From an uncultured Bacillota bacterium (lineage in GTDB: Bacteria > Bacillota > Dehalobacteriia > UBA7702): a stretch of 64,000 nucleotides of DNA. The notes beneath the pieces were generated by a model. That model was not told the DNA's origin and ran no database searches. It saw nothing but the letters and a program-made list of their open reading frames with translations. Each line of letters starts with the position of its first letter. Position 1 is the first letter of the stretch. The stretch lies in NCBI GenBank assembly GCA_902796855.1, contig CADBQN010000016.1:7038-71037 (forward strand), in the 5' to 3' direction. Positions 1 through 64,000 of the stretch are shown here, one piece after another. Both the position numbers and the translations under genes were made by a program.

Positions 1-139
1 GGCGATGAAAGACGCCATGGAAAAAGGCGGTTCAAAGAAGTGACCGTGCCTTCCCGCGGAGAGGCGGCAGGATTTTTTTGCATTTTCCGTCAAGGTGTGT
101 TATAATAAGCAAAAGACTAAAACCGGGAGGTTTTTGTGA

Positions 140-1507
140 ATGGAAAAAACAGCTCAATACGTTCGTGAACAGCGACGAATCTCTGTAATGGCCTTATGCG
201 CGGCGATTCTGTTCGTCTTCTGCTTCAGTTCCCTGGTTTCGGCGGAATCGCTTCCGCTGACATTTAAAACAACAAAAGATCAACTGAACATCAGAATCGC
301 TCCGGATACTTATTCCTCCATTCTGACGGTCATCGACGAAGCGGGCACGGTGCTTTATCCTGTTGAAAGAACAACGTCGAATTGGTATAAAGTACGTTTC
401 GCCAACAACGTTTACGGCTATGTTTATAAGGCATATGTCACCCCCGGTGACGCCGTGAAATCCGAAGTGAAGCTCTTCTCCGGCGCCGCTCTGCGCACCG
501 CCGCCAATCGTACCGCTCCGGTGCAGCGATTGCTTTCCGTCGGTACGGAAATCGATCTTTCCTCCGCGGACGGCGACTGGTATTATGCCAAAGGGTATAA
601 CGAAGAGGAAGGGTATATCCTGAAATCCTCCGTAAAAGAGGTCTCCTTCAATTATCCCGCCGTAAAAGTTCCCGATGTCGCGGTGGATTCCATCAGCATC
701 GTCGAAGTAACGTCCGCCTCTGTCGCGGCCCGTTCCGGTCCGAAGACGGGGAGTTCCGCCGTGGCGACGGTAAAACAGGGCATGCTTCTGACCGTCACTT
801 CCACCACGAGAGAAGCGGACGGATATACCTGGTATCATGTTGTCGTTCCCGGCGGCGCCCAGGGATATCTCCGCAGCGACGCCATCAAGAGTTTTGATAC
901 GTCCTATATGAAGGGGAAGACCATCGTCATTGATCCGGGCAAGGGCAGTCTGACCTCGGAAACGGCGACCTCCATCAATAACGGCAACGTCGGTGTGACC
1001 GGCACCCTTGAAAAAGATGTCAACCTGGCGGTCTCCCGTTATCTGCAGGCTTATCTCAACAAAATGGGCGCCAATGTCGTTATGACCCGCACGGCGGACG
1101 CCGGGGTGATGACGCCCGCGGACCGCGCCGCCATTGCCAACAATAACAACGCGGACATCCTGATTTCGGTGAACTGCAACTTTAACCAAAACAATTCCGA
1201 GGCGAAAGGTACAAGTATCTGTTACTTCCCCGGCAATACGTCGACGGCTGTTTCCAGCGAGCTTTTGAATCAGCGGAAGCGGCTGGCCACGCTGCTGCAG
1301 CAGAATCTCGTCCAGGATATCGCCTCGACCAATTTGGGAATTCAGGAGGATACGTATACCGTTCTTGTTCGTTCGACGATGCCTTCGGTCTGGGTGCGTC
1401 TGGGCTATCTCAGCAACGCTTCCGAGGAAGCGAAACTGAAGACTTCCTCCTACCAGTTGCTCTGCGCTCAGGGCCTGCTGAAAGGTGTTCTGCTGTATTT
1501 CAAATAA
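140..1507 (+). CDS. Secreted cell-wall amidase: signal peptide, SH3b-like repeats, C-terminal N-acetylmuramoyl-L-alanine amidase (Amidase_3-like) domain
   Basis: N-terminal hydrophobic signal (LCAAILFVFCFSSLVSA); repeated W/Y-rich modules typical of bacterial SH3; C-terminal 'TIVIDPGKGS ... ADILISVNCN' resembles CwlC/CwlD-type amidase; GGGAGG RBS at 125-130. Confidence 0.6.
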   Translation: MEKTAQYVREQRRISVMALCAAILFVFCFSSLVSAESLPLTFKTTKDQLNIRIAPDTYSSILTVIDEAGTVLYPVERTTSNWYKVRFANNVYGYVYKAYVTPGDAVKSEVKLFSGAALRTAANRTAPVQRLLSVGTEIDLSSADGDWYYAKGYNEEEGYILKSSVKEVSFNYPAVKVPDVAVDSISIVEVTSASVAARSGPKTGSSAVATVKQGMLLTVTSTTREADGYTWYHVVVPGGAQGYLRSDAIKSFDTSYMKGKTIVIDPGKGSLTSETATSINNGNVGVTGTLEKDVNLAVSRYLQAYLNKMGANVVMTRTADAGVMTPADRAAIANNNNADILISVNCNFNQNNSEAKGTSICYFPGNTSTAVSSELLNQRKRLATLLQQNLVQDIASTNLGIQEDTYTVLVRSTMPSVWVRLGYLSNASEEAKLKTSSYQLLCAQGLLKGVLLYFK

Positions 1508-1531
1508 TTCCAAAATCAAACAGAAAAAATC

Positions 1532-1562
1532 GGACGCCGCTCTCTCATCGGGAGCGGCGTCC
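1532..1562. terminator. Bidirectional intrinsic terminator hairpin (GGACGCCGCTC/GAGCGGCGTCC) between convergent amidase and glpK
   Basis: Perfect 11-bp inverted repeat with T-rich flank on minus-strand side. Confidence 0.5.
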
Positions 1563-1578
1563 TTCTTCATTGCGGTAT

Positions 1579-3051
1579 TTATTTGATCATTCCGATGGCG
1601 TTTTCCCAGCCTTTCAGCAATGCATCCCGCTGTGCCGTGTCCATTTTCGGTTCAAATACCCGGTCGACTTGGCGGTTGGCGATGATCTCATCGGTATTTT
1701 TCCAGAATCCCGCGGCGAGTCCGGCGAAATACGCCGCGCCGAGCGCCGTGGTTTCGATGGTCTTGGGCCGCTGGACCGCTTTTTGAATGATATCGGCCTG
1801 GAACTGCATCAGGAAGTTGTTGGCGGCGGCCCCGCCGTCCACTTTCAATGATTTCAGCGCCGTTCCCGCGTCTCGGGTCATGGCGGCCAGAACGTCATAA
1901 GTCTGATAGGCCAGCGATTCCAGTGTCGCCCTGATCAGATGACGGCGGCTGCTGCCCCGGGAAAGACCGCAGATAACGCCCCTGGCGTAGGGGTTCCAGT
2001 AAGGCGCGCCGAGACCCACAAAGGCGGGAACGACGTAAACGCCGCCGTTGTCCGCGACGGCCAGGGCGTGTTCTTCGCTTTCCGCCGCCGTTTGGATCAG
2101 CCCCAATTCGTCACGGAGCCATTGAATGGCGGCGCCGGCCACAAATACCGATCCTTCTAAAGCGTAATGAACGGAACCGTTCAGCCCCCAGGCGATGGTC
2201 GTTAATAAACCGTTTTCGGAGCGGATCGGCCGTTCGCCGGTATTCATCAGCATAAAACAGCCGGTCCCGTAGGTGTTCTTCGCTTCGCCTTCCTCAAAAC
2301 ATCCCTGCCCGAACAGGGCGCATTGCTGGTCACCGCCCATGCCGCCGATGGGAATCGCGGCGCCGAAAAGGTCGGTCTCGCCGTAGATCTCGCTGTTCGG
2401 TCTCGGTTCGGGCAGCATCGAGCGGGGGATCTCCAGCAGGGAGAGAAGTTCCTCGTCCCATTGAAGGGTGTGGATGTTAAAGAGCATGGTCCGGGCCGCG
2501 TTGGCGTAGTCGGTGACATGGACGCGTCCCTTGGTCAGGTTCCATAAAAGCCACGTTTCGACCGTCCCGAAAAGGAGTTCGCCCGCGTCGGCCTTTTGAC
2601 GGGCACCGGGGACATTTTCCAGGATCCAGCGGATCTTTGTCGCCGAAAAATAGGCGTCGACGCGGAGTCCCGTCTTTGCTTGTATCATTTCCTCATAGCC
2701 GGCTTTGATCAGCGCGTCGCAGTCCGGCGCGGTGCGGCGGCATTGCCAGACGATGGCGTTGGTGACGGGCTTCCCTGTCTTTTTATCCCATACGACGGTG
2801 GTCTCCCGCTGATTTGTGATGCCGATGGCGGCGATATCACCGGCGGTGAGACTGCCGCGTTGGAGCGCTTCCCGTGCCACGGCGAATTGACTGTCCCGGA
2901 TTTCCTCCGCGTCGTGTTCCACCCAGCCCGACTGCGGGAAGATTTGGCGGAACTCACGCTGCGCCTGGGCGGCGATGTTTCCCCGCTGATCGAAAATGAT
3001 ACAGCGGGAACTCGTTGTTCCCTGGTCCAGAGCCATGATATAACGTTTCAT
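1579..3051 (-). CDS. glpK: Glycerol kinase
   Basis: N-terminus [21 protein letters not shown] and full-length FGGY kinase signature; 490 aa. Confidence 0.95.
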
Positions 3052-3126
3052 TCTGATCTTCCTTTCGGCGTCGTATGAAAACCCCGATTTCGCTTAAACT
3101 AAAGCGAAAAAGGAGGTGATTTTTTT

Positions 3127-3264
3127 ATGACGCGCGACCGTGATTATAAATTCGCGGAATTAAAATCCTGCTGCGCCGATTCGATCTCGAACCTGGAAAA
3201 GAGCATTCGGGATGAGAACGGGAAAGAGGATATCGTTCTGATTGCTTATGAAAAAATCCGCTGA
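3127..3264 (+). CDS. Small hypothetical protein (45 aa)
   Basis: ATG preceded by strong RBS AAAGGAGGTGA (3110-3120); followed by long hairpin 3268-3320; not in the >=60 aa ORF track. Confidence 0.3.
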   Translation: MTRDRDYKFAELKSCCADSISNLEKSIRDENGKEDIVLIAYEKIR

Positions 3265-3328
3265 GCAGCGGAACCGTCAAAACAGGGCTGCGGGAAATAT
3301 CCATTCCCGACAGCCCGTTTTGTTTGCC

Positions 3329-3817
3329 TCAGTATTCGCACATTTTCGCCACGCAAAACCGGCACATGGATTCTTCATCGTGGATGTGCTGCTGTTTTGC
3401 CGTGCAAAAATAATCCTTGCCTTTTTTGTAGATTTTGCCGCCGCCGGGAAGCTGCAGATCTTTGGGATGGAGCGGCGTTTTGGCGATAAAGACTTTGTAA
3501 AGCGTTAAAATACGGATGTAGTCTTTGAGGTCCGTCTGCCCGGGGGCGTAGGTATCCATATAGCGATTTACGCAGTCGACAATTTTTTGATAGTAATGAG
3601 AGGGGATATTTTCCCCGAAAAAGTCACCGGTATGATGCTTTAATTCCAGCATTGTTTCAAGATTGTACAGCGCGTTTTTTTCATTGAGATATTCGGGGCT
3701 TTCCACCGGATATTCCGTGGTCTTCCACTGGTTATACTGTTGTTCCAGCTCTTCCAGGGGCCATTTCAGCGCTTCCTGCTGCAGTTGATAGAGCAGTTTT
3801 CGGGAATCGAATGCCAT
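3329..3817 (-). CDS. Hypothetical protein, 162 aa, C-terminal CxxC...C cluster
   Basis: ORF with AAAGGAG RBS; ends CRFCVAKMCEY; no recognisable family. Confidence 0.5.
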   Translation of the reverse strand: MAFDSRKLLYQLQQEALKWPLEELEQQYNQWKTTEYPVESPEYLNEKNALYNLETMLELKHHTGDFFGENIPSHYYQKIVDCVNRYMDTYAPGQTDLKDYIRILTLYKVFIAKTPLHPKDLQLPGGGKIYKKGKDYFCTAKQQHIHDEESMCRFCVAKMCEY

Positions 3818-3838
3818 GTTTGTTCTCCTTTCGATGGC

Positions 3839-4837
3839 TCAGCCGCCGATCATTTTAAGAAAATCGTCGATGAAATACAGTTCGTCGCGCTCTTCCAGAG
3901 TGATTTTCAGCCGTTTGCAGAGATCATGGAAGAGATGGCCGGTGTTCTCACGGCGGATCTTGATCTTTCTGGGCAAACCGTTTTCGCTGAAATATTTCGC
4001 GATCAGCTCAAAGAAAGCTTCTTCCTCGTCGCTCGTTTCCTCAAAAATGCATTGATCGGCGATGAATCCCTCATCGGTGTCGGCGATCACGCATAATTTA
4101 GGATAAAAGGGAATGGGCCCCAGCTGGCTGCCGACGGCGTTGTTCAGATAACATATATCCACTTCAATGGCGCGTCCCGTCCGTTTCAGCCTTTTCAGCC
4201 GGGCGACATAGAAATCATCTTTGACGATGTCCTCTTTTTCCTCGATCAGAGCGGGGTCAAAATCGGCGACGGACACGGTATCCCCGCCGTCGGACTCGTC
4301 AAAAACGATCATGGCTTTTTCGGGATCGGGCACTTCCGCGTCAAAGAGGGTCGCCGCGCGGTTGAACGCCGTCAACGCATGGGTGAGGCGCAGAACATCG
4401 TCCTGCTCAATGTACCAGGGCGCGAAACCGGGGCGGTTTTTGCGGAAGAAGACACAGTGATGTTCATCGGCGGGCGTGTAATTTCCCTCTTTCATCGCCG
4501 TTTCGTCACCCGGGCTCAAAAAGGCTTTTTCGCCGAAAATCACCGTGACGCAACTTTGGTTGGCGATGATGGTCTGGAACGTGATTTCGCCTTCGTGGCC
4601 GATGATGTTCATGTATTTTCTGATATCGTCCTCGCTGTCGTAGACAGAAACGCCGATGGCGTCTTCCTCATAGCCGTGAACCGTGGCGTAATAAGGTTCT
4701 TTTCTCGCCTTGGTATTAAGACGAAAAATGAGTTCTTCGGGAAATCTCCGCCAGGGCTCCGTTGTCAGTAATTCTTCCGCCAGGGGGAACAGCTTTTGCC
4801 ACTGCTCCGGCGTGGGAATCTGAAACATAAAAATCAC
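3839..4837 (-). CDS. Hypothetical protein, 332 aa, acidic
   Basis: ORF with GAGGTGA RBS; co-directional with and 21 bp upstream of the 3329-3817 gene; no Walker or nuclease motifs seen. Confidence 0.5.
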   Translation of the reverse strand: MIFMFQIPTPEQWQKLFPLAEELLTTEPWRRFPEELIFRLNTKARKEPYYATVHGYEEDAIGVSVYDSEDDIRKYMNIIGHEGEITFQTIIANQSCVTVIFGEKAFLSPGDETAMKEGNYTPADEHHCVFFRKNRPGFAPWYIEQDDVLRLTHALTAFNRAATLFDAEVPDPEKAMIVFDESDGGDTVSVADFDPALIEEKEDIVKDDFYVARLKRLKRTGRAIEVDICYLNNAVGSQLGPIPFYPKLCVIADTDEGFIADQCIFEETSDEEEAFFELIAKYFSENGLPRKIKIRRENTGHLFHDLCKRLKITLEERDELYFIDDFLKMIGG

Positions 4838-4958
4838 CTCTGAGATCGCATCCGCGAGGGGATGACTTTTAGAATTTGATTTCGTGAATCCGCAGTTCTA
4901 TTTTAAAACAAAATTCCTTAAATCGCAATAAAAAAATGAGGAATTACGAAAAAAAGAC

Positions 4959-4987
4959 TTGCAAAACTCTAAAAAATTTGGTATTAT
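4959..4987 (+). promoter_or_regulatory. Sigma-A type promoter (TTGCAA-17-TATTAT, extended TG) for rpmB
   Basis: -35/-10 hexamers with 17-bp spacer about 55 bp upstream of rpmB start. Confidence 0.45.
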
Positions 4988-5041
4988 ATTTTAGTAATTG
5001 CGATTGAAATTATTAATTGTTTTTGTAAAGGAGGTGTCGAC

Positions 5042-5230
5042 ATGGCAGTATGTCAGATTTGCGGGAAAACGACTCGTTCCGGAATGAAAGTCAGTCACTC
5101 CCATATCCGCACAAAAAGAACTTGGAAACCGAATCTTCAAAAAGTCAGGGTGATTGTTGATGGCACCCCCAAAAGACTTTATGTGTGCAGCAGATGCCTG
5201 CGTTCCGGCAAAGTGCAGCGCGCCATCTGA
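5042..5230 (+). CDS. rpmB: 50S ribosomal protein L28
   Basis: MAVCQICGKTTRSGMKVSHSHIRTKRTWKPNLQKV... classic L28 with Cys zinc ribbon. Confidence 0.95.
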   Translation: MAVCQICGKTTRSGMKVSHSHIRTKRTWKPNLQKVRVIVDGTPKRLYVCSRCLRSGKVQRAI

Positions 5231-5304
5231 ACCGAAGATGAAAAAGCGTTCTTTGAGAGCGCTTTTTTTGTTATCGGCGCGAAGAGAATGGAGGGAACAG
5301 TGAA

Positions 5305-5913
5305 ATGGAAGACTCTATCAGCAGAAAACTGCGTTTGGCGCATGAAAAATATTTAGAAGGCTTTCTCGCCGGCAATCCGGCGAAAATGGCGGAGCTCGCC
5401 GGCGGAACCTTGGAGGGCGACACGATTCTGATCGAGCATTTTGGCCGCACGTTCCGTGTCGACGCCGCTTCCGGCGCGGTGGAGCCGAAACCGGATCAGC
5501 TCCTCGAAGAGATCCTCGTTTTAAAGTATTTACAGGAAGCCCAGGGCATGGAGGGGCCCGGCAGCGATTATATCGCCTTCATCCAGCTGCCCTTCGGCTC
5601 TCATCATATCAAGGCCTTTAAAGCGGAAGTGACCGATGTGCTGGCCGATGCCTTTGGCGCTGATTTCGAAGGGTTTAAAGCCGTTTGCGAGGCTCTCGGC
5701 GGCGTTCCCGCCAAGGACGGGGACATCGCCTACATTCTGCCGTTTTTCCCGAAGATCTATGTAAAAGTGATCCTCTGGGAAGCCGACGACGAATTCCCGG
5801 CGGCGGCGAACTTTCTCTATGATAACAAATGCAGTTTCCACATGGACACGGACGGTCTCAACGAACTTGCCAACGCGACGGCGGAACGCCTCGTAAAGGA
5901 AGGAAAAAAATGA
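5305..5913 (+). CDS. DUF3786-like protein (paralog 1)
   Basis: 202 aa; shares C-terminal motif EADDEFPAAANFLYD with the paralog at 45279-45917 (EEDDEFPADGNILFN). Confidence 0.55.
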   Translation: MEDSISRKLRLAHEKYLEGFLAGNPAKMAELAGGTLEGDTILIEHFGRTFRVDAASGAVEPKPDQLLEEILVLKYLQEAQGMEGPGSDYIAFIQLPFGSHHIKAFKAEVTDVLADAFGADFEGFKAVCEALGGVPAKDGDIAYILPFFPKIYVKVILWEADDEFPAAANFLYDNKCSFHMDTDGLNELANATAERLVKEGKK

Positions 5914-6485
5914 GTCATTTTTTTGCCTATATCAGCAAAATGAAATGGATTCGGCGCTGGGGTCTGATGAAGAACACGGCGGAAGAAAACATCATGGAGC
6001 ACAGCTGGCAGGTGGCGGTCATCGCCCACGGCCTCGCCACCGTCAAAAATGAGGTCTTCGGCGGCAGCGTCGACGCGGAACACATCGCCATGCTGGCGCT
6101 TTACCATGAGACGGGGGAAGTGATTACCGGCGATTTCGCTACGCCGATCAAATATTTTAATCCCGAAGTCAAACAGGCCATCGGCAAAATGGAACACCTG
6201 GCGAAGAAAAGGATCCATGAGATGCTTCCCGAAGAGCTGCGGCCGGCGTATCAGCCGCTGATTTTCCCCGATGAGGCGTCGGAAGAATATCAGATCGTCA
6301 AGGCCGCTGATCGGATCTGCGCCTATCTGAAATGCGTGGAGGAAATGAAATGGGGCAACCGCGAGTTCGAGAAAGCCGCGGCGTCCATCGGCCGCGACAT
6401 CGAAAAAATCGACCGGGATGAAGTGCGCTATTTTATGGAGCATTTTGTCGAAAGTTTTTCGCTGACCCTCGATGAATTGAATTGA
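5910..6485 (+). CDS. HD-domain phosphohydrolase (YfbR-like 5'-deoxynucleotidase)
   Basis: Start at internal ATG overlapping upstream stop (ATGA); HD motif region 'HSWQVAVIAH ... YHETGEVITGD'. Confidence 0.7.
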   Translation: MSHFFAYISKMKWIRRWGLMKNTAEENIMEHSWQVAVIAHGLATVKNEVFGGSVDAEHIAMLALYHETGEVITGDFATPIKYFNPEVKQAIGKMEHLAKKRIHEMLPEELRPAYQPLIFPDEASEEYQIVKAADRICAYLKCVEEMKWGNREFEKAAASIGRDIEKIDRDEVRYFMEHFVESFSLTLDELN

Positions 6486-6594
6486 CGCGGTCACGCTTCT
6501 GTGTTAAAATAATAGTGTTAAAAGGGGAGTAGTTGCAAGTGACGCTGTCAACATACCCGGCGCGCAGCCTGGCAGTGTCCACCGGTTACGGTAA

Positions 6595-6650
6595 CAAGAC
6601 TTTTTGACAACCTGCGGTTTTTCGCCGCGGTTGCCGAAAAGTCTTTTTTT
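6595..6650 (+). terminator. Long-range hairpin plus T-run in the leader of the Na/Pi transporter gene (terminator of upstream gene or attenuator)
   Basis: AAGACTTTT ... AAAAGTCTT stem enclosing GC-rich inner stem, followed by TTTTTT, immediately before the RBS at 6651. Confidence 0.4.
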
Positions 6651-6667
6651 GCGGAAGGAGGATTCAT

Positions 6668-8311
6668 TTGAGCGTTTCGAATTTTCTCGGGCTTCTCGGC
6701 GGATTGGCGCTGTTTTTATACGGGATGCAGATGATGGGCGGCGGGCTGGAAGCCGCCGCAGGCAACCGGATGCGGGGGATTCTGGAAAAGCTGACGAGCA
6801 ACCGTTTTCTCGGTCTCGCCGTCGGTGCCGGGATTACCGCCGTGATCCAGTCTTCCTCGGCGACGACCGTCATGGCGGTGGGGTTCGTCAATTCCGGCAT
6901 GTTAAAGCTGCAGCAGGCCGTTTGGGTGATTATGGGGGCCAATGTCGGTACGACCATTACCGGTCAGCTCATCGCTTTGGATGTCGGCATGTACGCGCCG
7001 CTTTTCGCTTTCATCGGTGTCGCGCTGATCGTTTTCACCAAAGGAACCCGTCCCCGTCATTGGGGCCAGGTCGTGGCCGGTCTCGGGATCCTCTTTATCG
7101 GTATGGAAATGATGAGCGGAGCGATGATGCCCCTCAGGGATTCCCCGGCGTTTATTGAGCTGATGACGAATTTTAAAAATCCGATCATCGGTATTTTCGC
7201 CGGGATGATCTTCACCGCGGTCATTCAGTCTTCTTCCGCTTCCGTCGGGATTTTGCAGGCTTTGGCCATGAGCGGACTCATCGGTCTGCCCAACGCAGTT
7301 TTTGTCCTTTTCGGTCAAAACATCGGGACGTGCATCACGGCGCTCCTCGCTTCCATCGGCGCGAGCCGAAACGCCAAGCGTACCACGGTCATCCATATGA
7401 TGTTCAATCTCTTTGGTACGGTGTTTTTCACCTGCGTCTGCGTCTTCACGCCTTTCGTTTCCGTTGTCGAGTCCTGGACCCCAAATAACGCGGCGGCGCA
7501 GATCGCCAATATGCACACGCTGTTCAATGTCGTGACCACGCTGATGCTTCTGCCCTTCGGCACCTATATGACGCGGATTGCCCGGATGATTCTCCCCGAA
7601 ACGGAGGCGGAAAAAAGCGTCGGGTTCCATCTGAAATATCTCAACGATTTTGAGCTTTCCTCCGAAATGAGTTTCGGTTCGTCGGCGATTACGGCTTCCG
7701 GGATTACCCGTGAGCTCCAGCGCATGGGCGTCATGGTCCGCGCCAACGTGGAACAGGCTTTTGCCGCGGTGATGAAGATTGACGTAACATCGCTGGAAAA
7801 AATCGAGGAAAGGGAAGAGTACATTGATTTTCTGAACAAGGAGATTTTGAAATACATCTCCAGGTTCCTCGCCGGCAACGCCGGGGCCAACCCGGAAGAG
7901 ACGGCGAAGTTCACCGGTTTTTTCCGCATCTGCGCGAATTTGGAACGCATCGGGGACCACGCGATGAATATCGCCGGTTATACGCGCTTGCTCCATAAAA
8001 ACCGCATCGACTTTTCCGCTTACGCCAAAGGTGAGATCAGGGAGATGCAGAAAATCTGTGTGGAAACGATGAATGAAATCATGCGGACGGAACAGAGCCC
8101 GGAGGATGTTTTGTCTTTTGTCACCGAATCGGAAAAGAAGATCGACGAAATGACGGAAAGGTTCCGCGGCCATCAGATGGATCGGATGAGCTCCGGTGTA
8201 TGCTCCGGGGAAGCCTGTGTCCTCTATTCGGAAATGCTGACGGATTTTGAGCGCATCGGCGATCATTTTCTGAACATCGGCGAGGCCGTTTCTCAATTTG
8301 ATATCCAATAA
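6668..8311 (+). CDS. Na+/phosphate cotransporter family protein with C-terminal PhoU-like domains
   Basis: TTG start after AAGGAGG RBS; 'LGLLGGLALFLYGMQMMGGGLE' and duplicated 'QSSSATT/QSSSASV' NptA repeats; C-terminal PhoU-like helices. Confidence 0.85.
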   Translation: MSVSNFLGLLGGLALFLYGMQMMGGGLEAAAGNRMRGILEKLTSNRFLGLAVGAGITAVIQSSSATTVMAVGFVNSGMLKLQQAVWVIMGANVGTTITGQLIALDVGMYAPLFAFIGVALIVFTKGTRPRHWGQVVAGLGILFIGMEMMSGAMMPLRDSPAFIELMTNFKNPIIGIFAGMIFTAVIQSSSASVGILQALAMSGLIGLPNAVFVLFGQNIGTCITALLASIGASRNAKRTTVIHMMFNLFGTVFFTCVCVFTPFVSVVESWTPNNAAAQIANMHTLFNVVTTLMLLPFGTYMTRIARMILPETEAEKSVGFHLKYLNDFELSSEMSFGSSAITASGITRELQRMGVMVRANVEQAFAAVMKIDVTSLEKIEEREEYIDFLNKEILKYISRFLAGNAGANPEETAKFTGFFRICANLERIGDHAMNIAGYTRLLHKNRIDFSAYAKGEIREMQKICVETMNEIMRTEQSPEDVLSFVTESEKKIDEMTERFRGHQMDRMSSGVCSGEACVLYSEMLTDFERIGDHFLNIGEAVSQFDIQ

Positions 8312-8320
8312 ACTTGTCCC

Positions 8321-8349
8321 TTGACAAAACGACGCGGGAAGCATATAAT
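8321..8349 (+). promoter_or_regulatory. Consensus sigma-A promoter TTGACA-17-TATAAT
   Basis: Perfect hexamers and spacer; followed by 5' leader stem-loop at 8353-8387. Confidence 0.55.
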
Positions 8350-8431
8350 AATCCCATAAAACCTATCAGATAAATTGGTTTTATAGGATTGATTTTTCAC
8401 GCGCAGGACTTTATGAAAGGGGGCGACGATG

Positions 8432-9208
8432 ATGTGTGAGCTCTTTTGCTTCTCCGGTTCTTCAGCCACGGCTAATACGGATCTCACGCCCTATTTAAAG
8501 GAATTTTTCAGCCATTGTCCGCGGCATCCCAACGGCTGGGGTCTGGCTGATTTTTCCGTTTGCCCCGCGGTGATGTACAAGGAATCACTTCGCGCCGGCG
8601 ACAGTGAGCTGCTCTCCACTTTGCTGAGGCGTGGGGTTTCTTCCTCCTCTTTGTTCGCTCATATCCGCTGCGCCACGGAAGGATCGGTTCGTCGGGAAAA
8701 CAGTCATCCGTTTCGCGGAGCGGACGCGACGGGCCGTACCTGGACGCTGATCCATAACGGAACGATTTTTGACGGTCTGGAACTCATCAAGTACAGAGCG
8801 GTTCAAAAGGGGGATACCGACAGCGAGCGGATTCTCCTTTATCTGCTGGATCGGATTAACTGCGAAACAAATCGTCTGGGGCGGGACTTAACGCTTTTGG
8901 AACGGTGCGGCGTCGTCGATGCTATGGTACGGCGATTATCGTACCGAAATAAACTGAATCTGATGATCCATGACGGCGCGCGGATGTATGTTCATTATAA
9001 TATGAAGAACACGCTGTACTGCGTGGAAGACCAAAACGGTATCTGCGTCGCTACGACGCCGTTGGGTGAAGAGGATTGGCGGCCGCTGCCGCTGACCGTG
9101 CTGTCTGTTTATGAACGTGGGAAATTGGTCTTCCGCGGCGGGAACCATAAAAATGAGTATCTTCCCGGCGGATTGGAAGAATTACATCGTTATGAATATT
9201 ATATTTAA
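8432..9208 (+). CDS. Class II (Ntn-type, YafJ/EgtC-like) glutamine amidotransferase
   Basis: Mature N-terminus would be Cys (M-CELFCFSG), the class-II GATase nucleophile; about 258 aa; GAAAGGGGG RBS. Confidence 0.7.
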   Translation: MCELFCFSGSSATANTDLTPYLKEFFSHCPRHPNGWGLADFSVCPAVMYKESLRAGDSELLSTLLRRGVSSSSLFAHIRCATEGSVRRENSHPFRGADATGRTWTLIHNGTIFDGLELIKYRAVQKGDTDSERILLYLLDRINCETNRLGRDLTLLERCGVVDAMVRRLSYRNKLNLMIHDGARMYVHYNMKNTLYCVEDQNGICVATTPLGEEDWRPLPLTVLSVYERGKLVFRGGNHKNEYLPGGLEELHRYEYYI

Positions 9209-9285
9209 AGGATTTTCGATTTTTTGGGCGAAACCTACTATATAACCATAAAACCAATGAGAGTTTTGTATTCTTATGAGAACCG

Positions 9286-10560
9286 ATGATTGGAATGAAG
9301 AAAATGCGTTTTTCGGATGAAGCGATCAAAGCGAATATTTTTAAGGGGCATTTCGGCCTGGAAATGGAAAGCCTGCGTGTGGACGAGCGGGGATTTCTTG
9401 CTCAGACGAAGCATCCTTTTGGCAGGGACCCCCGTATTTCCAGGGATTTCTGTGAAAATCAGGTCGAGATCATTACCGGTGTCGGGGACAGTCCCGACGA
9501 CGTTTTGAGGGAACTGACAGAGATTCAGCGGTTCGTCGCCGGCGAACTGCTCCGGCTGCCTTCGGGACCGGAATATCTGTGGCCGTTTTCCAATCCTCCG
9601 TTCGTAAAGGGAGAAGATGATATTCCCATCGCGCACTTTGGCGGCGACCAAAAAGAGAAGGACGCGTACCGCAGGTATCTCGCCGGAAAATACGGGAAAA
9701 TGCTGATGCTTTTTTCCGGTATCCACTTTAATTATTCCTTTTCCGATTCTTTTTTAACGGAAGGCTGGAAGCAAAGCGGAATGTCTTCTTTCCGCGCCTA
9801 TAAGGACAGGCTCTATCTGGATCTGGCCGGCAAGCTGACCCAATACAGCTGGCTCATCGTCTATCTGACGGCGGCTTCCTCCGTTTGCGACGATTCTTTT
9901 CTCGAATATGAGACGATCGGGAAAAAATACGCTTCGCCCCGGTGCAGTGAAATCGGATATTGGAATGATTTTGTGCCGGTTTTCGATTACGCTTCTCTCG
10001 ATCGTTATGTTGACGGAATTAAAATGTATGTCGCGGAAGGGAAACTGATCTCCGCCGCGGAACTGTATTATCCGATTCGATTGAAACCGAGGGGAGAAAA
10101 TGATCTGAACTGTTTGAGAGCAAATGGCGTTGATCATATTGAACTTCGTATGCTTGATTTGAATCCATTGTCAAAAATCGGTATTTATGAATCCGATTTC
10201 AATTTTTTACAGTTGCTGATTTTGTTCCTCGTGTCGTCGAAACGGGAGGATTTTCCGGAGAATGAGCAGATTACCGCTGTTGAAAATGTGAAAAAAGCGG
10301 CGGAATATGATGTCTCGTCCATCGTGGAGAACGGGGCCGAGAAGGATATAAAAACCGCTGCCCTGAACATAATCGACGATATGCGGTGCTTTTACGGTGC
10401 GCTTTCGGCGGATGATTTGGTGAGAAAAACACTGGCTGTTCAGCGGGAAAAAGTGCTTTCGGAGGAAAAACGTTACGCCGTAACGGTGAGAAAGCGATTC
10501 GGCGGGGATTATCTCGAAAAGGGTTTATCTCTGTCAAAAGAGCGTTCAAAAATGATATGA
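9286..10560 (+). CDS. Glutamate--cysteine ligase family protein (GshA/EgtA-like carboxylate-amine ligase)
   Basis: 'GHFGLEMESLRV ... FSGIHFNYSF' matches the E. coli GshA 'GLERETLRV ... ISGVHYNFSLP' blocks; start codon uncertain (9286/9295/9304). Confidence 0.7.
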   Translation: MIGMKKMRFSDEAIKANIFKGHFGLEMESLRVDERGFLAQTKHPFGRDPRISRDFCENQVEIITGVGDSPDDVLRELTEIQRFVAGELLRLPSGPEYLWPFSNPPFVKGEDDIPIAHFGGDQKEKDAYRRYLAGKYGKMLMLFSGIHFNYSFSDSFLTEGWKQSGMSSFRAYKDRLYLDLAGKLTQYSWLIVYLTAASSVCDDSFLEYETIGKKYASPRCSEIGYWNDFVPVFDYASLDRYVDGIKMYVAEGKLISAAELYYPIRLKPRGENDLNCLRANGVDHIELRMLDLNPLSKIGIYESDFNFLQLLILFLVSSKREDFPENEQITAVENVKKAAEYDVSSIVENGAEKDIKTAALNIIDDMRCFYGALSADDLVRKTLAVQREKVLSEEKRYAVTVRKRFGGDYLEKGLSLSKERSKMI

Positions 10561-10646
10561 TTTTTTCGTTTTAGGGTGTAGCGGTGATTGATGTTTTTAA
10601 AAAAAAGAGATATAATTTTAGATAATTTATATAAGGAGGAAAAACG

Positions 10647-12011
10647 ATGAAAAAAACGATTCTAAAACGAATGATGCTTTTTTGCTCTGTCTTTTTGTTT
10701 GCATTGTTTCCACTCTTCTTCGCATCGGAGGATGTTTTCGCCGCCGATGATGATGTAACAACGTATACGGTACTTGTCCTTGATACATCGGGACAAGCTG
10801 GTTTTAAATATAACAATCAATTGATTTATACGGCCGACACGGCAATCGGTTATGTTAAACAAGCCGCCAACACCTTTTTACTGGATGTGCTGAAAGCAAA
10901 AGGCGACCATTATGTTGCCGTTGTCTCTTTTACGGAAAACGCCGCGGTTGTCTCGGATTTTACAAATGATTTAAACACGCTTCGCGAAAAGATCAGCGCT
11001 CTTTCGTCATCCAACAAAGATCTCCGCAACATCGCTGCGGGGCTGGATACCGCGGACGCGCTTTTGCGGAAGATTCCGGATCAGGATAACATCAAAAAAA
11101 GCGCTGTCCTTTTTACGACAGGCATGACGAATACGGGGGACTACACTTATTCCGGGAAATACGACAGCGGTACGGTGGGGAGTTCCTGGAAGAACATCAG
11201 CACGGGCGTTAAACTATACGCTTACGCAAACACCGCTGTTAACTCGGCAAATACATTAAAGCAAAACGCGGAATTATATGTAGTCGGTCTGTTTGATACG
11301 ATGGATGGAATGCCGACTCAGGGCAGAGCCGTTGCCGAGTTTTTCAAAATGACGGCGAGGGATCTCGCTTCGGTGGATGAGTCTTTTTATGAAATATATG
11401 ATCCGAGCCAACTGGATCTTGGTTTTGAAGATGTCGCCGATTCCGTGACGGATATTCTGACTTTTCCGTTTAACGACGTCAGGTATTCCGATTGGTATTA
11501 CCGCAGTGTGAAATATGTATGGAAACACAATCTTATGCAGGGGACAAGTCCCGGAAAATTCAGTCCCGAAATAGCCACGACACGGGCGATGATTGTCATG
11601 GTGCTGTATAATTTTGAGGGCAACCCGACGGTGAGAACAGAAAACACCTTTAAAGACGTGGCTGTCGGTACATGGTATAACGACGCTGTTACCTGGGCTC
11701 AGAACAACGGCATTGTGCTTGGCTTTTCTCCGGAACGGTTTGGCCCCGAAATGAACATTACCCGGGAGCAGATGGCGGCTATTTTATACCGTTACGCTGA
11801 TTATAAAAACTTTGATACATCACCGAGAGCGGTCCTTTATCATTACAGAGACTGGAATAAAATCAGTAAATACGCCTTTGATTACATGGCATGGGCCAAC
11901 GCAAAAGGATATATCCAGGGTACGTCGCCCTCAACGCTTTCCCCGAGGAATGAAGCGACGCGCGCTCAGGTTGCCGCGATTTTCCACCGGTTTTTCCGGG
12001 ACGTACTGTAA
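10647..12011 (+). CDS. Secreted von Willebrand factor A domain protein with three C-terminal SLH (S-layer homology) repeats
   Basis: Signal peptide; 'TYTVLVLDTSGQ' vWA MIDAS-like start; three repeats of 'W(Y)...A...G(I)...G.SP..F.P....TRAQ.A..L.R' typical of SLH; strong RBS TAAGGAGG; markedly lower GC than neighbours. Confidence 0.75.
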   Translation: MKKTILKRMMLFCSVFLFALFPLFFASEDVFAADDDVTTYTVLVLDTSGQAGFKYNNQLIYTADTAIGYVKQAANTFLLDVLKAKGDHYVAVVSFTENAAVVSDFTNDLNTLREKISALSSSNKDLRNIAAGLDTADALLRKIPDQDNIKKSAVLFTTGMTNTGDYTYSGKYDSGTVGSSWKNISTGVKLYAYANTAVNSANTLKQNAELYVVGLFDTMDGMPTQGRAVAEFFKMTARDLASVDESFYEIYDPSQLDLGFEDVADSVTDILTFPFNDVRYSDWYYRSVKYVWKHNLMQGTSPGKFSPEIATTRAMIVMVLYNFEGNPTVRTENTFKDVAVGTWYNDAVTWAQNNGIVLGFSPERFGPEMNITREQMAAILYRYADYKNFDTSPRAVLYHYRDWNKISKYAFDYMAWANAKGYIQGTSPSTLSPRNEATRAQVAAIFHRFFRDVL

Positions 12012-12188
12012 TCCTTTTTGATGACTTAATGCGAGCGCCGTTTCTCATCGGCTTTGCTAAAAGTCCGGAACGGCTTGATTCAAAAAACACGGCAGGCGAA
12101 AGGTGAAGCGTTTGCCGTGTTCTTTGATGAGTTCCGCGATTTCACGTGAAACAATAAACGAACATGTATTGTGCCCTCAAATGACATA

Positions 12189-12218
12189 AAAACCGCCCGA
12201 CAAATGATCGGGCGGTTT
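12189..12218. terminator. Bidirectional terminator hairpin (AAACCGCCCGA/TCGGGCGGTTT) between convergent genes
   Basis: Perfect inverted repeat flanked by A-run and T-run. Confidence 0.5.
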
Positions 12219-12244
12219 GAGCATTACTGTGGTATTTAAAATCT

Positions 12245-14605
<2,361 letters not shown>

Positions 14606-14779
14606 TTTCTTCCTCCCATTTGATGGATCTGGCCATATTATACCATATATCTCGCCGTTTGGGTAGAGAAACTTGTAAATTTTTACCCTTTATGTTATGA
14701 TTATATTTACCATAAAATAATCAATGACCGGACTTGAGTTTTCGGACCGGTTCGTTGGAAGATTTCAGGAGAGAACACC

Positions 14780-15199
14780 ATGAAGATCGCGGTCATCGAC
14801 GGCCAGGGCGGCGGGATCGGCAAACATATTATGGAAAAACTTCGGGCCCGTCTGCCGGAGGAAACGGAACTGATCGCGTTGGGGACGAATTCCCTGGCGA
14901 CGGCGCAAATGATGAAGGCCGGCGCCAGCGAGGGCGCCACCGGCGAAAGCGCCATTTGCTACATGGCGGACCGGGTGGATCTCATCACAGGGACCGTTTC
15001 CATTTTATCCGCCAATGCCATGCTGGGGGAAATATCACCCGCCATCGCTGCCGCCGTTGGCGGTTCCCGCGCGAAAAAATATCTCTTGCCGCTGAACAAA
15101 AGCGGCATCAGCGTCATCGGTGTCGTAAAGGAACCGCTGCCCCATCTTATCGATCAGCTTGTGGATATCATCGGAAAGGAAGGTTTTGATCATGTGTGA
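14780..15199 (+). CDS. DUF3842-like small protein
   Basis: 139 aa 'MKIAVIDGQGGGIGKHIMEKL...'; AGGAGAG RBS; overlaps the downstream CooT start. Confidence 0.5.
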   Translation: MKIAVIDGQGGGIGKHIMEKLRARLPEETELIALGTNSLATAQMMKAGASEGATGESAICYMADRVDLITGTVSILSANAMLGEISPAIAAAVGGSRAKKYLLPLNKSGISVIGVVKEPLPHLIDQLVDIIGKEGFDHV

Positions 15200-15386
15200 A
15201 GCGAATGTCTATATCCGCGACAAAGGGGAAAAAGAATATGAATTGCTGCTGGAATCCGTCGATAAGCTGATTCCCGGCGAAAACGAGATCATTGTTGAGA
15301 GCATCTTCGGGGAGCGGAAGATCGTCAAGGCGAAAATCGCCGACCTTTCCCTCGTCGATCATCGAATCCATCTGGAGAGGATCTGA
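15192..15386 (+). CDS. cooT: CooT-family nickel-binding protein
   Basis: 64 aa starting MCEANVY (Cys2, as in R. rubrum CooT MCMAKV...); AAGGAAGG RBS; ORF-track start at 15159 rejected in favour of the internal ATG. Confidence 0.65.
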   Translation: MCEANVYIRDKGEKEYELLLESVDKLIPGENEIIVESIFGERKIVKAKIADLSLVDHRIHLERI

Positions 15387-15390
15387 AACG

Positions 15391-16134
15391 ATGCGGGAAG
15401 CTGCCGAAGAGATCATTCAATGGCTGAAAGATCAGCTTGAAAAAACGGGAATGAACGGCTTTGTTCTGGGTCTTTCCGGCGGAGTTGATTCTTCCGTCGC
15501 TGCCGGTTTGCTGATGCGCGCCTGTCCGGAACACGCCCTCGGCGTGATTATGCCGGCCGGGAATCAGGAGCAGGATCGCCTTCACGGCATTGATGCCGCG
15601 GAAGCGTTCGCCATGCCCTATATCGAGATTCCCCTCGAAACGCATCGTCAGGGGCTTTGCGATGAGGTCGGCGCCGCTCTTAGAGAAAAGGGGATCGGCG
15701 TAAGGGACGAGCGCATGATGAAAGGCAACATCGGCGCGCGGCTCCGTATGACGACGCTTTACGCCGTCGGCAACAGTCTGAACTATCTCGTCGTCGGCAC
15801 CGATAACGCCGCCGAGTTCTATACCGGTTATTTTACAAAGTACGGTGACGGCGGTGTCGATCTGCTTCCCTTGGCGCATCTGACGAAAGGGGAAGTCTTT
15901 CGCCTCGGCGCCTATCTCGGCGTGCCGGAACAGATTCTTCAGAAACCGCCCAGCGCCGGCTTTTTCGCCGGACAGACCGATGAAAGCGAGATGGGCGTGA
16001 CGTACGCGGTCATCGACGCCTTTCTTCGGGGAGAAGAGATCCCCGAACGGGATCGGGAGATTCTGGAACGCCTTCACCGCGTATCGGAGCACAAACGTCA
16101 TTTGCCGCCTTCCCTTCGGAAGACGGAAGAATAA
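15391..16134 (+). CDS. nadE: NH3-dependent NAD+ synthetase
   Basis: '[14 protein letters not shown]' PP-loop (SGGxDS) motif; about 247 aa from internal ATG. Confidence 0.9.
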
Positions 16135-16165
16135 ATTTTTAGTTTATTTAAGAGGAGAAAACAAC

Positions 16166-16912
16166 ATGTCAGGACATTCCAAATGGGCAAATATCAAACG
16201 CAGAAAAGGCGCCGTCGACGCCGAACGGGCCAAGGCCTTTACGAAAATCTCCCGTGAGATCATCGTCGCCGTTCAGCAGGGCGGCCCGGATCCCGACGGC
16301 AATTTCCGCCTGAAACTGATGATCCAGAAGGCCAAAGCCGCGAATATGCCCAACGATAATATCAACCGCTGCATCCAGAAAGCCGCCGGCAACACCGAAG
16401 GCACCAAAATGGACGAGATCGTTTATGAAGGTTACGGTCCCGCCGGCACCGCGATTTTACTGGAAATCATGACGGATAACCGCAACCGCACCGCCAGTGA
16501 GATCCGCTATCTGTTCTCCCGCAACGGCGGCAATCTCGGCGAGACCGGCTGTGTCGCCTGGATGTTTGACCGCGTCGGCCGCATCGTCATTCCGATGGAA
16601 GGAAAGGACGAGGACGACGTCATGATGGCGGCCCTCGACGCCGGCGCCGAAGACGTCGGTTTTGAGGATGGGAACTGTGAAATCGTGACGCTGCCGGAAA
16701 ACCTTGAGGATGTCCGCAAAGGCTTGATGGAGCAGGGATTTGAACCGTCCGAAGTGGAAGTGACCCGTATCCCGAAGAACACCGTCGCCGTGGAAGATGT
16801 GGAACAGGCCCGCCAGGTCGTGAAGCTCTACGACGCTCTCGATGAGTATGACGATGTTCAGAACGCGTACAGCAATTTCGAGATCAGCGACGAGATTTTA
16901 GAACAGCTGTAA
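16166..16912 (+). CDS. yebC: YebC/PmpR family DNA-binding transcriptional regulator
   Basis: [23 protein letters not shown]... canonical start. Confidence 0.9.
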
Positions 16913-16921
16913 AAAGTTTTA

Positions 16922-16955
16922 CCCGCAAAGCTGATTTGCGGGTTCACTTTTTTAT
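16922..16955 (+). terminator. Intrinsic terminator (CCCGCAAA...TTTGCGGG + T-run)
   Basis: 8-bp stem and TTCACTTTTTT tail just after yebC stop. Confidence 0.55.
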
Positions 16956-17092
16956 GGGAAAAATTAAAAATAAATCTTGACGAATGTGCATGAAAGGTAT
17001 ATTATTATTGAGTGAAACGCGGCGCGGTACTGCGATGTTGGTCTTACGGCGCTGTTCGTTCCGCGGGAAAATAATGAAATGAGGTATCATCA

Positions 17093-17509
17093 ATGGGAAA
17101 CGAAGAAAAAAAAGGTTTCTGGGCAGAGTTTAAAGAATTCGCTCTTCAGGGCAGCATCGTAGATGTCGCCATCGGTATGATCATCGGTGCCGCGTTCAGC
17201 GCCATCATCACGTCTCTTGTGGAAGACATCATTATGCCGCTCCTCGGTATCATTATCGGCAGAGTCGATTTCGCCACACTGTCCGTCACCGTCGGCGACG
17301 CGAAAGTCATGTACGGCGCTTTCATCCAGTCCTGCTTCAGCTTCATTCTGATCGCCCTGACGATTTTCTGCTGCATCAAAGCGGCGAACACCGCCAGAAA
17401 AGCCATCGAACGCAAAAAGGAAGAAGAAGCCGAAGAAGAAGCGGAAGAAGTCAGCGAAGATATCCAGCTCCTGTCTGAAATCCGTGACCTTCTTAAAAAG
17501 AACGACTGA
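17093..17509 (+). CDS. mscL: Large-conductance mechanosensitive channel
   Basis: 'FKEFALQGSIVDVAIGMIIGAAF' MscL TM1 signature; E/K-rich C-terminus. Confidence 0.9.
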   Translation: MGNEEKKGFWAEFKEFALQGSIVDVAIGMIIGAAFSAIITSLVEDIIMPLLGIIIGRVDFATLSVTVGDAKVMYGAFIQSCFSFILIALTIFCCIKAANTARKAIERKKEEEAEEEAEEVSEDIQLLSEIRDLLKKND

Positions 17510-17542
17510 TTTAACCTGATATAGTACGCGGCCCGCGCCTGT

Positions 17543-18061
17543 TTAAGGCGTGGGCTCTTCTTTTGGGCAGCAAAGCGCTTCCCGCCAGGGAAGCGACAGC
17601 TTCTCCATGGTCCAGGCGGCGTTCGCCGGGCTGGTGGAGGGGCAGCAGATGACTTCGATAGTCCCGCCGTTCGCGATCTCCGGGAAATGTCGGTCAAAGA
17701 GTTCCCCGGCTTTTTTGCCGTTGCAGATAATTCTGTTGATCTTCGTTTTTCTAAGCAGTCCCGGGATATCGTTGGCCTTCGCCTCGGCGATGGAGCTGTC
17801 GGCGGAGCCTTCGATTTCACAGGCGGCGACGACATCCCAAAGGGCAACGCGGTTTTGACGGAGAAAAAGCGTTTTTTCCTCGATGGTGCGGGGCACGTCC
17901 GTTTGAAAGATCTCCGCCAGCAGCGGCCAGAAACGATTGCGCGGGTGACCGTAGTAAAAGGCGTTTTCCCTTGATTTGACCGAGGGGAACGTTCCCAAAA
18001 TCAACACTTCCGCGTTTTCTCCGCAAACGGGGGCGAAAGGGTGCGTCACTTTTTCTTTCAT
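17543..18061 (-). CDS. Uracil-DNA glycosylase superfamily protein (DNA-deoxyinosine/mismatch glycosylase-like)
   Basis: 'EVLILGTFPS ... NRFW' resembles UDG-family motifs; 172 aa. Confidence 0.55.
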   Translation of the reverse strand: MKEKVTHPFAPVCGENAEVLILGTFPSVKSRENAFYYGHPRNRFWPLLAEIFQTDVPRTIEEKTLFLRQNRVALWDVVAACEIEGSADSSIAEAKANDIPGLLRKTKINRIICNGKKAGELFDRHFPEIANGGTIEVICCPSTSPANAAWTMEKLSLPWREALCCPKEEPTP

Positions 18062-18194
18062 GGCTGTAACCTCTTTTGTTTCTGTTGTTTCATTGTAAAA
18101 TCGTTCCGTTTATTTGTCAATTTTTTCTTGAAAGAAACCGCTTTTTTTATTATAATAGGTTTTAGTAATATACGGGGATAGGAGGGGAAACGCG

Positions 18195-19184
18195 ATGATA
18201 ACAGAAGAATTCACTTTCCCCAGCAGTGAAGAGGGCGAACACATTTACGGAAGAATGTATCTGCCCTACGGGGAAATAAAGGGGATCGTTCAGTTCGCTC
18301 ACGGTATGTGCGACTACGGCGACCGCTATGAGGACTTTTTCAGAGAGTTGATGGACTGCGGTTATGTCGCGGCTTTTTCCGATCATCTTGGCCACGGCCG
18401 CTCTCTCGGTGATCCGGAAGATCTCGGCTATTTTTCCGCCAGGGAGGGATACCGCAAAGTCGTGGATGATTTTGCCAAATGCTATGATCTGCTCGATGAA
18501 AAGTTTCCGGGAGAAAAGCATTATGTGATGGGGCACAGCATGGGTTCCTTCATTGTCCGCTATTTCATGGCCGCCTGCCGGAGGAATATGGCCGGCGCCG
18601 TTCTTATGGGGACGTCGGCGCCGAACCCTCTGGCCGGGATCGGCTCCGCCCTTGCCGGAGCGGTCGCGCTGATCCGCGGCGGGTACTATCGCTCTCCGCT
18701 TTTGGAGAAAATGGCTTTTGGCAGTTATAATAAAAGAATTGAGGAGCCGCGGTGCCTTTGGGATTGGCTCAGCCGGGATGAGAACGCGGTGGCGGGGTTC
18801 CTTGAGGATGACCTTCGCAACAAAACGTTTACGGCGTCGGGATTCAAGGATCTGTTCTATCTTGTCCGCGCCGTCAACCTGACTTCTTTTATTGACGATA
18901 CCCCCAAGGAACTGCCGATTCTGCTCACCTCCGGGGAGGAAGATCCCCTTGGCAATTATGGGAAGGGGATTCAGAAATTAGAGGATATGTTTCATTCGAT
19001 GAACTTCCGGGATGTCGAGTGTGTTCTGTTTCCCGGCGCGCGGCACGAACTTTGCCACGAGAAGAACCGGGCGGAAGTCTATGAAACGATCATTGACTGG
19101 CTGAATCGTCACGCCTATCAGAAAGTGACCCTTACCTTTCCCGAAGATGACGACGCTTCGTTTTTTGACTTTGAGGATGAGTAA
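18195..19184 (+). CDS. Alpha/beta hydrolase (lysophospholipase / monoacylglycerol lipase-like)
   Basis: GHSMGS nucleophile elbow, 'HG...Y' oxyanion region; GGAGGGG RBS. Confidence 0.8.
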   Translation: MITEEFTFPSSEEGEHIYGRMYLPYGEIKGIVQFAHGMCDYGDRYEDFFRELMDCGYVAAFSDHLGHGRSLGDPEDLGYFSAREGYRKVVDDFAKCYDLLDEKFPGEKHYVMGHSMGSFIVRYFMAACRRNMAGAVLMGTSAPNPLAGIGSALAGAVALIRGGYYRSPLLEKMAFGSYNKRIEEPRCLWDWLSRDENAVAGFLEDDLRNKTFTASGFKDLFYLVRAVNLTSFIDDTPKELPILLTSGEEDPLGNYGKGIQKLEDMFHSMNFRDVECVLFPGARHELCHEKNRAEVYETIIDWLNRHAYQKVTLTFPEDDDASFFDFEDE

Positions 19185-19203
19185 GGTATCTTTAAAACAA
19201 ATC

Positions 19204-19236
19204 GGATCGCCTTCTGCCGCGGCGATCCGTTTTTTT
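19204..19236 (+). terminator. Intrinsic terminator (GGATCGCC...GGCGATCC + TTTTTTT)
   Basis: Perfect 8-bp stem followed by a 7-T run after the hydrolase stop. Confidence 0.55.
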
Positions 19237-19363
19237 GTTTTTAGCCAAGGATTTTATGGCTTTTTTGGAAATAGTGATAGTCTTTTCTTAAAAAATGGTG
19301 TATAATGATTCTGTCTGTAATAATGACGGATTGATGAAGAAAACAGGATTGGGTGAGAAAAAA

Positions 19364-19993
19364 ATGATCGGAGTCATCGATTACAAAGCGGGAAACGCCC
19401 CCAGCGTGTATAACGCCTTAAAGCGCGTCGGCGCCGACGGCGTAATGGTGCGTTCCGGTGAGGATCTTGACGGGGTGAACGGTGTGATTTTGCCCGGCGT
19501 CGGATCGGCGGAAGCGACCTTATCATCTCTGGCGGAAACGGGTATATTATCCGTACTGACCCCAAAAGTACGGGAGGATGGACTTCCGTTTCTCGGCATC
19601 TGCATCGGCATGCAGATTCTCTTTGAACACAGTGAGGAGGGCGATGTGGACTGCCTTGGCTGGCTGAAAGGGCAGGTCGTTCGTTTTCCTTCCGACCGCG
19701 TCCGTGTTCCGCAGATGGGTTGGAACGAGGTGGTTTTTCGTCGGGAGCACCCGATTTTAAAGGGAATGGGAACGTCGGGCCATTTCTATTATGTCAATTC
19801 CTATCATGTCGTACCCGAAGACGCTGAGGATATCCTCGCCGTGACGGATTATGCCGGTGATTTTTGCTGTATGGTGCAGCGTGAAAACATTCTGGCCGCT
19901 CAGTTCCATCTTGAGAAGAGCGGGCCCCTTGGTTTGAGACTGTTGGAGAATTTCGCGCGCTGGGCGGAAAGGGGGAATGATGCCTCATGCTGA
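19364..19993 (+). CDS. hisH: Imidazole glycerol phosphate synthase, glutamine amidotransferase subunit
   Basis: 'MIGVIDYKAGNAPSVYNAL' and 'GICIGMQ' catalytic Cys; start moved to internal ATG. Confidence 0.8.
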   Translation: MIGVIDYKAGNAPSVYNALKRVGADGVMVRSGEDLDGVNGVILPGVGSAEATLSSLAETGILSVLTPKVREDGLPFLGICIGMQILFEHSEEGDVDCLGWLKGQVVRFPSDRVRVPQMGWNEVVFRREHPILKGMGTSGHFYYVNSYHVVPEDAEDILAVTDYAGDFCCMVQRENILAAQFHLEKSGPLGLRLLENFARWAERGNDASC

Positions 19994-20784
19994 CAAAACG
20001 ACTGCTTGCCTGCTTTGATATGCGCGACGGCATGGTGACAAAAGCCCATCAGTTCCAGGATAATTTTGATATCGGCTCCGCCGCGGAGATCGCCTGTAAG
20101 ATCTATGAGGATCAGATCGACGAGATCCTCTTTTATGATATCACCGCCAGCGCCGAAAAAAAGCCCATCGATCTTGAGACCGTCCGCACCGTGGCGGAAA
20201 GGGTTTTTGTCCCGTTCTCTGTCGGCGGCGGCATCCGTGATCTGAACGACATGTATCAGGTCCTGAAAGCCGGCGCGGAAAAAATCAGCATCGACTCCAT
20301 GGCTGTCCGCAACCCCCAAATCATCGCCGAAGGCGCCAAGGCGTTCGGTTCGCAGTGCATGATCCTGAGCATGCAGGTGAAACGGGTGGAGAAAACGGAA
20401 AAGATTCCTTCCGGTTACGAGATCGCCATTGACGGTGCCCGGACGTTCACGGGAATGGATGCGCTGGAATGGGCGAAACGCGGCGAAAGCCTTGGCGCGG
20501 GGGAACTCTGCATCAACAGCATTGACTGTGACGGGACCCACAACGGTTACGATTTGGAAATCACGAAACTTATTTCCGACCATGTCAGTATACCCATCAT
20601 CGCCTCGGGGGGCGCGGGGAATCCCTCGCACATCGCCGACGCTTTTACGAAAACGGGAGCATCGGCCGCCATCATCAGTTCGATGCTGTATTCGCCGAAA
20701 TTGCCGCGAAACTACCCTGTTTCCGAAATCAAAGATTATCTGACGGCCCGGGGCATTCCCGTGCGCCCGTATCTGAAGCAGTAA
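19987..20784 (+). CDS. hisF: Imidazole glycerol phosphate synthase, cyclase subunit
   Basis: 'KRLLACFDMRDGMVTK ... SVGGGIRD ... ASGGAG' HisF signature; overlaps hisH by 7 nt. Confidence 0.8.
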   Translation: MLTKRLLACFDMRDGMVTKAHQFQDNFDIGSAAEIACKIYEDQIDEILFYDITASAEKKPIDLETVRTVAERVFVPFSVGGGIRDLNDMYQVLKAGAEKISIDSMAVRNPQIIAEGAKAFGSQCMILSMQVKRVEKTEKIPSGYEIAIDGARTFTGMDALEWAKRGESLGAGELCINSIDCDGTHNGYDLEITKLISDHVSIPIIASGGAGNPSHIADAFTKTGASAAIISSMLYSPKLPRNYPVSEIKDYLTARGIPVRPYLKQ

Positions 20785-20797
20785 AGGAGAAAAGAAG

Positions 20798-21085
20798 ATG
20801 AAAATTACCGATGAAATCATCGATTACGTCTCTTCTTTGGCCCGCCTTGATCTGAGCGGCGATGAAAAAGCGAAGATCAAAGGCGAGATCGAGAAGATCA
20901 TTGACTATATGGATATTCTGAACACATTGGATACCGCCGATGTGGAACCGATGAGCCACGTGCTCCCGACGACAAACATCTTCCGGGAAGATGAGGTGGT
21001 CGCTTCCCTGCCCCGGGAAGAGATTTTGAGTAATGCTCCCGACAGTGACGAAGGCGCGTTCCGCGTGCCGAAGACCGTAGAGTAA
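20798..21085 (+). CDS. gatC: Asp-tRNA(Asn)/Glu-tRNA(Gln) amidotransferase subunit C
   Basis: 95 aa 'MKITDEIIDYVSSLARLDLSGDE'. Confidence 0.9.
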   Translation: MKITDEIIDYVSSLARLDLSGDEKAKIKGEIEKIIDYMDILNTLDTADVEPMSHVLPTTNIFREDEVVASLPREEILSNAPDSDEGAFRVPKTVE

Positions 21086-21097
21086 AGGAGGCGGCCT

Positions 21098-22582
21098 TTG
21101 ATGAGTGTATTTGAATGGACGCCTCTTGAAACGGCGGCAAAAATAAAAAAGAAAGAAGTCAGCGTCAGAGAAGTGACCGAAGCGGCGCTGAAGCGTGTGG
21201 GGGATGTTGACGCTGAAGTCGGCGCTTTTTTGCGGACAGAGGAAGATTATGCGCTGCGTCAGGCGGATATCGTTCAAAAGAAGATCGACGGCGGGGAGGA
21301 ACTCGGCCCTCTGGCCGGTGTTCCCTTTGGCCTGAAGGACAATATTTGCACAAAAGGCTTGGAAACGACCTGCGCCTCGAAAATCCTGTCGGGGTTCAGA
21401 CCGCCGTATCATGCCACGGCGACGCGTAAATTGGAAAAGGCCGGTGTCATCATGATCGGCAAAACCAATATGGATGAATTCGCCATGGGGAGCACATCCG
21501 AGACCTCTTACTATAAGACGACGAAAAATCCGTGGGATCTTTCCCGCGTCCCCGGCGGGAGCAGCGGCGGCAGCGCCGCCGCCGTCGCCGCGAGAGAGGT
21601 GCCTTTTACCATCGGTACCGATACCGGCGGTTCCATCCGCCAGCCGGCGGCCTACTGCGGGGTGACCGGTTTAAAACCGACGTATGGCGCTGTTTCCCGC
21701 TTCGGTCTGATCGCTTACGGTTCCTCGTTGGACCAGATCGGCCCCATCGCGCCGACGGCGCGGGACTGCGCCGCCGTGTTTAACGCCATCAGTGGTTACG
21801 ACGAAATGGATTCGACTTCCATGCCGCTGGAAATCGACGCCCTCAGGGAAATTGATGGCGGCGTGAAGGGCATGAAAATCGGTATCCCGAAATCCTATTT
21901 CGGTGAAGGCCTCCATGAGGAAGTCCGCGCCGCGGTTTTGGCGGCGGCGAAGGTCTTCGCGGCGGAAGGCGCGGAAATTGAGGAGTTCGATTTTCCCATG
22001 CTGGATTACGCCGTACCCGCCTATTACATCATCGCCTCGGCGGAAGCAAGCTCCAATCTTTCCCGTTACGACGGTGTGAAATACGGTTTCCGTTCCGAAC
22101 AGGCTGAAAGCCTCCGCGATATTTATCTGAAAACACGGACCGAAGGGTTCGGCGGTGAAGTGAAAAAACGGATCATGCTTGGGGCTTTCGCGCTGAGCAG
22201 CGGTTATTACGACGCTTATTATAACAAGGCGCTTCAGGTAAAGGCACTGATTAAAAAGGCCTTTGACGAAGCTTTCGCGAAATACGATATGATTCTCGGC
22301 CCCGTCGCCCCGACGACGGCGCCGAAGCTGGGCGAAAGTCTGAAAGATCCTCTGGCGATGTATTTAAGCGATATCTACACGGTCTCCGCAAATCTCTCGG
22401 GGCTCCCCGGTCTGTCTCTGCCCTGCGGCTTTGATAAAGAAGGAATGCCCATCGGCATGCAGCTTTTGGGGAAAGCCTTTGACGACGCGAAGCTGCTTCG
22501 CGCCGGCGCCGCCTATCAGAACGTGACGTCTTTTCATCGTGAAACGCCGGATATTGCCGAAAAAGGAGGAGAATCAGCATGA
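21098..22582 (+). CDS. gatA: Asp-tRNA(Asn)/Glu-tRNA(Gln) amidotransferase subunit A
   Basis: Amidase signature 'GGSSGGSAAAVA', 494 aa. Confidence 0.95.
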   Translation: MMSVFEWTPLETAAKIKKKEVSVREVTEAALKRVGDVDAEVGAFLRTEEDYALRQADIVQKKIDGGEELGPLAGVPFGLKDNICTKGLETTCASKILSGFRPPYHATATRKLEKAGVIMIGKTNMDEFAMGSTSETSYYKTTKNPWDLSRVPGGSSGGSAAAVAAREVPFTIGTDTGGSIRQPAAYCGVTGLKPTYGAVSRFGLIAYGSSLDQIGPIAPTARDCAAVFNAISGYDEMDSTSMPLEIDALREIDGGVKGMKIGIPKSYFGEGLHEEVRAAVLAAAKVFAAEGAEIEEFDFPMLDYAVPAYYIIASAEASSNLSRYDGVKYGFRSEQAESLRDIYLKTRTEGFGGEVKKRIMLGAFALSSGYYDAYYNKALQVKALIKKAFDEAFAKYDMILGPVAPTTAPKLGESLKDPLAMYLSDIYTVSANLSGLPGLSLPCGFDKEGMPIGMQLLGKAFDDAKLLRAGAAYQNVTSFHRETPDIAEKGGESA

Positions 22583-24006
22583 AATACGAAATGGTCATCG
22601 GTCTGGAAGTCCATACGGAGCTTTCGACGAAATCAAAAATATTCTGCTCCTGCACCACGGAATTCGGCGGCGAACCCAACACCCATTGCTGTCCGATCTG
22701 TACCGGTATGCCCGGCGTGCTCCCGAAACTCAACAAAAAAGTCGTGGAATACGGCATCGCCGTGGGACTTGCCACCAACTGTGAGATAACGCCTTACGGG
22801 AAATTTGACCGTAAAAATTACTTTTATCCCGATTTGCCCAAAGCCTATCAGGTCTCCCAGCTGTATCTGCCCATCTGCCGCAACGGTTCTGTGGAGATCG
22901 AAGGAGAGGGCTTTCATAAAACCATCGGCATCCACGAGATCCATATGGAAGAGGACGCCGGAAAACTGATCCATGATCCCATTTTCGACACGACCCGGGC
23001 GGACTACAACCGCTGCGGCGTGCCGCTTTTGGAAATCGTCTCCGAACCCGATTTCCGCAGCGCCGAGGAGGTCATCGCCTATCTTGAGACGCTCAAGGCG
23101 ACGCTGCAGTATCTCGGCGTTTCCGACTGCAAAATGCAGGAAGGCTCTCTTCGCGCCGACGTCAATCTTTCGGTCCGGCCCGAGGGGCAGGAGGAATTCG
23201 GTACCCGGACGGAAATGAAGAACCTGAATTCTTTCCGCGCCATCGCCAGAGCCATCGCCGCCGAAAAGAAACGCCAGATCGAAGTCGTGGAAAGCGGCGA
23301 AAAGGTGATTCAGGAAACGCGCCGCTGGGATGACGACGCAGGGAAGAGCTACGCCATGCGCTCCAAAGAGGACGCTCAGGATTACCGTTATTTCCCCGAG
23401 CCGGATCTCGCCCCCGTGGTGATTTCCGAAGCGTGGAAAGAGAAAATCCGTGCCTCTCTGCCGATGCTCCCACGGGAACGAAAGAAAAAGTATATTGAGG
23501 AATACGGCCTTTCCGAATACGACGCCCGCCTGATTACCGAAATCAAAGCGCTGGCCGACTATTTTGACGAGGTGAACGACATCGTCAAAAACCCGAAGGA
23601 GGTCGCCAACTGGCTCCTCGGTGATTTCATGCGTCTCGCTAAAGAAGGAGAGGACGATTCCTTTAATATCCTTTTAGACGCCGCTAAAATGGCGGAAATC
23701 ATCAAAATGATCAAGGAAAACCTGATCAACCGCAACACCGGCAAAGACGTGTTTTTCGCCGTGTGGAAGGAAAACCTCGATCCCCGTGCCTACGTGGAAG
23801 AGCATGATCTCGCCATGGTCGGCGATGACAGCCTCGTGCGGGATACCGTCGCCAAAGTGTTGGCGGCCAACCCCAAAACCGTGGAGGAATACAAGGGCGG
23901 CAAAACGAAAGTCCTCGGCTTCCTCGTGGGGCAGTGCATGAAAGAGCTGAAAGGAAAGGCGGATCCCGGCGCCATCAACGCCATGCTCCGGGACGCGCTG
24001 AAATAA
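22579..24006 (+). CDS. gatB: Asp-tRNA(Asn)/Glu-tRNA(Gln) amidotransferase subunit B
   Basis: 'MKYEMVIGLEVHTELST' GatB start; overlaps gatA stop (ATGA). Confidence 0.95.
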   Translation: MKYEMVIGLEVHTELSTKSKIFCSCTTEFGGEPNTHCCPICTGMPGVLPKLNKKVVEYGIAVGLATNCEITPYGKFDRKNYFYPDLPKAYQVSQLYLPICRNGSVEIEGEGFHKTIGIHEIHMEEDAGKLIHDPIFDTTRADYNRCGVPLLEIVSEPDFRSAEEVIAYLETLKATLQYLGVSDCKMQEGSLRADVNLSVRPEGQEEFGTRTEMKNLNSFRAIARAIAAEKKRQIEVVESGEKVIQETRRWDDDAGKSYAMRSKEDAQDYRYFPEPDLAPVVISEAWKEKIRASLPMLPRERKKKYIEEYGLSEYDARLITEIKALADYFDEVNDIVKNPKEVANWLLGDFMRLAKEGEDDSFNILLDAAKMAEIIKMIKENLINRNTGKDVFFAVWKENLDPRAYVEEHDLAMVGDDSLVRDTVAKVLAANPKTVEEYKGGKTKVLGFLVGQCMKELKGKADPGAINAMLRDALK

Positions 24007-24039
24007 ATATATCAATTATAATTCAAAGCAGGTGATGGA

Positions 24040-25653
24040 ATGAAACTCATTTTTTCCGGCGCCGATCACGAAGTGACGGGCAGCTGTCACTGTCTGACGG
24101 TCAACGGGAAGAACATCCTTGTTGATTACGGGATGGAACAGGGAAAGGATATTTTTGAGAATAAACCGATCCCCTTTGCTGCCCAGGATGTTGACTATGT
24201 CCTTTTAACCCACGCTCATATCGACCACGCCGGCATGCTGCCGTATCTCTATGTGAAAGGATTCCGCGGCAAGATCTTCGCGACGGAAGCGACGATGGAT
24301 CTGTGCTCCATCATGCTCCGGGATTCCGCTCATATTCAGGAATCCGAGGCCGAATGGCAGAACCGCAAAAGAAAAAGGGCCGGTCAGTCCCAGATTGTGC
24401 CGCTTTATACGATGGAAGACGCCGAAAAGGCCTGTCAGCTCTTTGCGCCTGTTCGCTACGGCGAGATGGTCGATGTCGCGCCGGGAATCCGCGCCCGTTT
24501 CACCGATATCGGTCATATGCTCGGTTCCGCCTGTATTGAGGTATGGCTGAAAGAAGGGGAGACGGAGAAAAAGATCGTTTTTTCCGGTGACGTCGGCAAT
24601 CTCAACCAGCCTCTCGTAAAGGATCCCTCCTTTGTGGAAGAAACGGATTATTTGGTCATTGAGTCCACTTACGGAACCCGTTATCATCAGATTTCCTCTT
24701 TTGATTACGCGACGGAACTGGCGGCGATCATTCAGCGTACCTTTGACCGCGGCGGCAACGTCGTGATCCCTTCCTTCGCGGTCGGCCGCACACAGGAGAT
24801 TCTCTATTTCCTCCGGGAAGTGAAGGAGAGAAACCTCGTTCCCGATCATCCGGATTTTGAGGTCTTTGTAGACAGCCCCCTGGCCATTGAGGCTACGGCG
24901 ATTTTCCGTGAAAATATGGCGGAATGTTACGATGAGGAAACGATGGCCCTCGTGAAAAAGGGGATTAACCCCATTGCCTTTGACGGTTTGAGGCTGGCGC
25001 AGACGGCGGCGGAATCAAAGGAAATCAACGAGGATTTCAAGCCGAAGATCATTCTTTCCTCCTCGGGCATGTGTGAAGGCGGACGCATCCGCCACCATTT
25101 AAAACACAACCTCTGGCGAAAGGAATCGACGGTTCTGTTTGTCGGCTATCAGTCCAACGGCACTTTGGGCCGGCTCATCGCCGACGGCGCCGAGGAAGTG
25201 AAAATCTTCGGCGAGCCGATTTCCGTCAAAGCGGAGGTCGCCGTGTTGGCGGGAATCAGCGGGCACGCCGATAAAGCAGGTTTGATGAACTGGGTCAGCG
25301 GATTTAAAACGCCCCTGAAACACGTATTTGTCGTTCATGGTGAGGATGAGACCTGCAGCGATTTTGCCGTTTTTCTCAAGCAGCAGTTCGGTTTTGAGAG
25401 CGACGCGCCGTTCAGCGGGAGTATTTACGATCTCGCGGCGGAATGCTATGAACTTCGGGCGGAAGCCGTTCCGGTCAGGAATCATAAAAAGGAAGGCAAA
25501 AAATCCATTGTCGATCCGTTCCCGACGCTGCAAAATCTTGGCCGCCGCCTCGGCAGTCTGATTACTTCCTATAAAGGTCGGGCGAACCGGGATATCCGGG
25601 CATTCAGCTCCGATTTGGAACATCTCTGTGAAAAATACGAAAACAATTTTTAA
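24040..25653 (+). CDS. MBL-fold beta-CASP family hydrolase (RNA-metabolising metallo-beta-lactamase-like)
   Basis: 'LLTHAHIDHAG' HxHxDH motif near N-terminus, 537 aa. Confidence 0.7.
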   Translation: MKLIFSGADHEVTGSCHCLTVNGKNILVDYGMEQGKDIFENKPIPFAAQDVDYVLLTHAHIDHAGMLPYLYVKGFRGKIFATEATMDLCSIMLRDSAHIQESEAEWQNRKRKRAGQSQIVPLYTMEDAEKACQLFAPVRYGEMVDVAPGIRARFTDIGHMLGSACIEVWLKEGETEKKIVFSGDVGNLNQPLVKDPSFVEETDYLVIESTYGTRYHQISSFDYATELAAIIQRTFDRGGNVVIPSFAVGRTQEILYFLREVKERNLVPDHPDFEVFVDSPLAIEATAIFRENMAECYDEETMALVKKGINPIAFDGLRLAQTAAESKEINEDFKPKIILSSSGMCEGGRIRHHLKHNLWRKESTVLFVGYQSNGTLGRLIADGAEEVKIFGEPISVKAEVAVLAGISGHADKAGLMNWVSGFKTPLKHVFVVHGEDETCSDFAVFLKQQFGFESDAPFSGSIYDLAAECYELRAEAVPVRNHKKEGKKSIVDPFPTLQNLGRRLGSLITSYKGRANRDIRAFSSDLEHLCEKYENNF

Positions 25654-25679
25654 TTCTGATTGGAAAAGTGGAGAGTAAA

Positions 25680-26108
25680 ATGGATCGAATTGCGATTGTC
25701 TATTGGAGCGGCCGCGGCGCGACGAAACAGATGATGGAATATGTGAAAACCGGCATTGAAGCGGTGGGGAAGAACGCCGATGTGTATACCGCCGCGGATT
25801 TCGGCATGAAATTGATGGATCGGTACGATAAAATCGCCTTTGGCTGTCCCGCCATGGGCAACGAGGAACTGGAACCTTCGGAATTTGAGCCGATGTTTCA
25901 GGAGATCGAACCGTACCTTCGCGGCAAAAAAGTCGTTCTTTTCGGTTCTTACGGATGGGGCGAAGGTCAGTGGATGCTCGATTGGGAAGTCCGCGCCTAT
26001 AACGACGGCGCCCTGCTGATGGCCCACGGTCTGATCGCCCAGGATGAGCCCGATGAGGAAGCGCGGATCGAGTGTGAAAATCTCGGTACGACCTTGGCCA
26101 TCGCGTAA
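25680..26108 (+). CDS. Flavodoxin
   Basis: 'MDRIAIVYWSGRGATKQM' flavodoxin FMN-phosphate loop (S/T-x-T-G-x-T); ATG with GGAGAG RBS preferred over ORF-track GTG. Confidence 0.8.
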   Translation: MDRIAIVYWSGRGATKQMMEYVKTGIEAVGKNADVYTAADFGMKLMDRYDKIAFGCPAMGNEELEPSEFEPMFQEIEPYLRGKKVVLFGSYGWGEGQWMLDWEVRAYNDGALLMAHGLIAQDEPDEEARIECENLGTTLAIA

Positions 26109-26185
26109 CCGTTTTCAGCATCATTTGGAAAAGCCGATGGTGTCCGTTCGTCAAAACAACATCGGTTCTCACGAAGAATAAGAAA

Positions 26186-26218
26186 GCGCCGCCGGATGAT
26201 CCGGCGGCGTTGTTTCTT
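26186..26218. terminator. Bidirectional terminator hairpin (GCGCCGCCGG...CCGGCGGCG)
   Basis: GC-rich 9-10 bp stem between the flavodoxin (+) stop and CooT-like (-) stop. Confidence 0.45.
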
Positions 26219-26243
26219 GGGTTCGTGCGCGCTTATGATTCAC

Positions 26244-26420
26244 TTATTTGGATGTGACGTTGATGATGGATTCCGTAAAATCAATGGATTCGACTTCACC
26301 CGTGACGGTCTTTTCTTCCCCAAAGAGGGTGATGAAGGTCAATTCGTCGCCGTTTTGACGAAAATTGGTGACGCTTTGAGCGAAATCATTCTGATCGACA
26401 AAGACTTTGGCGAGACACAT
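26244..26420 (-). CDS. CooT-family nickel-binding protein (second copy), 58 aa
   Basis: Minus-strand ORF MCLAKVFVDQNDFAQSVTNFRQNGDELTFITLFGEEKTVTGEVESIDFTESIINVTSK; AAGGAGG RBS lies inside the last codons of the upstream gene; below the 60-aa ORF-track cutoff. Confidence 0.55.
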   Translation of the reverse strand: MCLAKVFVDQNDFAQSVTNFRQNGDELTFITLFGEEKTVTGEVESIDFTESIINVTSK

Positions 26421-26423
26421 TGT

Positions 26424-26636
26424 TTATTCCTCCTTTTTCGCCATTTCAAGGGCAGCTTCCAGTTTTTCGTTGGCCTGATCCTGAAGGGCTTTCGCCTCTT
26501 GAATCAGCGCGGCAATATCGGCTTTATCCATTTTTTCGGCGTTTTCGGCGATTTCACCGATTTCGTCGCTGTGGTGTTTGTTATGATGAAGCATGTGATC
26601 GAGAAGAATGGTCAGTTTTTCGCTGTTTAATTCCAT
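26424..26636 (-). CDS. Small His-rich helical protein (HMLHHNKHH motif), 70 aa, possible metal (Ni) chaperone
   Basis: MELNSEKLTILLDHMLHHNKHHSDEIGEIAENAEKMDKADIAALIQEAKALQDQANEKLEAALEMAKKEE; AAGGAG RBS; translationally coupled to the CooT-like gene. Confidence 0.5.
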   Translation of the reverse strand: MELNSEKLTILLDHMLHHNKHHSDEIGEIAENAEKMDKADIAALIQEAKALQDQANEKLEAALEMAKKEE

Positions 26637-26862
26637 GGAATACACTCCTTTTCTGTCGTTTCCTCCATTATATGCTTAATCTGACCAACAAGCAAGAATA
26701 AAATACGAAAATGCGAAAATAAAAACACCAAAGACGGAAAATTGAACATTTTATAATAGGAGATTGATTTCATTTCCGGAAAAAAATACCTTTCGCCCTT
26801 GAAAAAAACGATGATCTTTGGTATTCTAAAAGATATCAAATTTATATGGGAGAAAAATAAAT

Positions 26863-28164
26863 ATGAAAAAGCAATTTGGCGTCGGTATTATGGGTCTCGG
26901 CACCGTCGGTCTCGGTACGGCGACGATATTGATGAAAAACAAAGAGACTTTGACCGGACGCAGGGACGGGGAAATCAAGGTCGTTTCCGTTTTGGAAAAA
27001 CGTGTGGATCAGGCTAAAAAAGATCTGGAAAAAATCGGCATCGATCCCGCCATTGTGACCGACGATTTTGAGCGGTTCATGACCGCGGACGGTCTCGATA
27101 TCGTCGTGGAACTGATCGGCGGCGTTACTGTGGCAAAAGAATATATTCTGAAAGCGCTGAACAGCGGAAAAAGTGTCGTGACCGCCAACAAGGATTTGAT
27201 GGCGATTCACGGTAAAGAACTGCTGGACGCCGCGGAACAAAATAAAGTGGATCTTCGTTTTGAGGCTTCGGTGGCCGGCGGGATCCCCATCATCAACGTC
27301 ATGAAACATGATCTCGTCGCCAATGAAATCGAGTGTTTCATGGGGATTATGAACGGCACGACAAACTATATCCTGACACGCATGTATGAGGAAAACGGCG
27401 ACTTTAACGATATTTTAAAAGAAGCTCAGGCCCTCGGGTACGCCGAGGCGGATCCCACCGCGGATATCGGCGGCTTTGACGCCGCCCGCAAAGTGGCAAT
27501 TCTGGCTTCCATCGCCTATAATAGTCGTGTGACCCTGGATGACGTTTTTGTGGAGGGGATTGAAAAGATTGACGCGAGAGATATCGCCGCCGCGGATAAC
27601 ATGGGTTACGTCATCAAGCTTCTCGGCATCGCCCAGGAAGTCGACGGTGAAATCGAAGCCCGCGTCCATCCGATGATGATCCCGAAAAAACACCCGCTGG
27701 CCGCTGTCGGCGACACCTTTAACGCCGTTTTTGTCCACGGCAACGCCGTCGGTGAAACGATGTTTTACGGCCGCGGCGCCGGCGATCTGCCGACGGGCAG
27801 CGCCGTGGTCGCCGATATCTGCGCCGTTGTCAGCCACATGAAGAACGGCGTTCTCGGAATTGAGGGCTGCACTTGTTATCTGAATAAACCCATTCGGGCG
27901 CAGGAGAACTTTATCTCGAAGTTTTACCTTCGCATGTGTGTAAAGGATTCCCCCGGCGTCCTCGCGCTGATTGCCAAGATCTTCGGCGATTACGGCGTCA
28001 GCATTGCCTCGGTGATCCAGGAAAAAGGCGATCACCAGCAGGCGGAGCTTTTCATCATCACCCACAGCGTCCGGGAAGGTGAGTTCATGAAAGCGAAGGA
28101 AGTCTTAATGAATACCGATGCCGTTTACGGAATTGAGAATATCATCCGGGTCGAAAAAGACTGA
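26863..28164 (+). CDS. hom: Homoserine dehydrogenase (with C-terminal ACT domain)
   Basis: 'GVGIMGLGTVGLGTA' NAD-binding start, 433 aa. Confidence 0.9.
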   Translation: MKKQFGVGIMGLGTVGLGTATILMKNKETLTGRRDGEIKVVSVLEKRVDQAKKDLEKIGIDPAIVTDDFERFMTADGLDIVVELIGGVTVAKEYILKALNSGKSVVTANKDLMAIHGKELLDAAEQNKVDLRFEASVAGGIPIINVMKHDLVANEIECFMGIMNGTTNYILTRMYEENGDFNDILKEAQALGYAEADPTADIGGFDAARKVAILASIAYNSRVTLDDVFVEGIEKIDARDIAAADNMGYVIKLLGIAQEVDGEIEARVHPMMIPKKHPLAAVGDTFNAVFVHGNAVGETMFYGRGAGDLPTGSAVVADICAVVSHMKNGVLGIEGCTCYLNKPIRAQENFISKFYLRMCVKDSPGVLALIAKIFGDYGVSIASVIQEKGDHQQAELFIITHSVREGEFMKAKEVLMNTDAVYGIENIIRVEKD

Positions 28165-28203
28165 CCCGATCGCGTAAGAAGTGTATAGAAAGGATCGAAA
28201 ACA

Positions 28204-29433
28204 ATGGCATTGATTGTACAAAAATTCGGCGGCAGTTCCGTCGCGGATCCGGAATGTATCCGGCGCGTCGCCAAGAGAGTCGCTGAGGGATATGACGAAG
28301 GCAACGACATGGTCGTTGTCGTTTCCGCGATGGGGGATACCACCGATCACCTGATTGAACTGGCGAAGGAACTGAATGAAAGAGCCTCGGCCCGGGAAAT
28401 GGATATGCTCCTCTCCACCGGTGAGCAGCAGACGATTTCACTCCTCGCCATGACGCTGAACGCCATGGGCTACAAGGCCGTTTCCTACACCGGCTGGCAG
28501 GCGGGGATTGTGACCGAAGACGTGGCTTCCAAAGCGAAGATCCTGAGCATCAGTCCCACCCGCATCGAGGAAAAGCTCAAAGAAAAATACATCGTCATCG
28601 TCGCCGGCTTCCAGGGCGCCACCGAAGAAGGCGAGATTACGACTTTGGGACGGGGCGGTTCCGATACGACGGCGGTGGCGCTGGCCTCGGCGCTGAACGC
28701 GGATTACTGTGAGATCTTTACCGATGTCGACGGCGTCTATACCACCGATCCGCGCATGGTGCCGGAAGCCCATAAAATCGACCGTATTTCCTTTGATGAA
28801 ATGCTGGAACTCGCCACCATGGGCGCCGGCGTCCTGCACCCCCGCTGTGTCGAGGTGGGGAAGGAATTCGGCACAAAGATCCACGTCCGCTCCAGCTTCA
28901 ACCATAATCCCGGCACCATCGTCGAAGCGCTGGACGGTAAAACCGTGGAACAGCAGATGGCGGTCAGCGGCATTGCCTTTGACCGCAACGTCGCCAAAAT
29001 CTCCATTTTTGACGTCCCCGACCGTCCCGGCAGCGCCGCCCGGATTTTTGACGTGCTCTCCTCGGAGCATATCAACGTCGATATGATCATCCAGGCCGGT
29101 CAGCGCCGCAACGAAAATAAAATCTCCTTTACGATCTCCTCCGATGACCTCGAAAAGACCAAAGGACTGATGGAGGCGATGAAATGGGAATTCCACGCCA
29201 AAGACACGGAGTATATCGATAATATTGCCAAAGTCTCCATTGTCGGCGCCGGTATGATTACGAATCCCGGGGTCGCGGCGCGGATGTTCGACATTCTGGC
29301 TGAAAACGGCATCAATATTCAGATGATCGCCACATCCGAAATCAAGGTCTCCTGCGCCATTGACGAGGGGGATCTCGAAAAAGCCGTCAAAGCTCTTCAC
29401 GAAGGATTCGGGCTGAGTGTGAAGCAAGACTGA
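28204..29433 (+). CDS. lysC: Aspartate kinase
   Basis: 'MALIVQKFGGSSVAD' aspartokinase start, two C-terminal ACT repeats. Confidence 0.9.
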   Translation: MALIVQKFGGSSVADPECIRRVAKRVAEGYDEGNDMVVVVSAMGDTTDHLIELAKELNERASAREMDMLLSTGEQQTISLLAMTLNAMGYKAVSYTGWQAGIVTEDVASKAKILSISPTRIEEKLKEKYIVIVAGFQGATEEGEITTLGRGGSDTTAVALASALNADYCEIFTDVDGVYTTDPRMVPEAHKIDRISFDEMLELATMGAGVLHPRCVEVGKEFGTKIHVRSSFNHNPGTIVEALDGKTVEQQMAVSGIAFDRNVAKISIFDVPDRPGSAARIFDVLSSEHINVDMIIQAGQRRNENKISFTISSDDLEKTKGLMEAMKWEFHAKDTEYIDNIAKVSIVGAGMITNPGVAARMFDILAENGINIQMIATSEIKVSCAIDEGDLEKAVKALHEGFGLSVKQD

Positions 29434-29480
29434 AAACGTGTATCACCAGCTAAATTATATTTAAATTTTAAAAATAACTG

Positions 29481-29509
29481 TTGACATTAGGCGTTGAATG
29501 GCGTATAAT
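29481..29509 (+). promoter_or_regulatory. Consensus promoter TTGACA-17-TATAAT driving tRNA-Pro(GGG)
   Basis: Perfect hexamers; tRNA 5' end 11 nt downstream of the -10. Confidence 0.55.
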
Positions 29510-29519
29510 GTAATCCGTT

Positions 29520-29597
29520 CGGGGCGTAGCTCAGTTTGGCTAGAGCGCTACCTTGGGGTGGTAGAGGTCGCACGTTCAAGTCGTGTCGCTCCGACCA
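29520..29597 (+). tRNA. tRNA-Pro (anticodon GGG)
   Basis: Cloverleaf: acceptor CGGGGCG/CGCTCCG (one G-U), D-arm GCTC/GAGC, anticodon stem CTACC/GGTAG with loop TTGGGGT, T-arm GGTCG..CGTTCAAGT..CG, 3' ACCA encoded. Confidence 0.85.
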
Positions 29598-29630
29598 GTT
29601 GAATAAGGCCCTCCTGCAGGGATAAAGAAA

Positions 29631-29660
29631 AAGATGGAGTATTTTTATTCCATCTTTTTT
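29631..29660 (+). terminator. Intrinsic terminator after tRNA-Pro (AAGATGGA...TCCATCTT + TTTTTT)
   Basis: 8-bp stem, T-run. Confidence 0.55.
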
Positions 29661-29714
29661 CTATGTTTTTTCAGGAAAACGTGCCGTGAACGTGCCATTT
29701 TTTCAAGATGATTG

Positions 29715-29743
29715 TTGACAGGCGGTTCGTTCTGTACTATAAT
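29715..29743 (+). promoter_or_regulatory. Consensus promoter TTGACA-17-TATAAT upstream of cobalamin riboswitch
   Basis: Perfect -35/-10 with 17-bp spacer. Confidence 0.5.
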
Positions 29744-29761
29744 ATGCACAAATAAAAGTTC

Positions 29762-29940
29762 ATATCTGTATCACAAGGTGCTTTGCTTAATAGGGAAGCA
29801 GGTGCGATGCCTGCACGGTCCCGCCACTGTATGGCAGAGGGAACGCCGTAACCACTCGTTCATTTTAATGGGCGGGGAAGGGGCGCTGACCGATGACGCC
29901 GAGTCAGGAGACCTGCCTTGACGATTTATGGGAATTCAGG
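29762..29940 (+). promoter_or_regulatory. Cobalamin (B12) riboswitch
   Basis: 'AATAGGGAAGCAGGTGCGATGCCTGCACGGTCCCGCCACTGTA' contains the conserved AGGGAA, GGTGC and CGGTCCCGCCACTG (B12 box at 29823-29829) elements; downstream helix 'GGGCGGGGAAGGGGCGCTGAC...GTCAGGAG'; expression-platform hairpin CACATC/GATGTG + T-rich 29950-29985 just before the RBS. Confidence 0.8.
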
Positions 29941-30000
29941 TAAGAGTTCACATCACTGAAAGATGTGGACTCTTTTATCTTTTCTAAGGAGGGATTCCCA

Positions 30001-31041
30001 TTGAACACCATTGTACTGACAGGGCGCGAAACGATCGCCGCGGAAGAGCGGCCGATGCCTTCTCCCGGTCCCGGCGAGATGGTCATTGCCGTTGTGTACT
30101 GCGGCATCTGCCGCACGGACAGAAAATGCTACCGGCAGGGGCAGCGTGATCTTCATCTGCCCCGGGTCCTCGGTCATGAATTCAGCGGTGTTATCGCCGC
30201 CGTCGGCGAAGGCGTCGCGGAGGAACGTATCGGCGAGCGCGTGACTGTCCATCCCGGGATCGCCTGCGCCGAGTGCGCTCATTGCCGGTCGGGGAACGAT
30301 CAGTGCTGCCGCGAGATGAAAATCCTCGGCTTCCATCTGGACGGCGGTTTTTCCCGTTACTGCCTGATACCGGCGGACGGCGTAAAGAACGGTATCGTGC
30401 GCCCCGTTCCGGATCATGTCCCGCTGCGGCACGCCGCGATGTGCGAGCCTCTGGGCTGCGTCGTTCATATGATTCGGCAGATGGATCCGAAAAACACGGA
30501 TTCCGCTTTGATTTTAGGCGGCGGCGTCCTCGGTTTTATGATGGCGATGCTGCTGCGTCATTACGGCGTGAGACATATCGTGATTTCCGAGCCGAATGAA
30601 AAAAAGAGAAAACTGCTGCGCCGCCGTGATTACATCGCGTGCCTGCCGGAAAAAAATCCCGAGCTCATGGAAGATATCGGCGTCAGCGGCTTTGACGCCG
30701 CCATTCCCTGCGCTCCTTATTCCGAATGTTTCGCACAGGCGGTCAACAGCCTGAAAAACGACGGTTTTTTCGGCTTTTTCAGCGGCCTGATCGATGGCGG
30801 CGCAATCACGGCAAAAGTACTGAACCAAATTCATTATAAAGAACTCTCCGTCAAAGGAGTCTACGGATGCGGAACGCGCGACACGGCGGAAGCCCTGCGG
30901 CTGATGGCGGACGGCTTTGATCTTTCCGCACTTCCCGTCACGACGGTCGGGCTGGGCGAAGCGGAAAACGTGCTGAAACAAACCGAAACGGAAAACGCCT
31001 TTTTGACGATGATTGAATATGAAGGAGGAAACGCGAAATGA
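30001..31041 (+). CDS. Zn-dependent medium-chain alcohol dehydrogenase (threonine/sorbitol dehydrogenase-like)
   Basis: TTG start 7 nt after AAGGAGGG; 'GHEFSGV' and 'CGICRTD' structural-Zn Cys cluster (CAECAHC), GxGxxG 'LGGGVLG'. Confidence 0.8.
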   Translation: MNTIVLTGRETIAAEERPMPSPGPGEMVIAVVYCGICRTDRKCYRQGQRDLHLPRVLGHEFSGVIAAVGEGVAEERIGERVTVHPGIACAECAHCRSGNDQCCREMKILGFHLDGGFSRYCLIPADGVKNGIVRPVPDHVPLRHAAMCEPLGCVVHMIRQMDPKNTDSALILGGGVLGFMMAMLLRHYGVRHIVISEPNEKKRKLLRRRDYIACLPEKNPELMEDIGVSGFDAAIPCAPYSECFAQAVNSLKNDGFFGFFSGLIDGGAITAKVLNQIHYKELSVKGVYGCGTRDTAEALRLMADGFDLSALPVTTVGLGEAENVLKQTETENAFLTMIEYEGGNAK

Positions 31042-32081
31042 TGAACATCGGACACGCCGTCAACGACCTGATTGCCGGCAAAGATCTTTCTTTCAGCGAT
31101 ACGGAAGCGATCTTCCGTCAGATTATACAGAATGAGGAGTCCGCCATGGATCAGGGCGCTTTTCTCGCCGCCATCACGGCGAAAGGGGCCGTGCCCGAAG
31201 AGATCGCGGCGATTTGGAAAGTCATTGACGAAACGGATACAAATAAAGTGACCATCAGAACGGAGCGGCCATTGGCGGAAAACAGCGGCACCGGTATGGA
31301 CGCTTTTAAGACCTTTAATATCAGTACCGCCGCGGCGGTCGCGGCATCATCCGCCGGAGCGGCGGTGGCGCGCCACGGTTCCAGAGGGATCACTTCCAAA
31401 TGCGGCACCGTTGATGTGGCGGAAGCCCTTGGCGTGCGGACGGAACTGAGCGTGGAAAAAGTAGCGAAATCCGTTGAAACCTGCGGTATCGGTCTGTTTA
31501 ACGGGATGAGCCCGCTGGTCCACCCGGCGGGCCTCGGCCGGATTTTAAGTCAGATCCACTTCGGAACCGTGCTGAACATCGCCGCGTCTTTGGCGAACCC
31601 CTGCGCTCCCGTTTACGGTCTGCGCGGCGTCAATGATCCCGCGATCATCCGCTCCACGGCGGAGATCATGCGTCAGATCGGTTACCGCCGCGTCTTCGTT
31701 CTCCACGGTTATCTCGGTGAAGATAACTTGGGGATTGACGAGGCAACCACGCTGGGCAGGACGATCTATACGGAAATCGACGCGGAGGGGAACGTGACGG
31801 AGGGAGCGTTCTATCCCGAGGATCTTGGCTTAAAACGCGGCAAAAAAGAAGAGATTGCGGCGCTGGGCGACGCCGTTAGGGAGGCGGCAAGACTCAGGGA
31901 GATCCTCAATGGGAGAGGGGGCGCGTCGGCCCGGGATATCGTTGCGCTGAACGGCGGACTGATCCTCTATCTGACGGGACTTGCCGGGACGATCCAAAAA
32001 GGAATCGACCTCGCCCGGGAACAGCTTGAAACGGGCAAAGCCGGGGAAAAACTGAACGAATGGGTCGCGGCTCAGAGCTAA
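31038..32081 (+). CDS. Glycosyltransferase family 3 / anthranilate phosphoribosyltransferase (TrpD)-like protein
   Basis: 'GTGMDAFKTFNISTAAAVAASSAGAAVARHGSRGITSKCGTVDVAEALG' matches the TrpD 'GTGGD...NISTA...A.AG..V.KHGNR' core; overlaps ADH stop (ATGA). Confidence 0.7.
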   Translation: MMNIGHAVNDLIAGKDLSFSDTEAIFRQIIQNEESAMDQGAFLAAITAKGAVPEEIAAIWKVIDETDTNKVTIRTERPLAENSGTGMDAFKTFNISTAAAVAASSAGAAVARHGSRGITSKCGTVDVAEALGVRTELSVEKVAKSVETCGIGLFNGMSPLVHPAGLGRILSQIHFGTVLNIAASLANPCAPVYGLRGVNDPAIIRSTAEIMRQIGYRRVFVLHGYLGEDNLGIDEATTLGRTIYTEIDAEGNVTEGAFYPEDLGLKRGKKEEIAALGDAVREAARLREILNGRGGASARDIVALNGGLILYLTGLAGTIQKGIDLAREQLETGKAGEKLNEWVAAQS

Positions 32082-32097
32082 AAAGGGGGATTGGGAA

Positions 32098-32286
32098 ATG
32101 ATTTTATATGCAGTAAAAACAAACGGAAAATATCTGCGTCGGCGGCCCGACGGAACCGTTGATATCGTCACCTTGGAGAAAGCCTCGGTCTACCCGGATA
32201 TCAATAAAGCGGCGGACGCGAAAGAACTGTTTGGAGGCGGAAAGATCGTCAAACTTGTTTTTACGGAAGAGGAGGCCGAATCATAA
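32098..32286 (+). CDS. Small hypothetical protein (62 aa)
   Basis: AAAAGGGGGA RBS; followed by hairpins 32295-32310 and 32322-32352. Confidence 0.4.
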   Translation: MILYAVKTNGKYLRRRPDGTVDIVTLEKASVYPDINKAADAKELFGGGKIVKLVFTEEEAES

Positions 32287-32353
32287 AGAATCCCCGCGCC
32301 GCGGGGAATGGAAAAAGAGAGAATCCCGAGGAAACATCCTCGGGATTCTGTTT

Positions 32354-32427
32354 GGCAGGGGAGGCTGGATTCGAACCAGCGAGTCACGGACCCAGAAACC
32401 GTTGCCTTGCCGCTTGGCCACACCCCT
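32354..32427 (-). tRNA. tRNA-Gln (anticodon CTG)
   Basis: Reverse complement GGGGTGTGGCCAAGCGGCAAGGCAACGGTTTCTGGGTCCGTGACTCGCTGGTTCGAATCCAGCCTCCCCTGCCA aligns with bacterial tRNA-Gln(CUG); T-loop GGTTCGAATCC; terminator hairpin 32322-32352 downstream. Confidence 0.8.
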
Positions 32428-32446
32428 ATATATTTTTCTCTGTTCT

Positions 32447-32524
32447 GGTCGGGACGACAGGATTTGAACCTGCGGCCTCCTGATCCCAAATCAGGTGCGC
32501 TACCAAACTGCGCTACGTCCCGCT
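32447..32524 (-). tRNA. tRNA-Pro (anticodon TGG)
   Basis: Reverse complement GCGGGACGTAGCGCAGTTTGGTAGCGCACCTGATTTGGGATCAGGAGGCCGCAGGTTCAAATCCTGTCGTCCCGACCA; anticodon stem CCTGA/TCAGG, loop TTTGGGA. Confidence 0.85.
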
Positions 32525-32783
32525 GTCCCGTGAAAAATAGTATATCAAACGCCATTCCCTTTGTCAAGCGGTTTTTTTATAGAAAACGATGTTTTCAACT
32601 TTTTTGACAGAAATGTGTAATTGAATCCGGCGAAAAATTGCGTTATAATGTAATAGAAAAATTGGGTGCAAACGATGCAGTTATTGACTTTTCGTATTTT
32701 ACGATGGTCAAAACGCATCGGAACAATCTCATTTTTCGACGAAAATTTTACGTGATTTTTTCACGATTTTAGAAAAAAATTCC

Positions 32784-32803
32784 TGTTTAACAGAAGTTAA
32801 CAA
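32784..32803 (+). promoter_or_regulatory. Imperfect inverted repeat TGTTTAAC-AGAA-GTTAACAA in the acs leader (candidate Rex-like operator)
   Basis: Resembles the TTGTTAA-N4-TTAACAA Rex box; about 140 bp upstream of cooC start in a 380-bp AT-rich leader. Confidence 0.25.
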
Positions 32804-32945
32804 CAAAACAAACAGAACACAATAAATTTTACTATATAATTTTTCGTTTGAAATTTATAATAAGGATAACTGGTTATTGCGGATTGCCGCCGTCAGCGTT
32901 CAAAATATTCCGACAGCGTGTGATCTAAAGGGAGGAATTATCCGT

Positions 32946-33713
32946 ATGAAATTTGCCGTTTCCGGAAAAGGCGGCGTCGGAAAAACGACGTTATCCGCGA
33001 ATCTGGCCTTTCAGATGAGAGACAAAGGCTATCAGGTCTTTGCCATCGACGCCGATCCCGATTTGAGCCTCGGCACCGTTCTCGGTCTCAGCGAGGAAGA
33101 AGTTGAAAAACTTCAGCCCATCGTCGAGATGCGCGATCTCATCGTTGAGAGAACCCAGGGCGACGGCGCCATGTATGTACTTAATCCCGAAGTCGACGAT
33201 GTCTGGGAAGATTATTCCATCGACGTCAACGGCATTCGGTTTTTGAAAATGGGAGCCGTAAAAAAAAGAGGCTGCTATTGTCTGGAAAACACGTTTCTTA
33301 ACTCGCTGATCAACTCCATTGTCATCAAGACGAAGGAAGCCGTCCTCCTCGATATGGGGGCGGGGATCGAACATCTGACCCGCGGCACTTCCCGCGGCGT
33401 CGACTGCCTGATTATCGTCGTGGAACCTTCCGTTGTCAGCACCGACACGGCAAAGGTGACGAAAATGCTGGCCGAGGAAATCGGCATCAAAAACATTTAT
33501 TACGTGGGCAACAAGATCCGCAGCGAAAAAGAAATCGAGTTCCTGAAAACGAGAGTTCCCGCCGAGAACATTCTCGGCTGCATATCCTACAGCGACTACC
33601 TTCTCGACCTCGCCATGGGCGTGGAAGAGGAAGACAGTGAAGCGAAAGCGAAGTTCGACGGTGAAATCGCCGCCATCTTAAAGAGCATCGAGGATCGCCA
33701 CGGCGACGCCTGA
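32946..33713 (+). CDS. cooC: CODH nickel-insertion accessory ATPase CooC
   Basis: 'MKFAVSGKGGVGKTT' deviant Walker A of CooC/MinD family; GGGAGG RBS; first gene of the acs cluster. Confidence 0.85.
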   Translation: MKFAVSGKGGVGKTTLSANLAFQMRDKGYQVFAIDADPDLSLGTVLGLSEEEVEKLQPIVEMRDLIVERTQGDGAMYVLNPEVDDVWEDYSIDVNGIRFLKMGAVKKRGCYCLENTFLNSLINSIVIKTKEAVLLDMGAGIEHLTRGTSRGVDCLIIVVEPSVVSTDTAKVTKMLAEEIGIKNIYYVGNKIRSEKEIEFLKTRVPAENILGCISYSDYLLDLAMGVEEEDSEAKAKFDGEIAAILKSIEDRHGDA

Positions 33714-33798
33714 CGAGCACTTAAAACGGGGATCGCCCCGCTGAATTGAGGTTACAATGTTAAAAATTAAATAAATATATTTACCAAGGAGGTAAACC

Positions 33799-35826
33799 AT
33801 GCCTAGATTCAGAGATACGGAACTGTCATTATCACCTTCAGTACCTCGTAAGGAACGGGTAAAAGATCCTAAGAACATCATGCGTTCTGTGGATCCCGCC
33901 GCATTGGAAATGCTGGCACACTACAAAGACAGCGGCATCATCACCGGTTACGACCGTTATGTCGCTCAGCAGCCGCAGTGCGCATTCGGTTACGAAGGCG
34001 TCTGCTGCAAAATTTGCATCCAGGGTCCCTGCCGTGTGAAGGGAATGGAAGGCGCGAAGAGCAAGGGCGTTTGCGGCGCTCACGATTACACCATCGTTGC
34101 CCGCAACATCTCCCGTCTTGCCGCCGGCGGTGCTTCCGCCCACTCCGACCATGGTCGTGAAATCGTTTACACCCTGCTTGCCGCCGCCAGAGGCGAAACC
34201 GGTGACTTCAAAGTCAAAGACGAAGAAAAACTCCGCCGCGTTGCCGCCAACGTCGGTATCAGCGCCGAAGGCAAAGACGTCAACGCTCTCGCCGAAGAAG
34301 TCGCTCTTGCCGCTCTGAATGACTTCGGGAACATCACTTCCGAACCCTGCCGCTGGCTCACTTCTTATCTGACCGACGGCAGAAAGAAGAAATTCGAAGA
34401 CTGCAACATCGCCCCGACCTCCATTGACCGCGCTGTTGTCAACCTGCTCCACTCCACCCACATGGGTGTTGACGCTGATCCCGTCAACATTATCTTTACA
34501 GGTCTGAGAGCCGGCCTCGCCGACTACACCGGGATGCACATCTCCACCGATATCTCCGATATCGTTCTCGGTACTCCCGAACCCTGCGTCTCCGAAGCGA
34601 ACCTCGGTGTTTTGAAACCGAAAAAAGTTAATATCATTCTCCATGGTCACAACCCCATGCTCAGCCAGACTCTGGTTGACATCGGTCCCGAAATGGAAGA
34701 TGAAGCCAAAGCCGCCGGCGCCGAAGGCATCCAGTTCTCCGGTATCTGCTGCACCGGCAACGAAGTTCTCATGCGCTCCGGCGTTCCCATCGCCACCAAC
34801 TTCTCTTCTCAGGAACTCGCTATCATGACCGGCGTCGCCGACCTGATGATCGTTGACGTTCAGTGCATCATGCCCTCCATCCGTGCCGTTGCCGAATGCT
34901 TCAACACGAAGATCGTCACCACGATGAGCAACTCCAAGATCCCCGGTTCCGAACATATTGCTTTTGACGAAAAACACGCCGTCGAAAGCGCCAGAACCGT
35001 CATCCGCATGGCCATCGATTCCTTCAAACAGAGACAGGGCAAAGAATACTTTGTTCCCGATGTGAAGAGCAAAGTTATTGCCGGTTTCAGTGTTGAATCC
35101 ATCATGAACCTCTTCAGCAAGATTAACGCCGACGTTCCGATGCAGGCTCTCATCGATGAAATCGAAGCCGGCCGCATCAAAGGTGTCGCGTTCTTCTGCG
35201 GCTGCAACAACCTCGAATCCGTTCATGACCAGAACCATCTCGAAATCGTTAAAGGCCTGCTGAAAGAAAACGTTTTCGTTATCACTACCGGCTGCTCCGC
35301 TCAGGCGATGGCCAAAGCCGGCATTATGGATCCCGCTCATGTTGACGAACTCTGCGGTGAAAACCTTGCCGCGTTCCTCCATAAACTGGAAGAACTCAAC
35401 AAAGACACTCTGACCGACGGTCTTCCTTCCGCGTTCCATGTAGGCTCCTGCGTTGACTGCTCCCGCGCTCATGACTTCCTGACCCTGATGGCCAAGACCA
35501 TGGGTGTCGATACTCCTAAAGTTCCTTATGTCGCCACTGCCCCCGAAGCAATGAGCGAAAAAGCCATCTCCATCGGCTGCGGTTTCGTCGCTGACGGCGT
35601 TCCGACCCATGTCGGCACCATGCCTCCGATCGAAGGTTCCGCCTGCGTTTACGATATCGCCTGCAGAATCGCGTCCGACGTTTACGGCGGCTACTTCATC
35701 TTTGAAACCGATTATGCGAAAGCCACCGAAAAACTCCTCGCCGCTCTCGAATATCGTACTTGGAAGATGGGTGTCCACAAAGCTGTCGCTGAAAAATTCG
35801 ACGCTCCGTTGACTCAGAACTATTAA
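33799..35826 (+). CDS. acsA: Anaerobic carbon monoxide dehydrogenase catalytic subunit (CooS/AcsA)
   Basis: N-terminal Cys clusters 'CAFGYEGVCCKICIQGPCRV...GVCGA' (B- and D-cluster ligands), 675 aa, AAGGAGG RBS. Confidence 0.95.
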   Translation: MPRFRDTELSLSPSVPRKERVKDPKNIMRSVDPAALEMLAHYKDSGIITGYDRYVAQQPQCAFGYEGVCCKICIQGPCRVKGMEGAKSKGVCGAHDYTIVARNISRLAAGGASAHSDHGREIVYTLLAAARGETGDFKVKDEEKLRRVAANVGISAEGKDVNALAEEVALAALNDFGNITSEPCRWLTSYLTDGRKKKFEDCNIAPTSIDRAVVNLLHSTHMGVDADPVNIIFTGLRAGLADYTGMHISTDISDIVLGTPEPCVSEANLGVLKPKKVNIILHGHNPMLSQTLVDIGPEMEDEAKAAGAEGIQFSGICCTGNEVLMRSGVPIATNFSSQELAIMTGVADLMIVDVQCIMPSIRAVAECFNTKIVTTMSNSKIPGSEHIAFDEKHAVESARTVIRMAIDSFKQRQGKEYFVPDVKSKVIAGFSVESIMNLFSKINADVPMQALIDEIEAGRIKGVAFFCGCNNLESVHDQNHLEIVKGLLKENVFVITTGCSAQAMAKAGIMDPAHVDELCGENLAAFLHKLEELNKDTLTDGLPSAFHVGSCVDCSRAHDFLTLMAKTMGVDTPKVPYVATAPEAMSEKAISIGCGFVADGVPTHVGTMPPIEGSACVYDIACRIASDVYGGYFIFETDYAKATEKLLAALEYRTWKMGVHKAVAEKFDAPLTQNY

Positions 35827-35852
35827 TAAAAAGGACGAAAGGAGGATATACA

Positions 35853-38036
35853 ATGTCTTTTGAAGAAATCTATAATGGTGCTGTTGAAGAAGGTAAAGAA
35901 CCTAAGAGACTTTTTAAACAGGCTCAGGAAGGTGCCATCATCGCCACCAGTTATGCTGAAATCCTGTTGACACAGGCGATCAAAAAATATGGTGCGGAAA
36001 CAGAACTCCACTATCCCGACACTGCGTATTATCTCCCCGTTATCAGTGCTCTCAGCGGTGAAAAAGTCGAAACTCTCGGCCAGCTGCCTGCGATCCTGAA
36101 CAAAAAACGGGCTCAGATTTTTGAACCCCTCACGTTTGAAAATGCTCGTCTCGCCGGTGAATCCACTCTGTTCGCCGCCGAAATCATCGAAGCATTGAAA
36201 TACATCGAAACCGACAAACCCTACGAAGAACCGTGGCTCGGCTTCATCGGTGACCCCGTTGTCCGTAAATACGGGATCAAAATGGTTGACTGGACCATCC
36301 CCGGCGAAGCGATCATCCTCGGCCGTGCCAAAGACTCCAAATCCGCCGCGAAAATCGTCGCGAAACTGATGGGCCAGGGCATGATGCTGTTCCTCAGCGA
36401 CGAAGTCTGCGAACAGCTCCTCGAAGAAAACGTCAAACTCGGTCTCGACTACATCGCTTATCCTCTCGGCAACTTCACTCAGGTTGTTCATGCCGCCAAC
36501 TACGCGCTCCGCGCCGGTATGATGTTCGGTAACATTCCTCTCGGTGAAACCGAAAACCAGAGAGATTACCAGAGAAGAAGAATCATGGCCTTCGGTATTC
36601 ACCTCGGTGAAAGAGACGAAGTTAAGACCGCCGCTGAATTCGGCTGCATCTATCTCGGCTTCCCCATCGTTACCGACCAGGTTCTCGCTGAAGACGAAGA
36701 ACTCAACGACTGGTACGTTTCCGAACCCGATTACGATAAGATCGTCGGTCTCGCCATGGAAATCCGTGGGGTCAAACTGACCAACATCGAAATCGATATC
36801 CCCATCAACCAGGGTCCCGCCTTTGAAGGTGAAACCATCCGTAAAGGCGATATGTACTATGAAATGGGGAACAACAAGTCCGAAGCGTTCGAACTCGTCC
36901 GCATGGTTGACGCCGATCATATTGAAGACGGCAAAATCACCGTTGTCGGCCCCGAAACCAACGAATTCAACGAAGGCGACAAAGTGCCCATCGGTATCGT
37001 CGTTGACATCTATGGCCGCAAAATGCAGGAAGACTTCGAAGGTGTTCTCGAACGCCGTGTTCACTACTTCATCAACTATGGTGAAGGTCTCTGGCATGTT
37101 AACCAGCGTGATACCGTTTGGATGCGTGTCAGCAAAGACGCCATCGCCAAAGGCTTCCGCTTCCATGACTATGGCGAAATCCTCATTGCCAAATACAAAC
37201 AGGAATATTCCGCCATCGTCGACCGCGTACAGGTTACCATCTACACCGACGCGGAAGAAGTTTCCAAAATGCACAAAGTCGCGAAAGAAGTTTACACCGC
37301 TCGCGATAACCGCCTGAAAGAACTGAGAGACGAAAAAGTCGATACGTTCTACAGCTGCCTGCTCTGTCAGTCCTTCGCTCCGAACCATGTCTGCATCCTG
37401 ACTCCCGAACATGTCGGTCTCTGCGGTGCTGTTTCCTGGCTCGACGCGAAAGCCGCCTATGAAATCGACCCCAACGGCGCCAACCAGCCTGTTGAAAAGG
37501 GCGAACCCATCGACGAAGAAAAAGGCCAGTGGCAGACATGCAACGATTACTTCTATAAAGAATCGCACCAGAACCTCGAAATCGTTAACCTCTATACAAT
37601 GATGGAATTCCCCGCTTCCTCCTGCGGTTGCTTCGAAGCCATCATGGCGGTTATCTTCGAATGCAACGGTATCGCGATCGCGACCCGTAACCATACCGGC
37701 ATGACGCCCAGTGGTATGACCTTCTCCACCTTGGCCGGTTCCTGCGGCGGTGGTGTTCAGACCCCCGGCTTCCTCGGTATTGGCCGCGCTTATCTCACTT
37801 CCGGTAAATTCATCCCCGCCGACGGCGGCCGCGCCAGAATCGTCTGGATGCCTACCGAATTGAAAGAAGAAATCCGTGATGAATTTAACGCCGCTTGTGA
37901 AGCTGATGGTCTTGGGCCCAACTTCATCGACAAGATCGCTGACGAAACCGTCGGTGAATCTGCCGAAGAAATTCTTCCCTGGCTGGAAGAACAGGGTCAT
38001 CCCGCTCTCACCATGCCCGACATCATGGGTGAATAA
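35853..38036 (+). CDS. acsB: Acetyl-CoA synthase (ACS) catalytic subunit, CODH/ACS complex
   Basis: 727 aa; A-cluster motifs 'CLLCQSFAPNHVC' and 'SCGCFE'; AAAGGAGG RBS. Confidence 0.95.
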   Translation: MSFEEIYNGAVEEGKEPKRLFKQAQEGAIIATSYAEILLTQAIKKYGAETELHYPDTAYYLPVISALSGEKVETLGQLPAILNKKRAQIFEPLTFENARLAGESTLFAAEIIEALKYIETDKPYEEPWLGFIGDPVVRKYGIKMVDWTIPGEAIILGRAKDSKSAAKIVAKLMGQGMMLFLSDEVCEQLLEENVKLGLDYIAYPLGNFTQVVHAANYALRAGMMFGNIPLGETENQRDYQRRRIMAFGIHLGERDEVKTAAEFGCIYLGFPIVTDQVLAEDEELNDWYVSEPDYDKIVGLAMEIRGVKLTNIEIDIPINQGPAFEGETIRKGDMYYEMGNNKSEAFELVRMVDADHIEDGKITVVGPETNEFNEGDKVPIGIVVDIYGRKMQEDFEGVLERRVHYFINYGEGLWHVNQRDTVWMRVSKDAIAKGFRFHDYGEILIAKYKQEYSAIVDRVQVTIYTDAEEVSKMHKVAKEVYTARDNRLKELRDEKVDTFYSCLLCQSFAPNHVCILTPEHVGLCGAVSWLDAKAAYEIDPNGANQPVEKGEPIDEEKGQWQTCNDYFYKESHQNLEIVNLYTMMEFPASSCGCFEAIMAVIFECNGIAIATRNHTGMTPSGMTFSTLAGSCGGGVQTPGFLGIGRAYLTSGKFIPADGGRARIVWMPTELKEEIRDEFNAACEADGLGPNFIDKIADETVGESAEEILPWLEEQGHPALTMPDIMGE

Positions 38037-38137
38037 TCCGCGCGTAATAACAATTTAGTTCCCAGCTCAGACGGGTGCTTAACAGCACTCGTCTGAGTAA
38101 TGATAATCAACAATTTTTGAAAGGAGTTGTGTATAGA

Positions 38138-39463
38138 ATGGGATTAACAGGTTTGGCTATTTTTAAGCAGCTGCCTAAGAAGAACTGTAAAGAATGCGGT
38201 GTTGCAACTTGCATGGCATTCGCGATGGCTCTGGCGGCCGGGAAAGCGTCTTTGGATGCTTGCCCCTACGTAACGGATGAAGCGAAGGAAGCTTTGGATT
38301 CCGCCGCTGCTCCTCCGATCAAGACGGTTAAAGTTGGTGTTGGTGAAAAAGAAGTCGTTTTGGGTGATGAAACTGTTCTGTTCCGTCATGACAAGACTTT
38401 CTTCCATCCCACCGGCCTCGGCTTCCTCGTTGATGACAATGACGCCGAACTCGACGCTAAGATCGACAACATCGACGGTCTGCAGTTTGACCGCGTCGGT
38501 CAGCATTATGTTGTTGAATTCGTAACCCTCAACAACGCTTCCGGTGATGCCGCCGCTTTCGCCGCCGCCGCTGAAAAAGCCGCCGCGAAAAAAGCCGTTA
38601 TTTTGAAAGCTGATGATCCCGCTGTCCTGAGCGCCGCTCTCGACAAGATCGCCGCTGAAAAACCCCTCATTTACGCCGCTACCGCCGATAACTACGAAGC
38701 TATCACGGAAGTCGCCAAAAAATACGAAGTTCCCATGGCCGTTTACGCTGAAGGTCTCGATGCTCTCGAAGATCTCGTCAACAAAATCGTTGCTCTCGGC
38801 TACAAAGAACTCGTGATCGATCCCGGCAGCAGACAGACCGCGCAGGTTCTTGCTGACATGACTCAGATCCGTCGTCTTGCCGTTAAAAAGACCTTCCGTC
38901 CCTTTGGCTATCCCACCATCACCTTCACTTCCGAAGAAGATGCTCTTGACGAAGCCATCCAGGCCGTTGCCTATGTTGCCAAATACTGCAGCATCGTCGT
39001 GATGAAGAACGCGATCAAAGGTTATGTACTGCCGATCCTTTCCTGGAGACAGAACGTATTTACCGATCCTCAGAAACCGGTCGCCGTTGAACCGAAACTT
39101 ATGGAAATCGGTGCCGTTACTCCGGATTCTCCTTTATACATTACGACCAACTTCTCTCTCTCCTACTACAGCGTAGAAGGCGAAGTCGAAGCCAGCCGTA
39201 TTCCTTCCTACATTATCCCCATCGATACCGATGGTACTTCCGTCCTGACCTCTTGGGCTGCCGGTAAATTCGGCGGTGAACAAATCGCTGCCGCGATGAA
39301 AGCCAACGACATGGATTCCAAGCTCAACCACAAAGACGTTATCATCCCCGGTTTCGTTGCCGTTATCGCTGCGAAATTGAAAGATGAAACCGGCTGGAAC
39401 GTTATCGTCGGGCCGAAAGAAGCTTCCGGTATCTCCGGTTTTGCGAAAGCCAACTTTGCTTAA
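38138..39463 (+). CDS. acsC: Corrinoid iron-sulfur protein large subunit (CFeSP gamma)
   Basis: 'MGLTGLAIFKQLPKKNCKECGVATCMAFAMALAAGKASLDACPY' 4Fe-4S N-terminal motif; ATG after AAAGGAG preferred over upstream ORF-track start. Confidence 0.9.
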   Translation: MGLTGLAIFKQLPKKNCKECGVATCMAFAMALAAGKASLDACPYVTDEAKEALDSAAAPPIKTVKVGVGEKEVVLGDETVLFRHDKTFFHPTGLGFLVDDNDAELDAKIDNIDGLQFDRVGQHYVVEFVTLNNASGDAAAFAAAAEKAAAKKAVILKADDPAVLSAALDKIAAEKPLIYAATADNYEAITEVAKKYEVPMAVYAEGLDALEDLVNKIVALGYKELVIDPGSRQTAQVLADMTQIRRLAVKKTFRPFGYPTITFTSEEDALDEAIQAVAYVAKYCSIVVMKNAIKGYVLPILSWRQNVFTDPQKPVAVEPKLMEIGAVTPDSPLYITTNFSLSYYSVEGEVEASRIPSYIIPIDTDGTSVLTSWAAGKFGGEQIAAAMKANDMDSKLNHKDVIIPGFVAVIAAKLKDETGWNVIVGPKEASGISGFAKANFA

Positions 39464-39494
39464 TAGCCTAATTATTTAAGACAGGTGATATTAC

Positions 39495-41390
39495 GTGGAT
39501 AAACTTCAAGTAACCATTATGCCCGAAGGGCTCAGTGTTGAAGTCGAAAAAGGTTCGACTTTATTGGACGCGGCAAACGCGGCCGGCATTACGTTAAAAA
39601 GCTCCTGCGGCGGTCAGGGAACCTGCGGACGCTGCGCCGTCAAGGTCCTTGAAGGCACCGTCAACGGCGGCGACGGCAATATGTCCAAAGCCAAGCGCGC
39701 GGAGGGGTACATCCTCGCCTGCACCGCGAAGGTGGAAGACGGTCCCGTTACCGTTGAGTTCCCGGAAAGCTCCCGTCTTTCCGAACATCAGGTGCTTCTT
39801 GATGACAGTCTCGACGAAATCATCAAGGAAAGTCAGGTAGACGATTTTGAACACAGTGACGAGGCCTTTGTAAAGAAGGTTCAGGTCACGATGAGCGAAC
39901 CGAACCTGATGGAAAACGTTGATGACCTTTCGAGACTCAGCGCGGAATTAAAAGGCATTTTGGGCACGGAAAATATCACCATTTCCTACAATGCTTTAAA
40001 AACACTTCCTGCCAAAGTTCGTGAAGGGAATTGGCAAGTCACCGTGACGTGTCTCATAACGGATGAATCCGCTGAGGTGATCCGTGTGGAACCTGGTTAT
40101 GTCGATACGCCGCCTTACGGCATCGCGCTCGACATCGGCACAACGACCGTCGTTGCCGCTCTCGTTGACTTGGCCACCGGAAAGAAACTTCGTCAGGCCG
40201 GCACCTTTAACCGTCAGGCCGGGATGGGGGACGACGTGATCTCCCGTATCGTCTATACCGAAGAGGAAAAAGACGGTTTAAAGGAAATTCAGGACGTAGT
40301 CATCGAGACGATCAACGATCTCCTCGAAGAGCTCTACGCCAAAGAAAACATCGGCGCGGAAGATGTTTCCGCGATGATGGTCGCCGCCAATACGACGATG
40401 ATTCATCTCTTCCTCGGTGTTGAACCGATGTATATCAGAAGAGAACCCTATATTCCCGGTGTCTGTGACGCTCCCATTATCAAGGCGAAAGAACTCGGTC
40501 TCCATATTCATGAAGACGGTTCTGTCATCTGCTTCCCCTCGGTCGCGAGTTATGTCGGCGGCGATATCGTTTCCGGCGCGCTTCTGACAGGCATCGAAAA
40601 GCAGGATGAATTTTGGCTTTTCCTCGATATCGGTACCAATGGCGAAATGGTTCTCGGTAACAGCGATCTGCTGATGTGCTGTGCCTGTTCGGCAGGGCCT
40701 GCCTTTGAAGGCGGCGGCATTGCCTTTGGGATGAGAGCCATGGACGGCGCCATTGAAAAGATCGTGATTGACGATGAATTCAACGTCTCCTACGCGACGG
40801 TCGGGAACGCCGCCCCCGTGGGCATCTGCGGTTCCGGTCTGATCGACTGCTTATCGACGCTGAGAACGGCGGGAGTCATCAACCGCCAGGGCAAGATGCA
40901 GGACATCAGCAGCGATCGTATGCGTGAAGGCGATGAAGGCCCCGAATTCGTTCTCGTTTACGCTGACGAAACGGGCATCGGAAAAGACATTGTCATCACC
41001 GAAGCGGATATCGAAAACCTGATCCGGGCGAAAGCCGCGGTCTTTGCCGGCATTCGCATCATGCTGAGCAAAATGGAACTTCCTTTGGAAGCGGTCAGCA
41101 AGATTCTGATCGGCGGCGGTTTCGGGAATTACCTGAACCTGAACGACTCCATTCGCATCGGTCTGTTGCCGGATCTCCCCGCGGAGCTCTACAGCTTTAT
41201 CGGGAACAGCTCCCTGAAAGGGGCCTATATGGCGCTTTTGAGCAGAAGTGTCTTTAAACACAGCGTTGAATTAGGTCAGAGCATGACCTATCTGGAACTG
41301 TCTGATGGGAATGAATTCTATGATGAGTATGTACAGGCTATGTTCCTGCCTCATACCGACATGAGTCTCTTCCCGTCGTTAGAAGACTGA
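39495..41390 (+). CDS. Reductive activator of CFeSP (RACo/AcsV-like): 2Fe-2S ferredoxin N-terminus + ASKHA ATPase
   Basis: GTG start; 'CGGQGTCGRCAV' plant-type ferredoxin cysteines; 631 aa. Confidence 0.8.
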   Translation: MDKLQVTIMPEGLSVEVEKGSTLLDAANAAGITLKSSCGGQGTCGRCAVKVLEGTVNGGDGNMSKAKRAEGYILACTAKVEDGPVTVEFPESSRLSEHQVLLDDSLDEIIKESQVDDFEHSDEAFVKKVQVTMSEPNLMENVDDLSRLSAELKGILGTENITISYNALKTLPAKVREGNWQVTVTCLITDESAEVIRVEPGYVDTPPYGIALDIGTTTVVAALVDLATGKKLRQAGTFNRQAGMGDDVISRIVYTEEEKDGLKEIQDVVIETINDLLEELYAKENIGAEDVSAMMVAANTTMIHLFLGVEPMYIRREPYIPGVCDAPIIKAKELGLHIHEDGSVICFPSVASYVGGDIVSGALLTGIEKQDEFWLFLDIGTNGEMVLGNSDLLMCCACSAGPAFEGGGIAFGMRAMDGAIEKIVIDDEFNVSYATVGNAAPVGICGSGLIDCLSTLRTAGVINRQGKMQDISSDRMREGDEGPEFVLVYADETGIGKDIVITEADIENLIRAKAAVFAGIRIMLSKMELPLEAVSKILIGGGFGNYLNLNDSIRIGLLPDLPAELYSFIGNSSLKGAYMALLSRSVFKHSVELGQSMTYLELSDGNEFYDEYVQAMFLPHTDMSLFPSLED

Positions 41391-41418
41391 CATCGGTTAT
41401 ATGAGAGGATGATATTCT

Positions 41419-42183
41419 ATGGCAAAAATGGCAAAACACATCGCCCTCGTTGGTAAAGGCGGCGTTGGCAAAACGACATTGACGACGATGATCTGCCGGT
41501 ACCTCGAAGAAAACGATAAGGGGATTGTTTTGGCGGTCGATGCCGATCCCAACGCCAACCTCAACGAAGCGCTCGGAATGGAATTTTCTTCCTGTATTTC
41601 AGATGTTATTGAGGACACGAAACGTCCTCACGCGGTTCCTGACGGCATGTCAAAGGAACGATACGTTGAATACAGATTGCAGGACGCGCTGATCGAAGGC
41701 GATAAGAACCTCGATATGCTGATTATGGGCGGTCCTCAGGGACCGGGCTGCTACTGCTACGCGAACGACCTTTTGAGAGGCTATATTGAGCGCCTTGAAA
41801 AGAATTACGATTATCTCGTCATGGACAGCGAGGCCGGTATGGAGCATATCAGCCGCCGCACCGTTCAGGATGTGGATGTCATGTTCATCGTCAGCGACGC
41901 GTCGGCTCGCGGGGTCCGCACGATTACACGGATCTACGATCTTGTGAAAAACCTGAAAACAAAGGTTAAATCTGTTTACGCGATCGTTACAAAAGCATCG
42001 GAAGAAACCATAAACGACTTGCAGGAGGAACTTGAAAAAACAGGTGTCGAATTCGCCGGCTTCATTCCTTTTGACCCTCAGGTCTTTGAGTATGACGCGA
42101 AGGGCAAACCCCTTTACGAACTGCCGGAAGACGCTCCCGTTGTAAAAGCTTCCTACGCAATTTTTGATAAGATTAAATTATAA
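41419..42183 (+). CDS. acsF: CooC-type nickel-insertion ATPase (AcsF) for ACS
   Basis: 'HIALVGKGGVGKTT' Walker A; 254 aa; second CooC-family gene in the cluster. Confidence 0.85.
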   Translation: MAKMAKHIALVGKGGVGKTTLTTMICRYLEENDKGIVLAVDADPNANLNEALGMEFSSCISDVIEDTKRPHAVPDGMSKERYVEYRLQDALIEGDKNLDMLIMGGPQGPGCYCYANDLLRGYIERLEKNYDYLVMDSEAGMEHISRRTVQDVDVMFIVSDASARGVRTITRIYDLVKNLKTKVKSVYAIVTKASEETINDLQEELEKTGVEFAGFIPFDPQVFEYDAKGKPLYELPEDAPVVKASYAIFDKIKL

Positions 42184-42209
42184 GCCGATTATTTGAAAGG
42201 AGAACAAAA

Positions 42210-43175
42210 ATGGCTGTACAGATTTTAAAAGAAAAGTATGCCCAACCCGTCCGTGCTTTTAAGCTCGGCAACACCGCGGAAGAAGGCGGCACTCGCGGCT
42301 ACTCCCTGACGGTTGGTGGCGAAGGCACGCTTCCTTTCCAACATTATGAAGGTGAAAACCCCAACAAACCCATCGTCGCGATGGAAGTTAACTCCAATAA
42401 ACAACTCGACTGGAAAGATACCCTTGTTGACGCTATCGGCAAAGACGTTGTCGCCGATCCCGCCAAATGGGCCCAGTTCAACAAAGAAGCCGGCGCTGAC
42501 GCCATCTATCTGAAACTGGACTCCGCCGATCCCGATAAGGGTGGCGATTCCCCCGAAGCCTGCGCTCAGATCGCCAAAGACGTTCTGGCCGCTGTGGATC
42601 TTCCTCTCATCGTTGCCGGTTCCGGTAACGCCACCGTTGACGAAGAAGTTCTGATGGCTGTTGCCGAAGCGACCAAAGGCGAAGGTCTGCTCCTCGGTTT
42701 TGCTGAAACCGAACATTACAAAGCCCTCGTCGCCGCCTGCCTGGGCAACGGTCATGGCATCATCGCCAGATCTCCCCTCGACATCAACATCTGCAAACAG
42801 CTCAACATTCTCATCGGCGAAATGAACATGCCGATGGAAAGAATCGTCATTGACCCCCTCGTTTCCTCCGTTGGTTATGGTATTGAATATGCCTACTCCA
42901 TCATGGAACGCGGCCGCATCGGCGCTCTCACCGGTGACAAAACCCTCGCTATGCCTCTCATCGCTACCGTCGGTTTCGAAGCCTGGAGACAGAAAGAAGC
43001 CTGGGGCACCACCGAAGAATACGCCGAATGGGGCGAACAGAGCCAGCGTGGTCCCGCTTGGGAAGCTACCACTGCCGCCGCTTGCCTCCAGGGTGGTGTT
43101 GACATTCTCTGCATGAGACATCCTGACGCTGTTAAAACCATCAAACATCAGATTGATGCTTTAATGACGAAATAA
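42210..43175 (+). CDS. acsD: Corrinoid iron-sulfur protein small subunit (CFeSP delta)
   Basis: 321 aa TIM-barrel-like 'MAVQILKEKYAQPVRAFKLG', position and size as in Moorella AcsD. Confidence 0.85.
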   Translation: MAVQILKEKYAQPVRAFKLGNTAEEGGTRGYSLTVGGEGTLPFQHYEGENPNKPIVAMEVNSNKQLDWKDTLVDAIGKDVVADPAKWAQFNKEAGADAIYLKLDSADPDKGGDSPEACAQIAKDVLAAVDLPLIVAGSGNATVDEEVLMAVAEATKGEGLLLGFAETEHYKALVAACLGNGHGIIARSPLDINICKQLNILIGEMNMPMERIVIDPLVSSVGYGIEYAYSIMERGRIGALTGDKTLAMPLIATVGFEAWRQKEAWGTTEEYAEWGEQSQRGPAWEATTAAACLQGGVDILCMRHPDAVKTIKHQIDALMTK

Positions 43176-43237
43176 AGAATCAACTACTTTTGTCCTTTTG
43201 GATTCTTTATTAAATAATGTGATAGGAGGAACTAGTA

Positions 43238-44053
43238 ATGAAAATTATTGGTGAAAGATGTAACGGGATGTTCCTCGACATCCGCGAAGGCATCCAGAAA
43301 AGAGATCCCCAGCCCCTGATCGACTGGGCGAAAAAACAGGAAGAAATGGGTGCTGACTGGATCGACCTCAATGCCGGTCCCGCCTGCGCTAACGAAGCCG
43401 AACGTGTTGAAGCCATGAAATGGATGGTTGAAGTCGTTCAGCCCGCTACCAAACTTCCTCTGGCTCTCGACTCCACGAACTATGACGCCATCGAAGAAGG
43501 CCTGAAACTCATCGACGAAGCTCATATTCATGACACTCTGATCAACTCCGTTCCCTGCGAACAGGAAAAAATGGACAGAGTTTTCGCGATGGCCGCCGAA
43601 TTTGGCTGCAAAGTCGTTTGCCTCACCATGGACGCCAAAGGTGTTCCTCAGGAAGCTGAAAGCCGTGTCGCTATGGCGATGGAACTCGTTGCCAACGCTG
43701 ATATGGCCGGTGTTCCCAGTGACGACCTTTACATTGACCCCCTGATTCTTCCCTGCAATGTCGCTCAGTTCCATTGCCCGGAAGTTCTGAAAGCTTTGGC
43801 TCAGATCAAGACTCTTGCGGATCCCGCTCCCAACACCGTTCTCGGTCTCTCCAACGTTTCTCAGAAATCGCCTGACCGTTCCTTGCTCAACAGAACTTAC
43901 CTCGCCATGGGCGCTTCCTGCGGCCTTGACGCTGTCATCGCTGACCCCTGCGACGACGCTCTGATGGAAGTCGCTGCTTCCACCGAAGTTCTCCTGAACA
44001 AGAAGATCTATGCTGATTCCTACGTAAAAGTTTATCGCGAAAAGAATCTCTAA
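43238..44053 (+). CDS. acsE: Methyltetrahydrofolate:corrinoid/iron-sulfur protein methyltransferase
   Basis: Pterin-binding (DHPS-like) 'MKIIGERCNG ... GADWIDLNAGPA'; 271 aa. Confidence 0.9.
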   Translation: MKIIGERCNGMFLDIREGIQKRDPQPLIDWAKKQEEMGADWIDLNAGPACANEAERVEAMKWMVEVVQPATKLPLALDSTNYDAIEEGLKLIDEAHIHDTLINSVPCEQEKMDRVFAMAAEFGCKVVCLTMDAKGVPQEAESRVAMAMELVANADMAGVPSDDLYIDPLILPCNVAQFHCPEVLKALAQIKTLADPAPNTVLGLSNVSQKSPDRSLLNRTYLAMGASCGLDAVIADPCDDALMEVAASTEVLLNKKIYADSYVKVYREKNL

Positions 44054-44069
44054 GATCAAACATACAAAG

Positions 44070-44100
44070 AAGCAGGCAGCTTTAAGCTGTCTGCTTTTTT
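44070..44100 (+). terminator. Intrinsic terminator after acsE (AAGCAGGCAGCTT...AAGCTGTCTGCTT + TTTTTT)
   Basis: Near-perfect 12-bp stem with a 6-T run. Confidence 0.6.
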
Positions 44101-44304
44101 GCGTATCAGCGGTTTTGAAGGGGAGGGGAAAAGGCTCCGAAAACGCGTCGCTGAACCGTTCTCAGCGAAAGGGTCTTTTGCTCCATAAAAAAAACCGCGC
44201 TGCGGCGGTGAGAAAACGATTCAAAAAGAAGGGCGTGTCTCGCGGTGTATTCCAACGTTCGGCAGTCTCAGACTGGGATTTCGTTAAAACGGATCACGGT
44301 ATGA

Positions 44305-44826
44305 TCATTCCTCCGGAGCCGCTTCTTCCGCTTTTTTGTTCTTACTCCTCCACAGGGAATTTGCCGGCATAACGAGGCCGGCGCAGATCACGCCGAAGAG
44401 GACGGAAATCATCGCCTGGACTTCCGCGCCGTAAAACCCGGTCAGGAAACAGGTGGAAACACTGCAAACCATCAGCGGAGCGTAACGCAGAACGGTGTTT
44501 TGAAAAACACCCAGATACAGATAAAAAGCAACGATTCCGAAAATCATTCCTCCGACCAGGTTCCCACCCATATCCCCAAGAAGAGGAACCGTGGCGAGGG
44601 TCAGCAGCCAGAAGAACAGATATCCCCATGCCCAGCCGGACAGAGCGCTGATGAAATAATGCGGAAGTTTCTTTGGATCCATGCCCAACGCCACCGTACA
44701 GGCAAAGCCAACAAAGCAATAGCCGATTGTGGCGCCTAAGGGGAAGTTCGGGATGTTGTAAATGAGGCAAAGAAGTCCAACGAAAACGGCGAGCGTAACG
44801 GATAATTTCAGGGCATCTTTGTTCAT
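44305..44826 (-). CDS. Integral membrane protein (DUF1097-like), about 173 aa
   Basis: Multiple hydrophobic helices; start set at MNKDA with AAGGAGG RBS; terminator hairpin ACCGCGCTGCGGCGGT near 44195-44215. Confidence 0.5.
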   Translation of the reverse strand: MNKDALKLSVTLAVFVGLLCLIYNIPNFPLGATIGYCFVGFACTVALGMDPKKLPHYFISALSGWAWGYLFFWLLTLATVPLLGDMGGNLVGGMIFGIVAFYLYLGVFQNTVLRYAPLMVCSVSTCFLTGFYGAEVQAMISVLFGVICAGLVMPANSLWRSKNKKAEEAAPEE

Positions 44827-45133
44827 CGTTCTTACCTCCTTTTGTGTCAGCAACCTTTCTGTATGCATTTTTATAAGCGGACCTCTCACAAAATCACCGT
44901 AGCATGAACGTTTCTTTTTGTCAAGTTCGGAATCATTCTTTTATAAAATTATGACATAAAATAATAAATTATATTTAATTTGTTTTATGTGATTTTTGTT
45001 TGCGGAAGATAGAACGAACAAAAAGAGGTACGGCATTATTTTCAGTCTTTGAACATAAGGTTTATATTGCGTTTTTCGCGAAAATTCTGTATAATGAATA
45101 AGAAAAAAAGAAGCGTAAAACGCTTCTTTTTTG

Positions 45134-45210
45134 TGGCACGCCTGACAGGATTCGAACCTGCGACCTCCGGAATCGGAATCCGTCACTCTATCCTGCTGAG
45201 CTACAGGCGC
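45134..45210 (-). tRNA. tRNA-Arg (anticodon CCG)
   Basis: Reverse complement GCGCCTGTAGCTCAGCAGGATAGAGTGACGGATTCCGATTCCGGAGGTCGCAGGTTCGAATCCTGTCAGGCGTGCCA closely parallels E. coli tRNA-Arg(CCG); one A.G mismatch at the top of the anticodon stem. Confidence 0.75.
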
Positions 45211-45278
45211 TCAGACCACTTTATCTATTTTAACTTATAATTCTTGATTCGTCAATAATAATTTTGTGAGGTATGACT

Positions 45279-45917
45279 ATGGAAATTTATGATCCCAAGA
45301 GCGCGACGAGTTTCTATAACATGGACGAGACTGTCCGCGTCGCCGTTGAGCGGTTTCAAAACAGTGATCTCGATCAAATGATTGAAAACTGCGGTTTTAC
45401 AAAATGTGACGACGGTTTTGACGTCCATTTTATTCAGCGCGATCTGCATGTATCGTATCCCGAAGGGAACGTGATCGATAAATCGACCGGCGCAAAAGTT
45501 GATGACACCTGCAAAGTGCTCGTTCTTCATCACGCGGCTTATTCCAAAGGCGGCGGCCTCGTCGATAACATGATCTCGTATAAGGAACTCCCCAGCGGTG
45601 AAATATATATCAAACCCTTTACCAATCGCTGTGTCAAAGCGCTTGTCGGGATCTTCGCGTCAAATCTTGACGCTTTAAAGGGCGCTGTGGATCAGACCAT
45701 ACACCGTGAGGAACGTCATGGTGACTACAGCGTTACCATCCAGGTGATGCCGAAAGTTCCCATCACGCTCATTGTATATGAGGAAGACGACGAATTTCCC
45801 GCCGACGGCAACATTCTGTTCAACGGCAACGCCGCCAACCACCTGCATACTGAAGATTATACTCAGATATCGGCGTATCTCGTTTCTTCCCTGAAACGGA
45901 TCGCATTCCCCAAATGA
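45279..45917 (+). CDS. DUF3786-like protein (paralog 2)
   Basis: Homologous to the 5305-5913 product over its full length (shared 'YP.G', 'LP.G', 'E.DDEFPA..N.LF' blocks); GAGG RBS 7 nt before second ATG. Confidence 0.55.
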   Translation: MEIYDPKSATSFYNMDETVRVAVERFQNSDLDQMIENCGFTKCDDGFDVHFIQRDLHVSYPEGNVIDKSTGAKVDDTCKVLVLHHAAYSKGGGLVDNMISYKELPSGEIYIKPFTNRCVKALVGIFASNLDALKGAVDQTIHREERHGDYSVTIQVMPKVPITLIVYEEDDEFPADGNILFNGNAANHLHTEDYTQISAYLVSSLKRIAFPK

Positions 45918-45922
45918 GGTAA

Positions 45923-47170
45923 ATGCCCATGGATTCTATGATAAAAGACATTACGCTCGCGCCGGAAGGGCAATTAAAGCTCGATTGGGCCAAAAAGCAT
46001 ATGCCCGTACTGAATCTCTTCTGTGAGCGCTATAAAGACGAAAAACCCTTTAAAAATACGCGTATCAATATCTGCCTTCACATTGAGGCAAAAACCGGCT
46101 GTCTGGCTTTGGCCTTAAAAGAAATGGGGGCCGAAGTGGCTTTGGCGGGCTGCAATCCGCTTTCGACTCAGGACGACGTCGCGGCGGCTCTGGCGAAAGC
46201 GGGGATTCACGTTTTCGGTATTCACGGCGCCGACGAGAAGCTGTATAACGACTGTATTCTCGCTTCTCTTGAAAATAAGCCGGAACTGATTATTGACGAC
46301 GGCGGCGACCTTGTCTATCTGCTTCACCACGAAAAGCGCGAACTCCTCAGCGCGATCATCGGCGGTTGTGAAGAAACGACCACAGGACTGAACCGTCTTC
46401 GCGCCATGGCCGAAAAAAAGGAGCTTTCCTTCCCGATGATCGCCGTCAACGACGCCGACTGCAAACATCTTTTTGACAATCGCTACGGAACGGGACAGTC
46501 CGCCTGGACGTCGATTATGTCGACGACCAATCTGCTGGTGGCCGGCAGCACCGTTGTTGTCGCCGGTTACGGATGGGTCGGCCGGGGGCTGGCTTTGAGA
46601 GCGAAATCTCTCGGCGCCCGGGTCATCGTTACCGAAATCGACGAAGTGAAAGCGCTGGAAGCGCTGATGGACGGCTATGACGTTATGCCGATGACGGAAG
46701 CCGCCGCGCTGGGTGATTTCTTTATCACGGCCACCGGCAACTGCGACGTGCTCCGACGGGAGCATTTCGAGGTGATGAAGGACGGCGCCGTGCTCTCCAA
46801 CGCCGGACATTTTGACGTTGAGATCAATAAGGAAGAATTAACGGCTATGACGAAGGAAATCGTTCCGGCCAGGGAAAACATTGAGGCCTATCATCTGAAG
46901 GACGGCCGCACCGTATATCTGATGGGCGAGGGGCGTCTTGTGAATCTCGCCTGCGGCATGGGACATCCCGTGGAAATAATGGATATGTCGTTTGCCGTTC
47001 AAATCGGCTCTCTGCTTTATTTGAGGGAGCAGGGGAGCACCCTTGAACCGATCGTGAATCCCGTGCCCCGGGAAGTTGATTTAAAAATCGCTTCATTGAA
47101 GCTGGATTCTTTATCGAAAAAAATCGACACGCTTACGGAAAAACAGGAAAAGTACTGGCACAATCGCTGA
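45923..47170 (+). CDS. ahcY: Adenosylhomocysteinase (SAH hydrolase)
   Basis: 'DITLAPEGQLKLDWAKKHMPVL', NAD-binding 'VVVAGYGWVGRGLA'; start could be 45929. Confidence 0.9.
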   Translation: MPMDSMIKDITLAPEGQLKLDWAKKHMPVLNLFCERYKDEKPFKNTRINICLHIEAKTGCLALALKEMGAEVALAGCNPLSTQDDVAAALAKAGIHVFGIHGADEKLYNDCILASLENKPELIIDDGGDLVYLLHHEKRELLSAIIGGCEETTTGLNRLRAMAEKKELSFPMIAVNDADCKHLFDNRYGTGQSAWTSIMSTTNLLVAGSTVVVAGYGWVGRGLALRAKSLGARVIVTEIDEVKALEALMDGYDVMPMTEAAALGDFFITATGNCDVLRREHFEVMKDGAVLSNAGHFDVEINKEELTAMTKEIVPARENIEAYHLKDGRTVYLMGEGRLVNLACGMGHPVEIMDMSFAVQIGSLLYLREQGSTLEPIVNPVPREVDLKIASLKLDSLSKKIDTLTEKQEKYWHNR

Positions 47171-47194
47171 AAGCGACAGAAAGAAGGAATCGGG

Positions 47195-48031
47195 ATGCGA
47201 ACCATAGGGAAAGAGGAAATCGTCGAAACCGTCGCGGAACTATGTATCAGCGCCTGTTACGACCTGTGCGGCGACGTGAGCGAATGTATCAGGAAACGCC
47301 GGGAAAAGGAAAAATCCGATGTCGGCCGTGATATTTTGGGACAGCTGCTGACCAACGCGGAAATCGCGTCGAAAGACCGTGTTCCGATTTGTCAGGACTG
47401 CGGTTTGGCGGTGGTTTTTGCCGAAGTGGGACAGGATCTGCGTATCGAGGGCGCTTTTGAGGAGGCCGTGAACGAAGGAGTGCGCAAAGGGTATGAGGAA
47501 GGATATCTCAGAAAATCCACCTGCACGCCCCTGGGCCGTGAGAATTACGGCACGAACACGCCGGCGATCCTCCATGTCCGACTCGTGGGGGGCGACCGTC
47601 TGCGCCTGACCGTCGCTCCGAAGGGCGGCGGTTCGGAAAATATGAGCGCGCTGAAAATGTTCGCTCCGGCGGCCGGACGGAAAGGGATCATTGATTTTGT
47701 CGTGGAGACGGTGCGAAACGCCGGCCCGAACCCGTGTCCGCCCATCGTTGTCGGTGTCGGCATCGGCGGGAATTTTGAAAAAGCGCCGCTCCTGGCAAAA
47801 GAAGCGCTGCTCTGTTCCATGGAAGAAGCAAATCCCGACCCTGTTTTCGCCGCGATGGAAAGGGAGATTTTTGAAAGAGTGAACCGCCTCGGCATCGGCC
47901 CCGGCGGACTCGGCGGGAGCACCACCGCGCTTTCGGTCCATATCAAAGAAGCGCCGTGCCACATCGCTTCACTTCCCTGCGCCGTGAATCTCAACTGTCA
48001 CGCGGCGCGTCATAAAACAAAGGTCATTTAA
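47195..48031 (+). CDS. fumA: Class I fumarate hydratase / Fe-S hydro-lyase, alpha (catalytic) subunit
   Basis: 'ICQDCGLAVVFAEVGQD' Cys ligands of the Fe-S hydro-lyase tartrate/fumarate family. Confidence 0.85.
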   Translation: MRTIGKEEIVETVAELCISACYDLCGDVSECIRKRREKEKSDVGRDILGQLLTNAEIASKDRVPICQDCGLAVVFAEVGQDLRIEGAFEEAVNEGVRKGYEEGYLRKSTCTPLGRENYGTNTPAILHVRLVGGDRLRLTVAPKGGGSENMSALKMFAPAAGRKGIIDFVVETVRNAGPNPCPPIVVGVGIGGNFEKAPLLAKEALLCSMEEANPDPVFAAMEREIFERVNRLGIGPGGLGGSTTALSVHIKEAPCHIASLPCAVNLNCHAARHKTKVI

Positions 48032-48032
48032 A

Positions 48033-48593
48033 ATGAGTGAATTCGCTTTAACAACCCCTCTGAGGGATGAAGATACGGAACAACTGAGAACAGGGGATAC
48101 CGTGACCATCAGCGGCACGATCTATACCGCCCGGGACGCGGCTCATAAACGTCTCTGCGATCTGCTGGCGGAAGGGAAACCGCTTCCCCTTGATTTGGAA
48201 GGACAGGTCATTTTTTACGCCGGCCCGGCGCCGACCAAACCTGGTCAGGCCATCGGCTCCGTCGGGCCGACGACGAGTTACCGCATGGATCCCTATGCTC
48301 CCAAGCTCATCGCGGAAGCGGGCTTAAAGGGCATGATCGGCAAGGGAAAACGTGACGAACGGGTCAAAAAAGCCATCGCGGAGCACAAAGCCGTTTATTT
48401 TGCCGCCACCGGCGGCGCCGCGGCGTTGCTCAGTAAATGCGTAAAAAAATGCGACGTGATCCTGTATCCGGAACTGGGTCCCGAAGCTGTCCGCAGGCTG
48501 GAAGTGGAAGATCTTCCGGTCATTGTCGTCAATGACGTACGCGGAGGCGATCTCTATCAGGAAGCGGTGGAAAAATACAATGAAGAAGTATGA
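48033..48593 (+). CDS. fumB: Class I fumarate hydratase / Fe-S hydro-lyase, beta subunit
   Basis: 186 aa immediately downstream, 'TVTISGTIYTARDAAHKR' beta-subunit start. Confidence 0.85.
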   Translation: MSEFALTTPLRDEDTEQLRTGDTVTISGTIYTARDAAHKRLCDLLAEGKPLPLDLEGQVIFYAGPAPTKPGQAIGSVGPTTSYRMDPYAPKLIAEAGLKGMIGKGKRDERVKKAIAEHKAVYFAATGGAAALLSKCVKKCDVILYPELGPEAVRRLEVEDLPVIVVNDVRGGDLYQEAVEKYNEEV

Positions 48594-49899
48594 TCCGGTC
48601 ATCGAGTACGTCGCCGCTGGGAGCATCGCCGAGGAATGCGGCATTGTCCCCGGTGAAAGACTGCTCGCCGTTAACGGTGTCCCGCTGAGGGACGTGATCG
48701 ATTATCAATATCTCACGGCCGACGAGGAACTGGCGCTTTCCGTTTGTGACGCGAACGGCAAAACCCGTTCCGTTACGCTGTCCAAAGACGAGGACGAGGA
48801 TCTCGGCATCGGTTTTCAGAGCGCCGTGTTTGACGGCATCCATAAATGCAAAAACCGCTGCGTTTTCTGTTTTGTCGATCAAATGATCCGGGGACAGCGT
48901 CCGTCTCTTTACGTGAAAGATGACGATTATCGCCTGTCGTTTCTTTACGGGAATTACATCACTTTGACGAACCTCTCCGATGAGGAACTGCGGCGAATCA
49001 GGGAACAGCGTCTCAGCCCGCTTTTCGTCTCCGTCCACTGTGTCGATGAAGATCTGCGGAAATCACTTTTAGGCATCAAAAAAGAGCGTCCCTTCCTGCC
49101 GCTTCTTAAAAGCTTATCCGAGGACGGCATTGACCTTCATGGACAGGTCGTTCTTGTTCCGGGCATGAACGACGGCGCGTATCTTCGGGAAACCATTGAA
49201 AAAATCGCCGCGATCAGCGGCTTTCGTTCCCTGGCTCTCGTACCGGTCGGATTGACCAAAAATCAGAACCCGGCGCTGCGTCCCTATAATAAGGAGCAGG
49301 CGAAAGAGATCCTTGAAACGGTAAATGAATACCAACAGCGCTTTTTAAAAGAGCGTGATACCCGCTTTGTTTTCGCTTCCGACGAGTTTTATCTTATCGC
49401 CGAAGCGGAAATTCCGCCGGAGGAGGCTTATGAGGATTATCCTCAGATCGAGAACGGTGTCGGTCTCATCCGCAGCTTCCGTGAGGATTTCTTCTTCGCC
49501 GAAGAGGAACTGGAACCGTTCCCGCGGGAGACCGCGGCGACGGTCATAACCGGTATCGACGGCGAAAAGGCGCTGCGGCCCATCGCGGAATCGTTGGCCG
49601 CGGAAAAGAACCTCCGCCTGGAACTCGTCGCGGTCCGCAATGCGTTTTTCGGCGATACCGTTACCGTTACGGGTCTGCTGACGGCGGGAGATATCATTAA
49701 GGCGTTAGAGGAAAAAGAAGGGGCAAAAGGTGTCTGCTTCCTGCCAGACGTCCTTTTAAAACACAATACCGATCTCTTGTTGGACGATATTTCCGTTGCG
49801 GAAATCGCCAAAAAGACGGGATATGAGATCCGTGTGACCGAAACAACCGGAGCTGCCCTGGCCGAGGCGTTCGGCGAATGGAGAGAAGAACTGATATGA
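48580..49899 (+). CDS. DUF512 protein: PDZ domain + radical-SAM-like CxxxCxxC
   Basis: 'CKNRCVFCF' motif, N-terminal PDZ-like 'GIVPGERLLAVNGVPL'; start ATG inside last codons of fumB; stop overlaps der start (ATGA). Confidence 0.7.
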   Translation: MKKYDPVIEYVAAGSIAEECGIVPGERLLAVNGVPLRDVIDYQYLTADEELALSVCDANGKTRSVTLSKDEDEDLGIGFQSAVFDGIHKCKNRCVFCFVDQMIRGQRPSLYVKDDDYRLSFLYGNYITLTNLSDEELRRIREQRLSPLFVSVHCVDEDLRKSLLGIKKERPFLPLLKSLSEDGIDLHGQVVLVPGMNDGAYLRETIEKIAAISGFRSLALVPVGLTKNQNPALRPYNKEQAKEILETVNEYQQRFLKERDTRFVFASDEFYLIAEAEIPPEEAYEDYPQIENGVGLIRSFREDFFFAEEELEPFPRETAATVITGIDGEKALRPIAESLAAEKNLRLELVAVRNAFFGDTVTVTGLLTAGDIIKALEEKEGAKGVCFLPDVLLKHNTDLLLDDISVAEIAKKTGYEIRVTETTGAALAEAFGEWREELI

Positions 49900-51215
49900 A
49901 ACCGATTGTCGCCCTTGTGGGCCGCCCCAATGTGGGGAAATCAACTTTATTCAACCGTATCATCGGTGAGCGCAAAGCCATCGTTGAGGATACGCCCGGC
50001 ATCACCCGGGACCGACTGTATGAAGACGCCGACTGGGGCGGTCATGATTTTATCCTGATCGACACCGGCGGCATCGATTTTGAAAATATAGAAGGTCAGA
50101 TCGAGTCCCGTATCTACCAGCAGGTCCTGCTGGCCATTGAAGAGGCCGACGTGATTGTTCTCGTCACCGACGGCATGGCCGGTCTGACCGAGGAAGACGC
50201 CCGCGCTGCCTCGATCCTGAAACGATCTCAAAAACCAATTGTTTTGGCGGTCAATAAAATTGACAATTTTGACAACGTCGATTATTATGATTTTTACAGG
50301 CTCGGCATCGGGGATCCCATTCCTATTTCCTCGATTCACGGGATGAATACGGGCGACCTCCTCGACGCCGTCGTTCAGGCTTTTCCTGTTTACGAACGGG
50401 ATGAAGATGATGAGGACGTCATCAAATTCGCGCTGATCGGCCGTCCGAATGTCGGCAAATCCTCCCTGTCCAACCGACTTTTGGGGGAAGAACGCACCAT
50501 CGTTTCGGATATCCCCGGCACGACCCGGGATTCCATTGACTCCTCTTTTGAGCAGGACGGGCAGAAGTATACGATGATCGACACTGCCGGTGTTCGCCGC
50601 CAGGGCAAAATCAAGGATACGACGGAAAAATACAGCATCATCCGCACGCTCCGCTCGGTGGACCGTTCCGACGTTGTCCTGATGCTCCTCGACGCCGTTG
50701 ACGGCGTGACGGAGCAGGATAAAAAAATCGCCGGTTACGCCCACAACGCGGGGAAGGGGATGCTCATCGTCGTCAACAAATGGGACGCCATTGAAAAAGA
50801 CGAAAAAACGATGAAAAAGTTTGAGGAAGATATCCGTGAGGAAATGGCTTTTCTCAGTTACGCGCCGATCGTGTACATCTCCGCATTGACGGGCCAGCGC
50901 GTTCACCGTGTTCTTCAGTGGGTCCGCTATATCTCGGAACAGCAAAACACCCGTGTCGCCACGTCCCGGCTGAATGAGGTCATCGGCGAGGCGCTGCGGC
51001 TGAACCCGCCGCCGACGGATAAGGGGAAAAAGTGCCGCATTCTCTACGGAACGCAGGTCGGCGTCAAACCGCCGAAAATCGCCCTCTATGTCAACGATCC
51101 TGAATTGGTCCACTTTTCTTATGAACGCTATCTGATCAATCAGCTGCGGCAGAATTTTGGTTTTGAGGGAACGCCGATCTGGCTGCTGATCCGAAAGAAC
51201 AATGAAAAAGAATGA
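49896..51215 (+). CDS. der: Ribosome-associated GTPase Der (EngA), tandem GTPase domains
   Basis: 'MKPIVALVGRPNVGKSTLFNR' and second 'IGRPNVGKSSL' G1 motifs; KH-like C-terminus. Confidence 0.95.
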   Translation: MKPIVALVGRPNVGKSTLFNRIIGERKAIVEDTPGITRDRLYEDADWGGHDFILIDTGGIDFENIEGQIESRIYQQVLLAIEEADVIVLVTDGMAGLTEEDARAASILKRSQKPIVLAVNKIDNFDNVDYYDFYRLGIGDPIPISSIHGMNTGDLLDAVVQAFPVYERDEDDEDVIKFALIGRPNVGKSSLSNRLLGEERTIVSDIPGTTRDSIDSSFEQDGQKYTMIDTAGVRRQGKIKDTTEKYSIIRTLRSVDRSDVVLMLLDAVDGVTEQDKKIAGYAHNAGKGMLIVVNKWDAIEKDEKTMKKFEEDIREEMAFLSYAPIVYISALTGQRVHRVLQWVRYISEQQNTRVATSRLNEVIGEALRLNPPPTDKGKKCRILYGTQVGVKPPKIALYVNDPELVHFSYERYLINQLRQNFGFEGTPIWLLIRKNNEKE

Positions 51216-51230
51216 GCGGAGGCGAATCAA

Positions 51231-51854
51231 ATGTTCCTGACAATTCTCGCCCTGGTCGCCGCCTATTTTATCGGTTCGATACCTTGGGCGTACATCATTT
51301 CAAATTACATCTGCCATATCAATATCATGGAGCACGGCAGCGGCAATGTCGGCGCGACGAATACCTTTCGCGTCCTCGGGCCGAAATACGGTTCCATTGT
51401 ATTCCTGCTCGATCTGGGCAAAGGATTTATCGCCGCGATGATCGGCGGTCTCGTCGGCGGCGACGCGCTGACGGTCTGGACGGGGCTCATTGCCATCGTC
51501 GCGCACACCCTCTCTATTTTCCTGCGTTTTAAAGGCGGCAAGGGGGTCGCCACCGGCGCCGGCGTCATTTTCTGGTGGTGCCCGCCGGCTATCATCTGCG
51601 CGTTGATCGTTTGGGCGATCCTGGCGCTGACGACGGGCTATATTTCCATCGCCTCGATCATCGCCTGCCTCAGCTGCTGTGTTTTTATCTGGCTTTTTAA
51701 CGGTACCGGCCTGGAAATCTTCTTCTGCTGCCTTGCCGTGGCTTATATTGTTTATAAACACAGGAGCAACATCAAGCGATTGTTTCAAGGAACCGAAAAC
51801 AGGGTCGATTGGAAAAAAGTACTGGAAAAGAGGAAAAACAAACATAAAGAATAA
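51231..51854 (+). CDS. plsY: Glycerol-3-phosphate acyltransferase PlsY
   Basis: 'MFLTILALVAAYFIGSIPWAYI ... GSGNVGATN' PlsY motifs. Confidence 0.9.
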   Translation: MFLTILALVAAYFIGSIPWAYIISNYICHINIMEHGSGNVGATNTFRVLGPKYGSIVFLLDLGKGFIAAMIGGLVGGDALTVWTGLIAIVAHTLSIFLRFKGGKGVATGAGVIFWWCPPAIICALIVWAILALTTGYISIASIIACLSCCVFIWLFNGTGLEIFFCCLAVAYIVYKHRSNIKRLFQGTENRVDWKKVLEKRKNKHKE

Positions 51855-51972
51855 CAGATTGAAAGAACCTGCCGCCGACGACGGCGGTTCTTTTCATTTT
51901 CGCATATTCGCTCCTCCCGTTCATATAATGAAATGAACATTCCCGCTGAAAGCGGTTGAGGGAGGGAAATGA

Positions 51973-53451
51973 TTGGAAAAGACAGACGTATTGGAGAACA
52001 TCACTGAACGGACGGGCGGCGATATTTATCTTGGTGTTGTCGGCCCCGTACGCACGGGAAAATCGACGTTTATCCGCAGATTCATGGAATTGCTCGTCCT
52101 TCCCAATATCGAGGAATTCCATGACCGTGAAGTCGCCCGGGACGAATTGCCCCAAAGCGGCACCGGGCGCACCGTGATGACGACGGAACCGAAATTCATT
52201 CCGGCCAACGCGGTGGAGATCAGTGTAAAAGAGGGCATCGATATGAGGGTGCGGATGGTGGACTGCGTCGGCTACGTTGTCCCCGGCGCCCTCGGTTTTG
52301 ATGAGGATGAGGCGCCGAGAATGGTGCGCTCCCCCTGGAGCGATGAGGAAATCTCCTTTGAGGAAGCGGCGGAAACGGGAACGCGAAAAGTCATCGCGGA
52401 TCATTCCACCATCGGACTGCTCGTCACCACCGACGGTTCCGTCACTGAGATCGAACGGGAAAACTATATCGAGGCGGAACGCCGTGTTGTCGGGGAACTG
52501 AAAGAACTGGAAAAACCTTTTGTCATCATTTTGAACTCCGCTGTCCCCGACAGTGAGGAAACACAAGCGCTGGCCGAACGAATGAGAGAGGAGTATGACG
52601 TTTCCGTCATAGCCTTAGACGCCATGAACATGGCGGGCGACGACGTTATTTCCGTTTTGAACGAGGCTCTTTATGAATTCCCCGTCACGGAAATCGACGT
52701 CCACCTTCCCGATTGGCTCAGCGAAACGGAGGAAGATCACTGGCTGAGAAAGAAAATGGTCAGCGCCGTTGACAGCGCGGCGGAAAGCATCGTCCGGATC
52801 AGAGATCTTGACCGCGCGCTGGATCAGCTCGATGAAATGGAAGAGACGGAAAGCGCGTCCCTGCTCCAGATGGATCTCAGCACCGGTATATCCCGTCTGG
52901 CCGTGAAGATCCGCGACAGTCTTTTTCGCGGGGTGCTCGGGGAATACGCCGGTGAGGAAATCTGCGGCGATGAGACCGTAATGCGGCTGATGCGAAAGTT
53001 CTCCGCTTCGGATCGGGAGTGGAGCAAAATGAAAGACGCCATGAACGACGTCCGCGACAGCGGTTACGGCATCGTCAATCCGCAGATCGACGAGATGTAC
53101 CTGGAAGAACCGGAACTGATTAAAGAGGGGGGACGCTTTGGCGTCAAGCTGAAAGCCTCTGCGCCGAGCTACCACGTGATCCGGGCGAATATTTCCACGG
53201 AAATCACGCCTTTGGTCGGGACGGAAAAACAGTGCGAGGAATTGGTGCGTTATATTTTAGATGAGTTTGAGGACGATCCCCGAAAGATGTGGGAAACCAA
53301 TATCTTCGGCAAATCCCTGAACACCCTCGTACAGGAAGGAATCCAAAGCAAGCTCTGCACCATGCCGGACACGGCCAGAGAAAAACTACAGGTCACTCTG
53401 GAGCGTCTCGTCAATGACGGCGGCGGCGGGATCATCTGCATCATTCTGTGA
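51973..53451 (+). CDS. spoIVA: Stage IV sporulation protein A (spore coat morphogenetic ATPase)
   Basis: TTG start after GGAGGGA; 'ITERTGGDIYLGVVGPVRTGKSTFI' near-identical to B. subtilis SpoIVA Walker A region. Confidence 0.9.
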   Translation: MEKTDVLENITERTGGDIYLGVVGPVRTGKSTFIRRFMELLVLPNIEEFHDREVARDELPQSGTGRTVMTTEPKFIPANAVEISVKEGIDMRVRMVDCVGYVVPGALGFDEDEAPRMVRSPWSDEEISFEEAAETGTRKVIADHSTIGLLVTTDGSVTEIERENYIEAERRVVGELKELEKPFVIILNSAVPDSEETQALAERMREEYDVSVIALDAMNMAGDDVISVLNEALYEFPVTEIDVHLPDWLSETEEDHWLRKKMVSAVDSAAESIVRIRDLDRALDQLDEMEETESASLLQMDLSTGISRLAVKIRDSLFRGVLGEYAGEEICGDETVMRLMRKFSASDREWSKMKDAMNDVRDSGYGIVNPQIDEMYLEEPELIKEGGRFGVKLKASAPSYHVIRANISTEITPLVGTEKQCEELVRYILDEFEDDPRKMWETNIFGKSLNTLVQEGIQSKLCTMPDTAREKLQVTLERLVNDGGGGIICIIL

Positions 53452-53459
53452 CTTTTTCG

Positions 53460-53490
53460 GAATCAGGTCTTCGCGCCTGATTCTTTTTTT
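53460..53490 (+). terminator. Intrinsic terminator after spoIVA (GAATCAGG...CCTGATTC + TTTTTTT)
   Basis: 8-bp stem, 7-T run. Confidence 0.55.
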
Positions 53491-53565
53491 ATTTCACAAT
53501 CTGTGATATAATGATCCATGGAAGCGCCAAACGTATCAGCGCTTCCTTCAATGGAGATAAACAGC

Positions 53566-56346
53566 ATGAAATGGGTTATCATTGACCTGGAAACGACGGG
53601 TCTCGATCCAAAAAAGGATAAAATCATCGAAATCGGCGCTGTGCTCCTCAGCGACAAGGGAGAGCGCCGCCATTTTCATTCCCTTATCAATCCGGAGGAG
53701 CCGCTGCGGCGCGTCATAACGGAGCTGACCGGCATATCCGACGAAATGCTCCTCGGGCAGCCTCTCTTAGAGGAAATTCTTCCTGATTTAATTCAATTCA
53801 TCGACGACGCTGTTCCCGTCGCCCACAACGCCTCTTTTGACGGTTCTTTTTTGGAGCCCTATCTCGGCGCGGGGAGCGACGAGTGGCTGGACACCATCGT
53901 CCTCAGCAAAATGGTCTTTCCGATGCTGGAAAGCTACTCACTGACAAATCTCATTGAGTATTTTGATATCGATACGCCGCGGCACCATCGTGCCTTGGCT
54001 GACGCCGAAGCGACGGCGGATCTTTTCCTTCTGATTCGGGAAGCGCTGAGAAAAACGGATAAAGGGATCCTCGCGGCGTGGGTCAGCCTTTTGAGCGACA
54101 GCCATTTTGTCTACTGTGATTTTTTGGAAGAGTTCGATCCCGATATGTTCGCCGAAGCCTATCTGCCGCCGAAACCGTCGGCAGCCAAAGAAGGGGATGA
54201 GCTCTCCGACCACGATGGTGAAACCGAAAAATACATCATTGACCGCAGGGAAATGCGCCGCGTTTTTGACGACGAGGACGGTTTAAAAAGATTCGTCTCA
54301 GGTTACAGACCGCGGGAATCGCAGATTCAGATGGCCGATGCCGTCTGCGAAGCGTTCAACAATGATGAATATCTATTGGCGGAGGCCGGAACCGGTACGG
54401 GGAAAACCATCGCTTATTTGGTTCCGTCGGTCCTGCTGAGTCTCAAAGGCGGTCATCCCGTCATCGTCAGCACTCATACGATCCACTTGCAGGATCAGAT
54501 TATGAGGAAAGATATTCCCGAGCTGAACAACTGCTTCCGCGGGGCGATTCGTTCCGCCCTGATCAAAGGCAGGAATCATTATCTTTGTTTCCGCAAATGG
54601 GAGTGGGAATATGAAAACGGCGACCATGACGACGCCTTCTTTATGGCGCGGATTTTGCCCTGGGTCTGCGAAACGGAAGACGGCGACGGTGACGTGCTCA
54701 ATCTGAATAAGTATGAAAAAAGGACCTGGCAGCGATTTTCCGCCTCCTCCGAAAACTGTCTCGGCGTGCGCTGTCCCTATTATCACAGCCGCTGCTTCGT
54801 CCGCCGGGCGAGGAAAGAAGGGGAGCGGGCGCATCTCATTATCATCAATCACTCCCTTTTGCTGACGGATTCGGTGATGGGCGGCGGCATTCTGCCCAAC
54901 AGCGGTTATTTGATCATCGACGAGGCCCATCAGCTGGAGACCGTCGCGGAGAATTCCCTCGGCGGCAGCTTTTCCTTTTACGATCACGTCGGCATGATCT
55001 CTGAATTGACGTCGATTTTACAGAAATTGCTGCGCCGCGTCTCTCTTCCCGATCTGTACGCGAAGGAAGAAAGCCTGGATAAAACGAGAGAAAAACAGGA
55101 TTTTCTCAGTGATCTCATGGATGAGCTCCGGGAAAACGGGGAGAAGGGAAAGGAATGTTTTTCCGCCATTAAGGAACTTCTCGATTATTGCGCCAAATAT
55201 GAGCAAATGACCTTTCGCACGCTGCGGATCAGTGAAAAGATCCGTTCCCGGGCGTTTTGGAGCGACACGGAAACCGCCATTGAGAACCTGCGCCTCTGGT
55301 ATGAGGATATCTTAAATCAATTGAGCAGGACCGCGGCACTTTTCGACGCGGAGCTGGAAGAGGACGGCAACGAGAAAGAAAAGATCCGTTTTGCCGTGAT
55401 CCGTTCCGCGCTGACGGAAAACGCGGCGATTCTCACGTCGTTCCTCGGCGGTGAGGAGGAAAATACCGTCGCCTGGCTGGAAGAAGGGAACGAACGGGCG
55501 CTCTACCCCATTTTAAAGACGGCTCCGCTGCGCATCGATCAGGCCTTGGCGAAAACGCTTTACAGCCATAAGGAAAGCGTCGTGTTCGTATCGGCGACAC
55601 TGAGCGTCAATAGGAATTTTAAGTACTATCGCGAGACCTGCGGAATTGATCTTGCCGAAAAGAAAGTCTCTGAGCTGCTGCTCCCGTCGCCTTTTGATTA
55701 CAAAAAACATGCCGCGCTGCTGGCGGCTACCGATGTCCCCCTTGTCGGGACGGTCTCGGAATTCGATTATCTGGATCATATCGCCGAAACGGTCATTTCC
55801 CTGACGGCGGCGGCAAAGGGAAGGACTCTTGTCCTCTTTACTTCCCATATGCATTTGCGGGAAGTCTACCGCCGCGTGGAAAAACCCCTGATGGAAAAGG
55901 GGATTAACGTTTTGGCGCATGAGATCAGCGGCACCCGCTCGACCATTTTAAAAAAGATGCGGGAAGACAGCCGCACGGTCATTCTCGGCGCGAACAGTTT
56001 TTGGGAGGGGATCGATATCGCCGGGGAGAACCTCAGCCTGCTGATCATCGTTCGCCTGCCGTTCTGGCCGCCGGATATCCCGACCATCGCCGCGAAATCG
56101 GATCTTCTCAAAGCGGAGAACCGCAACGCTTTCGCCGAGCTCAGCCTCCCCCAGGCCATCATCCGTTTTAAACAGGGTTTTGGCCGTCTGCTGCGAAAAG
56201 AAAATGACCGGGGAATCGTCTGTGTCCTCGATAAGCGCATTTACGAGAAGCGATACGGCAGTGATTTCGTCGATTCTCTGCCCGTTCCTACGCTGTATCA
56301 CGGCACCGTCGAGGAGATCTCCCGTCTGATTGAGGAAAAGTTATAA
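53566..56346 (+). CDS. dinG: Bifunctional 3'-5' exonuclease / ATP-dependent helicase DinG (Firmicutes type)
   Basis: N-terminal DnaQ-like 'WVIIDLETTGLDP ... IEIGAV ... AHNASFD', then DEAH-box helicase 'AGTGTGKT ... IIDEAHQL'; start at internal ATG with GGAGA RBS. Confidence 0.85.
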   Translation: MKWVIIDLETTGLDPKKDKIIEIGAVLLSDKGERRHFHSLINPEEPLRRVITELTGISDEMLLGQPLLEEILPDLIQFIDDAVPVAHNASFDGSFLEPYLGAGSDEWLDTIVLSKMVFPMLESYSLTNLIEYFDIDTPRHHRALADAEATADLFLLIREALRKTDKGILAAWVSLLSDSHFVYCDFLEEFDPDMFAEAYLPPKPSAAKEGDELSDHDGETEKYIIDRREMRRVFDDEDGLKRFVSGYRPRESQIQMADAVCEAFNNDEYLLAEAGTGTGKTIAYLVPSVLLSLKGGHPVIVSTHTIHLQDQIMRKDIPELNNCFRGAIRSALIKGRNHYLCFRKWEWEYENGDHDDAFFMARILPWVCETEDGDGDVLNLNKYEKRTWQRFSASSENCLGVRCPYYHSRCFVRRARKEGERAHLIIINHSLLLTDSVMGGGILPNSGYLIIDEAHQLETVAENSLGGSFSFYDHVGMISELTSILQKLLRRVSLPDLYAKEESLDKTREKQDFLSDLMDELRENGEKGKECFSAIKELLDYCAKYEQMTFRTLRISEKIRSRAFWSDTETAIENLRLWYEDILNQLSRTAALFDAELEEDGNEKEKIRFAVIRSALTENAAILTSFLGGEEENTVAWLEEGNERALYPILKTAPLRIDQALAKTLYSHKESVVFVSATLSVNRNFKYYRETCGIDLAEKKVSELLLPSPFDYKKHAALLAATDVPLVGTVSEFDYLDHIAETVISLTAAAKGRTLVLFTSHMHLREVYRRVEKPLMEKGINVLAHEISGTRSTILKKMREDSRTVILGANSFWEGIDIAGENLSLLIIVRLPFWPPDIPTIAAKSDLLKAENRNAFAELSLPQAIIRFKQGFGRLLRKENDRGIVCVLDKRIYEKRYGSDFVDSLPVPTLYHGTVEEISRLIEEKL

Positions 56347-56475
56347 TTCTTTCTCACCGTCATATAATGGGAATAAAGCTATACTTGAGGTGGCGGCAAT
56401 GAGAGTCTTATTCCTGAAAGTGCCTTCCGGTCTAAAGAAACTGCTGAAAAAATTCATTCACTGAACATAAAACGG

Positions 56476-56510
56476 AAAAGGGATCTGCGCGAAATCGCCG
56501 GATCCCTTTT
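56476..56510. terminator. Bidirectional terminator (AAAAGGGATC...GATCCCTTTT)
   Basis: Perfect 10-bp inverted repeat between convergent dinG and the membrane-protein gene. Confidence 0.55.
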
Positions 56511-56539
56511 ATATCATGTCCTTATTATATCATTGGAGG

Positions 56540-56902
56540 TCAGCGCGTTCTGCCGAAAAACTCGCCGCAGAAAACGGAGAGAAGAACAGAGACGCCTTTT
56601 TTCAGCAGCGAGGAAGGGCTGAAAACACCGAAAAACAAAGAGGTGGCCGCCAGGGCGACGATGATGACGAAACTCAATAAAATCGGTCGGGACGCTTTAA
56701 AGAACGGCGTTGCCCGCGCCTGAGCGAAACTTCCGCAAAAAGACGCTAATGCCAGAGCCACGTGGGAAAAGAGCGGCAGGATCTTTCCGTTCAGGGGAAG
56801 GAGCGTAAACAGCGCGGCGAAAACCAGCGAGGAAACGAGAAGAATGACCAAAACCCAAAAGCAAGCGTGAAACAAAGTTCTTTCCGTCGAATACGAGTTC
56901 AT
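56540..56902 (-). CDS. Small integral membrane protein (about 120 aa)
   Basis: Three or four hydrophobic helices; start set at MNSYSTER with AAGGGGG RBS. Confidence 0.45.
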   Translation of the reverse strand: MNSYSTERTLFHACFWVLVILLVSSLVFAALFTLLPLNGKILPLFSHVALALASFCGSFAQARATPFFKASRPILLSFVIIVALAATSLFFGVFSPSSLLKKGVSVLLSVFCGEFFGRTR

Positions 56903-57018
56903 TTTTACCCCCTTAAAATAGTCAAAATATTTATCTTCCTTTTCCTTGACGGATGGGCGGAAAAACAATAGAATATATATGATACTCTTTAAACAAATAT
57001 GACAGAGAGGTTTTAAAC

Positions 57019-57597
57019 ATGGAAACGAGAATTGATAAAGAGCGAATCGAAGCGGCTTTTAAAGAAATCTTATTGGCCATCGGTGAAGATGTTGACCGGG
57101 AAGGTTTGAAGGAAACACCGTCCCGGGTCGCCCGTATGTACGAGGAAATTTTTTCCGGTCTCCACGCGGATCCCAGCGAACATCTGCTGAAGCAGTTTTC
57201 CGCGGAACACCATGATGAAATGGTCCTGATTAAGGACATCCCCGTATATTCCATGTGCGAACATCACTTCATGCCCTTTTACGGCGTGGCGCATGTCGCC
57301 TATATACCGAAAAAGAACGGCGCCATCACCGGCCTTTCCAAAATCGCCCGCACCGTCGAGGGCTACGCCAAACGGCCCCAGGTCCAGGAACGTCTGACGA
57401 CGGAAATCGCCGACGCGGTGATGAGCCGCCTCAATCCCCACGGCGTTCTCGTCGTGATCGAGGCGGAACATATGTGCATGACCATGCGCGGCGTGAAAAA
57501 ACCGGGCTCCAAAACGATCACTTCCGCTGTCCGCGGCTCCTTTAAGACCAACGACGCCACCCGCGCCGAAGCTTTCGCTTTGATTAACGGAAAATAA
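57019..57597 (+). CDS. folE: GTP cyclohydrolase I
   Basis: '[16 protein letters not shown] ... [11 protein letters not shown]' FolE signature. Confidence 0.9.
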
Positions 57598-57601
57598 TCC
57601 G

Positions 57602-57787
57602 ATGGAAGAAAAAAAGCAGGAAGAACGTCTGAACATGATCGCTCAGAAAAACTTCGCGCGGCGGGACGACATGTACGAGATTGTTGATTTTTTGAATAAG
57701 AATTTGAAGGAATACGGTCTGATGTTCGGTTTGAAAATTGACGATGAGCAAAAGGATAAAATGACGATCAAGATTTATGAGGTATGA
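57602..57787 (+). CDS. Small hypothetical protein (61 aa)
   Basis: Tightly packed between folE and lepB; charged, no recognised family. Confidence 0.35.
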   Translation: MEEKKQEERLNMIAQKNFARRDDMYEIVDFLNKNLKEYGLMFGLKIDDEQKDKMTIKIYEV

Positions 57788-57789
57788 CC

Positions 57790-58329
57790 ATGAAATTTCT
57801 TTCCGCACTGAAAGAGTTTTTAATTACGTTTCTGCTGGCTGTTATTATCGCCGTTATCCTGAAATTCTTTATCGTCGATTCCTGTAAACTGCTATCGGAC
57901 TCCATGGCGACGACGCTGAATACCGGCGACCGCATCATCGTTTTTAAACTCGCCTATAAATTCGGCGACCCAGAGCGCGGCGACATCATCATCTTTGACC
58001 CGCCGGCGGAAATGGACGAGGGGACCGAGTTCATTAAACGAATCGTCGGGCTTCCCGGCGACGTTGTGGAGGTCAAAGCCAACGACGGTGTTTACATCAA
58101 CGGCGAGTTCCTTGAGGAATCCTATATCACCGAGATCCCTAATTACGATTTCGGCCCCGTTACCGTTCCCGAGGGGAATTACATTGTCTTCGGTGATAAT
58201 CGCAACCGAAGCGCCGACAGCCACTATTGGTCTTATCCCTTTATCACCTTCGATGATATTGACGGTAAGGCCGTCTGCCGTTATTTCCCTTTTAACGCGA
58301 TGACCACTTATCCCACTGTGGAGTATTGA
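57790..58329 (+). CDS. lepB: Signal peptidase I (S26 family)
   Basis: 'SDSMATTLNTGDRIIV' Ser nucleophile box and 'GDNRNRSADSHYWS' box E. Confidence 0.85.
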   Translation: MKFLSALKEFLITFLLAVIIAVILKFFIVDSCKLLSDSMATTLNTGDRIIVFKLAYKFGDPERGDIIIFDPPAEMDEGTEFIKRIVGLPGDVVEVKANDGVYINGEFLEESYITEIPNYDFGPVTVPEGNYIVFGDNRNRSADSHYWSYPFITFDDIDGKAVCRYFPFNAMTTYPTVEY

Positions 58330-58331
58330 AC

Positions 58332-59114
58332 ATGAAAATCCTGATTGTGAATGATGACGGTGCCCGGGGAGAAGGGCTCCACGCCCTGATCCGCGCTTTA
58401 AAAGACGAGCATGATGTCACCGTCGTCGTGCCCGAAATCGAACAGAGCGGCAAAAGCCATTCCATGACCTTTTTCGATCCGCTCTATTTTAATAAGATCC
58501 ACCTTGCCGAAGCGGATTACGACGTTTATACCGTCAAGGGAACTCCCGGGGACTGTGTGCTGATGGCGCTTGACCAGATTGTTGAAGACCGACCCGATTT
58601 GCTGCTTTCCGGCATCAACAAAGGGTTCAACACCGCCGGCGCCATTATTTATTCCGGCACCGTTTCCGCCGCATTTGAAGGCGCCAACCGCGGGATACCC
58701 TCCATCGCGCTTTCCGCCGGATTTATCGACGTCGATTTTGATGAAGTGGCGCGCGTCTTCCGGATGATGCTCCCCGCGTTTACGGCGGAAAAAGAGGTCT
58801 TTTTTTACAACGTCAATTTCCCGACGGTCCCGCTGAAGGAAATCCGCGGCATACGGAAAACGACCATCGATCCGCTGGTCGTGACGGAGTGTATGGAAAA
58901 GCGGATCGATCCCTTTTACCGCGCGTATTACTGGCATTCCTACAACGGTCACAACAACAAGGAATTTCATTACGCCGAAGGCAGTGATTTAGACGCGCTC
59001 GATAAAAAGTTTATCTCCGTTACACCGCTGAAACTCAACTATTTTGACGAGAAGAAATTTCAGTCCATGGACGATTTCAGCGCCGTTTTTGACGCGGTAA
59101 AAGCGATGAAATGA
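58332..59114 (+). CDS. surE: 5'/3'-nucleotidase SurE
   Basis: 'MKILIVNDDGARGEGLHAL' SurE N-terminus (DDG). Confidence 0.9.
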   Translation: MKILIVNDDGARGEGLHALIRALKDEHDVTVVVPEIEQSGKSHSMTFFDPLYFNKIHLAEADYDVYTVKGTPGDCVLMALDQIVEDRPDLLLSGINKGFNTAGAIIYSGTVSAAFEGANRGIPSIALSAGFIDVDFDEVARVFRMMLPAFTAEKEVFFYNVNFPTVPLKEIRGIRKTTIDPLVVTECMEKRIDPFYRAYYWHSYNGHNNKEFHYAEGSDLDALDKKFISVTPLKLNYFDEKKFQSMDDFSAVFDAVKAMK

Positions 59115-60609
59115 GCGCTTTGTCGATGACGCCAAAGAGGATCAGCAAAGAAAGATAAAGGAAAAGGAAACAGCACGCGGATACCGTTACGGCAGCGATG
59201 TCGGTGACAGGTATCCGCGTCATTTGTTTTTGAATGAAATCCATCAGAATAAAGGAAACCGCGGCAAAGAGGAGAGGGGACAGATAGTTCTTTAGAATGG
59301 GGACGTGAAACCCCGTCAGTTTTTTTAAATAGAGATAATTGATCAGGAAAAGGAGAAGATCGTCGGAAAGAAAAACGAGGATCAGCCAATGCAGGGAAAA
59401 GGAATCGCTCCGCCCTAAGAAGAAAAGACCCGCGAGATACACGGCGCCGGTGACGGCGTAATGGCAGAATAATCGCCCGAAACGGTTCATGCCCTGTAAA
59501 ATCGCGATGATCGGCTGTTGTACGTAGATGAAGATGCCGCCGAGGCTGAGCAGGGCGAGCATCGGGCCCGCCTCGGGAGAGGCGAAGAGTATATCGCAAA
59601 GCTCCTCCGCGAAACAGAAAAGCAAAAGGAGGATGGGAACGGTCACGATGTACGTGTAAGCGATGCTCTTTTCTATGCGCCTGTTCCGAAGTTCCGTCAG
59701 GCCGCGGCTGTCCGCGGAGGCAATGGCCGGGATCAGCGGTGTTGTCAGCGCTCCCGTCACGACGGACGGCAGATGGAGCACGGTCACGGCGACACCGATG
59801 AACAGACCGAAGAAGGACGCGGCTTCCGCCGCCGTCGCGCCGTGGCTCGTCAGCGCCGCCGGTATCAGGACCGCCTGGATCGCCGGGATCACCGACAGGA
59901 CCAAACGGCTCATCGTAATCGGGACGCCCGTTTTGATCATTTTCCCGGCAAGGCCGCTCCGGAACGTACCGGAACTTTTTCCCGGTATTTTGCGGTAAAG
60001 GCACAGCAGATAGATTCCGCCGCCGCTTTCGGCCAAAAGGGAAGCGAAGGCGAATCCCACCAGAATAACGGGTAACGGAGCGTTCCGGGAGCACAGAAGA
60101 ATGACGATACCGATGCCGGCGGCAACGCGGATGCTTTGTTCCACGACCTGACTTTTGCCGATGCAGGAAACGAGCCTTGAACCCTGAAAAAATCCGCGCA
60201 GGGACGAAAAGACCGAAATCAAAAAGATCGTCGGGACCAGCGTGATAAAACCGGGGATCACCCTGGCATCGGAAAAAACAAGAGGCGCGATGACGGGAAA
60301 GAGCAACGCCGTAACGGCGATCACCAGCGAACTGCTGACGACGAGAACGACGGTGCCGGTGCGGACAATGTCGGCGATGCCTTTGGCGCTGCGCTCGGCA
60401 CTGATAAAATTGGAAATCGCCGGAGGCACGCCGAGAGAGGCAATGACGAGCAGAAAAGAATAAAACGGTGACATCAGCTCCGTCAGACCGAGGCCTTCCG
60501 CGCCAATCAGCCGGATCAGCACGCCGCGGTAGATAAGGCTCAGCACTTTTACCGTGCCGTTGGTCAGAATCAGCACCGAAGCGCCGAGAAAAACCGATTC
60601 TTTCTTCAT
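59077..60609 (-). CDS. MOP-superfamily polysaccharide/peptidoglycan flippase (stage V sporulation protein B-like)
   Basis: About 511 aa, 12-14 TM helices, 'MKKESVFLGASVLILTNGTVKVLSLIYRGVLIRLIGAEGLG' resembles the SpoVB/MurJ start. Confidence 0.65.
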   Translation of the reverse strand: MKKESVFLGASVLILTNGTVKVLSLIYRGVLIRLIGAEGLGLTELMSPFYSFLLVIASLGVPPAISNFISAERSAKGIADIVRTGTVVLVVSSSLVIAVTALLFPVIAPLVFSDARVIPGFITLVPTIFLISVFSSLRGFFQGSRLVSCIGKSQVVEQSIRVAAGIGIVILLCSRNAPLPVILVGFAFASLLAESGGGIYLLCLYRKIPGKSSGTFRSGLAGKMIKTGVPITMSRLVLSVIPAIQAVLIPAALTSHGATAAEAASFFGLFIGVAVTVLHLPSVVTGALTTPLIPAIASADSRGLTELRNRRIEKSIAYTYIVTVPILLLLFCFAEELCDILFASPEAGPMLALLSLGGIFIYVQQPIIAILQGMNRFGRLFCHYAVTGAVYLAGLFFLGRSDSFSLHWLILVFLSDDLLLFLINYLYLKKLTGFHVPILKNYLSPLLFAAVSFILMDFIQKQMTRIPVTDIAAVTVSACCFLFLYLSLLILFGVIDKALISSLLPRQKRR

Positions 60610-60743
60610 AGAATTCACCGTTTCAGAGTACGTGGAGCGGGAAAAAAATATACCTAAAAAAAGTTTATGAAAAATAAAGGATTTTAAGGAAAAATAGCAA
60701 ATATATAAGGTGGAAGTTTGCATACAATCTTAGGAGGTTCATA

Positions 60744-62774
60744 ATGAAAGTATATCCGTCCGAAAAAATCAGAAACGTTGTCATTGTAGGCCATCAGGGT
60801 ACAGGGAAAACCTCAGTGGCGGAATGTATGATCTACAATACCGGGAGTCTTTCCAGACTCGGCAAAGTAGATGAAGGGAACAGCGTTTCCGACTATCTTC
60901 CCGAAGAAACGAAAAAGAAAATCTCGATCAGCACGGCTTTGATGGCCTTTGAACATAAGGATAACAAAATCAATCTGCTGGATACACCGGGTTTTATGGA
61001 CTTTTACGGCGACGTAAAAGGCTGCCTGCGCATCGCCGATAACCTCTTAATGGTCGTCGACGCTGTTTCCGGCGCCCAGGTCAGCACCGAACTCATCTGG
61101 GAACAAGCCGATAAAAGAAAAACGTCCCGCTTTGTCCTCGTCAATAAAATGGACCGCGAAAACGCCGATTTCGCCAAAGCCCTCGATTCCCTGAAAAACG
61201 TCCTTTCCATGGATATCGTTCCCGTCGTGATCCCCATCGGTGCCGGCGAAACCTTCAGCGGCGTCGTCGATCTCATCGATATGAAAGCCTATGCCTATGA
61301 AAACGGCAAAGCCAAGGAAATCGACGTTCCCGCCGACATGGAAGACGAAATCGAAAACTATCGCGAAATGCTGATGGAATCCGCCGCTGCCGGCGATGAT
61401 GACATCATGGAAAAATATCTGGATACGCTTGAACTCGACCGGGATGAAATCATCAAAGGTCTGAAAGGCGGCGTGAAAAACGGCGAAGTCGCTCCTGTTT
61501 TCGCCTGCGGCGCTTATACGAATATCGGCATCGACAAAGTCGTGGACGCCATCTGCGCTTACGGCCCCAATCCGCTGGAAGCCTCGGACGAAGTGAAAGC
61601 CGACGAGCCCTTTGCCGCTTTGGTCTTTAAGACCATGACCGACCCTTATGTCGGCAAAATCAGTCTCTTCAAAGTGATGCAGGGGAGTTTCAAGACGGAA
61701 GGCACCGTCTATAACAGCACCAAGGATGCGGATGAAAAGATCAGCTCCGGCGGAACGATGCTTGGGAAGACCCAGGTCGCTCAGAACGAGTTCAACACCG
61801 GTGATATCGGTATGCTCGCCAAAATGCCGAAAGCCGGCAGCGGTGATACGCTCTGCACCAAAGCGAATCCCGTCACTCTGGACGGCATCGAATACCCCGT
61901 TCCCACGCTGACCATCGCCATCGCTCCGAAATCAAAGGCCGACGAAGATAAGCTCGGCAACGCCCTTGCCCGCCTGCTTGAGGAAGATCCCACCTTGCAG
62001 CTGGAAAAGAACAAGGAAACGAAACAGACTCTTCTGACCGGTCTCGGCGAAGCCCATGTCGGCATCGTCATTGAGCGTCTCTCCAAAAAATTCGGTGTCG
62101 AAGTGGAAAAGGAACCTGTTAAAGTTCCTTACAGAGAATCGATTCGCGGTACCGCCACGGATATCCGCGGCCGCCATAAAAAACAGTCCGGCGGTCACGG
62201 GCAGTTCGGTGATATCGTTGTTGATATGAGCTACTGCCCCGACAGCGAATTTGAATTTACCGAAACTATTTTCGGCGGTTCCGTTCCGAAGAACTACATC
62301 CCCGCCGTTGAAAAAGGCTTCCGTGAAGCGATGGAAGAAGGGATCCTCGCCGGTTATCCCGTCACCAACATCAAAGTCAATCTGAAAGACGGTTCTTATC
62401 ATCCCGTCGACTCTTCGGAAATGGCCTTTAAGATCGCCGCTTCCCTCGCTTTTAAACAGGGCTGTGAAAAAGCGAAACCGATCCTCCTCGAACCTTTCAT
62501 GAATGTAGAAGTCCTCGTTCCCGACCAATTCATGGGCGATATCATGGGCGACATGAACACCCGCCGCGGCAGAGTGCTCGGTATGGAAAAATCCGGGAAT
62601 ATCCAGTGCATCAAAGCCCAGGCGCCTCTTTCGGAAATGTACAGCTACGCCATCGATCTTCGTTCGATGACCCAGGGCAGAGGCTCCTTTACCATGGAAT
62701 TCTTTGATTACGAAGAACTTCCTCAAAACCTGGCCGACAAAGTCATCGCCGCCGCCAAAGCCGAAAAAGAATAA
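60744..62774 (+). CDS. Elongation factor G paralog (EF-G2-like translational GTPase)
   Basis: 'VVIVGHQGTGKTS' G1, 'DTPG' G3, 'NKMD' G4; 676 aa; AGGAGG RBS; diverged from canonical FusA (AHIDAGKTT). Confidence 0.8.
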   Translation: MKVYPSEKIRNVVIVGHQGTGKTSVAECMIYNTGSLSRLGKVDEGNSVSDYLPEETKKKISISTALMAFEHKDNKINLLDTPGFMDFYGDVKGCLRIADNLLMVVDAVSGAQVSTELIWEQADKRKTSRFVLVNKMDRENADFAKALDSLKNVLSMDIVPVVIPIGAGETFSGVVDLIDMKAYAYENGKAKEIDVPADMEDEIENYREMLMESAAAGDDDIMEKYLDTLELDRDEIIKGLKGGVKNGEVAPVFACGAYTNIGIDKVVDAICAYGPNPLEASDEVKADEPFAALVFKTMTDPYVGKISLFKVMQGSFKTEGTVYNSTKDADEKISSGGTMLGKTQVAQNEFNTGDIGMLAKMPKAGSGDTLCTKANPVTLDGIEYPVPTLTIAIAPKSKADEDKLGNALARLLEEDPTLQLEKNKETKQTLLTGLGEAHVGIVIERLSKKFGVEVEKEPVKVPYRESIRGTATDIRGRHKKQSGGHGQFGDIVVDMSYCPDSEFEFTETIFGGSVPKNYIPAVEKGFREAMEEGILAGYPVTNIKVNLKDGSYHPVDSSEMAFKIAASLAFKQGCEKAKPILLEPFMNVEVLVPDQFMGDIMGDMNTRRGRVLGMEKSGNIQCIKAQAPLSEMYSYAIDLRSMTQGRGSFTMEFFDYEELPQNLADKVIAAAKAEKE

Positions 62775-62911
62775 GCCGGGCAAAAGTTCAGCCATCAGCC
62801 GCGTGCCATCCTTCAAAACGGGTGGCACGCTTCTTTTATTGTCGGCGATTCGCGCTGTCATCGGCTTTTGATCTCTCTCATAGACTTTTTTAGAAAGAGA
62901 GGGATCCACAG

Positions 62912-63622
62912 ATGGAATTATCCGAAGTGCTTTTGATCGGCGCCGCCGCCGGTCTCGCCACGTCCCTTGGCGGAATCATCGCGAATTATCTGCCGGTCAA
63001 CAACGAGAAATGTCTTGAAACGCTGCTGGGCTTTGCCGGAGGGATCATGATCGGCCTATCCCTTTTCCAGCTGATGCCAGAAGGATACTTCTTTGCCAGA
63101 GGCGTCGTTCCCGCCGCCGCCGGCTTCCTCACCGGCATTGCCGTTATGGCTTTATTATCCCGCTTTTTCCATTTCGGCGATAACGAAACGAAAACGCTTC
63201 CTCAGGATTATCAAAAAACCGGTCTTTTCATCGGTCTCGCCATTGCCCTTCATAATCTTCCCGAGGGAATCGCCATCGGCGTTGGTTTCGCCGGCGGCAG
63301 CGGTCTCGGTTTTATGATCGCCGTCGCGATGATGCTGCACAACGTCCCGGAAGGCATCGGTGTCGGCGCGCCGCTGAAAAAAGGAGGTTCTTCTTTCGGT
63401 TCAATCCTCGCCGTTACGACCCTGACGGGACTGATGACACCTCTCGGCGCGGCGGTGGGGTGGTGGTTCGGTCACTTCTCCATGATGGCCCTGGGGGCCG
63501 CGATGGGCATGGCCGCCGGCGCGATGGTCTATGTCGCGCTGACAAAACTGCTCAGCGCCGAAAGCTATTGGAACGATCTCGGCGCCTTCTGCGGCATTTT
63601 ATTGACGTTCATCATCGCCTGA
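62912..63622 (+). CDS. ZIP family metal (Zn/Fe) transporter
   Basis: Paired 'HNLPEGIAIG' / 'HNVPEGIGVG' metal-binding motifs. Confidence 0.85.
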   Translation: MELSEVLLIGAAAGLATSLGGIIANYLPVNNEKCLETLLGFAGGIMIGLSLFQLMPEGYFFARGVVPAAAGFLTGIAVMALLSRFFHFGDNETKTLPQDYQKTGLFIGLAIALHNLPEGIAIGVGFAGGSGLGFMIAVAMMLHNVPEGIGVGAPLKKGGSSFGSILAVTTLTGLMTPLGAAVGWWFGHFSMMALGAAMGMAAGAMVYVALTKLLSAESYWNDLGAFCGILLTFIIA

Positions 63623-63786
63623 GCGCTGCGGGACAAAGGATGGAGAATCCGTGAAATCACGGGTTAAATTGCGAAAATACTAATATTTATGCTTTAAACC
63701 AAAGTGGGTGTATTTTTTGTTTTCTTTTTCTTTTATCTGTGGTATAATATTATAATTGAAACTACAGCCAGCCGGAAGGTGACAGA

Positions 63787-64000
63787 ATGAAATTCATTGA
63801 TATGCATTGCCACGTTTTTCCCGATGTCATTGCATCTCACGCCATCGATACACTGACGAAAAACTGTGATTACGTTCCCGTGGTTCGGGGCACTTTGACC
63901 GAGACCATCCGAATACAGCGCGAATGGGGCTGCCGACAATTTGTGATGCTGGACATCGCGACGTCGGTCAGAACCGTGCCGACGGTCAATGATTTCCTGA
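63787..64000 (+). CDS. Amidohydrolase-family (TIM-barrel metal-dependent hydrolase) protein, 5' partial at window edge
   Basis: 'MKFIDMHCHVFPDVIA' HxH metal-binding start typical of amidohydrolase_2; truncated by window end. Confidence 0.55.
   Translation, partial: MKFIDMHCHVFPDVIASHAIDTLTKNCDYVPVVRGTLTETIRIQREWGCRQFVMLDIATSVRTVPTVNDFL

Follow-up and report, generated by a model that had tools for sequence, protein, structure and literature searches.

A pair of adjacent genes within a 64-kb stretch of bacterial DNA (hereafter the window, meaning the whole stretch that was analyzed) appears, on balance, to form a cysteine-regulon module that adds and removes gamma-glutamyl groups. It would both make and cleave gamma-Glu-Cys, or a close derivative of it, under the control of a repressor-gated promoter. 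The first gene belongs to the PF13230 family of class II (Ntn) amidotransferase-fold proteins, and the second to the GshA-type ligases of family PF04262. Both proteins retain the conserved residues of their families. The module recurs in many species of gut and rumen Clostridia, in some cases with its genes fused, among sulfur-metabolism genes that share an operator motif.

The module is so far uncharacterized, and literature searches on the gene combination, on PF13230 and YafJ, and on Clostridial thiols found no description of it. A 2026 paper on glutathione in E. rectale finds gshA and gshB absent there and leaves the module unmentioned. A 2008 paper on pupylation (PMC2588565) was set aside as a precedent; it concerns a different ligase family beside amidotransferase-like peptidases.

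Gene pair and upstream region

The features of the region are as follows.

8321-8349, forward strand: sigma-A/sigma-70 consensus promoter, with TTGACA at 8321-8326, a 17-nt gap and TATAAT at 8344-8349 (12/12 match)
8350-8390, no strand assigned: extended palindrome and RNA hairpin, containing the predicted operator (from folding and a position weight matrix, PWM)
8416-8423, forward strand: ribosome-binding site AAAGGGGG, read from the sequence, with a gap of 8 nt to the start codon at 8432
8432-9208, forward strand: standalone class II (Ntn) glutamine-amidotransferase-fold protein, YafJ/EgtC-like, PF13230, 258 aa (from Pfam and alignment)
9209-9285, forward strand: 77-nt spacer, at the position of a GCS2-like ligase gene in the closest relatives
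9286-10560, forward strand: standalone GshA-type glutamate-cysteine ligase homologue, PF04262, 424 aa

A preliminary description of this DNA placed two co-directional genes behind a perfect TTGACA-17-TATAAT promoter. Both genes are found as claimed, as open reading frames at 8429-9208 and 9286-10560, and so is the promoter, which in a promoter scan is the sole 12/12 match within positions 6000-13000. By our estimate, about 0.02 perfect promoters are expected by chance per 64 kb, counting both strands. Strong promoters are also common among the 63 upstream regions that were scored (62 related loci and the window), 20 of which match the consensus at 12/12 positions and 11 more at 11/12.

The same description reported a leader stem-loop at 8353-8387. 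This element does lie inside a structure that folds at 8350-8390, with an interrupted 13-bp stem that closes a 13-nt loop and with UUGAUUUUU after the hairpin. For the 86-nt leader, the folding free energy is -20.7 kcal/mol (z = -2.5), and folds as good were obtained in 3 of 200 shuffles. However, a palindromic operator for a repressor, kept across the family, accounts for the element better than a plain leader stem-loop does. A PWM for the operator, built from the other loci only and with the window excluded, has its top match in the whole 64-kb window at 8357-8383, on both strands (scores of 21.9 and 21.6), compared with shuffle maxima that average 11.7 and reach 20.0 at the highest. The predicted operator core thus identified starts 7 nt past the -10 box.

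The hairpin was also considered as an intrinsic terminator or attenuator and rejected: 8350-8397 is absent from the output of the terminator scan, and the stem is rich in A and U. At Rfam gathering scores, neither the window nor nine related loci gave a riboswitch, T-box or other known RNA.

The idea that the ligase gene has an operator of its own was likewise rejected. The spacer carries a left half-copy of the motif, AACCTACTATATA, at 9232-9244; this is a half-site alone, and its PWM score of 13.7 falls within the shuffle range. Directly upstream of the spacer, at 9173-9202, is a weak promoter-like site (9/12). A 10-mer, CCATAAAACC, is repeated at 8354 and 9246, and the window has 13 matches to it with at most one mismatch, versus 3.9 expected.

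The pair and an adjacent vWA-SLH gene had been described as lower in GC than their surroundings, a difference that is real but modest. GC content is 0.521 in the amidotransferase-like gene, 0.475 in the ligase gene and 0.465 in the vWA-SLH gene, against a window mean of 0.52; the corresponding GC3 values are 0.58, 0.54 and 0.52, versus 0.65-0.70 in flanking genes. We exclude the vWA-SLH gene from the module. Its position beside the pair is confined to the window's own species (L001, L002), and the gene has its own promoter-like site.

Amidotransferase-like protein and ligase

The first open reading frame, 8429-9208, encodes 259 aa (MMCELF...) and has in-frame ATG codons at 8429 and 8432. Because every aligned homologue begins M-C-(E/K) (33 of 33, with M-C in all 34 aligned sequences), we take the second ATG, at 8432, as the true start, from which the Cys becomes N-terminal once the Met is removed. 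The M-C-ELF start with its Ntn Cys, as first described, thus survives correction of the start codon.

The protein matches PF13230 (GATase_4) with 97.3 bits (cut-off 23; E = 9e-28). Its alignment has an invariant Cys, Arg80, Asn110-Gly111 and Asp131, the last three of which are also present in YafJ. From the mapping to PurF and GlmS, we take Cys1 to be the nucleophile, Arg80 to contact the alpha-carboxylate, Asn110-Gly111 to form the oxyanion hole and Asp131 to contact the alpha-amino group. Retention of these residues implies a substrate with a free glutamyl head group.

An AF2 model of the protein (pLDDT 92.3, pTM 0.90) was searched with Foldseek, which ranked 1te5 first and EgtC (4zfj, 4zfk and 4zfl; TM 0.65-0.74) next, with a probability of 1.00 for 1te5, EgtC and the glutaminase domains of GlmS and PurF. 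The nearest standalone PF13230 proteins are E. coli YafJ (28% identity, E = 1e-19) and PA1307 (1te5), which tops both sequence and fold searches; these have no assigned substrate, and yafJ of E. coli K-12 is not beside a ligase gene.

Mycobacterial EgtC, of ergothioneine biosynthesis, is a proven gamma-glutamyl amidohydrolase, and it resembles our protein in its standalone class II fold, its N-terminal Cys and its partnership with a gamma-glutamyl ligase. However, the two are only 17-18% identical, and the partner ligase here is of GshA type rather than EgtA (GCS2). The EgtC equivalog model TIGR03442 gives 51 bits, far below its cut-off of 218.65. Thus, of the original description as an EgtC/YafJ-like amidotransferase, the fold, the PF13230 membership and the N-terminal Cys hold, but equivalence to EgtC does not.

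A second relevant system is yeast Dug2p-Dug3p, of class II amidotransferase type, which, as described in PMC7617739 and by Kaur et al. 2012 as cited in PMC7340319, cleaves glutathione and gamma-Glu-Met and serves sulfur-amino-acid supply. It is thus a precedent for an enzyme of this fold that cuts the gamma-glutamyl bond of thiol peptides. Dug3p differs in requiring Dug2p as a partner and, according to PMC7340319, in being confined to fungi; a Dug2-like gene was not seen here. The product of 8432-9208 is predicted to be a gamma-glutamyl-amide hydrolase.

The second protein had been described as carrying GshA blocks, and these are present as FGLEMESLRV and SGIHFNYS. It matches PF04262 (Glu_cys_ligase) with 219.9 bits (cut-off 27; E = 5e-65). 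Its homologues align from Met7, and alternative starts are possible at 9295 or 9304. The top NCBIfam match is to the ligase half of GshAB (289.3 bits), of whose 756-position model the protein covers positions 8-397, without the C-terminal ATP-grasp glutathione synthetase domain. Among PDB entries it matches 3ln6 (E = 1e-43) and E. coli GshA, 1v4g (E = 4e-29). The entry 3ln6 is GshF/GshAB from Streptococcus agalactiae, and 3ln7 is that from Pasteurella.

Like E. coli GshA and the N-terminal domain of GshF/GshAB (3ln6, 3ln7), the ligase belongs to PF04262 and can be aligned over approximately 300-400 residues. However, it is just 25% identical to E. coli GshA; in contrast to GshF/GshAB, it has 424 aa, no synthetase domain and no linked gshB; and, unlike the genes of either, its gene is linked to that of an Ntn hydrolase and usually to that of a GCS2-like ligase. 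Scores lie below both equivalog cut-offs (GshA TIGR01434, 152 versus 393.3 bits; GshAB NF002688, 289.3 versus 425 bits). Judged by these comparisons, the ligase belongs to a subfamily apart from the GshA and GshAB equivalogs.

In an alignment of 13 family members with E. coli GshA, the invariant columns include E27, E29, Y131, R132, H150, Y241, Y300, E328 and R330 of the E. coli protein. By the 1v4g and 2d32 structures, these are presumably metal-, ATP- and glutamate-site residues together with acceptor-site tyrosines, and we take Y131, Y241 and Y300 to be the tyrosines of the cysteine site.

Assignment of the ligase to the EgtA family was not upheld: it is of the PF04262 type, as in GshA and the GshF N-terminal domain, and has no match to PF04107 (GCS2). 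A carboxylate-amine ligase of YbdK type, which would have undercut the original proposal, is ruled out by a score of 15.3 bits to the YbdK model TIGR02050 (cut-off 176.4).

Linkage, fusions and sulfur gene neighborhood

At least 560 proteins were confirmed as relatives of the Ntn protein by a genome scan, whose hits come from many gut and rumen species. A PF13230 profile search returned 6537 cluster representatives at E <= 0.001. The amidotransferase-like protein was used to find 80 species-level loci. In 49 of these, a triad is present, consisting of the PF04262 ligase, a plant-type GCS2-like ligase and the Ntn protein; 11 others have only the PF04262 ligase, 11 only the GCS2-like ligase and 9 neither. 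The pair is therefore conserved in relatives, with a PF04262 ligase nearby in 60 of the 80 loci. Where the flanks extend 3 kb or more in each direction, one ligase or both are present in 43 of 47 loci (91%). The genes occur in three different arrangements and frequently overlap or lie a few bases apart.

All three module proteins are found as pairwise fusions elsewhere: GATase_4 with the PF04262 ligase (P0281; 700 aa, four members on four contigs), GATase_4 with the GCS2-like ligase (P0267), and GCS2 with the PF04262 ligase (a single 896-aa open reading frame in L057).

An EgtA-like partner, as first proposed, does exist in the module of most relatives, in the form of the GCS2-like gene. The window lacks it, and no GCS2-like gene was found elsewhere in the 64 kb. 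Because the window's closest relatives carry the triad, its lineage appears to have lost this gene.

The recurrent neighbors point to cysteine and methionine metabolism, a link that is absent from the preliminary description. They include CysK, CysE, Cys_Met_Meta_PP enzymes (cystathionine and methionine lyases), the C-S lyase PatB, MetNIQ and LuxS. In 14 loci the module adjoins an Rrf2 gene that matches the CymR model, although the neighboring regulator scores below the CymR equivalog cut-off (101.8 versus 195). The operator motif lies beside the -10 box in 46 loci, and in related loci it is also found upstream of cysK, Rrf2, CGS/MGL, metQ and patB genes. Of 74 strong operator sites, 72 are intergenic.

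We take the motif to resemble the CymR box. CymR is an Rrf2 repressor of cysteine metabolism in Bacillus and Staphylococcus (PMC3828012, PMC2940859). The regulon described here is like that of CymR in having a shared AT-rich palindromic operator before cysK, transporter and lyase genes and an Rrf2 neighbor; it differs in that the neighboring Rrf2 protein falls short of the equivalog and the regulator gene is absent from the window, where tblastn (E <= 1e-3) found no Rrf2, cysK, CGS, patB, cysE or metN gene. The element at 8357-8383 is predicted to be a candidate operator for a Cys-regulon repressor of the Rrf2/CymR-like type.

Alternatively, the two proteins might have independent functions and share no more than a regulon, the Ntn protein salvaging Cys and Met from imported glutathione or gamma-glutamyl peptides and the ligase separately supplying gamma-Glu-Cys (for example, for glutathione synthesis through a GshB encoded elsewhere). 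The Ntn gene directly follows MetNIQ- or cystine-type ABC transporter genes, with no ligase, in L033, L083 and L060, and in the window a weak promoter-like site precedes the ligase gene at the spacer. Salvage would also suit induction at sulfur limitation, as with the yeast DUG genes (PMC7617739). However, the 91% linkage in three gene orders argues for selection on the linkage itself, the fusions join all three pairs, and no E. coli-type GshB was found in the window or in about 88 loci by a search that is blind to distant ATP-grasp enzymes. We consider independent functions unlikely.

Somewhat less likely still is an ergothioneine-like carrier pathway, in which gamma-glutamylation protects or activates cysteine, or another amine, for modification by an enzyme encoded elsewhere before the Ntn protein removes the glutamate, so that the end product is not gamma-Glu-Cys. 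Such a pathway would follow EgtA/EgtC logic and would avoid a futile cycle, and the module does bring GCS2- and GshA-type ligases together with a protein of EgtC-like fold; further neighbors found in six to seven loci each, namely a GDSL hydrolase, a C39-like peptidase and a MATE exporter, could add steps. However, no modifying enzyme is consistently linked, the window has the two genes alone, and the Ntn protein is far under the EgtC cut-off. The preliminary description had noted that EgtB-, EgtD- and EgtE-like genes are not nearby, which holds both for the surroundings of the pair and, as recurrent neighbors of the module, for the 80 related loci; OvoA-like genes were also not found in the neighborhoods.

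Proposed function

A distinct gamma-glutamyl module, as was originally suggested, is still the best reading of the pair. The conditions named at the outset as refuting it do not apply: the pair recurs, the Cys is present and the ligase is not of YbdK type. In the scheme that we favor, a cysteine-responsive repressor of the Rrf2/CymR-like type would sit on the palindromic operator, over the transcription start, and silence a very strong promoter. The PF04262 ligase would use ATP to attach cysteine, or a sulfur amino acid close to it, through its amino group to the gamma-carboxyl group of glutamate, giving gamma-Glu-Cys, a step suggested by the conserved active-site residues of the ligase. A caution about the acceptor is that PF04262 homologues from lactobacilli make several gamma-glutamyl dipeptides. 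A glutathione synthetase is not linked to the module, so the end product is probably gamma-Glu-Cys or something derived from it.

In a second step, the N-terminal Cys of the Ntn protein would hydrolyze the gamma-glutamyl amide bond to release glutamate and the cysteine moiety, as its fold, catalytic residues and family precedent suggest. Its substrate could be the ligase product, the disulfide or an S-conjugate of that product, or an imported gamma-glutamyl peptide. Acting together, the ligase and hydrolase would serve to buffer the pool of cysteine and thiols or to turn it over. The families, the retained residues, the pairing across relatives, the fusions, the sulfur-gene surroundings and the common operator are observed; the scheme infers the substrates, which way flux runs physiologically, which repressor acts and with what sign.

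The same proteins might instead form a two-subunit glutamine-dependent amidoligase, with logic like that of asparagine synthetase B or GatA/GatB, in which the Ntn protein frees ammonia from glutamine and the ATP-dependent ligase amidates a carboxylate; this would fit the tight gene coupling, the intact residues for binding the glutamine head group, and the rare fusions that have the amidotransferase-like domain N-terminal to either ligase, the classical class II layout, but it is very improbable because the ligase keeps the glutamate- and acceptor-binding residues of E. coli GshA, ammonia as the acceptor would have it just remake glutamine, and the Ntn gene occurs without a nearby ligase beside Met/Cys-type ABC transporters (L033, L083). 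We know of no class II amidotransferase with a separate synthase subunit. Moreover, the nearest characterized standalone relatives, EgtC and Dug3 (PMC7617739), are hydrolases and not ammonia donors.

The add-and-remove module that we prefer resembles, by analogy, EgtA/EgtC, yeast Dug2-Dug3 and glutathionylspermidine synthetase/amidase. In the last of these, the bifunctional E. coli Gss, an amidase domain with a Cys nucleophile comes before the ATP-dependent ligase domain, and the enzyme can form as well as cleave one and the same amide bond of a thiol conjugate. Fusion P0281 has this layout too, but the likeness is one of analogy only, as the folds are unrelated (a CHAP amidase and an ATP-grasp-like synthetase) and the substrate is different.

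A synthetase and a hydrolase that act on one bond would waste ATP unless one of them is gated or the two act on different molecular species. If the repressor is CymR-like, induction would be expected at cysteine limitation, which suits a cysteine-releasing hydrolase more than a cysteine-consuming ligase. In addition, the scheme leaves the GCS2-like ligase of most relatives unaccounted for, so the full pathway may hold a step that is missing from the window.

Strictly anaerobic Clostridia are not known to synthesize glutathione (a few GshF cases apart), bacillithiol or mycothiol, and how Clostridia buffer cysteine and thiol redox is poorly understood. One speculative extension, to which we give little credence at present, is that the module carries out biosynthesis and turnover of the main low-molecular-weight thiol in those gut and rumen Clostridia that are strict anaerobes. 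The thiol in question would be either gamma-Glu-Cys itself or a derivative that the GCS2-like ligase helps to make, with the hydrolase as a valve gated by redox state or by cysteine. The valve idea draws on the analogy with glutathionylspermidine synthetase/amidase.

The strong promoter with its tight predicted operator may serve as a regulatory part for anaerobic Firmicutes. More broadly, one or two gamma-glutamyl ligases and an Ntn hydrolase within a cysteine regulon are a concrete candidate for cysteine and thiol buffering in Clostridia. Known substrates in the PF13230 family are limited to those of EgtC and fungal Dug3. Thus, if the proposed function is true, the module would provide the first physiological context for the large YafJ-like PF13230 family.

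The gene pair and its products

A consensus promoter stands in front of the two genes, with the following arrangement.

8321-8326 and 8344-8349, + strand: promoter, TTGACA-17 nt-TATAAT, matching the consensus at 12/12 positions
8350-8390, directly 3' of the promoter: palindrome; as RNA it folds into an interrupted stem of 13 bp capped by a 13-nt loop, with a U-rich run behind it
8429-9208, co-directional with the second ORF: first ORF, reading MMCELF
9286-10560, co-directional with the first ORF: second ORF

The promoter is the sole 12/12 match within 6000-13000, and both the perfect promoter and the two co-directional genes behind it are as the preliminary description had them. When the first protein is aligned with 33 homologues, all sequences start with M-C-(E/K). 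The real start is therefore the ATG at 8432, with AAAGGGGG ahead of it, and Cys is the first residue of the mature protein, as had been proposed.

Protein 1 is a standalone class-II (Ntn) amidotransferase-fold protein (Pfam PF13230, E = 9e-28). Its closest known relatives in sequence and structure are PA1307 (1te5; E = 7e-13) and Escherichia coli YafJ (28% identity, E = 1e-19). A confident AlphaFold model (pLDDT 92.3) matches, in order, 1te5, EgtC (TM 0.65-0.74), and the glutaminase domains of GlmS and PurF. Against the EgtC equivalog model the protein scores 51 bits, compared with a cut-off of 218.65, which rules out that assignment; of the earlier "EgtC/YafJ-like" label, the fold and the likeness to YafJ stand. 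Cys1, Arg80, Asn110-Gly111 and Asp131 are invariant across the family. From what is known of PurF and GlmS, we take these to be the nucleophile, the α-carboxylate contact, the oxyanion hole and the α-amino contact, respectively. Conservation of these head-group residues argues that the substrate has a free glutamyl head, being either glutamine or a γ-glutamyl amide.

Protein 2 is a GshA-type ligase (PF04262, E = 5e-65). The model that fits it best is bifunctional GshAB, through the ligase half (289 bits, short of the 425 cut-off); the ATP-grasp half is absent. PF04107 gives no match in this protein and the YbdK model gives 15 bits, so that an EgtA, GCS2 or YbdK type is ruled out; the ligase thus belongs with GshA, one of the two families first suggested, and not with EgtA. 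The columns for E. coli GshA E27, E29, Y131, R132, H150, Y241, Y300, E328 and R330 are invariant in an alignment of E. coli GshA and 12 family members with protein 2. In the structures of E. coli GshA, the three tyrosines form the cysteine site. Because these active-site columns, tyrosines included, are invariant, protein 2 is very likely a working γ-glutamyl-amino-acid ligase, and cysteine is its most probable acceptor.

The pair and the next gene 3' of it, encoding a vWA-SLH surface protein (10647-12011, + strand), were described as having lower GC than flanking DNA. There is such a drop, though a modest one: the first gene has a GC of 0.521, the ligase gene 0.475 and the vWA-SLH gene 0.465, whereas the window averages 0.52, and GC3 is 0.52-0.58 in the three genes versus 0.65-0.70 in flanking genes. 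The vWA-SLH gene (GC3 0.52, low as in the ligase gene) has a promoter-like site of its own at 10588-10616 (TTGATG, 17 nt, TATAAT; 10/12). Among the best 80 of at least 560 relatives, no species but the window's own (L001 and L002) has this gene 3' of the pair. At 12245-14605 (- strand) is a class-A penicillin-binding protein gene (transglycosylase plus transpeptidase), whose product has a poly-Lys N-terminus and a long C-terminal tail, first acidic and then poly-glutamine, with roughly 40 consecutive Gln encoded near 12300-12500.

A three-gene module and its fusions

More than 1,000 homologues were scored for each protein, chiefly from Clostridia metagenome bins, and matches to the two recurrently fall on equally long contigs. 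With the protein-1 alignment as query, and each GTDB species represented by a single genome, a scan confirmed at least 560 relatives, of which the best 80 form our locus set. Many of these loci carry a second ligase of ~460 aa on the same strand. It is a divergent GCS2 member (Pfam GCS2 at 1.5e-6) and most resembles the plant type of glutamate-cysteine ligase (E about 5e-13 to PDB 6gmo and 2gwc). Both ligases are present in 49 of the best 80 loci, PF04262 only in 11 (the window's arrangement), the second ligase only in 11, and neither in 9; in the 47 loci whose flanks reach at least 3 kb on each side, these numbers become 30, 7, 6 and 4. A PF04262 ligase is therefore near the Ntn gene in 60/80 of these loci, and the pair is indeed conserved in relatives.

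Writing GAT for the Ntn gene, GCL for the PF04262 ligase and GCS2 for the second ligase, the genes are found in three orders (GAT-GCS2-GCL, GCL-GAT-GCS2 and GCS2-GCL-GAT), with spacers often <30 nt or overlapping genes. There is no GCS2-like gene anywhere within the 64-kb window. Because the window's genes have as their closest relatives, among the matches listed, those of L003, L088 and L090 (51-57% identity), all of them GAT-GCS2-GCL triads, the 77-nt spacer at 9209-9285 probably marks the loss of such a gene. The window holds a reduced, two-gene form of the module, and pair-only loci occur elsewhere too (L084, L085 and others). The module is found in Clostridia, and also in Erysipelotrichaceae and some Bacteroidales and Kiritimatiellae bins. 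At one locus (L027:1970-3022) the Ntn gene continues in frame into a ~105-aa fragment resembling the ligase N-terminus and then a stop; the pair has probably decayed there.

When 1.84 billion cluster representatives were searched with a profile of the protein-1 family (6537 members at E <= 0.001), two kinds of fusion with an N-terminal Ntn domain emerged. P0281 (700 aa; a cluster of 4 members on 4 contigs) joins it to a PF04262 ligase, and P0267 (717 aa) to a GCS2-like ligase that is 57% identical to the L003 protein. One Butyricicoccus bin encodes the GCS2-like ligase and the PF04262 ligase in a single continuous ORF of 896 aa (L057:8793-11483), which recalls the two-ligase fusion GshF but has the GCS2-like domain where GshF has ATP-grasp. 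Every pairwise combination of the three proteins is thus known as a fusion, an argument for their acting in a single process.

A predicted operator and cysteine-related neighbors

The palindrome at 8350-8390 had been viewed as a leader stem-loop. The hairpin does fold (86-nt leader: ΔG -20.7 kcal/mol, z = -2.5), but a different role is better supported. No riboswitch or T-box was found in the window or in 9 related loci. Among 63 upstream regions (the window's own and those of 62 related loci), consensus promoter hexamers are enriched, with 12/12 matches in 20 and 11/12 in 11. An AT-rich palindromic motif, wwwwC[CA]TA[CT]TAwwnnnATAGGwwww, is common to these regions and, at most of the loci whose promoter is good, starts at -3 to +11, counted from the end of the -10 box. 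In the 988 kb of locus sequence, intergenic DNA holds 72 of the 74 strong sites; those beyond the module precede cysK (8), Rrf2 (5), CGS/MGL (5), metQ (3), amino-acid ABC (2) and patB (2) genes. With a matrix built without the window sequence, the top match in the entire window is 8357-8383, on both strands (scores 21.9 and 21.6; shuffle maxima have a mean of 11.7 and a highest value of 20.0). Because a matrix from other loci peaks there and the motif precedes cysteine-metabolism genes, the palindrome is best read as a predicted operator for a repressor, lying across the transcription start.

The motif appears similar to the Bacillus subtilis CymR box. From co-location and apparent autoregulation, we infer that the cognate regulator is a CymR-like Rrf2 repressor. 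CymR is a repressor of cysteine metabolism that works with CysK and O-acetylserine (PMC3828012, PMC2940859).

Other occurrences in the window were noted. The 10-mer CCATAAAACC has exact copies at 8354, 9246 and 60990 only, the first two flanking the first gene of the pair; with at most one mismatch there are 13 copies, versus 3.9 expected. The third-best matrix match (29644-29669, - strand; 19.1) is within the shuffle range and may be due to chance. It lies just upstream of a cobalamin riboswitch (29759-29934, + strand; 94 bits) that precedes zinc-type alcohol dehydrogenase-like and glycosyl-transferase-family-3 genes (29965-32081) and has homoserine dehydrogenase and aspartokinase genes upstream.

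Clustering of crude ORF calls from the 80 loci revealed as recurrent neighbors MetN/MetI/MetQ, Cys_Met_Meta_PP enzymes (19 loci), CysK (15), an Rrf2 regulator (14; 101.8 bits to the CymR model, under its cut-off of 195) and the C-S lyase PatB (10), and further CysE, LuxS, sulfite reductase and thioredoxin reductase. The module lies directly 3' of a methionine-to-cysteine conversion operon in L003, and adjoins sulfate-activation genes and cysteine synthase in L090. Three other proteins each appear in 6-7 loci: a GDSL-type hydrolase directly after the ligase (including L016, L019, L025 and L045), a protein of 206 aa that weakly matches C39-like peptidases (L026, L046, L060, L066, L068, L072 and L080), and a MATE-type exporter (including L021, L023, L031, L045 and L064). 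These could provide extra pathway or export steps.

Proposed function

We lean towards a function in which the ligase would form γ-Glu-Cys or a close analogue, the Ntn protein would cleave the γ-glutamyl bond of this product or of oxidised, conjugated or imported forms, and the operon would be a member of the cysteine regulon. EgtC and yeast Dug2p-Dug3p are precedents for a class-II amidotransferase-fold γ-glutamyl peptidase in thiol metabolism, and the latter is described as acting on glutathione and γ-Glu-Met (PMC7617739; primary study as cited in PMC7340319). The main weakness of this proposal is that the maker and the breaker of one bond would be co-expressed. In glutathionylspermidine synthetase/amidase, such a conflict is avoided because oxidation inactivates the amidase cysteine.

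A distinctly less probable explanation would be that the two proteins merely share a regulon, each with a function of its own, that of the Ntn protein being a salvage peptidase. An EgtA/EgtC-style carrier pathway whose modifying step is unlinked appears somewhat less probable again. A true glutamine-dependent amidoligase would fit the fusion layout, but is improbable given that the acceptor site of the ligase is intact and that known standalone relatives of the Ntn protein are hydrolases.

The literature searched yielded no published description of the module; a 2008 survey of carboxylate-amine ligases reports a different ligase family adjoining amidotransferase-like peptidases (PMC2588565). 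The parts of the module are known families, and its add-and-remove logic is known from ergothioneine synthesis. It differs from the ergothioneine-pathway pair in combining a PF13230 hydrolase with a GshA-type ligase, a plant-type ligase or both, within what would be a cysteine regulon.

What the first reader, a model, noticed from the sequence alone, without database searches (positions are those of the whole stretch)
26244..26636. Translationally coupled His-rich coiled-coil protein + second CooT-like nickel protein (CooJ/CooT-like pair) on the minus strand
Two small minus-strand genes below or near the ORF-track size cutoff: a 70-aa helical protein with an HMLHHNKHH histidine cluster, and, 3 nt after its stop with the RBS AAGGAGG embedded in its last codons, a 58-aa protein starting MCLAKVFV (Cys2 and overall pattern of CooT nickel-binding proteins). 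A first CooT (MCEANVY, 15192-15386) plus two CooC ATPases occur elsewhere in the window. In Rhodospirillum the CODH maturation set is CooC-CooT-CooJ, with CooJ a His-rich coiled-coil; this small partner could be a minimal CooJ analog. The 58-aa gene would be missed by standard gene callers.
Basis: partly seen in the sequence, partly recalled or inferred. Interest (0 to 1): 0.55.

Follow-up and report, generated by a model that had tools for sequence, protein, structure and literature searches.

The report
Tail-less CooJ-like protein plus CooT
Two tiny, tightly coupled genes encode a CooT nickel chaperone and a histidine-lined helical hairpin (database family DUF8180) that looks like the metal-binding core of the nickel chaperone CooJ; this is an under-annotated variant of a known system, not a new kind of system.

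Summary
On the minus strand, a 70-aa ORF (26636-26424) and a 58-aa ORF (26420-26244) are separated by 3 nt, and the RBS AAGGAGG lies inside the last codons of the first ORF. Both are real genes: dN/dS is 0.06 and 0.12 against a relative whose DUF8180 protein is 73% identical, the junction is conserved, and public gene calls include both.

The 58-aa protein is a CooT. It scores 43 bits on PF10133 (cut-off 27), has Cys2, and a profile of its clade matches solved CooT structures at 5e-11.

The 70-aa protein belongs to Pfam DUF8180. I read that family as the structured, high-affinity nickel-site domain of CooJ:
- It keeps the H-x3-H-x3-H(-x2-E) register.
- RrCooJ (6HK5) is the top PDB hit of the family profile (E 0.007; hhalign probability 78%).
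- About half of the family members carry His-rich tails.
- 99 of 117 genomic copies sit beside cooT, often followed by cooC and CODH/ACS genes.

The window copy has no His-rich tail, has Met where CooJ has Trp/Phe, and lies about 6-7 kb from the ACS/CODH cluster in its own transcription unit. It is therefore CooJ-like, not a canonical CooJ. Nickel binding is inferred, not shown. The claim that gene callers would miss the 58-aa gene is wrong.

The parts
26424..26636 (-). 70-aa DUF8180 (PF26551) protein, the CooJ-like helical hairpin. The conserved metal-site register is H14-x3-H18-x3-H22-x2-E25, with extra His at 17 and 21. There is no His-rich tail. Coordinates include the stop codon.
   Evidence: Sequence and ORF. 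The identical protein P0001 carries a precomputed PF26551 hit. H18 and H22 are invariant in 138 family domains. AlphaFold2 predicts a hairpin with helices at 5-35 and 39-68, pLDDT 96.3. RrCooJ 6HK5 is the top PDB hit of the family profile, E 0.0068. dN/dS is 0.063.
26244..26420 (-). 58-aa CooT (PF10133) of the RrCooT-like 'MCLA/MCLS' type, with Cys2. Coordinates include the stop codon.
   Evidence: Pfam 43 bits against a cut-off of 27. The clade profile matches 6FAN at 5.4e-11 and 5N76 at 8.4e-10. dN/dS is 0.115. It is called as a gene with a CooT hit on related contigs.
26421..26435 (-). Coupling junction. RBS AAGGAGG (26435-26429) lies inside the last codons of the upstream gene, followed by stop TAA (26426-26424), the 3-nt spacer ACA, and the ATG at 26420.
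   Evidence: Read directly. The same arrangement (AAGGAGGACTAAATCATG) occurs in L001. In 89 genomes cooT follows DUF8180 on the same strand; the commonest gaps are 1-16 nt and the longest is 245 nt.
26645..26695 (-). Probable promoter and RBS of the two-gene unit: -35 TTGCTT (26695-90), a 17-nt spacer, -10 TATAAT (26672-67), and RBS AAGGAG (26650-45) 8 nt before the ATG.
   Evidence: Read. The -35, -10 and RBS blocks are conserved in the L001 upstream region, while the flanks diverge. The consensus scan did not list it, because the -35 matches only 3 of 6 positions. This is an inference.
26187..26209 (-). Intrinsic-terminator-like hairpin with a 10-bp stem (9 GC pairs) followed by CTTTCTTATT, starting 34 nt after the cooT stop. 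On the other strand it can also serve the convergent flavodoxin gene.
32877..44053 (+). Context and likely client: the ACS/CODH (Wood-Ljungdahl) cluster. It holds a CooC-like ATPase (32877-33713), CODH (33799-35826), AcsB (35853-38036), AcsC, RACo, CooC (41419-42183), AcsD and AcsE. The cluster contains no cooT or DUF8180 gene of its own.
   Evidence: Pfam hits. HMM and phmmer scan of all window ORFs.
14780..15386 (+). Context: a second pair of small partner plus CooT. DUF3842 (14780-15199) overlaps the start of a ChCooT-like CooT (15192-15386), and nadE follows.

Best explanation
The locus is a self-contained two-gene operon with its own promoter and terminator. It encodes a nickel-handling pair.

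The upstream product is a 70-residue antiparallel helical hairpin of Pfam family DUF8180. I interpret this family as the structured, high-affinity-site domain of the CODH accessory protein CooJ. By analogy with RrCooJ, two hairpins should pack into a four-helix bundle. The bundle core would be interrupted by His18 and His22 (invariant in the family), His14 and Glu25, giving an inter-subunit Ni(II) site. In this sub-family the usual disordered His-rich tail is absent. Two extra His residues (17 and 21) flank the site instead.

The downstream product is a CooT. CooT proteins are small beta-proteins that dimerise and bind one Ni(II) through Cys2. The 3-nt gap and the embedded RBS suggest coupled translation in roughly equal amounts. 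The two proteins probably act as a relay. They would capture or buffer Ni(II) and pass it, with the CooC-type ATPases, to the CODH C-cluster and possibly the ACS A-cluster, encoded 6-7 kb downstream.

Shown here: the genes are real and conserved; CooT membership; DUF8180 membership; the hairpin prediction; the family-wide linkage to cooT, cooC and CODH.

Inferred: homology to CooJ, dimerisation, Ni(II) binding, the direction of transfer, and CODH/ACS as the client.
For: The genes are real and coupled. The promoter blocks are conserved and a terminator follows.

CooT membership: PF10133 at 43 bits against 27; the clade profile matches solved CooTs at 5e-11 to 1e-9; Cys2 is present in all 103 complete unique adjacent CooTs.

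DUF8180 membership: precomputed PF26551 hits on identical and related proteins. There are 220 family hits at E<=1e-3 among 1.84 billion representatives. H18 and H22 are invariant and N19 nearly so.

Link to CooJ:
- 6HK5 aligns over residues 5-63, with H14/H18/H22/E25 on CooJ H18/H22/H26/E29.
- 6HK5 is the top PDB hit of the 138-sequence profile, E 0.0068.
- hhalign gives probability 77.8%, P 1.9e-5.
- The window sub-family is clearly homologous to members carrying the canonical HWxxHxxxH motif (hhalign 98.9%, E 1e-17). That motif is cited as the CooJ metal site in bioRxiv 10.64898/2026.03.10.710785.
- 79 of 149 representatives have His-rich N- or C-terminal extensions.
- Members with HW plus a C-terminal His tail lie in cooT-then-DUF8180 order, as in R. 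rubrum cooT-cooJ.

Gene context: 99 of 117 genomic copies have cooT adjacent on the same strand. Within the 8-kb blocks, CooC occurs in 36, CODH in 15 and AcsB in 13. Examples are DUF8180-CooT-CooC-AcsE-AcsB and DUF8180-CooT-(MetF)-CooC-CODH-CooC in Blautia, Marvinbryantia and Laedolimicola.

Structure: AlphaFold2 predicts a hairpin with pLDDT 96.3.

The window carries a full ACS/CODH cluster with two CooC-type ATPases and no cooT or DUF8180 of its own.
Against: - The sequence link to the only solved CooJ is marginal. phmmer gives E 0.31. The narrow profile A1 loses the hit. The HW-only profile gives E 0.06 and rank 3.
- The window protein lacks the His-rich tail that gave CooJ its description, and has Met where the published motif has Trp/Phe.
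- The pair is not inside the CODH/ACS operon here.
- In other lineages the pair sits beside Fur-family regulators with ZnuABC-type transporters, or beside CsoR/RcnR-type repressors. Metal specificity and client are therefore not fixed by context.
- No metal-binding or interaction data exist for any DUF8180 member that I could find (no paper mentions DUF8180).
Confidence: 0.68

Rival explanations
1. The pair is a general metal-homeostasis module, for nickel or for another metal such as zinc or cobalt. It would buffer, store or route metal under the control of metal sensors, and would not be a dedicated CODH/ACS maturation factor. CODH would be only one of several possible clients.
For: - In the window the pair is its own transcription unit between hom and a flavodoxin gene, outside the ACS/CODH cluster.
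- Of the 89 loci with cooT directly downstream, 53 show no CooC, CODH or ACS gene in the 8-kb block. Among the 17 loci with at least 3 kb on both sides, 11 show none.
- The arrangement Fur-DUF8180-CooT-ZnuA-ABC recurs in Chloroflexota.
- CsoR/RcnR-family genes lie next to the pair in Oscillospiraceae, and one lies next to a Nik/Opp-type ABC transporter.
- A FecCD-type transporter is adjacent in L060.
- The review PMC6006190 states that 26 of 111 CooT-containing proteomes lack CODH.
Against: - The single most frequent annotated neighbours after cooT are CooC, CODH, MetF and ACS genes.
- The window genome does have a CODH/ACS cluster with CooC ATPases nearby.
- The 8-kb blocks are not centred on the gene, so absence of CODH is weakly informative.
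- This rival overlaps the main explanation in mechanism and differs only in the client.
Confidence: 0.22
2. The resemblance to CooJ is convergent or coincidental. On this view DUF8180 is an unrelated small helical protein, for example a partner or regulator of CooT, an anti-repressor, or a subunit of a dimetal four-helix bundle. Its His residues would serve another role.
For: - E-values to 6HK5 are only 0.007 to 0.3.
- The next PDB profile hits are diiron four-helix-bundle proteins (sulerythrin, symerythrin, rubrerythrin) and designed helical proteins at similar scores.
- The fold searches are non-specific.
- Pfam files the family as a DUF.
Against: - The match to CooJ covers the full length and puts all four proposed ligands in register.
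- The family shows the same two hallmarks as published CooJ homologues: the H(W/F)xxHxxxH motif, and His-rich regions at either terminus.
- It has the same gene partners, in both known orders.
- The diiron-protein matches cover only helix 2 and not the His motif.
Confidence: 0.08
3. One or both small ORFs are spurious, and the real feature is the 144-aa plus-strand ORF 26196-26630 or a non-coding region.
For: A 144-aa ORF overlaps the region on the opposite strand.
Against: - dN/dS is 0.06 and 0.12 in the minus-strand frames.
- Both minus-strand products have Pfam family hits.
- The RBS and junction are conserved.
- Hundreds of homologues exist.
- There is no Rfam match apart from weak, below-threshold matches over the terminator hairpin.
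Confidence: 0.01

Closest known systems
CooJ of Rhodospirillum rubrum (PDB 6HK5), the nickel-binding CODH accessory protein
   Same: - A two-helix antiparallel hairpin of about 65 residues.
- The His-x3-His-x3-His-x2-Glu register aligns residue for residue.
- It is encoded next to cooT.
- The organism has Ni-CODH and CooC.
   Different: - It lacks the C-terminal tail. Rr CooJ has 16 His in its C-terminal domain (PMC6006190).
- Met15 replaces the Trp/Phe of the published motif.
- Two extra His (17 and 21) lie within the site.
- The gene order is DUF8180 then cooT, not cooT then cooJ.
- It is not in the cooS operon.
- Sequence similarity is only marginal (E 0.007 with a family profile).
CooJ homologues with N-terminal His-rich regions (Shewanella fodinae and Clostridium pasteurianum BC1 CooJ, described in bioRxiv 10.64898/2026.03.10.710785), and the 'potential CooJ' genes of clade E CODH operons (eLife PMC13056359)
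   Same: - They share the conserved helical core with the HxxxHxxxH site.
- The DUF8180 family includes many members with N-terminal His-rich regions, placed ahead of cooT-cooC-CODH in one-carbon clusters of Lachnospiraceae. This matches the published description of clade E operons.
   Different: - The window protein has no His-rich region at either end. The reading frame is closed by a stop three codons upstream of the GTG.
- I could not obtain the published sequences to compare them directly.
CooT (RrCooT 5N76, ChCooT 6FAN)
   Same: - The 58-aa protein passes the Pfam CooT threshold and has Cys2, the Ni ligand identified by mutagenesis in RrCooT (PMC6006190).
- Its clade profile matches both solved CooTs.
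   Different: - It is shorter (58 aa against 63-66).
- It contains no His at all, so it cannot form a Cys2/His site of the ChCooT kind. The existence of that site is from my recollection, not checked here.
- On its own sequence it does not reach solved CooTs by phmmer.
- The window's other CooT (15192-15386) is the ChCooT-like one.
Other His-rich nickel chaperone or storage proteins (HypB N-terminal extension, SlyD, UreE, Hpn)
   Same: They are small or modular proteins that use clustered His residues to hold Ni(II) for delivery to a nickel enzyme. This comparison is general knowledge and was not tested here.
   Different: There is no sequence or fold relationship. Those proteins rely mainly on disordered His-rich stretches, whereas here the His residues are fixed on a helix.

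Membership tests
CooT (Pfam PF10133) | Sequence match to the family model above the curated threshold | tested here: met
   43.0 bits against a gathering score of 27; E 5.5e-11; residues 1-54 on profile positions 1-58 of 60.
CooT (Pfam PF10133) | Cysteine at position 2, the Ni(II) ligand in RrCooT | tested here: met
   MCLAKV.... All 103 complete unique DUF8180-adjacent CooTs start with MC. M1 and C2 are the only invariant columns.
CooT (Pfam PF10133) | Relationship to experimentally solved CooT proteins | tested here: met
   The clade profile A6 matches 6FAN at 5.4e-11, 5N76 at 8.4e-10 and 6Y8V at 1e-9. The single sequence alone finds none of them.
CooT (Pfam PF10133) | Dimer that binds one Ni(II) with nanomolar affinity | not testable with these tools
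   Needs ITC, CD or SEC on the purified protein.
DUF8180 (Pfam PF26551) | Sequence match to the family model | tested here: met
   The identical protein P0001 and all 60 listed homologues carry a precomputed PF26551 hit. The model is absent from the local Pfam copy, so I could not rescore it.
CooJ (as defined from R. rubrum CooJ and its published homologues) | High-affinity-site His triad with i, i+4, i+8 spacing (H..xxHxxxH) on helix 1 | tested here: met
   H14, H18 and H22 align with CooJ H18, H22 and H26, and E25 aligns with E29. H18 and H22 are invariant in 138 family domains.
CooJ (as defined from R. rubrum CooJ and its published homologues) | Aromatic Trp/Phe directly after the first His, as in H(W/F)X2HX3H | tested here: not met
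   The window protein has Met15. In the family this pair of positions is YM, HW, HM or HL.
CooJ (as defined from R. rubrum CooJ and its published homologues) | Histidine-rich, disordered tail at the C- or N-terminus | tested here: not met
   The protein runs from MELN... to ...KKEE* with no extension possible. By contrast, 79 of 149 family representatives do have such a region.
CooJ (as defined from R. rubrum CooJ and its published homologues) | Two-helix coiled-coil monomer that forms a homodimer | tested here: inconclusive
   AlphaFold2 predicts the hairpin with helices at 5-35 and 39-68, pLDDT 96.3. The dimer could not be modelled. Fold searches are non-specific.
CooJ (as defined from R. 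rubrum CooJ and its published homologues) | Statistically significant sequence similarity to RrCooJ | tested here: inconclusive
   phmmer E 0.31. Family profile E 0.0068 and top rank. hhalign probability 77.8%. HW-type profile E 0.06. Narrow profile: no hit.
CooJ (as defined from R. rubrum CooJ and its published homologues) | Encoded with cooT, cooC and cooS | tested here: inconclusive
   cooT is adjacent (met). cooC and CODH are 6.2-7.2 kb away in another transcription unit. For the family, cooT is adjacent in 99 of 117 loci, CooC occurs in 36 blocks and CODH in 15.
CooJ (as defined from R. rubrum CooJ and its published homologues) | Binds Ni(II) and supports CODH activation when nickel is scarce | not testable with these tools
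   Requires biochemistry and genetics.

The most novel reading that the evidence does not exclude
DUF8180-CooT may be a widespread, portable two-protein nickel (or broader metal) relay of anaerobes that is not tied to CODH. In different lineages it is placed under Fur-type or CsoR/RcnR-type metal sensors and next to ZnuABC-, Nik/Opp- or FecCD-type importers. The tail-less, five-His form in this window would then be a minimal cytoplasmic metal buffer or hand-off pair serving several nickel enzymes. On this reading 'CooJ' and 'CooT' would be misnamed as CODH-specific factors.
Probability: 0.25. Interest if true: 0.55.

Novelty: new variant of a known kind. Interest (0 to 1): 0.4.

Why it matters
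How nickel reaches the CODH C-cluster and the ACS A-cluster is still unclear. The roles of CooT and CooJ are described as undetermined in the review PMC6006190, and CooJ is noted to be hard to recognise by sequence (eLife PMC13056359; bioRxiv 10.64898/2026.03.10.710785).

If DUF8180 is the CooJ core domain, three things follow:
- Hundreds of 'hypothetical' genes can be annotated.
- The His-rich tail would be dispensable in nature, since about half of the family lacks it.
- CooJ-like and CooT proteins would form an obligate gene pair (85% adjacency). That argues for a direct protein-protein nickel hand-off that can be tested with two very small proteins.

The tail-less version in this window would be a convenient minimal model. 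For acetogen engineering it flags two small genes, outside the ACS/CODH cluster, that may be needed for full enzyme activity when nickel is scarce.

Tried and rejected
1. Local Pfam and NCBIfam scans of the 70-aa protein gave only sub-threshold noise (DUF5617, Gon7). PF26551 is not in the local copy.
2. A narrow profile of 24 close relatives searched against the PDB lost the CooJ hit.
3. Searching the 5.8-billion-protein set with the RrCooJ fragment found nothing, so I could not build a true CooJ alignment.
I replaced it with a hand-made degenerate DNA pattern, which worked.
6. A profile of only the canonical HW-type members did not improve the match to 6HK5 (E 0.06).
7. phmmer of the 58-aa CooT alone against the PDB found only chance PDZ and GGDEF matches. 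The clade profile was needed.
8. The primary CooJ papers (Alfano 2019, Darrouzet 2021) are not held. The CooJ accession sheet of the eLife supplement was truncated.
9. No riboswitch or other RNA family was found around the pair.
10. I looked for a conserved operator palindrome in the promoter. Only the -35, -10 and RBS blocks, plus an upstream T-rich block, are conserved between the window and L001, and no clear palindrome is present. With two distinct sequences this is not informative.
11. The gene upstream of cooT in L139 is not CooC.
Full report
**1. What is in the sequence**

Reading the minus strand gives a compact unit.
- A probable promoter: -35 TTGCTT at 26695-90, a 17-nt spacer, and a perfect -10 TATAAT at 26672-67.
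- An RBS, AAGGAG (26650-45), 8 nt before an ATG at 26636.
- A 70-codon ORF ending in TAA at 26426-24.
- Three bases (ACA), then an ATG at 26420.
- A 58-codon ORF ending at 26244.
- After a 34-nt gap, a GC-rich hairpin (26209-26187) followed by CTTTCTTATT.

AAGGAGG (26435-29) lies inside the last codons of the first gene. The ORF listing extends the first ORF to a GTG at 26645, but all homologues begin MELN.

**2. Are the genes real?**

Yes.
- An identical 70-aa protein and a 99% identical one are already in public collections. Twenty-three further proteins at 70-80% identity were found.
- On contigs from gut and other metagenomes, both genes are called in the same order and in the same neighbourhood as in the window: hom / pair / flavodoxin / beta-CASP metallo-hydrolase / gatB. 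They carry the Pfam labels DUF8180 and CooT.
- Against the orthologous pair in L001 (73% protein identity for the first gene), dN/dS is 0.063 for the first gene and 0.115 for the second. The junction AAGGAGG-N-TAA-3 nt-ATG is preserved.
- The -35, -10 and RBS blocks are conserved upstream while the surrounding sequence diverges.
- The overlapping 144-aa plus-strand ORF is therefore a shadow ORF.
- No RNA family matches the region.

**3. The 58-aa protein is a CooT**

- It scores 43 bits on PF10133 against a cut-off of 27, and it has Cys2.
- I collected the cooT genes lying next to DUF8180 genes in other genomes. All 103 complete unique sequences start with MC, and M1 and C2 are the only invariant columns.
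- A profile of this clade matches the solved CooT proteins 6FAN, 5N76 and 6Y8V at 5e-11 to 1e-9. The single sequence alone does not reach them.
- According to the review PMC6006190, RrCooT is a 7-kDa dimer that binds one Ni per dimer (Kd 9 nM) through Cys2.

The window's other CooT (15192-15386, 79.8 bits) is closer to the Carboxydothermus type. It is preceded by an overlapping DUF3842 gene. The genome therefore has two different 'small partner + CooT' pairs.

**4. The 70-aa protein: family and shape**

The local Pfam and NCBIfam copies give nothing significant. The precomputed annotation of the identical protein is PF26551, DUF8180. No paper in the library mentions that name.

A profile of the close relatives, searched against 1.84 billion representative proteins, finds 220 proteins at E<=1e-3.
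- They are 55-150 residues long and share one core, roughly LLx(H/Y)(M/W)LxHNxxHxxEL, followed by a second helix.
- In 138 trimmed domains, H18 and H22 (window numbering) are invariant and N19 is nearly so. Position 14 is His or Tyr.
- Of 149 representatives, 74 have an N-terminal extension with at least four His (often 15-35 His), 5 have a C-terminal one, and 70 have neither.
- The window protein has neither. Instead it has five His within HMLHHNKHH.

AlphaFold2 predicts a very confident helical hairpin with helices at 5-35 and 39-68, pLDDT 96.3. From the heptad pattern, H18, H22 and E25 fall on core positions, where a hydrophobic layer would normally be. This suggests an interfacial site, but it is an inference.

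**5. Is DUF8180 the CooJ core?**

Evidence for:
- (a) phmmer of the window protein against all PDB sequences puts RrCooJ (6HK5) second. The alignment is full-length (residues 5-63 on 9-65). H14, H18, H22 and E25 fall on CooJ H18, H22, H26 and E29, within the CooJ segment LAHFLDHVEGHMGEIG.
- (b) With the 138-sequence profile, 6HK5 becomes the top PDB hit at E 0.0068. hhalign gives 77.8% probability, P 1.9e-5, over 55 columns.
- (c) The published CooJ metal-site motif is HWXXHXXXH, as cited in bioRxiv 10.64898/2026.03.10.710785. It occurs literally in about a quarter to a third of the family. That HW subgroup is unambiguously homologous to the window's subgroup (hhalign 98.9%, E 1.3e-17).
- (d) His-rich regions at either terminus are what that preprint describes for the R. 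rubrum (C-terminal) and S. fodinae / C. pasteurianum (N-terminal) CooJ.
- (e) Gene context, described in section 6.

Evidence against:
- The E-values to 6HK5 are marginal.
- The narrow profile and the HW-only profile do not improve them.
- Fold searches are uninformative for a hairpin.
- I could not obtain further bona fide CooJ sequences.

Both recent papers note that CooJ cannot be recognised by NCBI or eggNOG annotation, because only small parts of it are conserved. That fits with Pfam filing this family as a DUF.

**6. Gene neighbourhoods**

Individual look-ups gave these arrangements:
- DUF8180-CooT-CooC-AcsE-AcsB-RACo-DUF3786.
- DUF8180-AcsE-CODH-CooC-AcsB-CooT.
- Fur-DUF8180-CooT-ZnuA-ABC-ABC3.
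- A Nik/Opp-type ABC transporter divergent from methyltransferase-CsoR/RcnR-DUF8180.
- A stand-alone DUF8180-CooT pair.
- For two members with HW plus a C-terminal His tail, CooT then DUF8180, once preceded by MTHFR.

For a larger sample I scanned one genome per species with a degenerate DNA pattern for L-[LMIV]-x-[HY]-[MW]-[LIV]-x-H-N-x-x-H-x-x-E-[LFIM].
Of these, 117 contain an ORF that matches the DUF8180 profile.
- cooT lies on the same strand directly downstream in 89. The commonest gaps are 1-16 nt and the longest is 245 nt. cooT lies directly upstream in 10, and those 10 are the HW type. In total, 99 of 117 have cooT adjacent.
- Within the 8-kb blocks, which are not centred on the gene, CooC occurs in 36, CODH in 15, AcsB in 13, MetF in 11, Fur-family genes in 10, CsoR/RcnR-family genes in 6, ZnuA in 5, and HGD-D-family genes in 8 plus 5.
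- In Lachnospiraceae acetogens (Blautia, Marvinbryantia, Laedolimicola, Anaerosacchariphilus) the order is DUF8180-CooT-(MetF)-CooC-CODH-CooC. [quoted passage not shown]
- Hosts are anaerobes: Clostridia, Chloroflexota (Dehalococcoidia, Anaerolineae), Desulfobacterota and a few others.

**7. The window's own context**

The pair sits between hom/aspartate kinase, which are divergent from it, and a convergent flavodoxin gene. An ACS/CODH cluster lies on the other strand. It contains a CooC-like ATPase, CODH, AcsB, AcsC, RACo, CooC, AcsD and AcsE at 32877-44053. It begins about 6.2 kb from the pair, and the CODH gene begins about 7.2 kb away. A scan of all window ORFs finds only one DUF8180 and two CooTs, none inside that cluster. 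The cluster is therefore the obvious candidate client, but the link is by proximity and family-level association only.

**8. Mechanism proposed**

- Shown: two conserved genes that are probably translationally coupled; CooT and DUF8180 membership; the hairpin prediction; the family-wide association with cooT, cooC and CODH/ACS and with metal regulators and importers.
- Inferred: the hairpin dimerises into a four-helix bundle like RrCooJ. H18 and H22 (plus H14 and E25) form an inter-subunit Ni(II) site. H17 and H21 may substitute for the missing tail as local capture ligands. Nickel is then handed to the CooT dimer (Cys2) and, with the CooC ATPases, to CODH and perhaps ACS.
- The main alternative keeps the chemistry but widens the role to general metal homeostasis, because of the Fur/ZnuABC and CsoR contexts and the many stand-alone pairs.

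**9. Classification and novelty**

- The CooT call is ordinary.
- The 70-aa protein is a member of DUF8180. I do not file it as a canonical CooJ, because two published hallmarks were tested and not met: the His-rich tail and Trp/Phe in the motif. Similarity to RrCooJ is also marginal. It most likely works like the CooJ high-affinity site and is probably homologous to it.
- From memory, not checked here, Darrouzet et al. (J Inorg Biochem 2021) already enlarged the CooJ family to about 150 members with two to four His in the site. A tail-less, five-His member paired with CooT outside the operon is therefore a new variant of a known kind, not a new system.
- The useful by-products are annotation-level. 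DUF8180 probably equals the CooJ core. DUF8180 and CooT form a near-obligate gene pair. The pair also occurs beside metal sensors and importers.

**10. Verdict**

Confidence in the nickel-relay explanation is about 0.68, and interest is moderate (0.40).

Noticed in passing
window 14780-15386 (+): A second pair of small partner plus CooT. A DUF3842 gene (180 bits) overlaps, through ATGTGA, the start of a ChCooT-like CooT (79.8 bits). nadE follows directly. The function of DUF3842 and its link to CooT are unexplained.
   Followed up: partly
window 12245-14605 (-): A class A penicillin-binding protein (transglycosylase plus transpeptidase) with an N-terminal poly-Lys stretch. Its long acidic C-terminal tail contains roughly 45 consecutive Gln.
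   Followed up: no
L022, L079, L101, L115, L124, L008/L009 (Chloroflexota / Dehalococcoidia): A recurrent arrangement: Fur-family regulator, DUF8180, CooT, ZnuA, ABC ATPase. It places the pair inside what looks like a metal-uptake operon of the Zn/Mn type rather than a CODH operon.
   Followed up: partly
L025, L094, L113, L125, L133, L138, L010/L011 (Oscillospiraceae and other Clostridia): A CsoR/RcnR-family metal-sensing repressor gene (PF02583) lies next to DUF8180. In L010/L011 it is also divergent from a Nik/Opp-type ABC transporter.
   Followed up: partly
L024, L031, L062, L081, L089, L090, L126, L017/L018: DUF8180-CooT, sometimes with a CooC-like ATPase, repeatedly neighbours HGD-D-family genes (2-hydroxyglutaryl-CoA dehydratase D-component-like). 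The meaning is unknown.
   Followed up: no
L038, L043, L047, L055, L060, L067, L074, L091, L095, L100: Members with the canonical HWxxHxxxH motif (Desulfobacterota, Chloroflexota, Kiritimatiellia) have the reverse gene order, cooT then DUF8180, as in R. rubrum cooT-cooJ. No CooC or CODH is visible in the available blocks. In L060 a FecCD-type transporter lies upstream and an FmdE-TrmO fusion downstream.
   Followed up: partly
window 32877-33713 (+) and 41419-42183 (+): The ACS/CODH cluster holds two CooC/MinD-type ATPases, one directly upstream of the CODH gene and one between RACo and AcsD. They may be one maturase each for the C-cluster and the A-cluster.
   Followed up: no
window 44305-44889 (-): A 194-aa ORF just after the ACS/CODH cluster has no Pfam match.
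   Followed up: no

Follow-up and report, generated by a model that had tools for sequence, protein, structure and literature searches.

A cobalamin-riboswitch-controlled dehydrogenase and TrpD-fold transferase as a candidate accessory module for cobamide lower-ligand synthesis

Why would a cobalamin riboswitch control genes for a zinc-dependent dehydrogenase and a relative of the tryptophan-biosynthesis enzyme TrpD? The question is posed by an operon within a 64-kb stretch of DNA from an uncultured Bacillota bacterium (the window). The original prediction, that the genes form an undescribed, B12-repressed cobamide-building module, is strongly supported in its general form by comparison with related loci, whereas neither of its specific enzyme assignments is supported by the data presented below.

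The operon is preceded on the forward strand by a sigma-70-type promoter (TTGACA-17-TATAAT, positions 29715–29743) that matches the consensus at 12 of 12 positions. Downstream of the promoter the Rfam Cobalamin model, RF00174, covers 29759–29934 (+) with a score of 94.2 bits (gathering score 31.5, E = 3.7e-22), extending over model positions 1–189, the full model. The AGGGAA, GGTGC and CGGTCCCGCCACTG elements are all visible in the aptamer, which is of the long form with a peripheral P6 region and a B12 box, and which can be aligned with 14 orthologous leaders. Judged from its sequence the element is a genuine full-length cobalamin riboswitch, and both this assignment and the perfect promoter had been correctly predicted. 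The expression platform (29942–29985, +) is an intrinsic terminator consisting of a 13-bp stem with a 7-nt loop (29942–29974), followed by a T-run (TTTATCTTTTC); the fold of 29925–29990 has an MFE of −22.4 kcal/mol. The predicted hairpin, T-run and adjoining ribosome-binding site are thus present, although the stem starts at 29942 and not, as first placed, at 29950. An AAGGAGG ribosome-binding site lies 3′ of the terminator, 7 nt upstream of a TTG start codon at 30001. The order of promoter, aptamer, terminator platform and ribosome-binding site with the start of the regulated reading frame is that of an RF00174 5′ leader. MFE and constrained folding of the platform resolved no antiterminator pairing. 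The arrangement is consistent with a transcriptional OFF switch, in which plentiful corrinoid would fold the aptamer and the downstream hairpin would end the transcript, and scarce corrinoid would permit read-through into the operon.

Three genes on the forward strand constitute the operon. These encode a Zn/NAD medium-chain dehydrogenase (ADH, 30001–31041), a TrpD-fold phosphoribosyltransferase paralogue with a rebuilt acceptor pocket (GT3, 31038–32081) and a conserved 62-aa protein (32098–32286), which has its own ribosome-binding site and has homologues elsewhere. The first two genes are coupled through an ATGA stop/start overlap. Their coordinates and coupling had been described accurately, but the third gene was missed, and the operon extends beyond 32081. 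Two GC-rich hairpins (32291–32349), likely bidirectional terminators, part the operon from convergent genes for tRNA-Gln and tRNA-Pro. Beyond these lies a complete CooC-AcsA-AcsB-AcsC-RACo-AcsF-AcsD-AcsE cluster (32877–44053), in agreement with the acetogen context originally suggested. No kbl or aminotransferase-class gene is present in the operon, and the 64-kb window contains no genes for CobT, CbiB or Bza proteins (including BzaAB) and no trp genes. Horizontal transfer of the operon was considered and dropped, as its GC content (0.55–0.58) is that of its neighbours despite the flanking tRNAs. A functional link to hom and aspartokinase, which lie upstream, was likewise rejected, these genes being conserved only in the nearest relative.

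ADH belongs to the polyol dehydrogenase/Tdh clade of medium-chain dehydrogenases (MDRs; Pfam ADH_N, E = 8.9e-26, and ADH_zinc_N, E = 2.4e-11), and the public gene call gives an identical 346-aa product. The enzyme has the fold of Tdh and polyol-type MDRs (RspB, sorbitol dehydrogenase, galactitol-1-phosphate 5-dehydrogenase and IolM), together with their Rossmann motif of the NAD type and their two Zn sites, one catalytic with Glu as a ligand and one structural (Cys4); the catalytic Cys/His-Glu/Glu, the Cys4 site, GxGxxG and an acidic residue are conserved in 68 members of the ADH family. Such metal sites are common to the whole Zn-MDR superfamily and hence do not discriminate for Tdh. In contrast to the Tdh/polyol enzymes, ADH falls below each equivalog cut-off, the shortfall exceeding 200 bits for all NCBIfam equivalogs, and displays motifs of its own, GhRdL, in which the conserved Arg could bind phosphate, and FSGl...HY.E...GaYGc. 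Against the Tdh equivalogs NF003808 and TIGR00692 it scores 156.8 and 148.1 bits (cut-offs 380 and 458, respectively), and it is approximately as close to RspB and the polyol dehydrogenases as to Tdh. On these scores ADH is not a Tdh orthologue.

These data weaken the proposal that ADH supplies the aminopropanol linker, by oxidizing L-threonine to 2-amino-3-ketobutyrate, decarboxylation of which would yield aminoacetone and reduction of the latter (R)-1-amino-2-propanol. The proposal draws on the presence of Tdh models and structures among the best ADH matches, and it would fill the L-threonine kinase step, to which no enzyme has been assigned in many anaerobes. At least one such organism does have this gap, namely Dehalobacter, in which no pduX homologue was found, a substitute kinase was proposed and the step is still unassigned (PMC4285132); the ADH-GT3 pair is not mentioned in that paper on corrinoid starvation. 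However, ADH matches RspB-type and polyol dehydrogenases with scores much like those for Tdh, the kbl gene is absent, and linker synthesis would leave an obligatorily paired PRPP-type transferase without a task.

That transferase, GT3, contains the Pfam domains Glycos_trans_3N (PF02885) and Glycos_transf_3 (PF00591), and its AF2 model (pLDDT 92.3) returned TrpD structures exclusively as top Foldseek matches (TM 0.85–0.90). The TrpD fold expected of the protein is therefore confirmed, and GT3 also exceeds the TIGR01245 trpD cut-off (245 vs 199 bits). No CobT-type match (PF02277 or TIGR03160) was found for GT3 or either of the other proteins of the operon. GT3 shares with TrpD (EC 2.4.2.18) the two-domain fold, approximately 30% identity and the PRPP/Mg motifs GTGxD, NIST (KTFNIST) and DE (GmDE). 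It differs in its acceptor pocket, where no member of the family retains the anthranilate-binding Asn (KHGN), the Arg (GxRTxFN) or the GTGGD glycine; RHG[AS], FG[ST]xLN and GTGMD, respectively, stand in their place in the protein from the window and in at least 90% of the 75 members compared. The lost Asn and Arg are the residues probed by the N138A and R193L structures of Mycobacterium tuberculosis TrpD in the Foldseek list. The family signature thus reads GTGMD, RHG[AS]R, FG[ST]xLN (the catalytic-site Arg being Gly), AaSLAnP (aS in place of GP) and vRGV, with DE retained. GT3 also carries two inserted residues (FNGMS) and an Arg196 that is both new and invariant; this Arg suggests that the acceptor may still be anionic. 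GT3 relatives number more than 3,000 at E ≤ 1e-20 among 8,000 scored candidates, a count that may include canonical TrpD.

Public sources name GT3 anthranilate phosphoribosyltransferase, and, together with its score above the trpD cut-off, this name would favour a housekeeping or B12-independent bypass role, in which GT3 is a true TrpD, ADH is a generic dehydrogenase and B12 control is unrelated to cobamide synthesis. MetE and NrdD, for instance, are B12-independent isozymes under B12-riboswitch control (reviewed in PMC8620254). Nevertheless, the loss of the anthranilate-binding Asn and Arg indicates that the public TrpD annotation is probably wrong. No trp gene adjoins GT3 in any of approximately 88 related loci, while canonical Bacillota trpD resides in T-box-controlled trp operons (PMC12452182); in the loci examined GT3 has instead an MDR dehydrogenase as its partner and a B12 riboswitch as its control element. 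When the CobT fusions and the bza and cob neighbourhoods described below, which favour cobamide synthesis, are also considered, a housekeeping role appears very improbable.

The third protein is small and, by prediction, well folded (AF2 pLDDT 93.2). Its model has no fold match in the PDB (best E 0.8) and its sequence matches no Pfam or NCBIfam family. A single-sequence search gave one hit and a profile search 582 relatives, all of the latter named ‘hypothetical'. A homologue lies directly 3′ of GT3 in 27 related loci, and about two-thirds of loci have no counterpart.

The distribution of the module is informative as to its function. Of 83 related loci, drawn from both bacteria and archaea, 77 have ADH within the GT3 locus, the two genes occurring in either order. 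The carriers belong mostly to anaerobic lineages and include Bacillota, Desulfobacterota, Dehalococcoidales, Methanomassiliicoccales and others, spanning acetogens, sulfate reducers, syntrophs and methanogens of two lineages. Desulfobacterales, Desulfobulbales and Methanotrichaceae are the strongholds of the module. A cobalamin riboswitch lies directly upstream of the module in 68 of 78 bacterial loci (RF00174 directly 5′ in 64 of the 73 bacterial loci among L001–L083, plus L084, L085, L088 and L089). Two of the ten loci that lack one have little or no 5′ flank. An nhmmer riboswitch profile missed nine loci that were later found by Rfam, making nhmmer negatives unreliable.

In 12 loci ADH is fused to CobT, and in one of these, L068, the CobT part of the fusion reaches 437 bits with TIGR03160 (cut-off 319). 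Among the best 150 ADH relatives (of 1.8 billion representatives) CobT is the sole foreign fusion partner; two further long ADH hits in this set, considered as additional fusions, are tandem ADH duplications. A separate CobT gene is nearby in nine further loci and CbiB in six. L026, L041 and L079 contain CobQ as well as a gene of class I/II aminotransferase fold that is read as CobD, and L079 has BtuR in addition. In total, CobT, CbiB, CobQ, putative CobD, BtuR or BzaAB are neighbours in more than 20 loci. ADH has GT3 and CobT as its genomic partners, and neither kbl nor genes of sugar catabolism. In Fuchsiella alkaliacetigena one riboswitch precedes ADH, GT3, the small protein, BzaA, BzaB and CobT, and the module thus opens an operon that continues into BzaA-BzaB-CobT at its 3′ end. 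The module resembles cob/cbi/btu and bza (BzaAB/BzaF-CobT-BzaCDE) operons in its RNA family, in OFF-type control through a terminator platform and in its pathway neighbourhood. It differs from them in that most genomes encode it as an operon of its own, with two or three genes, and in that ADH, GT3 and the 62-aa protein lie outside every described cob, cbi, bza, ars and cbl family, consistent with the earlier statement that neither enzyme is a standard cob/cbi protein. B12-riboswitch control, co-localization or fusion with cob genes and a restricted distribution, the features of a cobamide gene set, are all displayed by the module. The comparative data thus render the link to cobamides well supported and side with the prediction of a B12-linked module rather than threonine or tryptophan housekeeping. 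As the module is fused to, or lies beside, the lower-base-activating enzyme in other microbes, it probably marks an undescribed step of vitamin B12 synthesis. Candidate substrates could not be named from TRAP or Tct carboxylate transporters, which are too few and adjoin the module in only four loci.

The same neighbourhoods inform the linker hypothesis. The proximity of the module to CbiB and putative CobD in L026, L041 and L083 speaks for it. The sole fusion partner of ADH among its best 150 relatives is, however, CobT and not CbiB or CobD, and the cob clusters of L079, L026 and L041 carry the putative CobD, a threonine-phosphate decarboxylase. This enzyme would use threonine phosphate, implying the ordinary linker route. 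In view of these data and the Tdh scores of 148–157 bits against cut-offs of 380–458, the assignment of ADH to aminopropanol synthesis is not upheld and we consider linker supply unlikely.

CobT (EC 2.4.2.21) is a functional neighbour of the module, as it and, by prediction, GT3 both transfer phosphoribosyl groups to N-heterocycles. The CobT fold (DBI_PRT, PF02277) is unrelated to that of GT3, and the stereochemistry would differ; CobT converts β-NaMN to α-ribotides, while a TrpD-type enzyme would be expected to convert α-PRPP to β-ribotides, and cobamides require the α form. The prediction that GT3 is a lower-base activator replacing CobT would have to accommodate this difference. A possible solution is that GT3 forms a β-ribotide from PRPP and the base, after which ADH, through bound NAD, would transiently oxidize C2′ and epimerize C1′ to yield the α-ribotide, providing an NaMN-free route to α-ribazole phosphate. 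Such a scheme gives both enzymes a task and accords with the self-contained operon found in most genomes, and a neutral benzimidazole would fit the GT3 pocket, in which Met and Leu residues have been gained and the carboxylate-binding Arg is gone. We know of no precedent for C2′ oxidation with C1′ epimerization of a ribotide, which counts against the scheme, and Arg196 points to an acceptor that may still be anionic. Moreover, ADH is fused to or co-transcribed with CobT that is above its equivalog cut-off, an odd finding if the two were alternative routes. GT3 co-occurs and is co-transcribed with CobT instead of taking its place, making CobT-independent activation unlikely.

The reading we prefer, with a probability of roughly 0.55, takes the operon to be a conserved accessory module within the nucleotide-loop/lower-ligand branch of cobamide synthesis that works with CobT, and whose chemistry we infer. 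GT3, using PRPP and Mg, would form (or in reverse cleave) a β-N-phosphoribosyl bond to an aromatic or heterocyclic acceptor other than anthranilate. The Zn/NAD dehydrogenase would then oxidize or reduce the ribotide or its precursor, and CobT would receive the product, which could serve as its base or as its phosphoribosyl donor (NaMN or an analogue), with the 62-aa protein acting as an accessory subunit. What we infer in this scheme is which substrates are used, in what order the steps occur and which of the CobT substrates is supplied. No scheme that we could formulate gives the dehydrogenase a compelling role, and the flux of NaMN recycling would be trivial. Also counted against it are the isolation of the module in the window and in most loci, the lack of the 62-aa protein in about two-thirds of loci and the absence of a riboswitch in 10 of 78 bacterial loci.

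Tentatively, the module might represent a so-far unknown lower-ligand step, either a route driven by PRPP that meets or circumvents the NaMN requirement of CobT, or a pathway to a benzimidazole base (5-methylbenzimidazole or benzimidazole). The second form is suggested by the strongholds of the module, which coincide with organisms that, according to 1988 work by Kohler and by Kraeutler and colleagues, reportedly make 5-methylbenzimidazolyl-cobamide. To our knowledge, no pathway to such a benzimidazole base has been described, nor has a source for lower ligands of the 5-methylbenzimidazole, benzimidazole or purine type, and we know of no explanation for the supply of NaMN, a high-Km substrate of CobT. 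A targeted full-text literature search found no description of the module and no biochemical or genetic data on any member; text matches in a Chlorobium figure legend and in a paper on T-box trp operons proved irrelevant.

Cobamide structure, above all the lower ligand, determines which B12 analogue a given microbe can use, with effects on the communities of gut, rumen and sediment and on those that dechlorinate. The module, riboswitch-controlled and repeatedly fused to CobT, is a concrete candidate for a missing step in the cobamide pathway. Its transferase is also likely to be systematically misannotated, as GT3 passes the NCBI trpD model and is publicly named anthranilate phosphoribosyltransferase, an error that could distort predictions of tryptophan prototrophy for the genomes that carry it.

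The only riboswitch detected when the entire window was scanned with Rfam is a cobalamin element (RF00174) at 29759-29934 on the + strand, matched at 94.2 bits (gathering score 31.5; E 3.7e-22) over model positions 1-189 and containing the AGGGAA, GGTGC and CGGTCCCGCCACTG (B12 box) elements. It is an ordinary RF00174 member and lies behind a TTGACA-17-TATAAT promoter (29715-29743, +; 12/12 consensus); both features had been predicted from the sequence alone and are borne out here. A terminator hairpin was also anticipated, although its 13-bp stem begins at 29942 rather than at 29950; the hairpin (29942-29974, +) is followed by TTTATCTTTTC. The expression platform has a folding energy of -22.4 kcal/mol, and folding it resolved no specific antiterminator pairing. 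Directly past the terminator come the AAGGAGG ribosome-binding site and, at 30001, a TTG start codon. By analogy with other members of its RNA family, the riboswitch would be an OFF switch.

The first gene encodes a Zn/NAD medium-chain dehydrogenase (ADH; 30001-31041, +) with ADH_N and ADH_zinc_N domains, and overlaps, through an ATGA stop-start, the gene for a TrpD-fold phosphoribosyltransferase (GT3; 31038-32081, +) comprising Glycos_trans_3N and Glycos_transf_3 domains. The two coupled genes are as originally predicted, but the operon does not end at 32081, as a third gene of 62 aa (32098-32286, +) starts 17 bases past the GT3 stop, with a AAGGGGGA ribosome-binding site in front. This small ORF is also annotated in a public contig of 98% identity, and homologues of 60-69 aa occur immediately 3' of GT3 in 27 related loci, sharing the motif LYALK..G.Y.R...V.L.KASVFP...L.I.E. 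A profile search returned 582 relatives, every one named 'hypothetical', and no Pfam or NCBIfam family was matched. The AlphaFold model is confident (pLDDT 93) and displays a beta-beta-beta-alpha-beta arrangement, for which no fold match was found in the PDB. Two hairpins (32291-32349) separate the small ORF from convergent tRNA-Gln and tRNA-Pro genes. The operon, whose GC content is the same as that of its flanks, has tRNA genes on both sides: upstream (29481-29597) is tRNA-Pro(GGG), which has a perfect TTGACA-17-TATAAT promoter to itself, and downstream (32353-32567) are tRNA-Gln(CTG) and tRNA-Pro(TGG).

About 0.6-0.8 kb downstream of the operon is a complete CODH/ACS-CFeSP cluster (the carbonyl branch of the Wood-Ljungdahl pathway; 32877-44053), encoding CooC, AcsA, AcsB, AcsC, RACo, a second CooC-type ATPase (AcsF), AcsD and AcsE. 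The window also encodes SpoIVA (51973-53451), and the host is therefore read as a spore-forming Bacillota acetogen. A DUF3786 gene (45273-45917) lies behind tRNA-Arg(CCG) and ahead of an S-adenosylhomocysteine hydrolase gene.

The closest solved structures to GT3 are those of TrpD (9ucw, E 6e-51), on which its AF2 model (pLDDT 92.3) superposes at TM 0.85-0.90. GT3 exceeds the TIGR01245 cut-off (245 vs 199 bits), which accounts for the public naming of its relatives: these number thousands, and the named entries among the best 120 (48-98% identity) are anthranilate phosphoribosyltransferases. An alignment that combines 75 family members with two TrpD sequences, together with a further one of 46 members, reveals that the TrpD motifs GTGGD, KHGN, GxRTxFN and LGPLxNP are replaced with GTGMD, RHG[AS], FG[ST]xLN (Arg to Gly) and AaSLAnP, respectively, that LMGV becomes vRGV, introducing the invariant Arg196, and that the family carries a two-residue insertion (GIGLFNGMS) not found in TrpD. 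The NIST and DE motifs, which contact PRPP and Mg, are retained, while the Asn and Arg that are lost match the positions substituted in the M. tuberculosis structures deposited as N138A and R193L. On the evidence of these alignments the anthranilate site is lost, and the retained PRPP/Mg motifs together with the missing Asn and Arg suggest that GT3 is a PRPP-type transferase with an acceptor different from that of TrpD. The trpD-type naming across databases is thus likely a systematic misannotation. A housekeeping role as a true TrpD, despite the shared fold, is highly improbable, being contradicted both by the residues of the active site and by the genomic setting; no trp genes are present in any related locus.

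The dehydrogenase had been proposed to carry out threonine dehydrogenase (Tdh) chemistry. Comparisons with PDB (about 1e-38) and NCBIfam entries put RspB, Tdh and polyol dehydrogenases at much the same distance from it, and it scores more than 200 bits under every NCBIfam equivalog cut-off, which does not support that role. Across 68 members the catalytic Cys/His-Glu/Glu and structural Cys4 sites are conserved, as are GxGxxG with the acidic residue typical of NAD enzymes and family-specific motifs, among them the GhRdL Arg. Supply of aminopropanol by the module, as originally proposed, is unlikely.

The pairing of the two genes, and their riboswitch control, are conserved across phyla. We sampled 83 loci, an initial three and 80 from Eubacteriaceae, Peptococcaceae, Desulfosporosinus, Syntrophomonadaceae, Fuchsiella, Dehalococcoidales, Desulfobacterales, Desulfobulbales, Syntrophales, Kiritimatiellia, Victivallales, Nitrospirota, Bacteroidota and the archaeal Methanomassiliicoccales and Methanotrichaceae. 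An ADH homologue adjoins GT3, upstream or downstream, in 77 of the 83, showing the neighbourhood conservation whose examination had been suggested. In the Desulfosporosinus loci and in 14/14 further bacterial loci, Rfam located RF00174 immediately 5' of the first gene. A profile for nhmmer, made from these leaders, found the riboswitch in 55 loci; Rfam recovered it in 8/14 nhmmer-negative loci and also in L073, L084, L085, L088 and L089, giving 68/78 bacterial loci (for two of the negatives the sequence 5' of the module is short or missing) and 0/10 archaeal loci. In locus L033 a TPP riboswitch (5343-5437, -) is back to back with the module's cobalamin riboswitch (5567-5797, +) in one divergent intergenic region, while L040 (8329-8495) and L074 (8302-8489) each have a further cobalamin riboswitch right behind ADH-GT3-CobT, ahead of a BtuB-like TonB-dependent receptor.

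Clustering all ORFs of the loci showed that the module is repeatedly fused to, or co-transcribed with, genes for CobT, the phosphoribosyltransferase that activates the lower base of cobamides, and BzaAB-like proteins. Twelve loci read riboswitch-GT3-small ORF-ADH, the ADH carrying a second, DBI_PRT (CobT) domain; in L068 this domain reaches 437 bits with TIGR03160, whose cut-off is 319. When 1.84 billion representatives were searched exhaustively by HMMER with the window ADH, CobT was the sole foreign fusion partner among the 150 best matches (P0264, P0302, P0305 and P0312); two other long matches were tandem ADH duplications. A separate CobT lies within 6 kb in nine further loci, and CbiB in six. 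In L079 the order is BtuR-GT3-small ORF-ADH::CobT-CobT-CobQ-putative CobD, the fusion and the free-standing second CobT directly after it (7230-10338) recalling paired CobT homologues such as ArsAB. L026 and L041 encode, on the other strand, CbiB and a fusion of CobQ (cobyric acid synthase) with an aminotransferase-fold domain read as CobD; in L026 (7994-10609, -) this protein is 870 aa and the fold is of class I/II. In Fuchsiella alkaliacetigena one riboswitch precedes ADH-GT3-small ORF, a tandem pair of ThiC-family radical-SAM genes, CobT and an ECF S-component; both ThiC-family proteins have BzaB as best NCBIfam match, at scores below that model's cut-off. Within the 64-kb window there are no CobT, CbiB or Bza genes, and the module stands alone. 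An epimerising route independent of CobT appears improbable.

We put the probability of a role for the module in cobamide biosynthesis or salvage at roughly 0.85; the original prediction of a B12-controlled cobamide module is upheld by the CobT fusions and cob/bza neighbours, although not in its specific enzyme roles. We lean, by a little over even odds, to the module serving CobT-dependent lower-ligand activation, preferably by supplying a CobT substrate. GT3, with PRPP or PPi, would form or cleave a beta-N-phosphoribosyl bond, the dehydrogenase would modify the resulting compound or its precursor, and CobT would take the product as an NaMN-like donor or as a base. Donor supply would fit the occurrence of the module in Dehalococcoidales, archaea and a bza operon, but gives no account of the dehydrogenase. 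Base supply would be consistent with the altered GT3 pocket and with a presumed overlap between module-bearing taxa and 5-methylbenzimidazolyl-cobamide producers. Both 5-MeBza and Bza are natural cobamide ligands (PMC8123684). The module's two enzymes belong to known superfamilies (TrpD fold and Zn-MDR) but fall outside every described cob, cbi, bza, ars and cbl family, and targeted searches of the literature covered here found no description of the module. We rate it a new enzymatic module inside a familiar B12-riboswitch regulon; should the chemistry prove new, it would be more than a new member of that regulon.

A PF01902 gene (diphthamide-synthase-like PP-loop ATPase) recurs beside CbiB and the putative CobD::CobQ fusion gene (L026 10564-11316, -; L041 10564-11253, -; L058 2715-3428, +) and could have another cobamide-pathway function, such as linker-precursor supply. 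Carboxylate transporter genes of the TRAP (DctPQM/TAtT) or Tct type are next to the module in four loci (L013 2653-7118, followed by a phenylacetate-CoA-ligase-like gene; L086 3463-6432; upstream in L054 and L068), a possible sign that an acidic precursor is imported.
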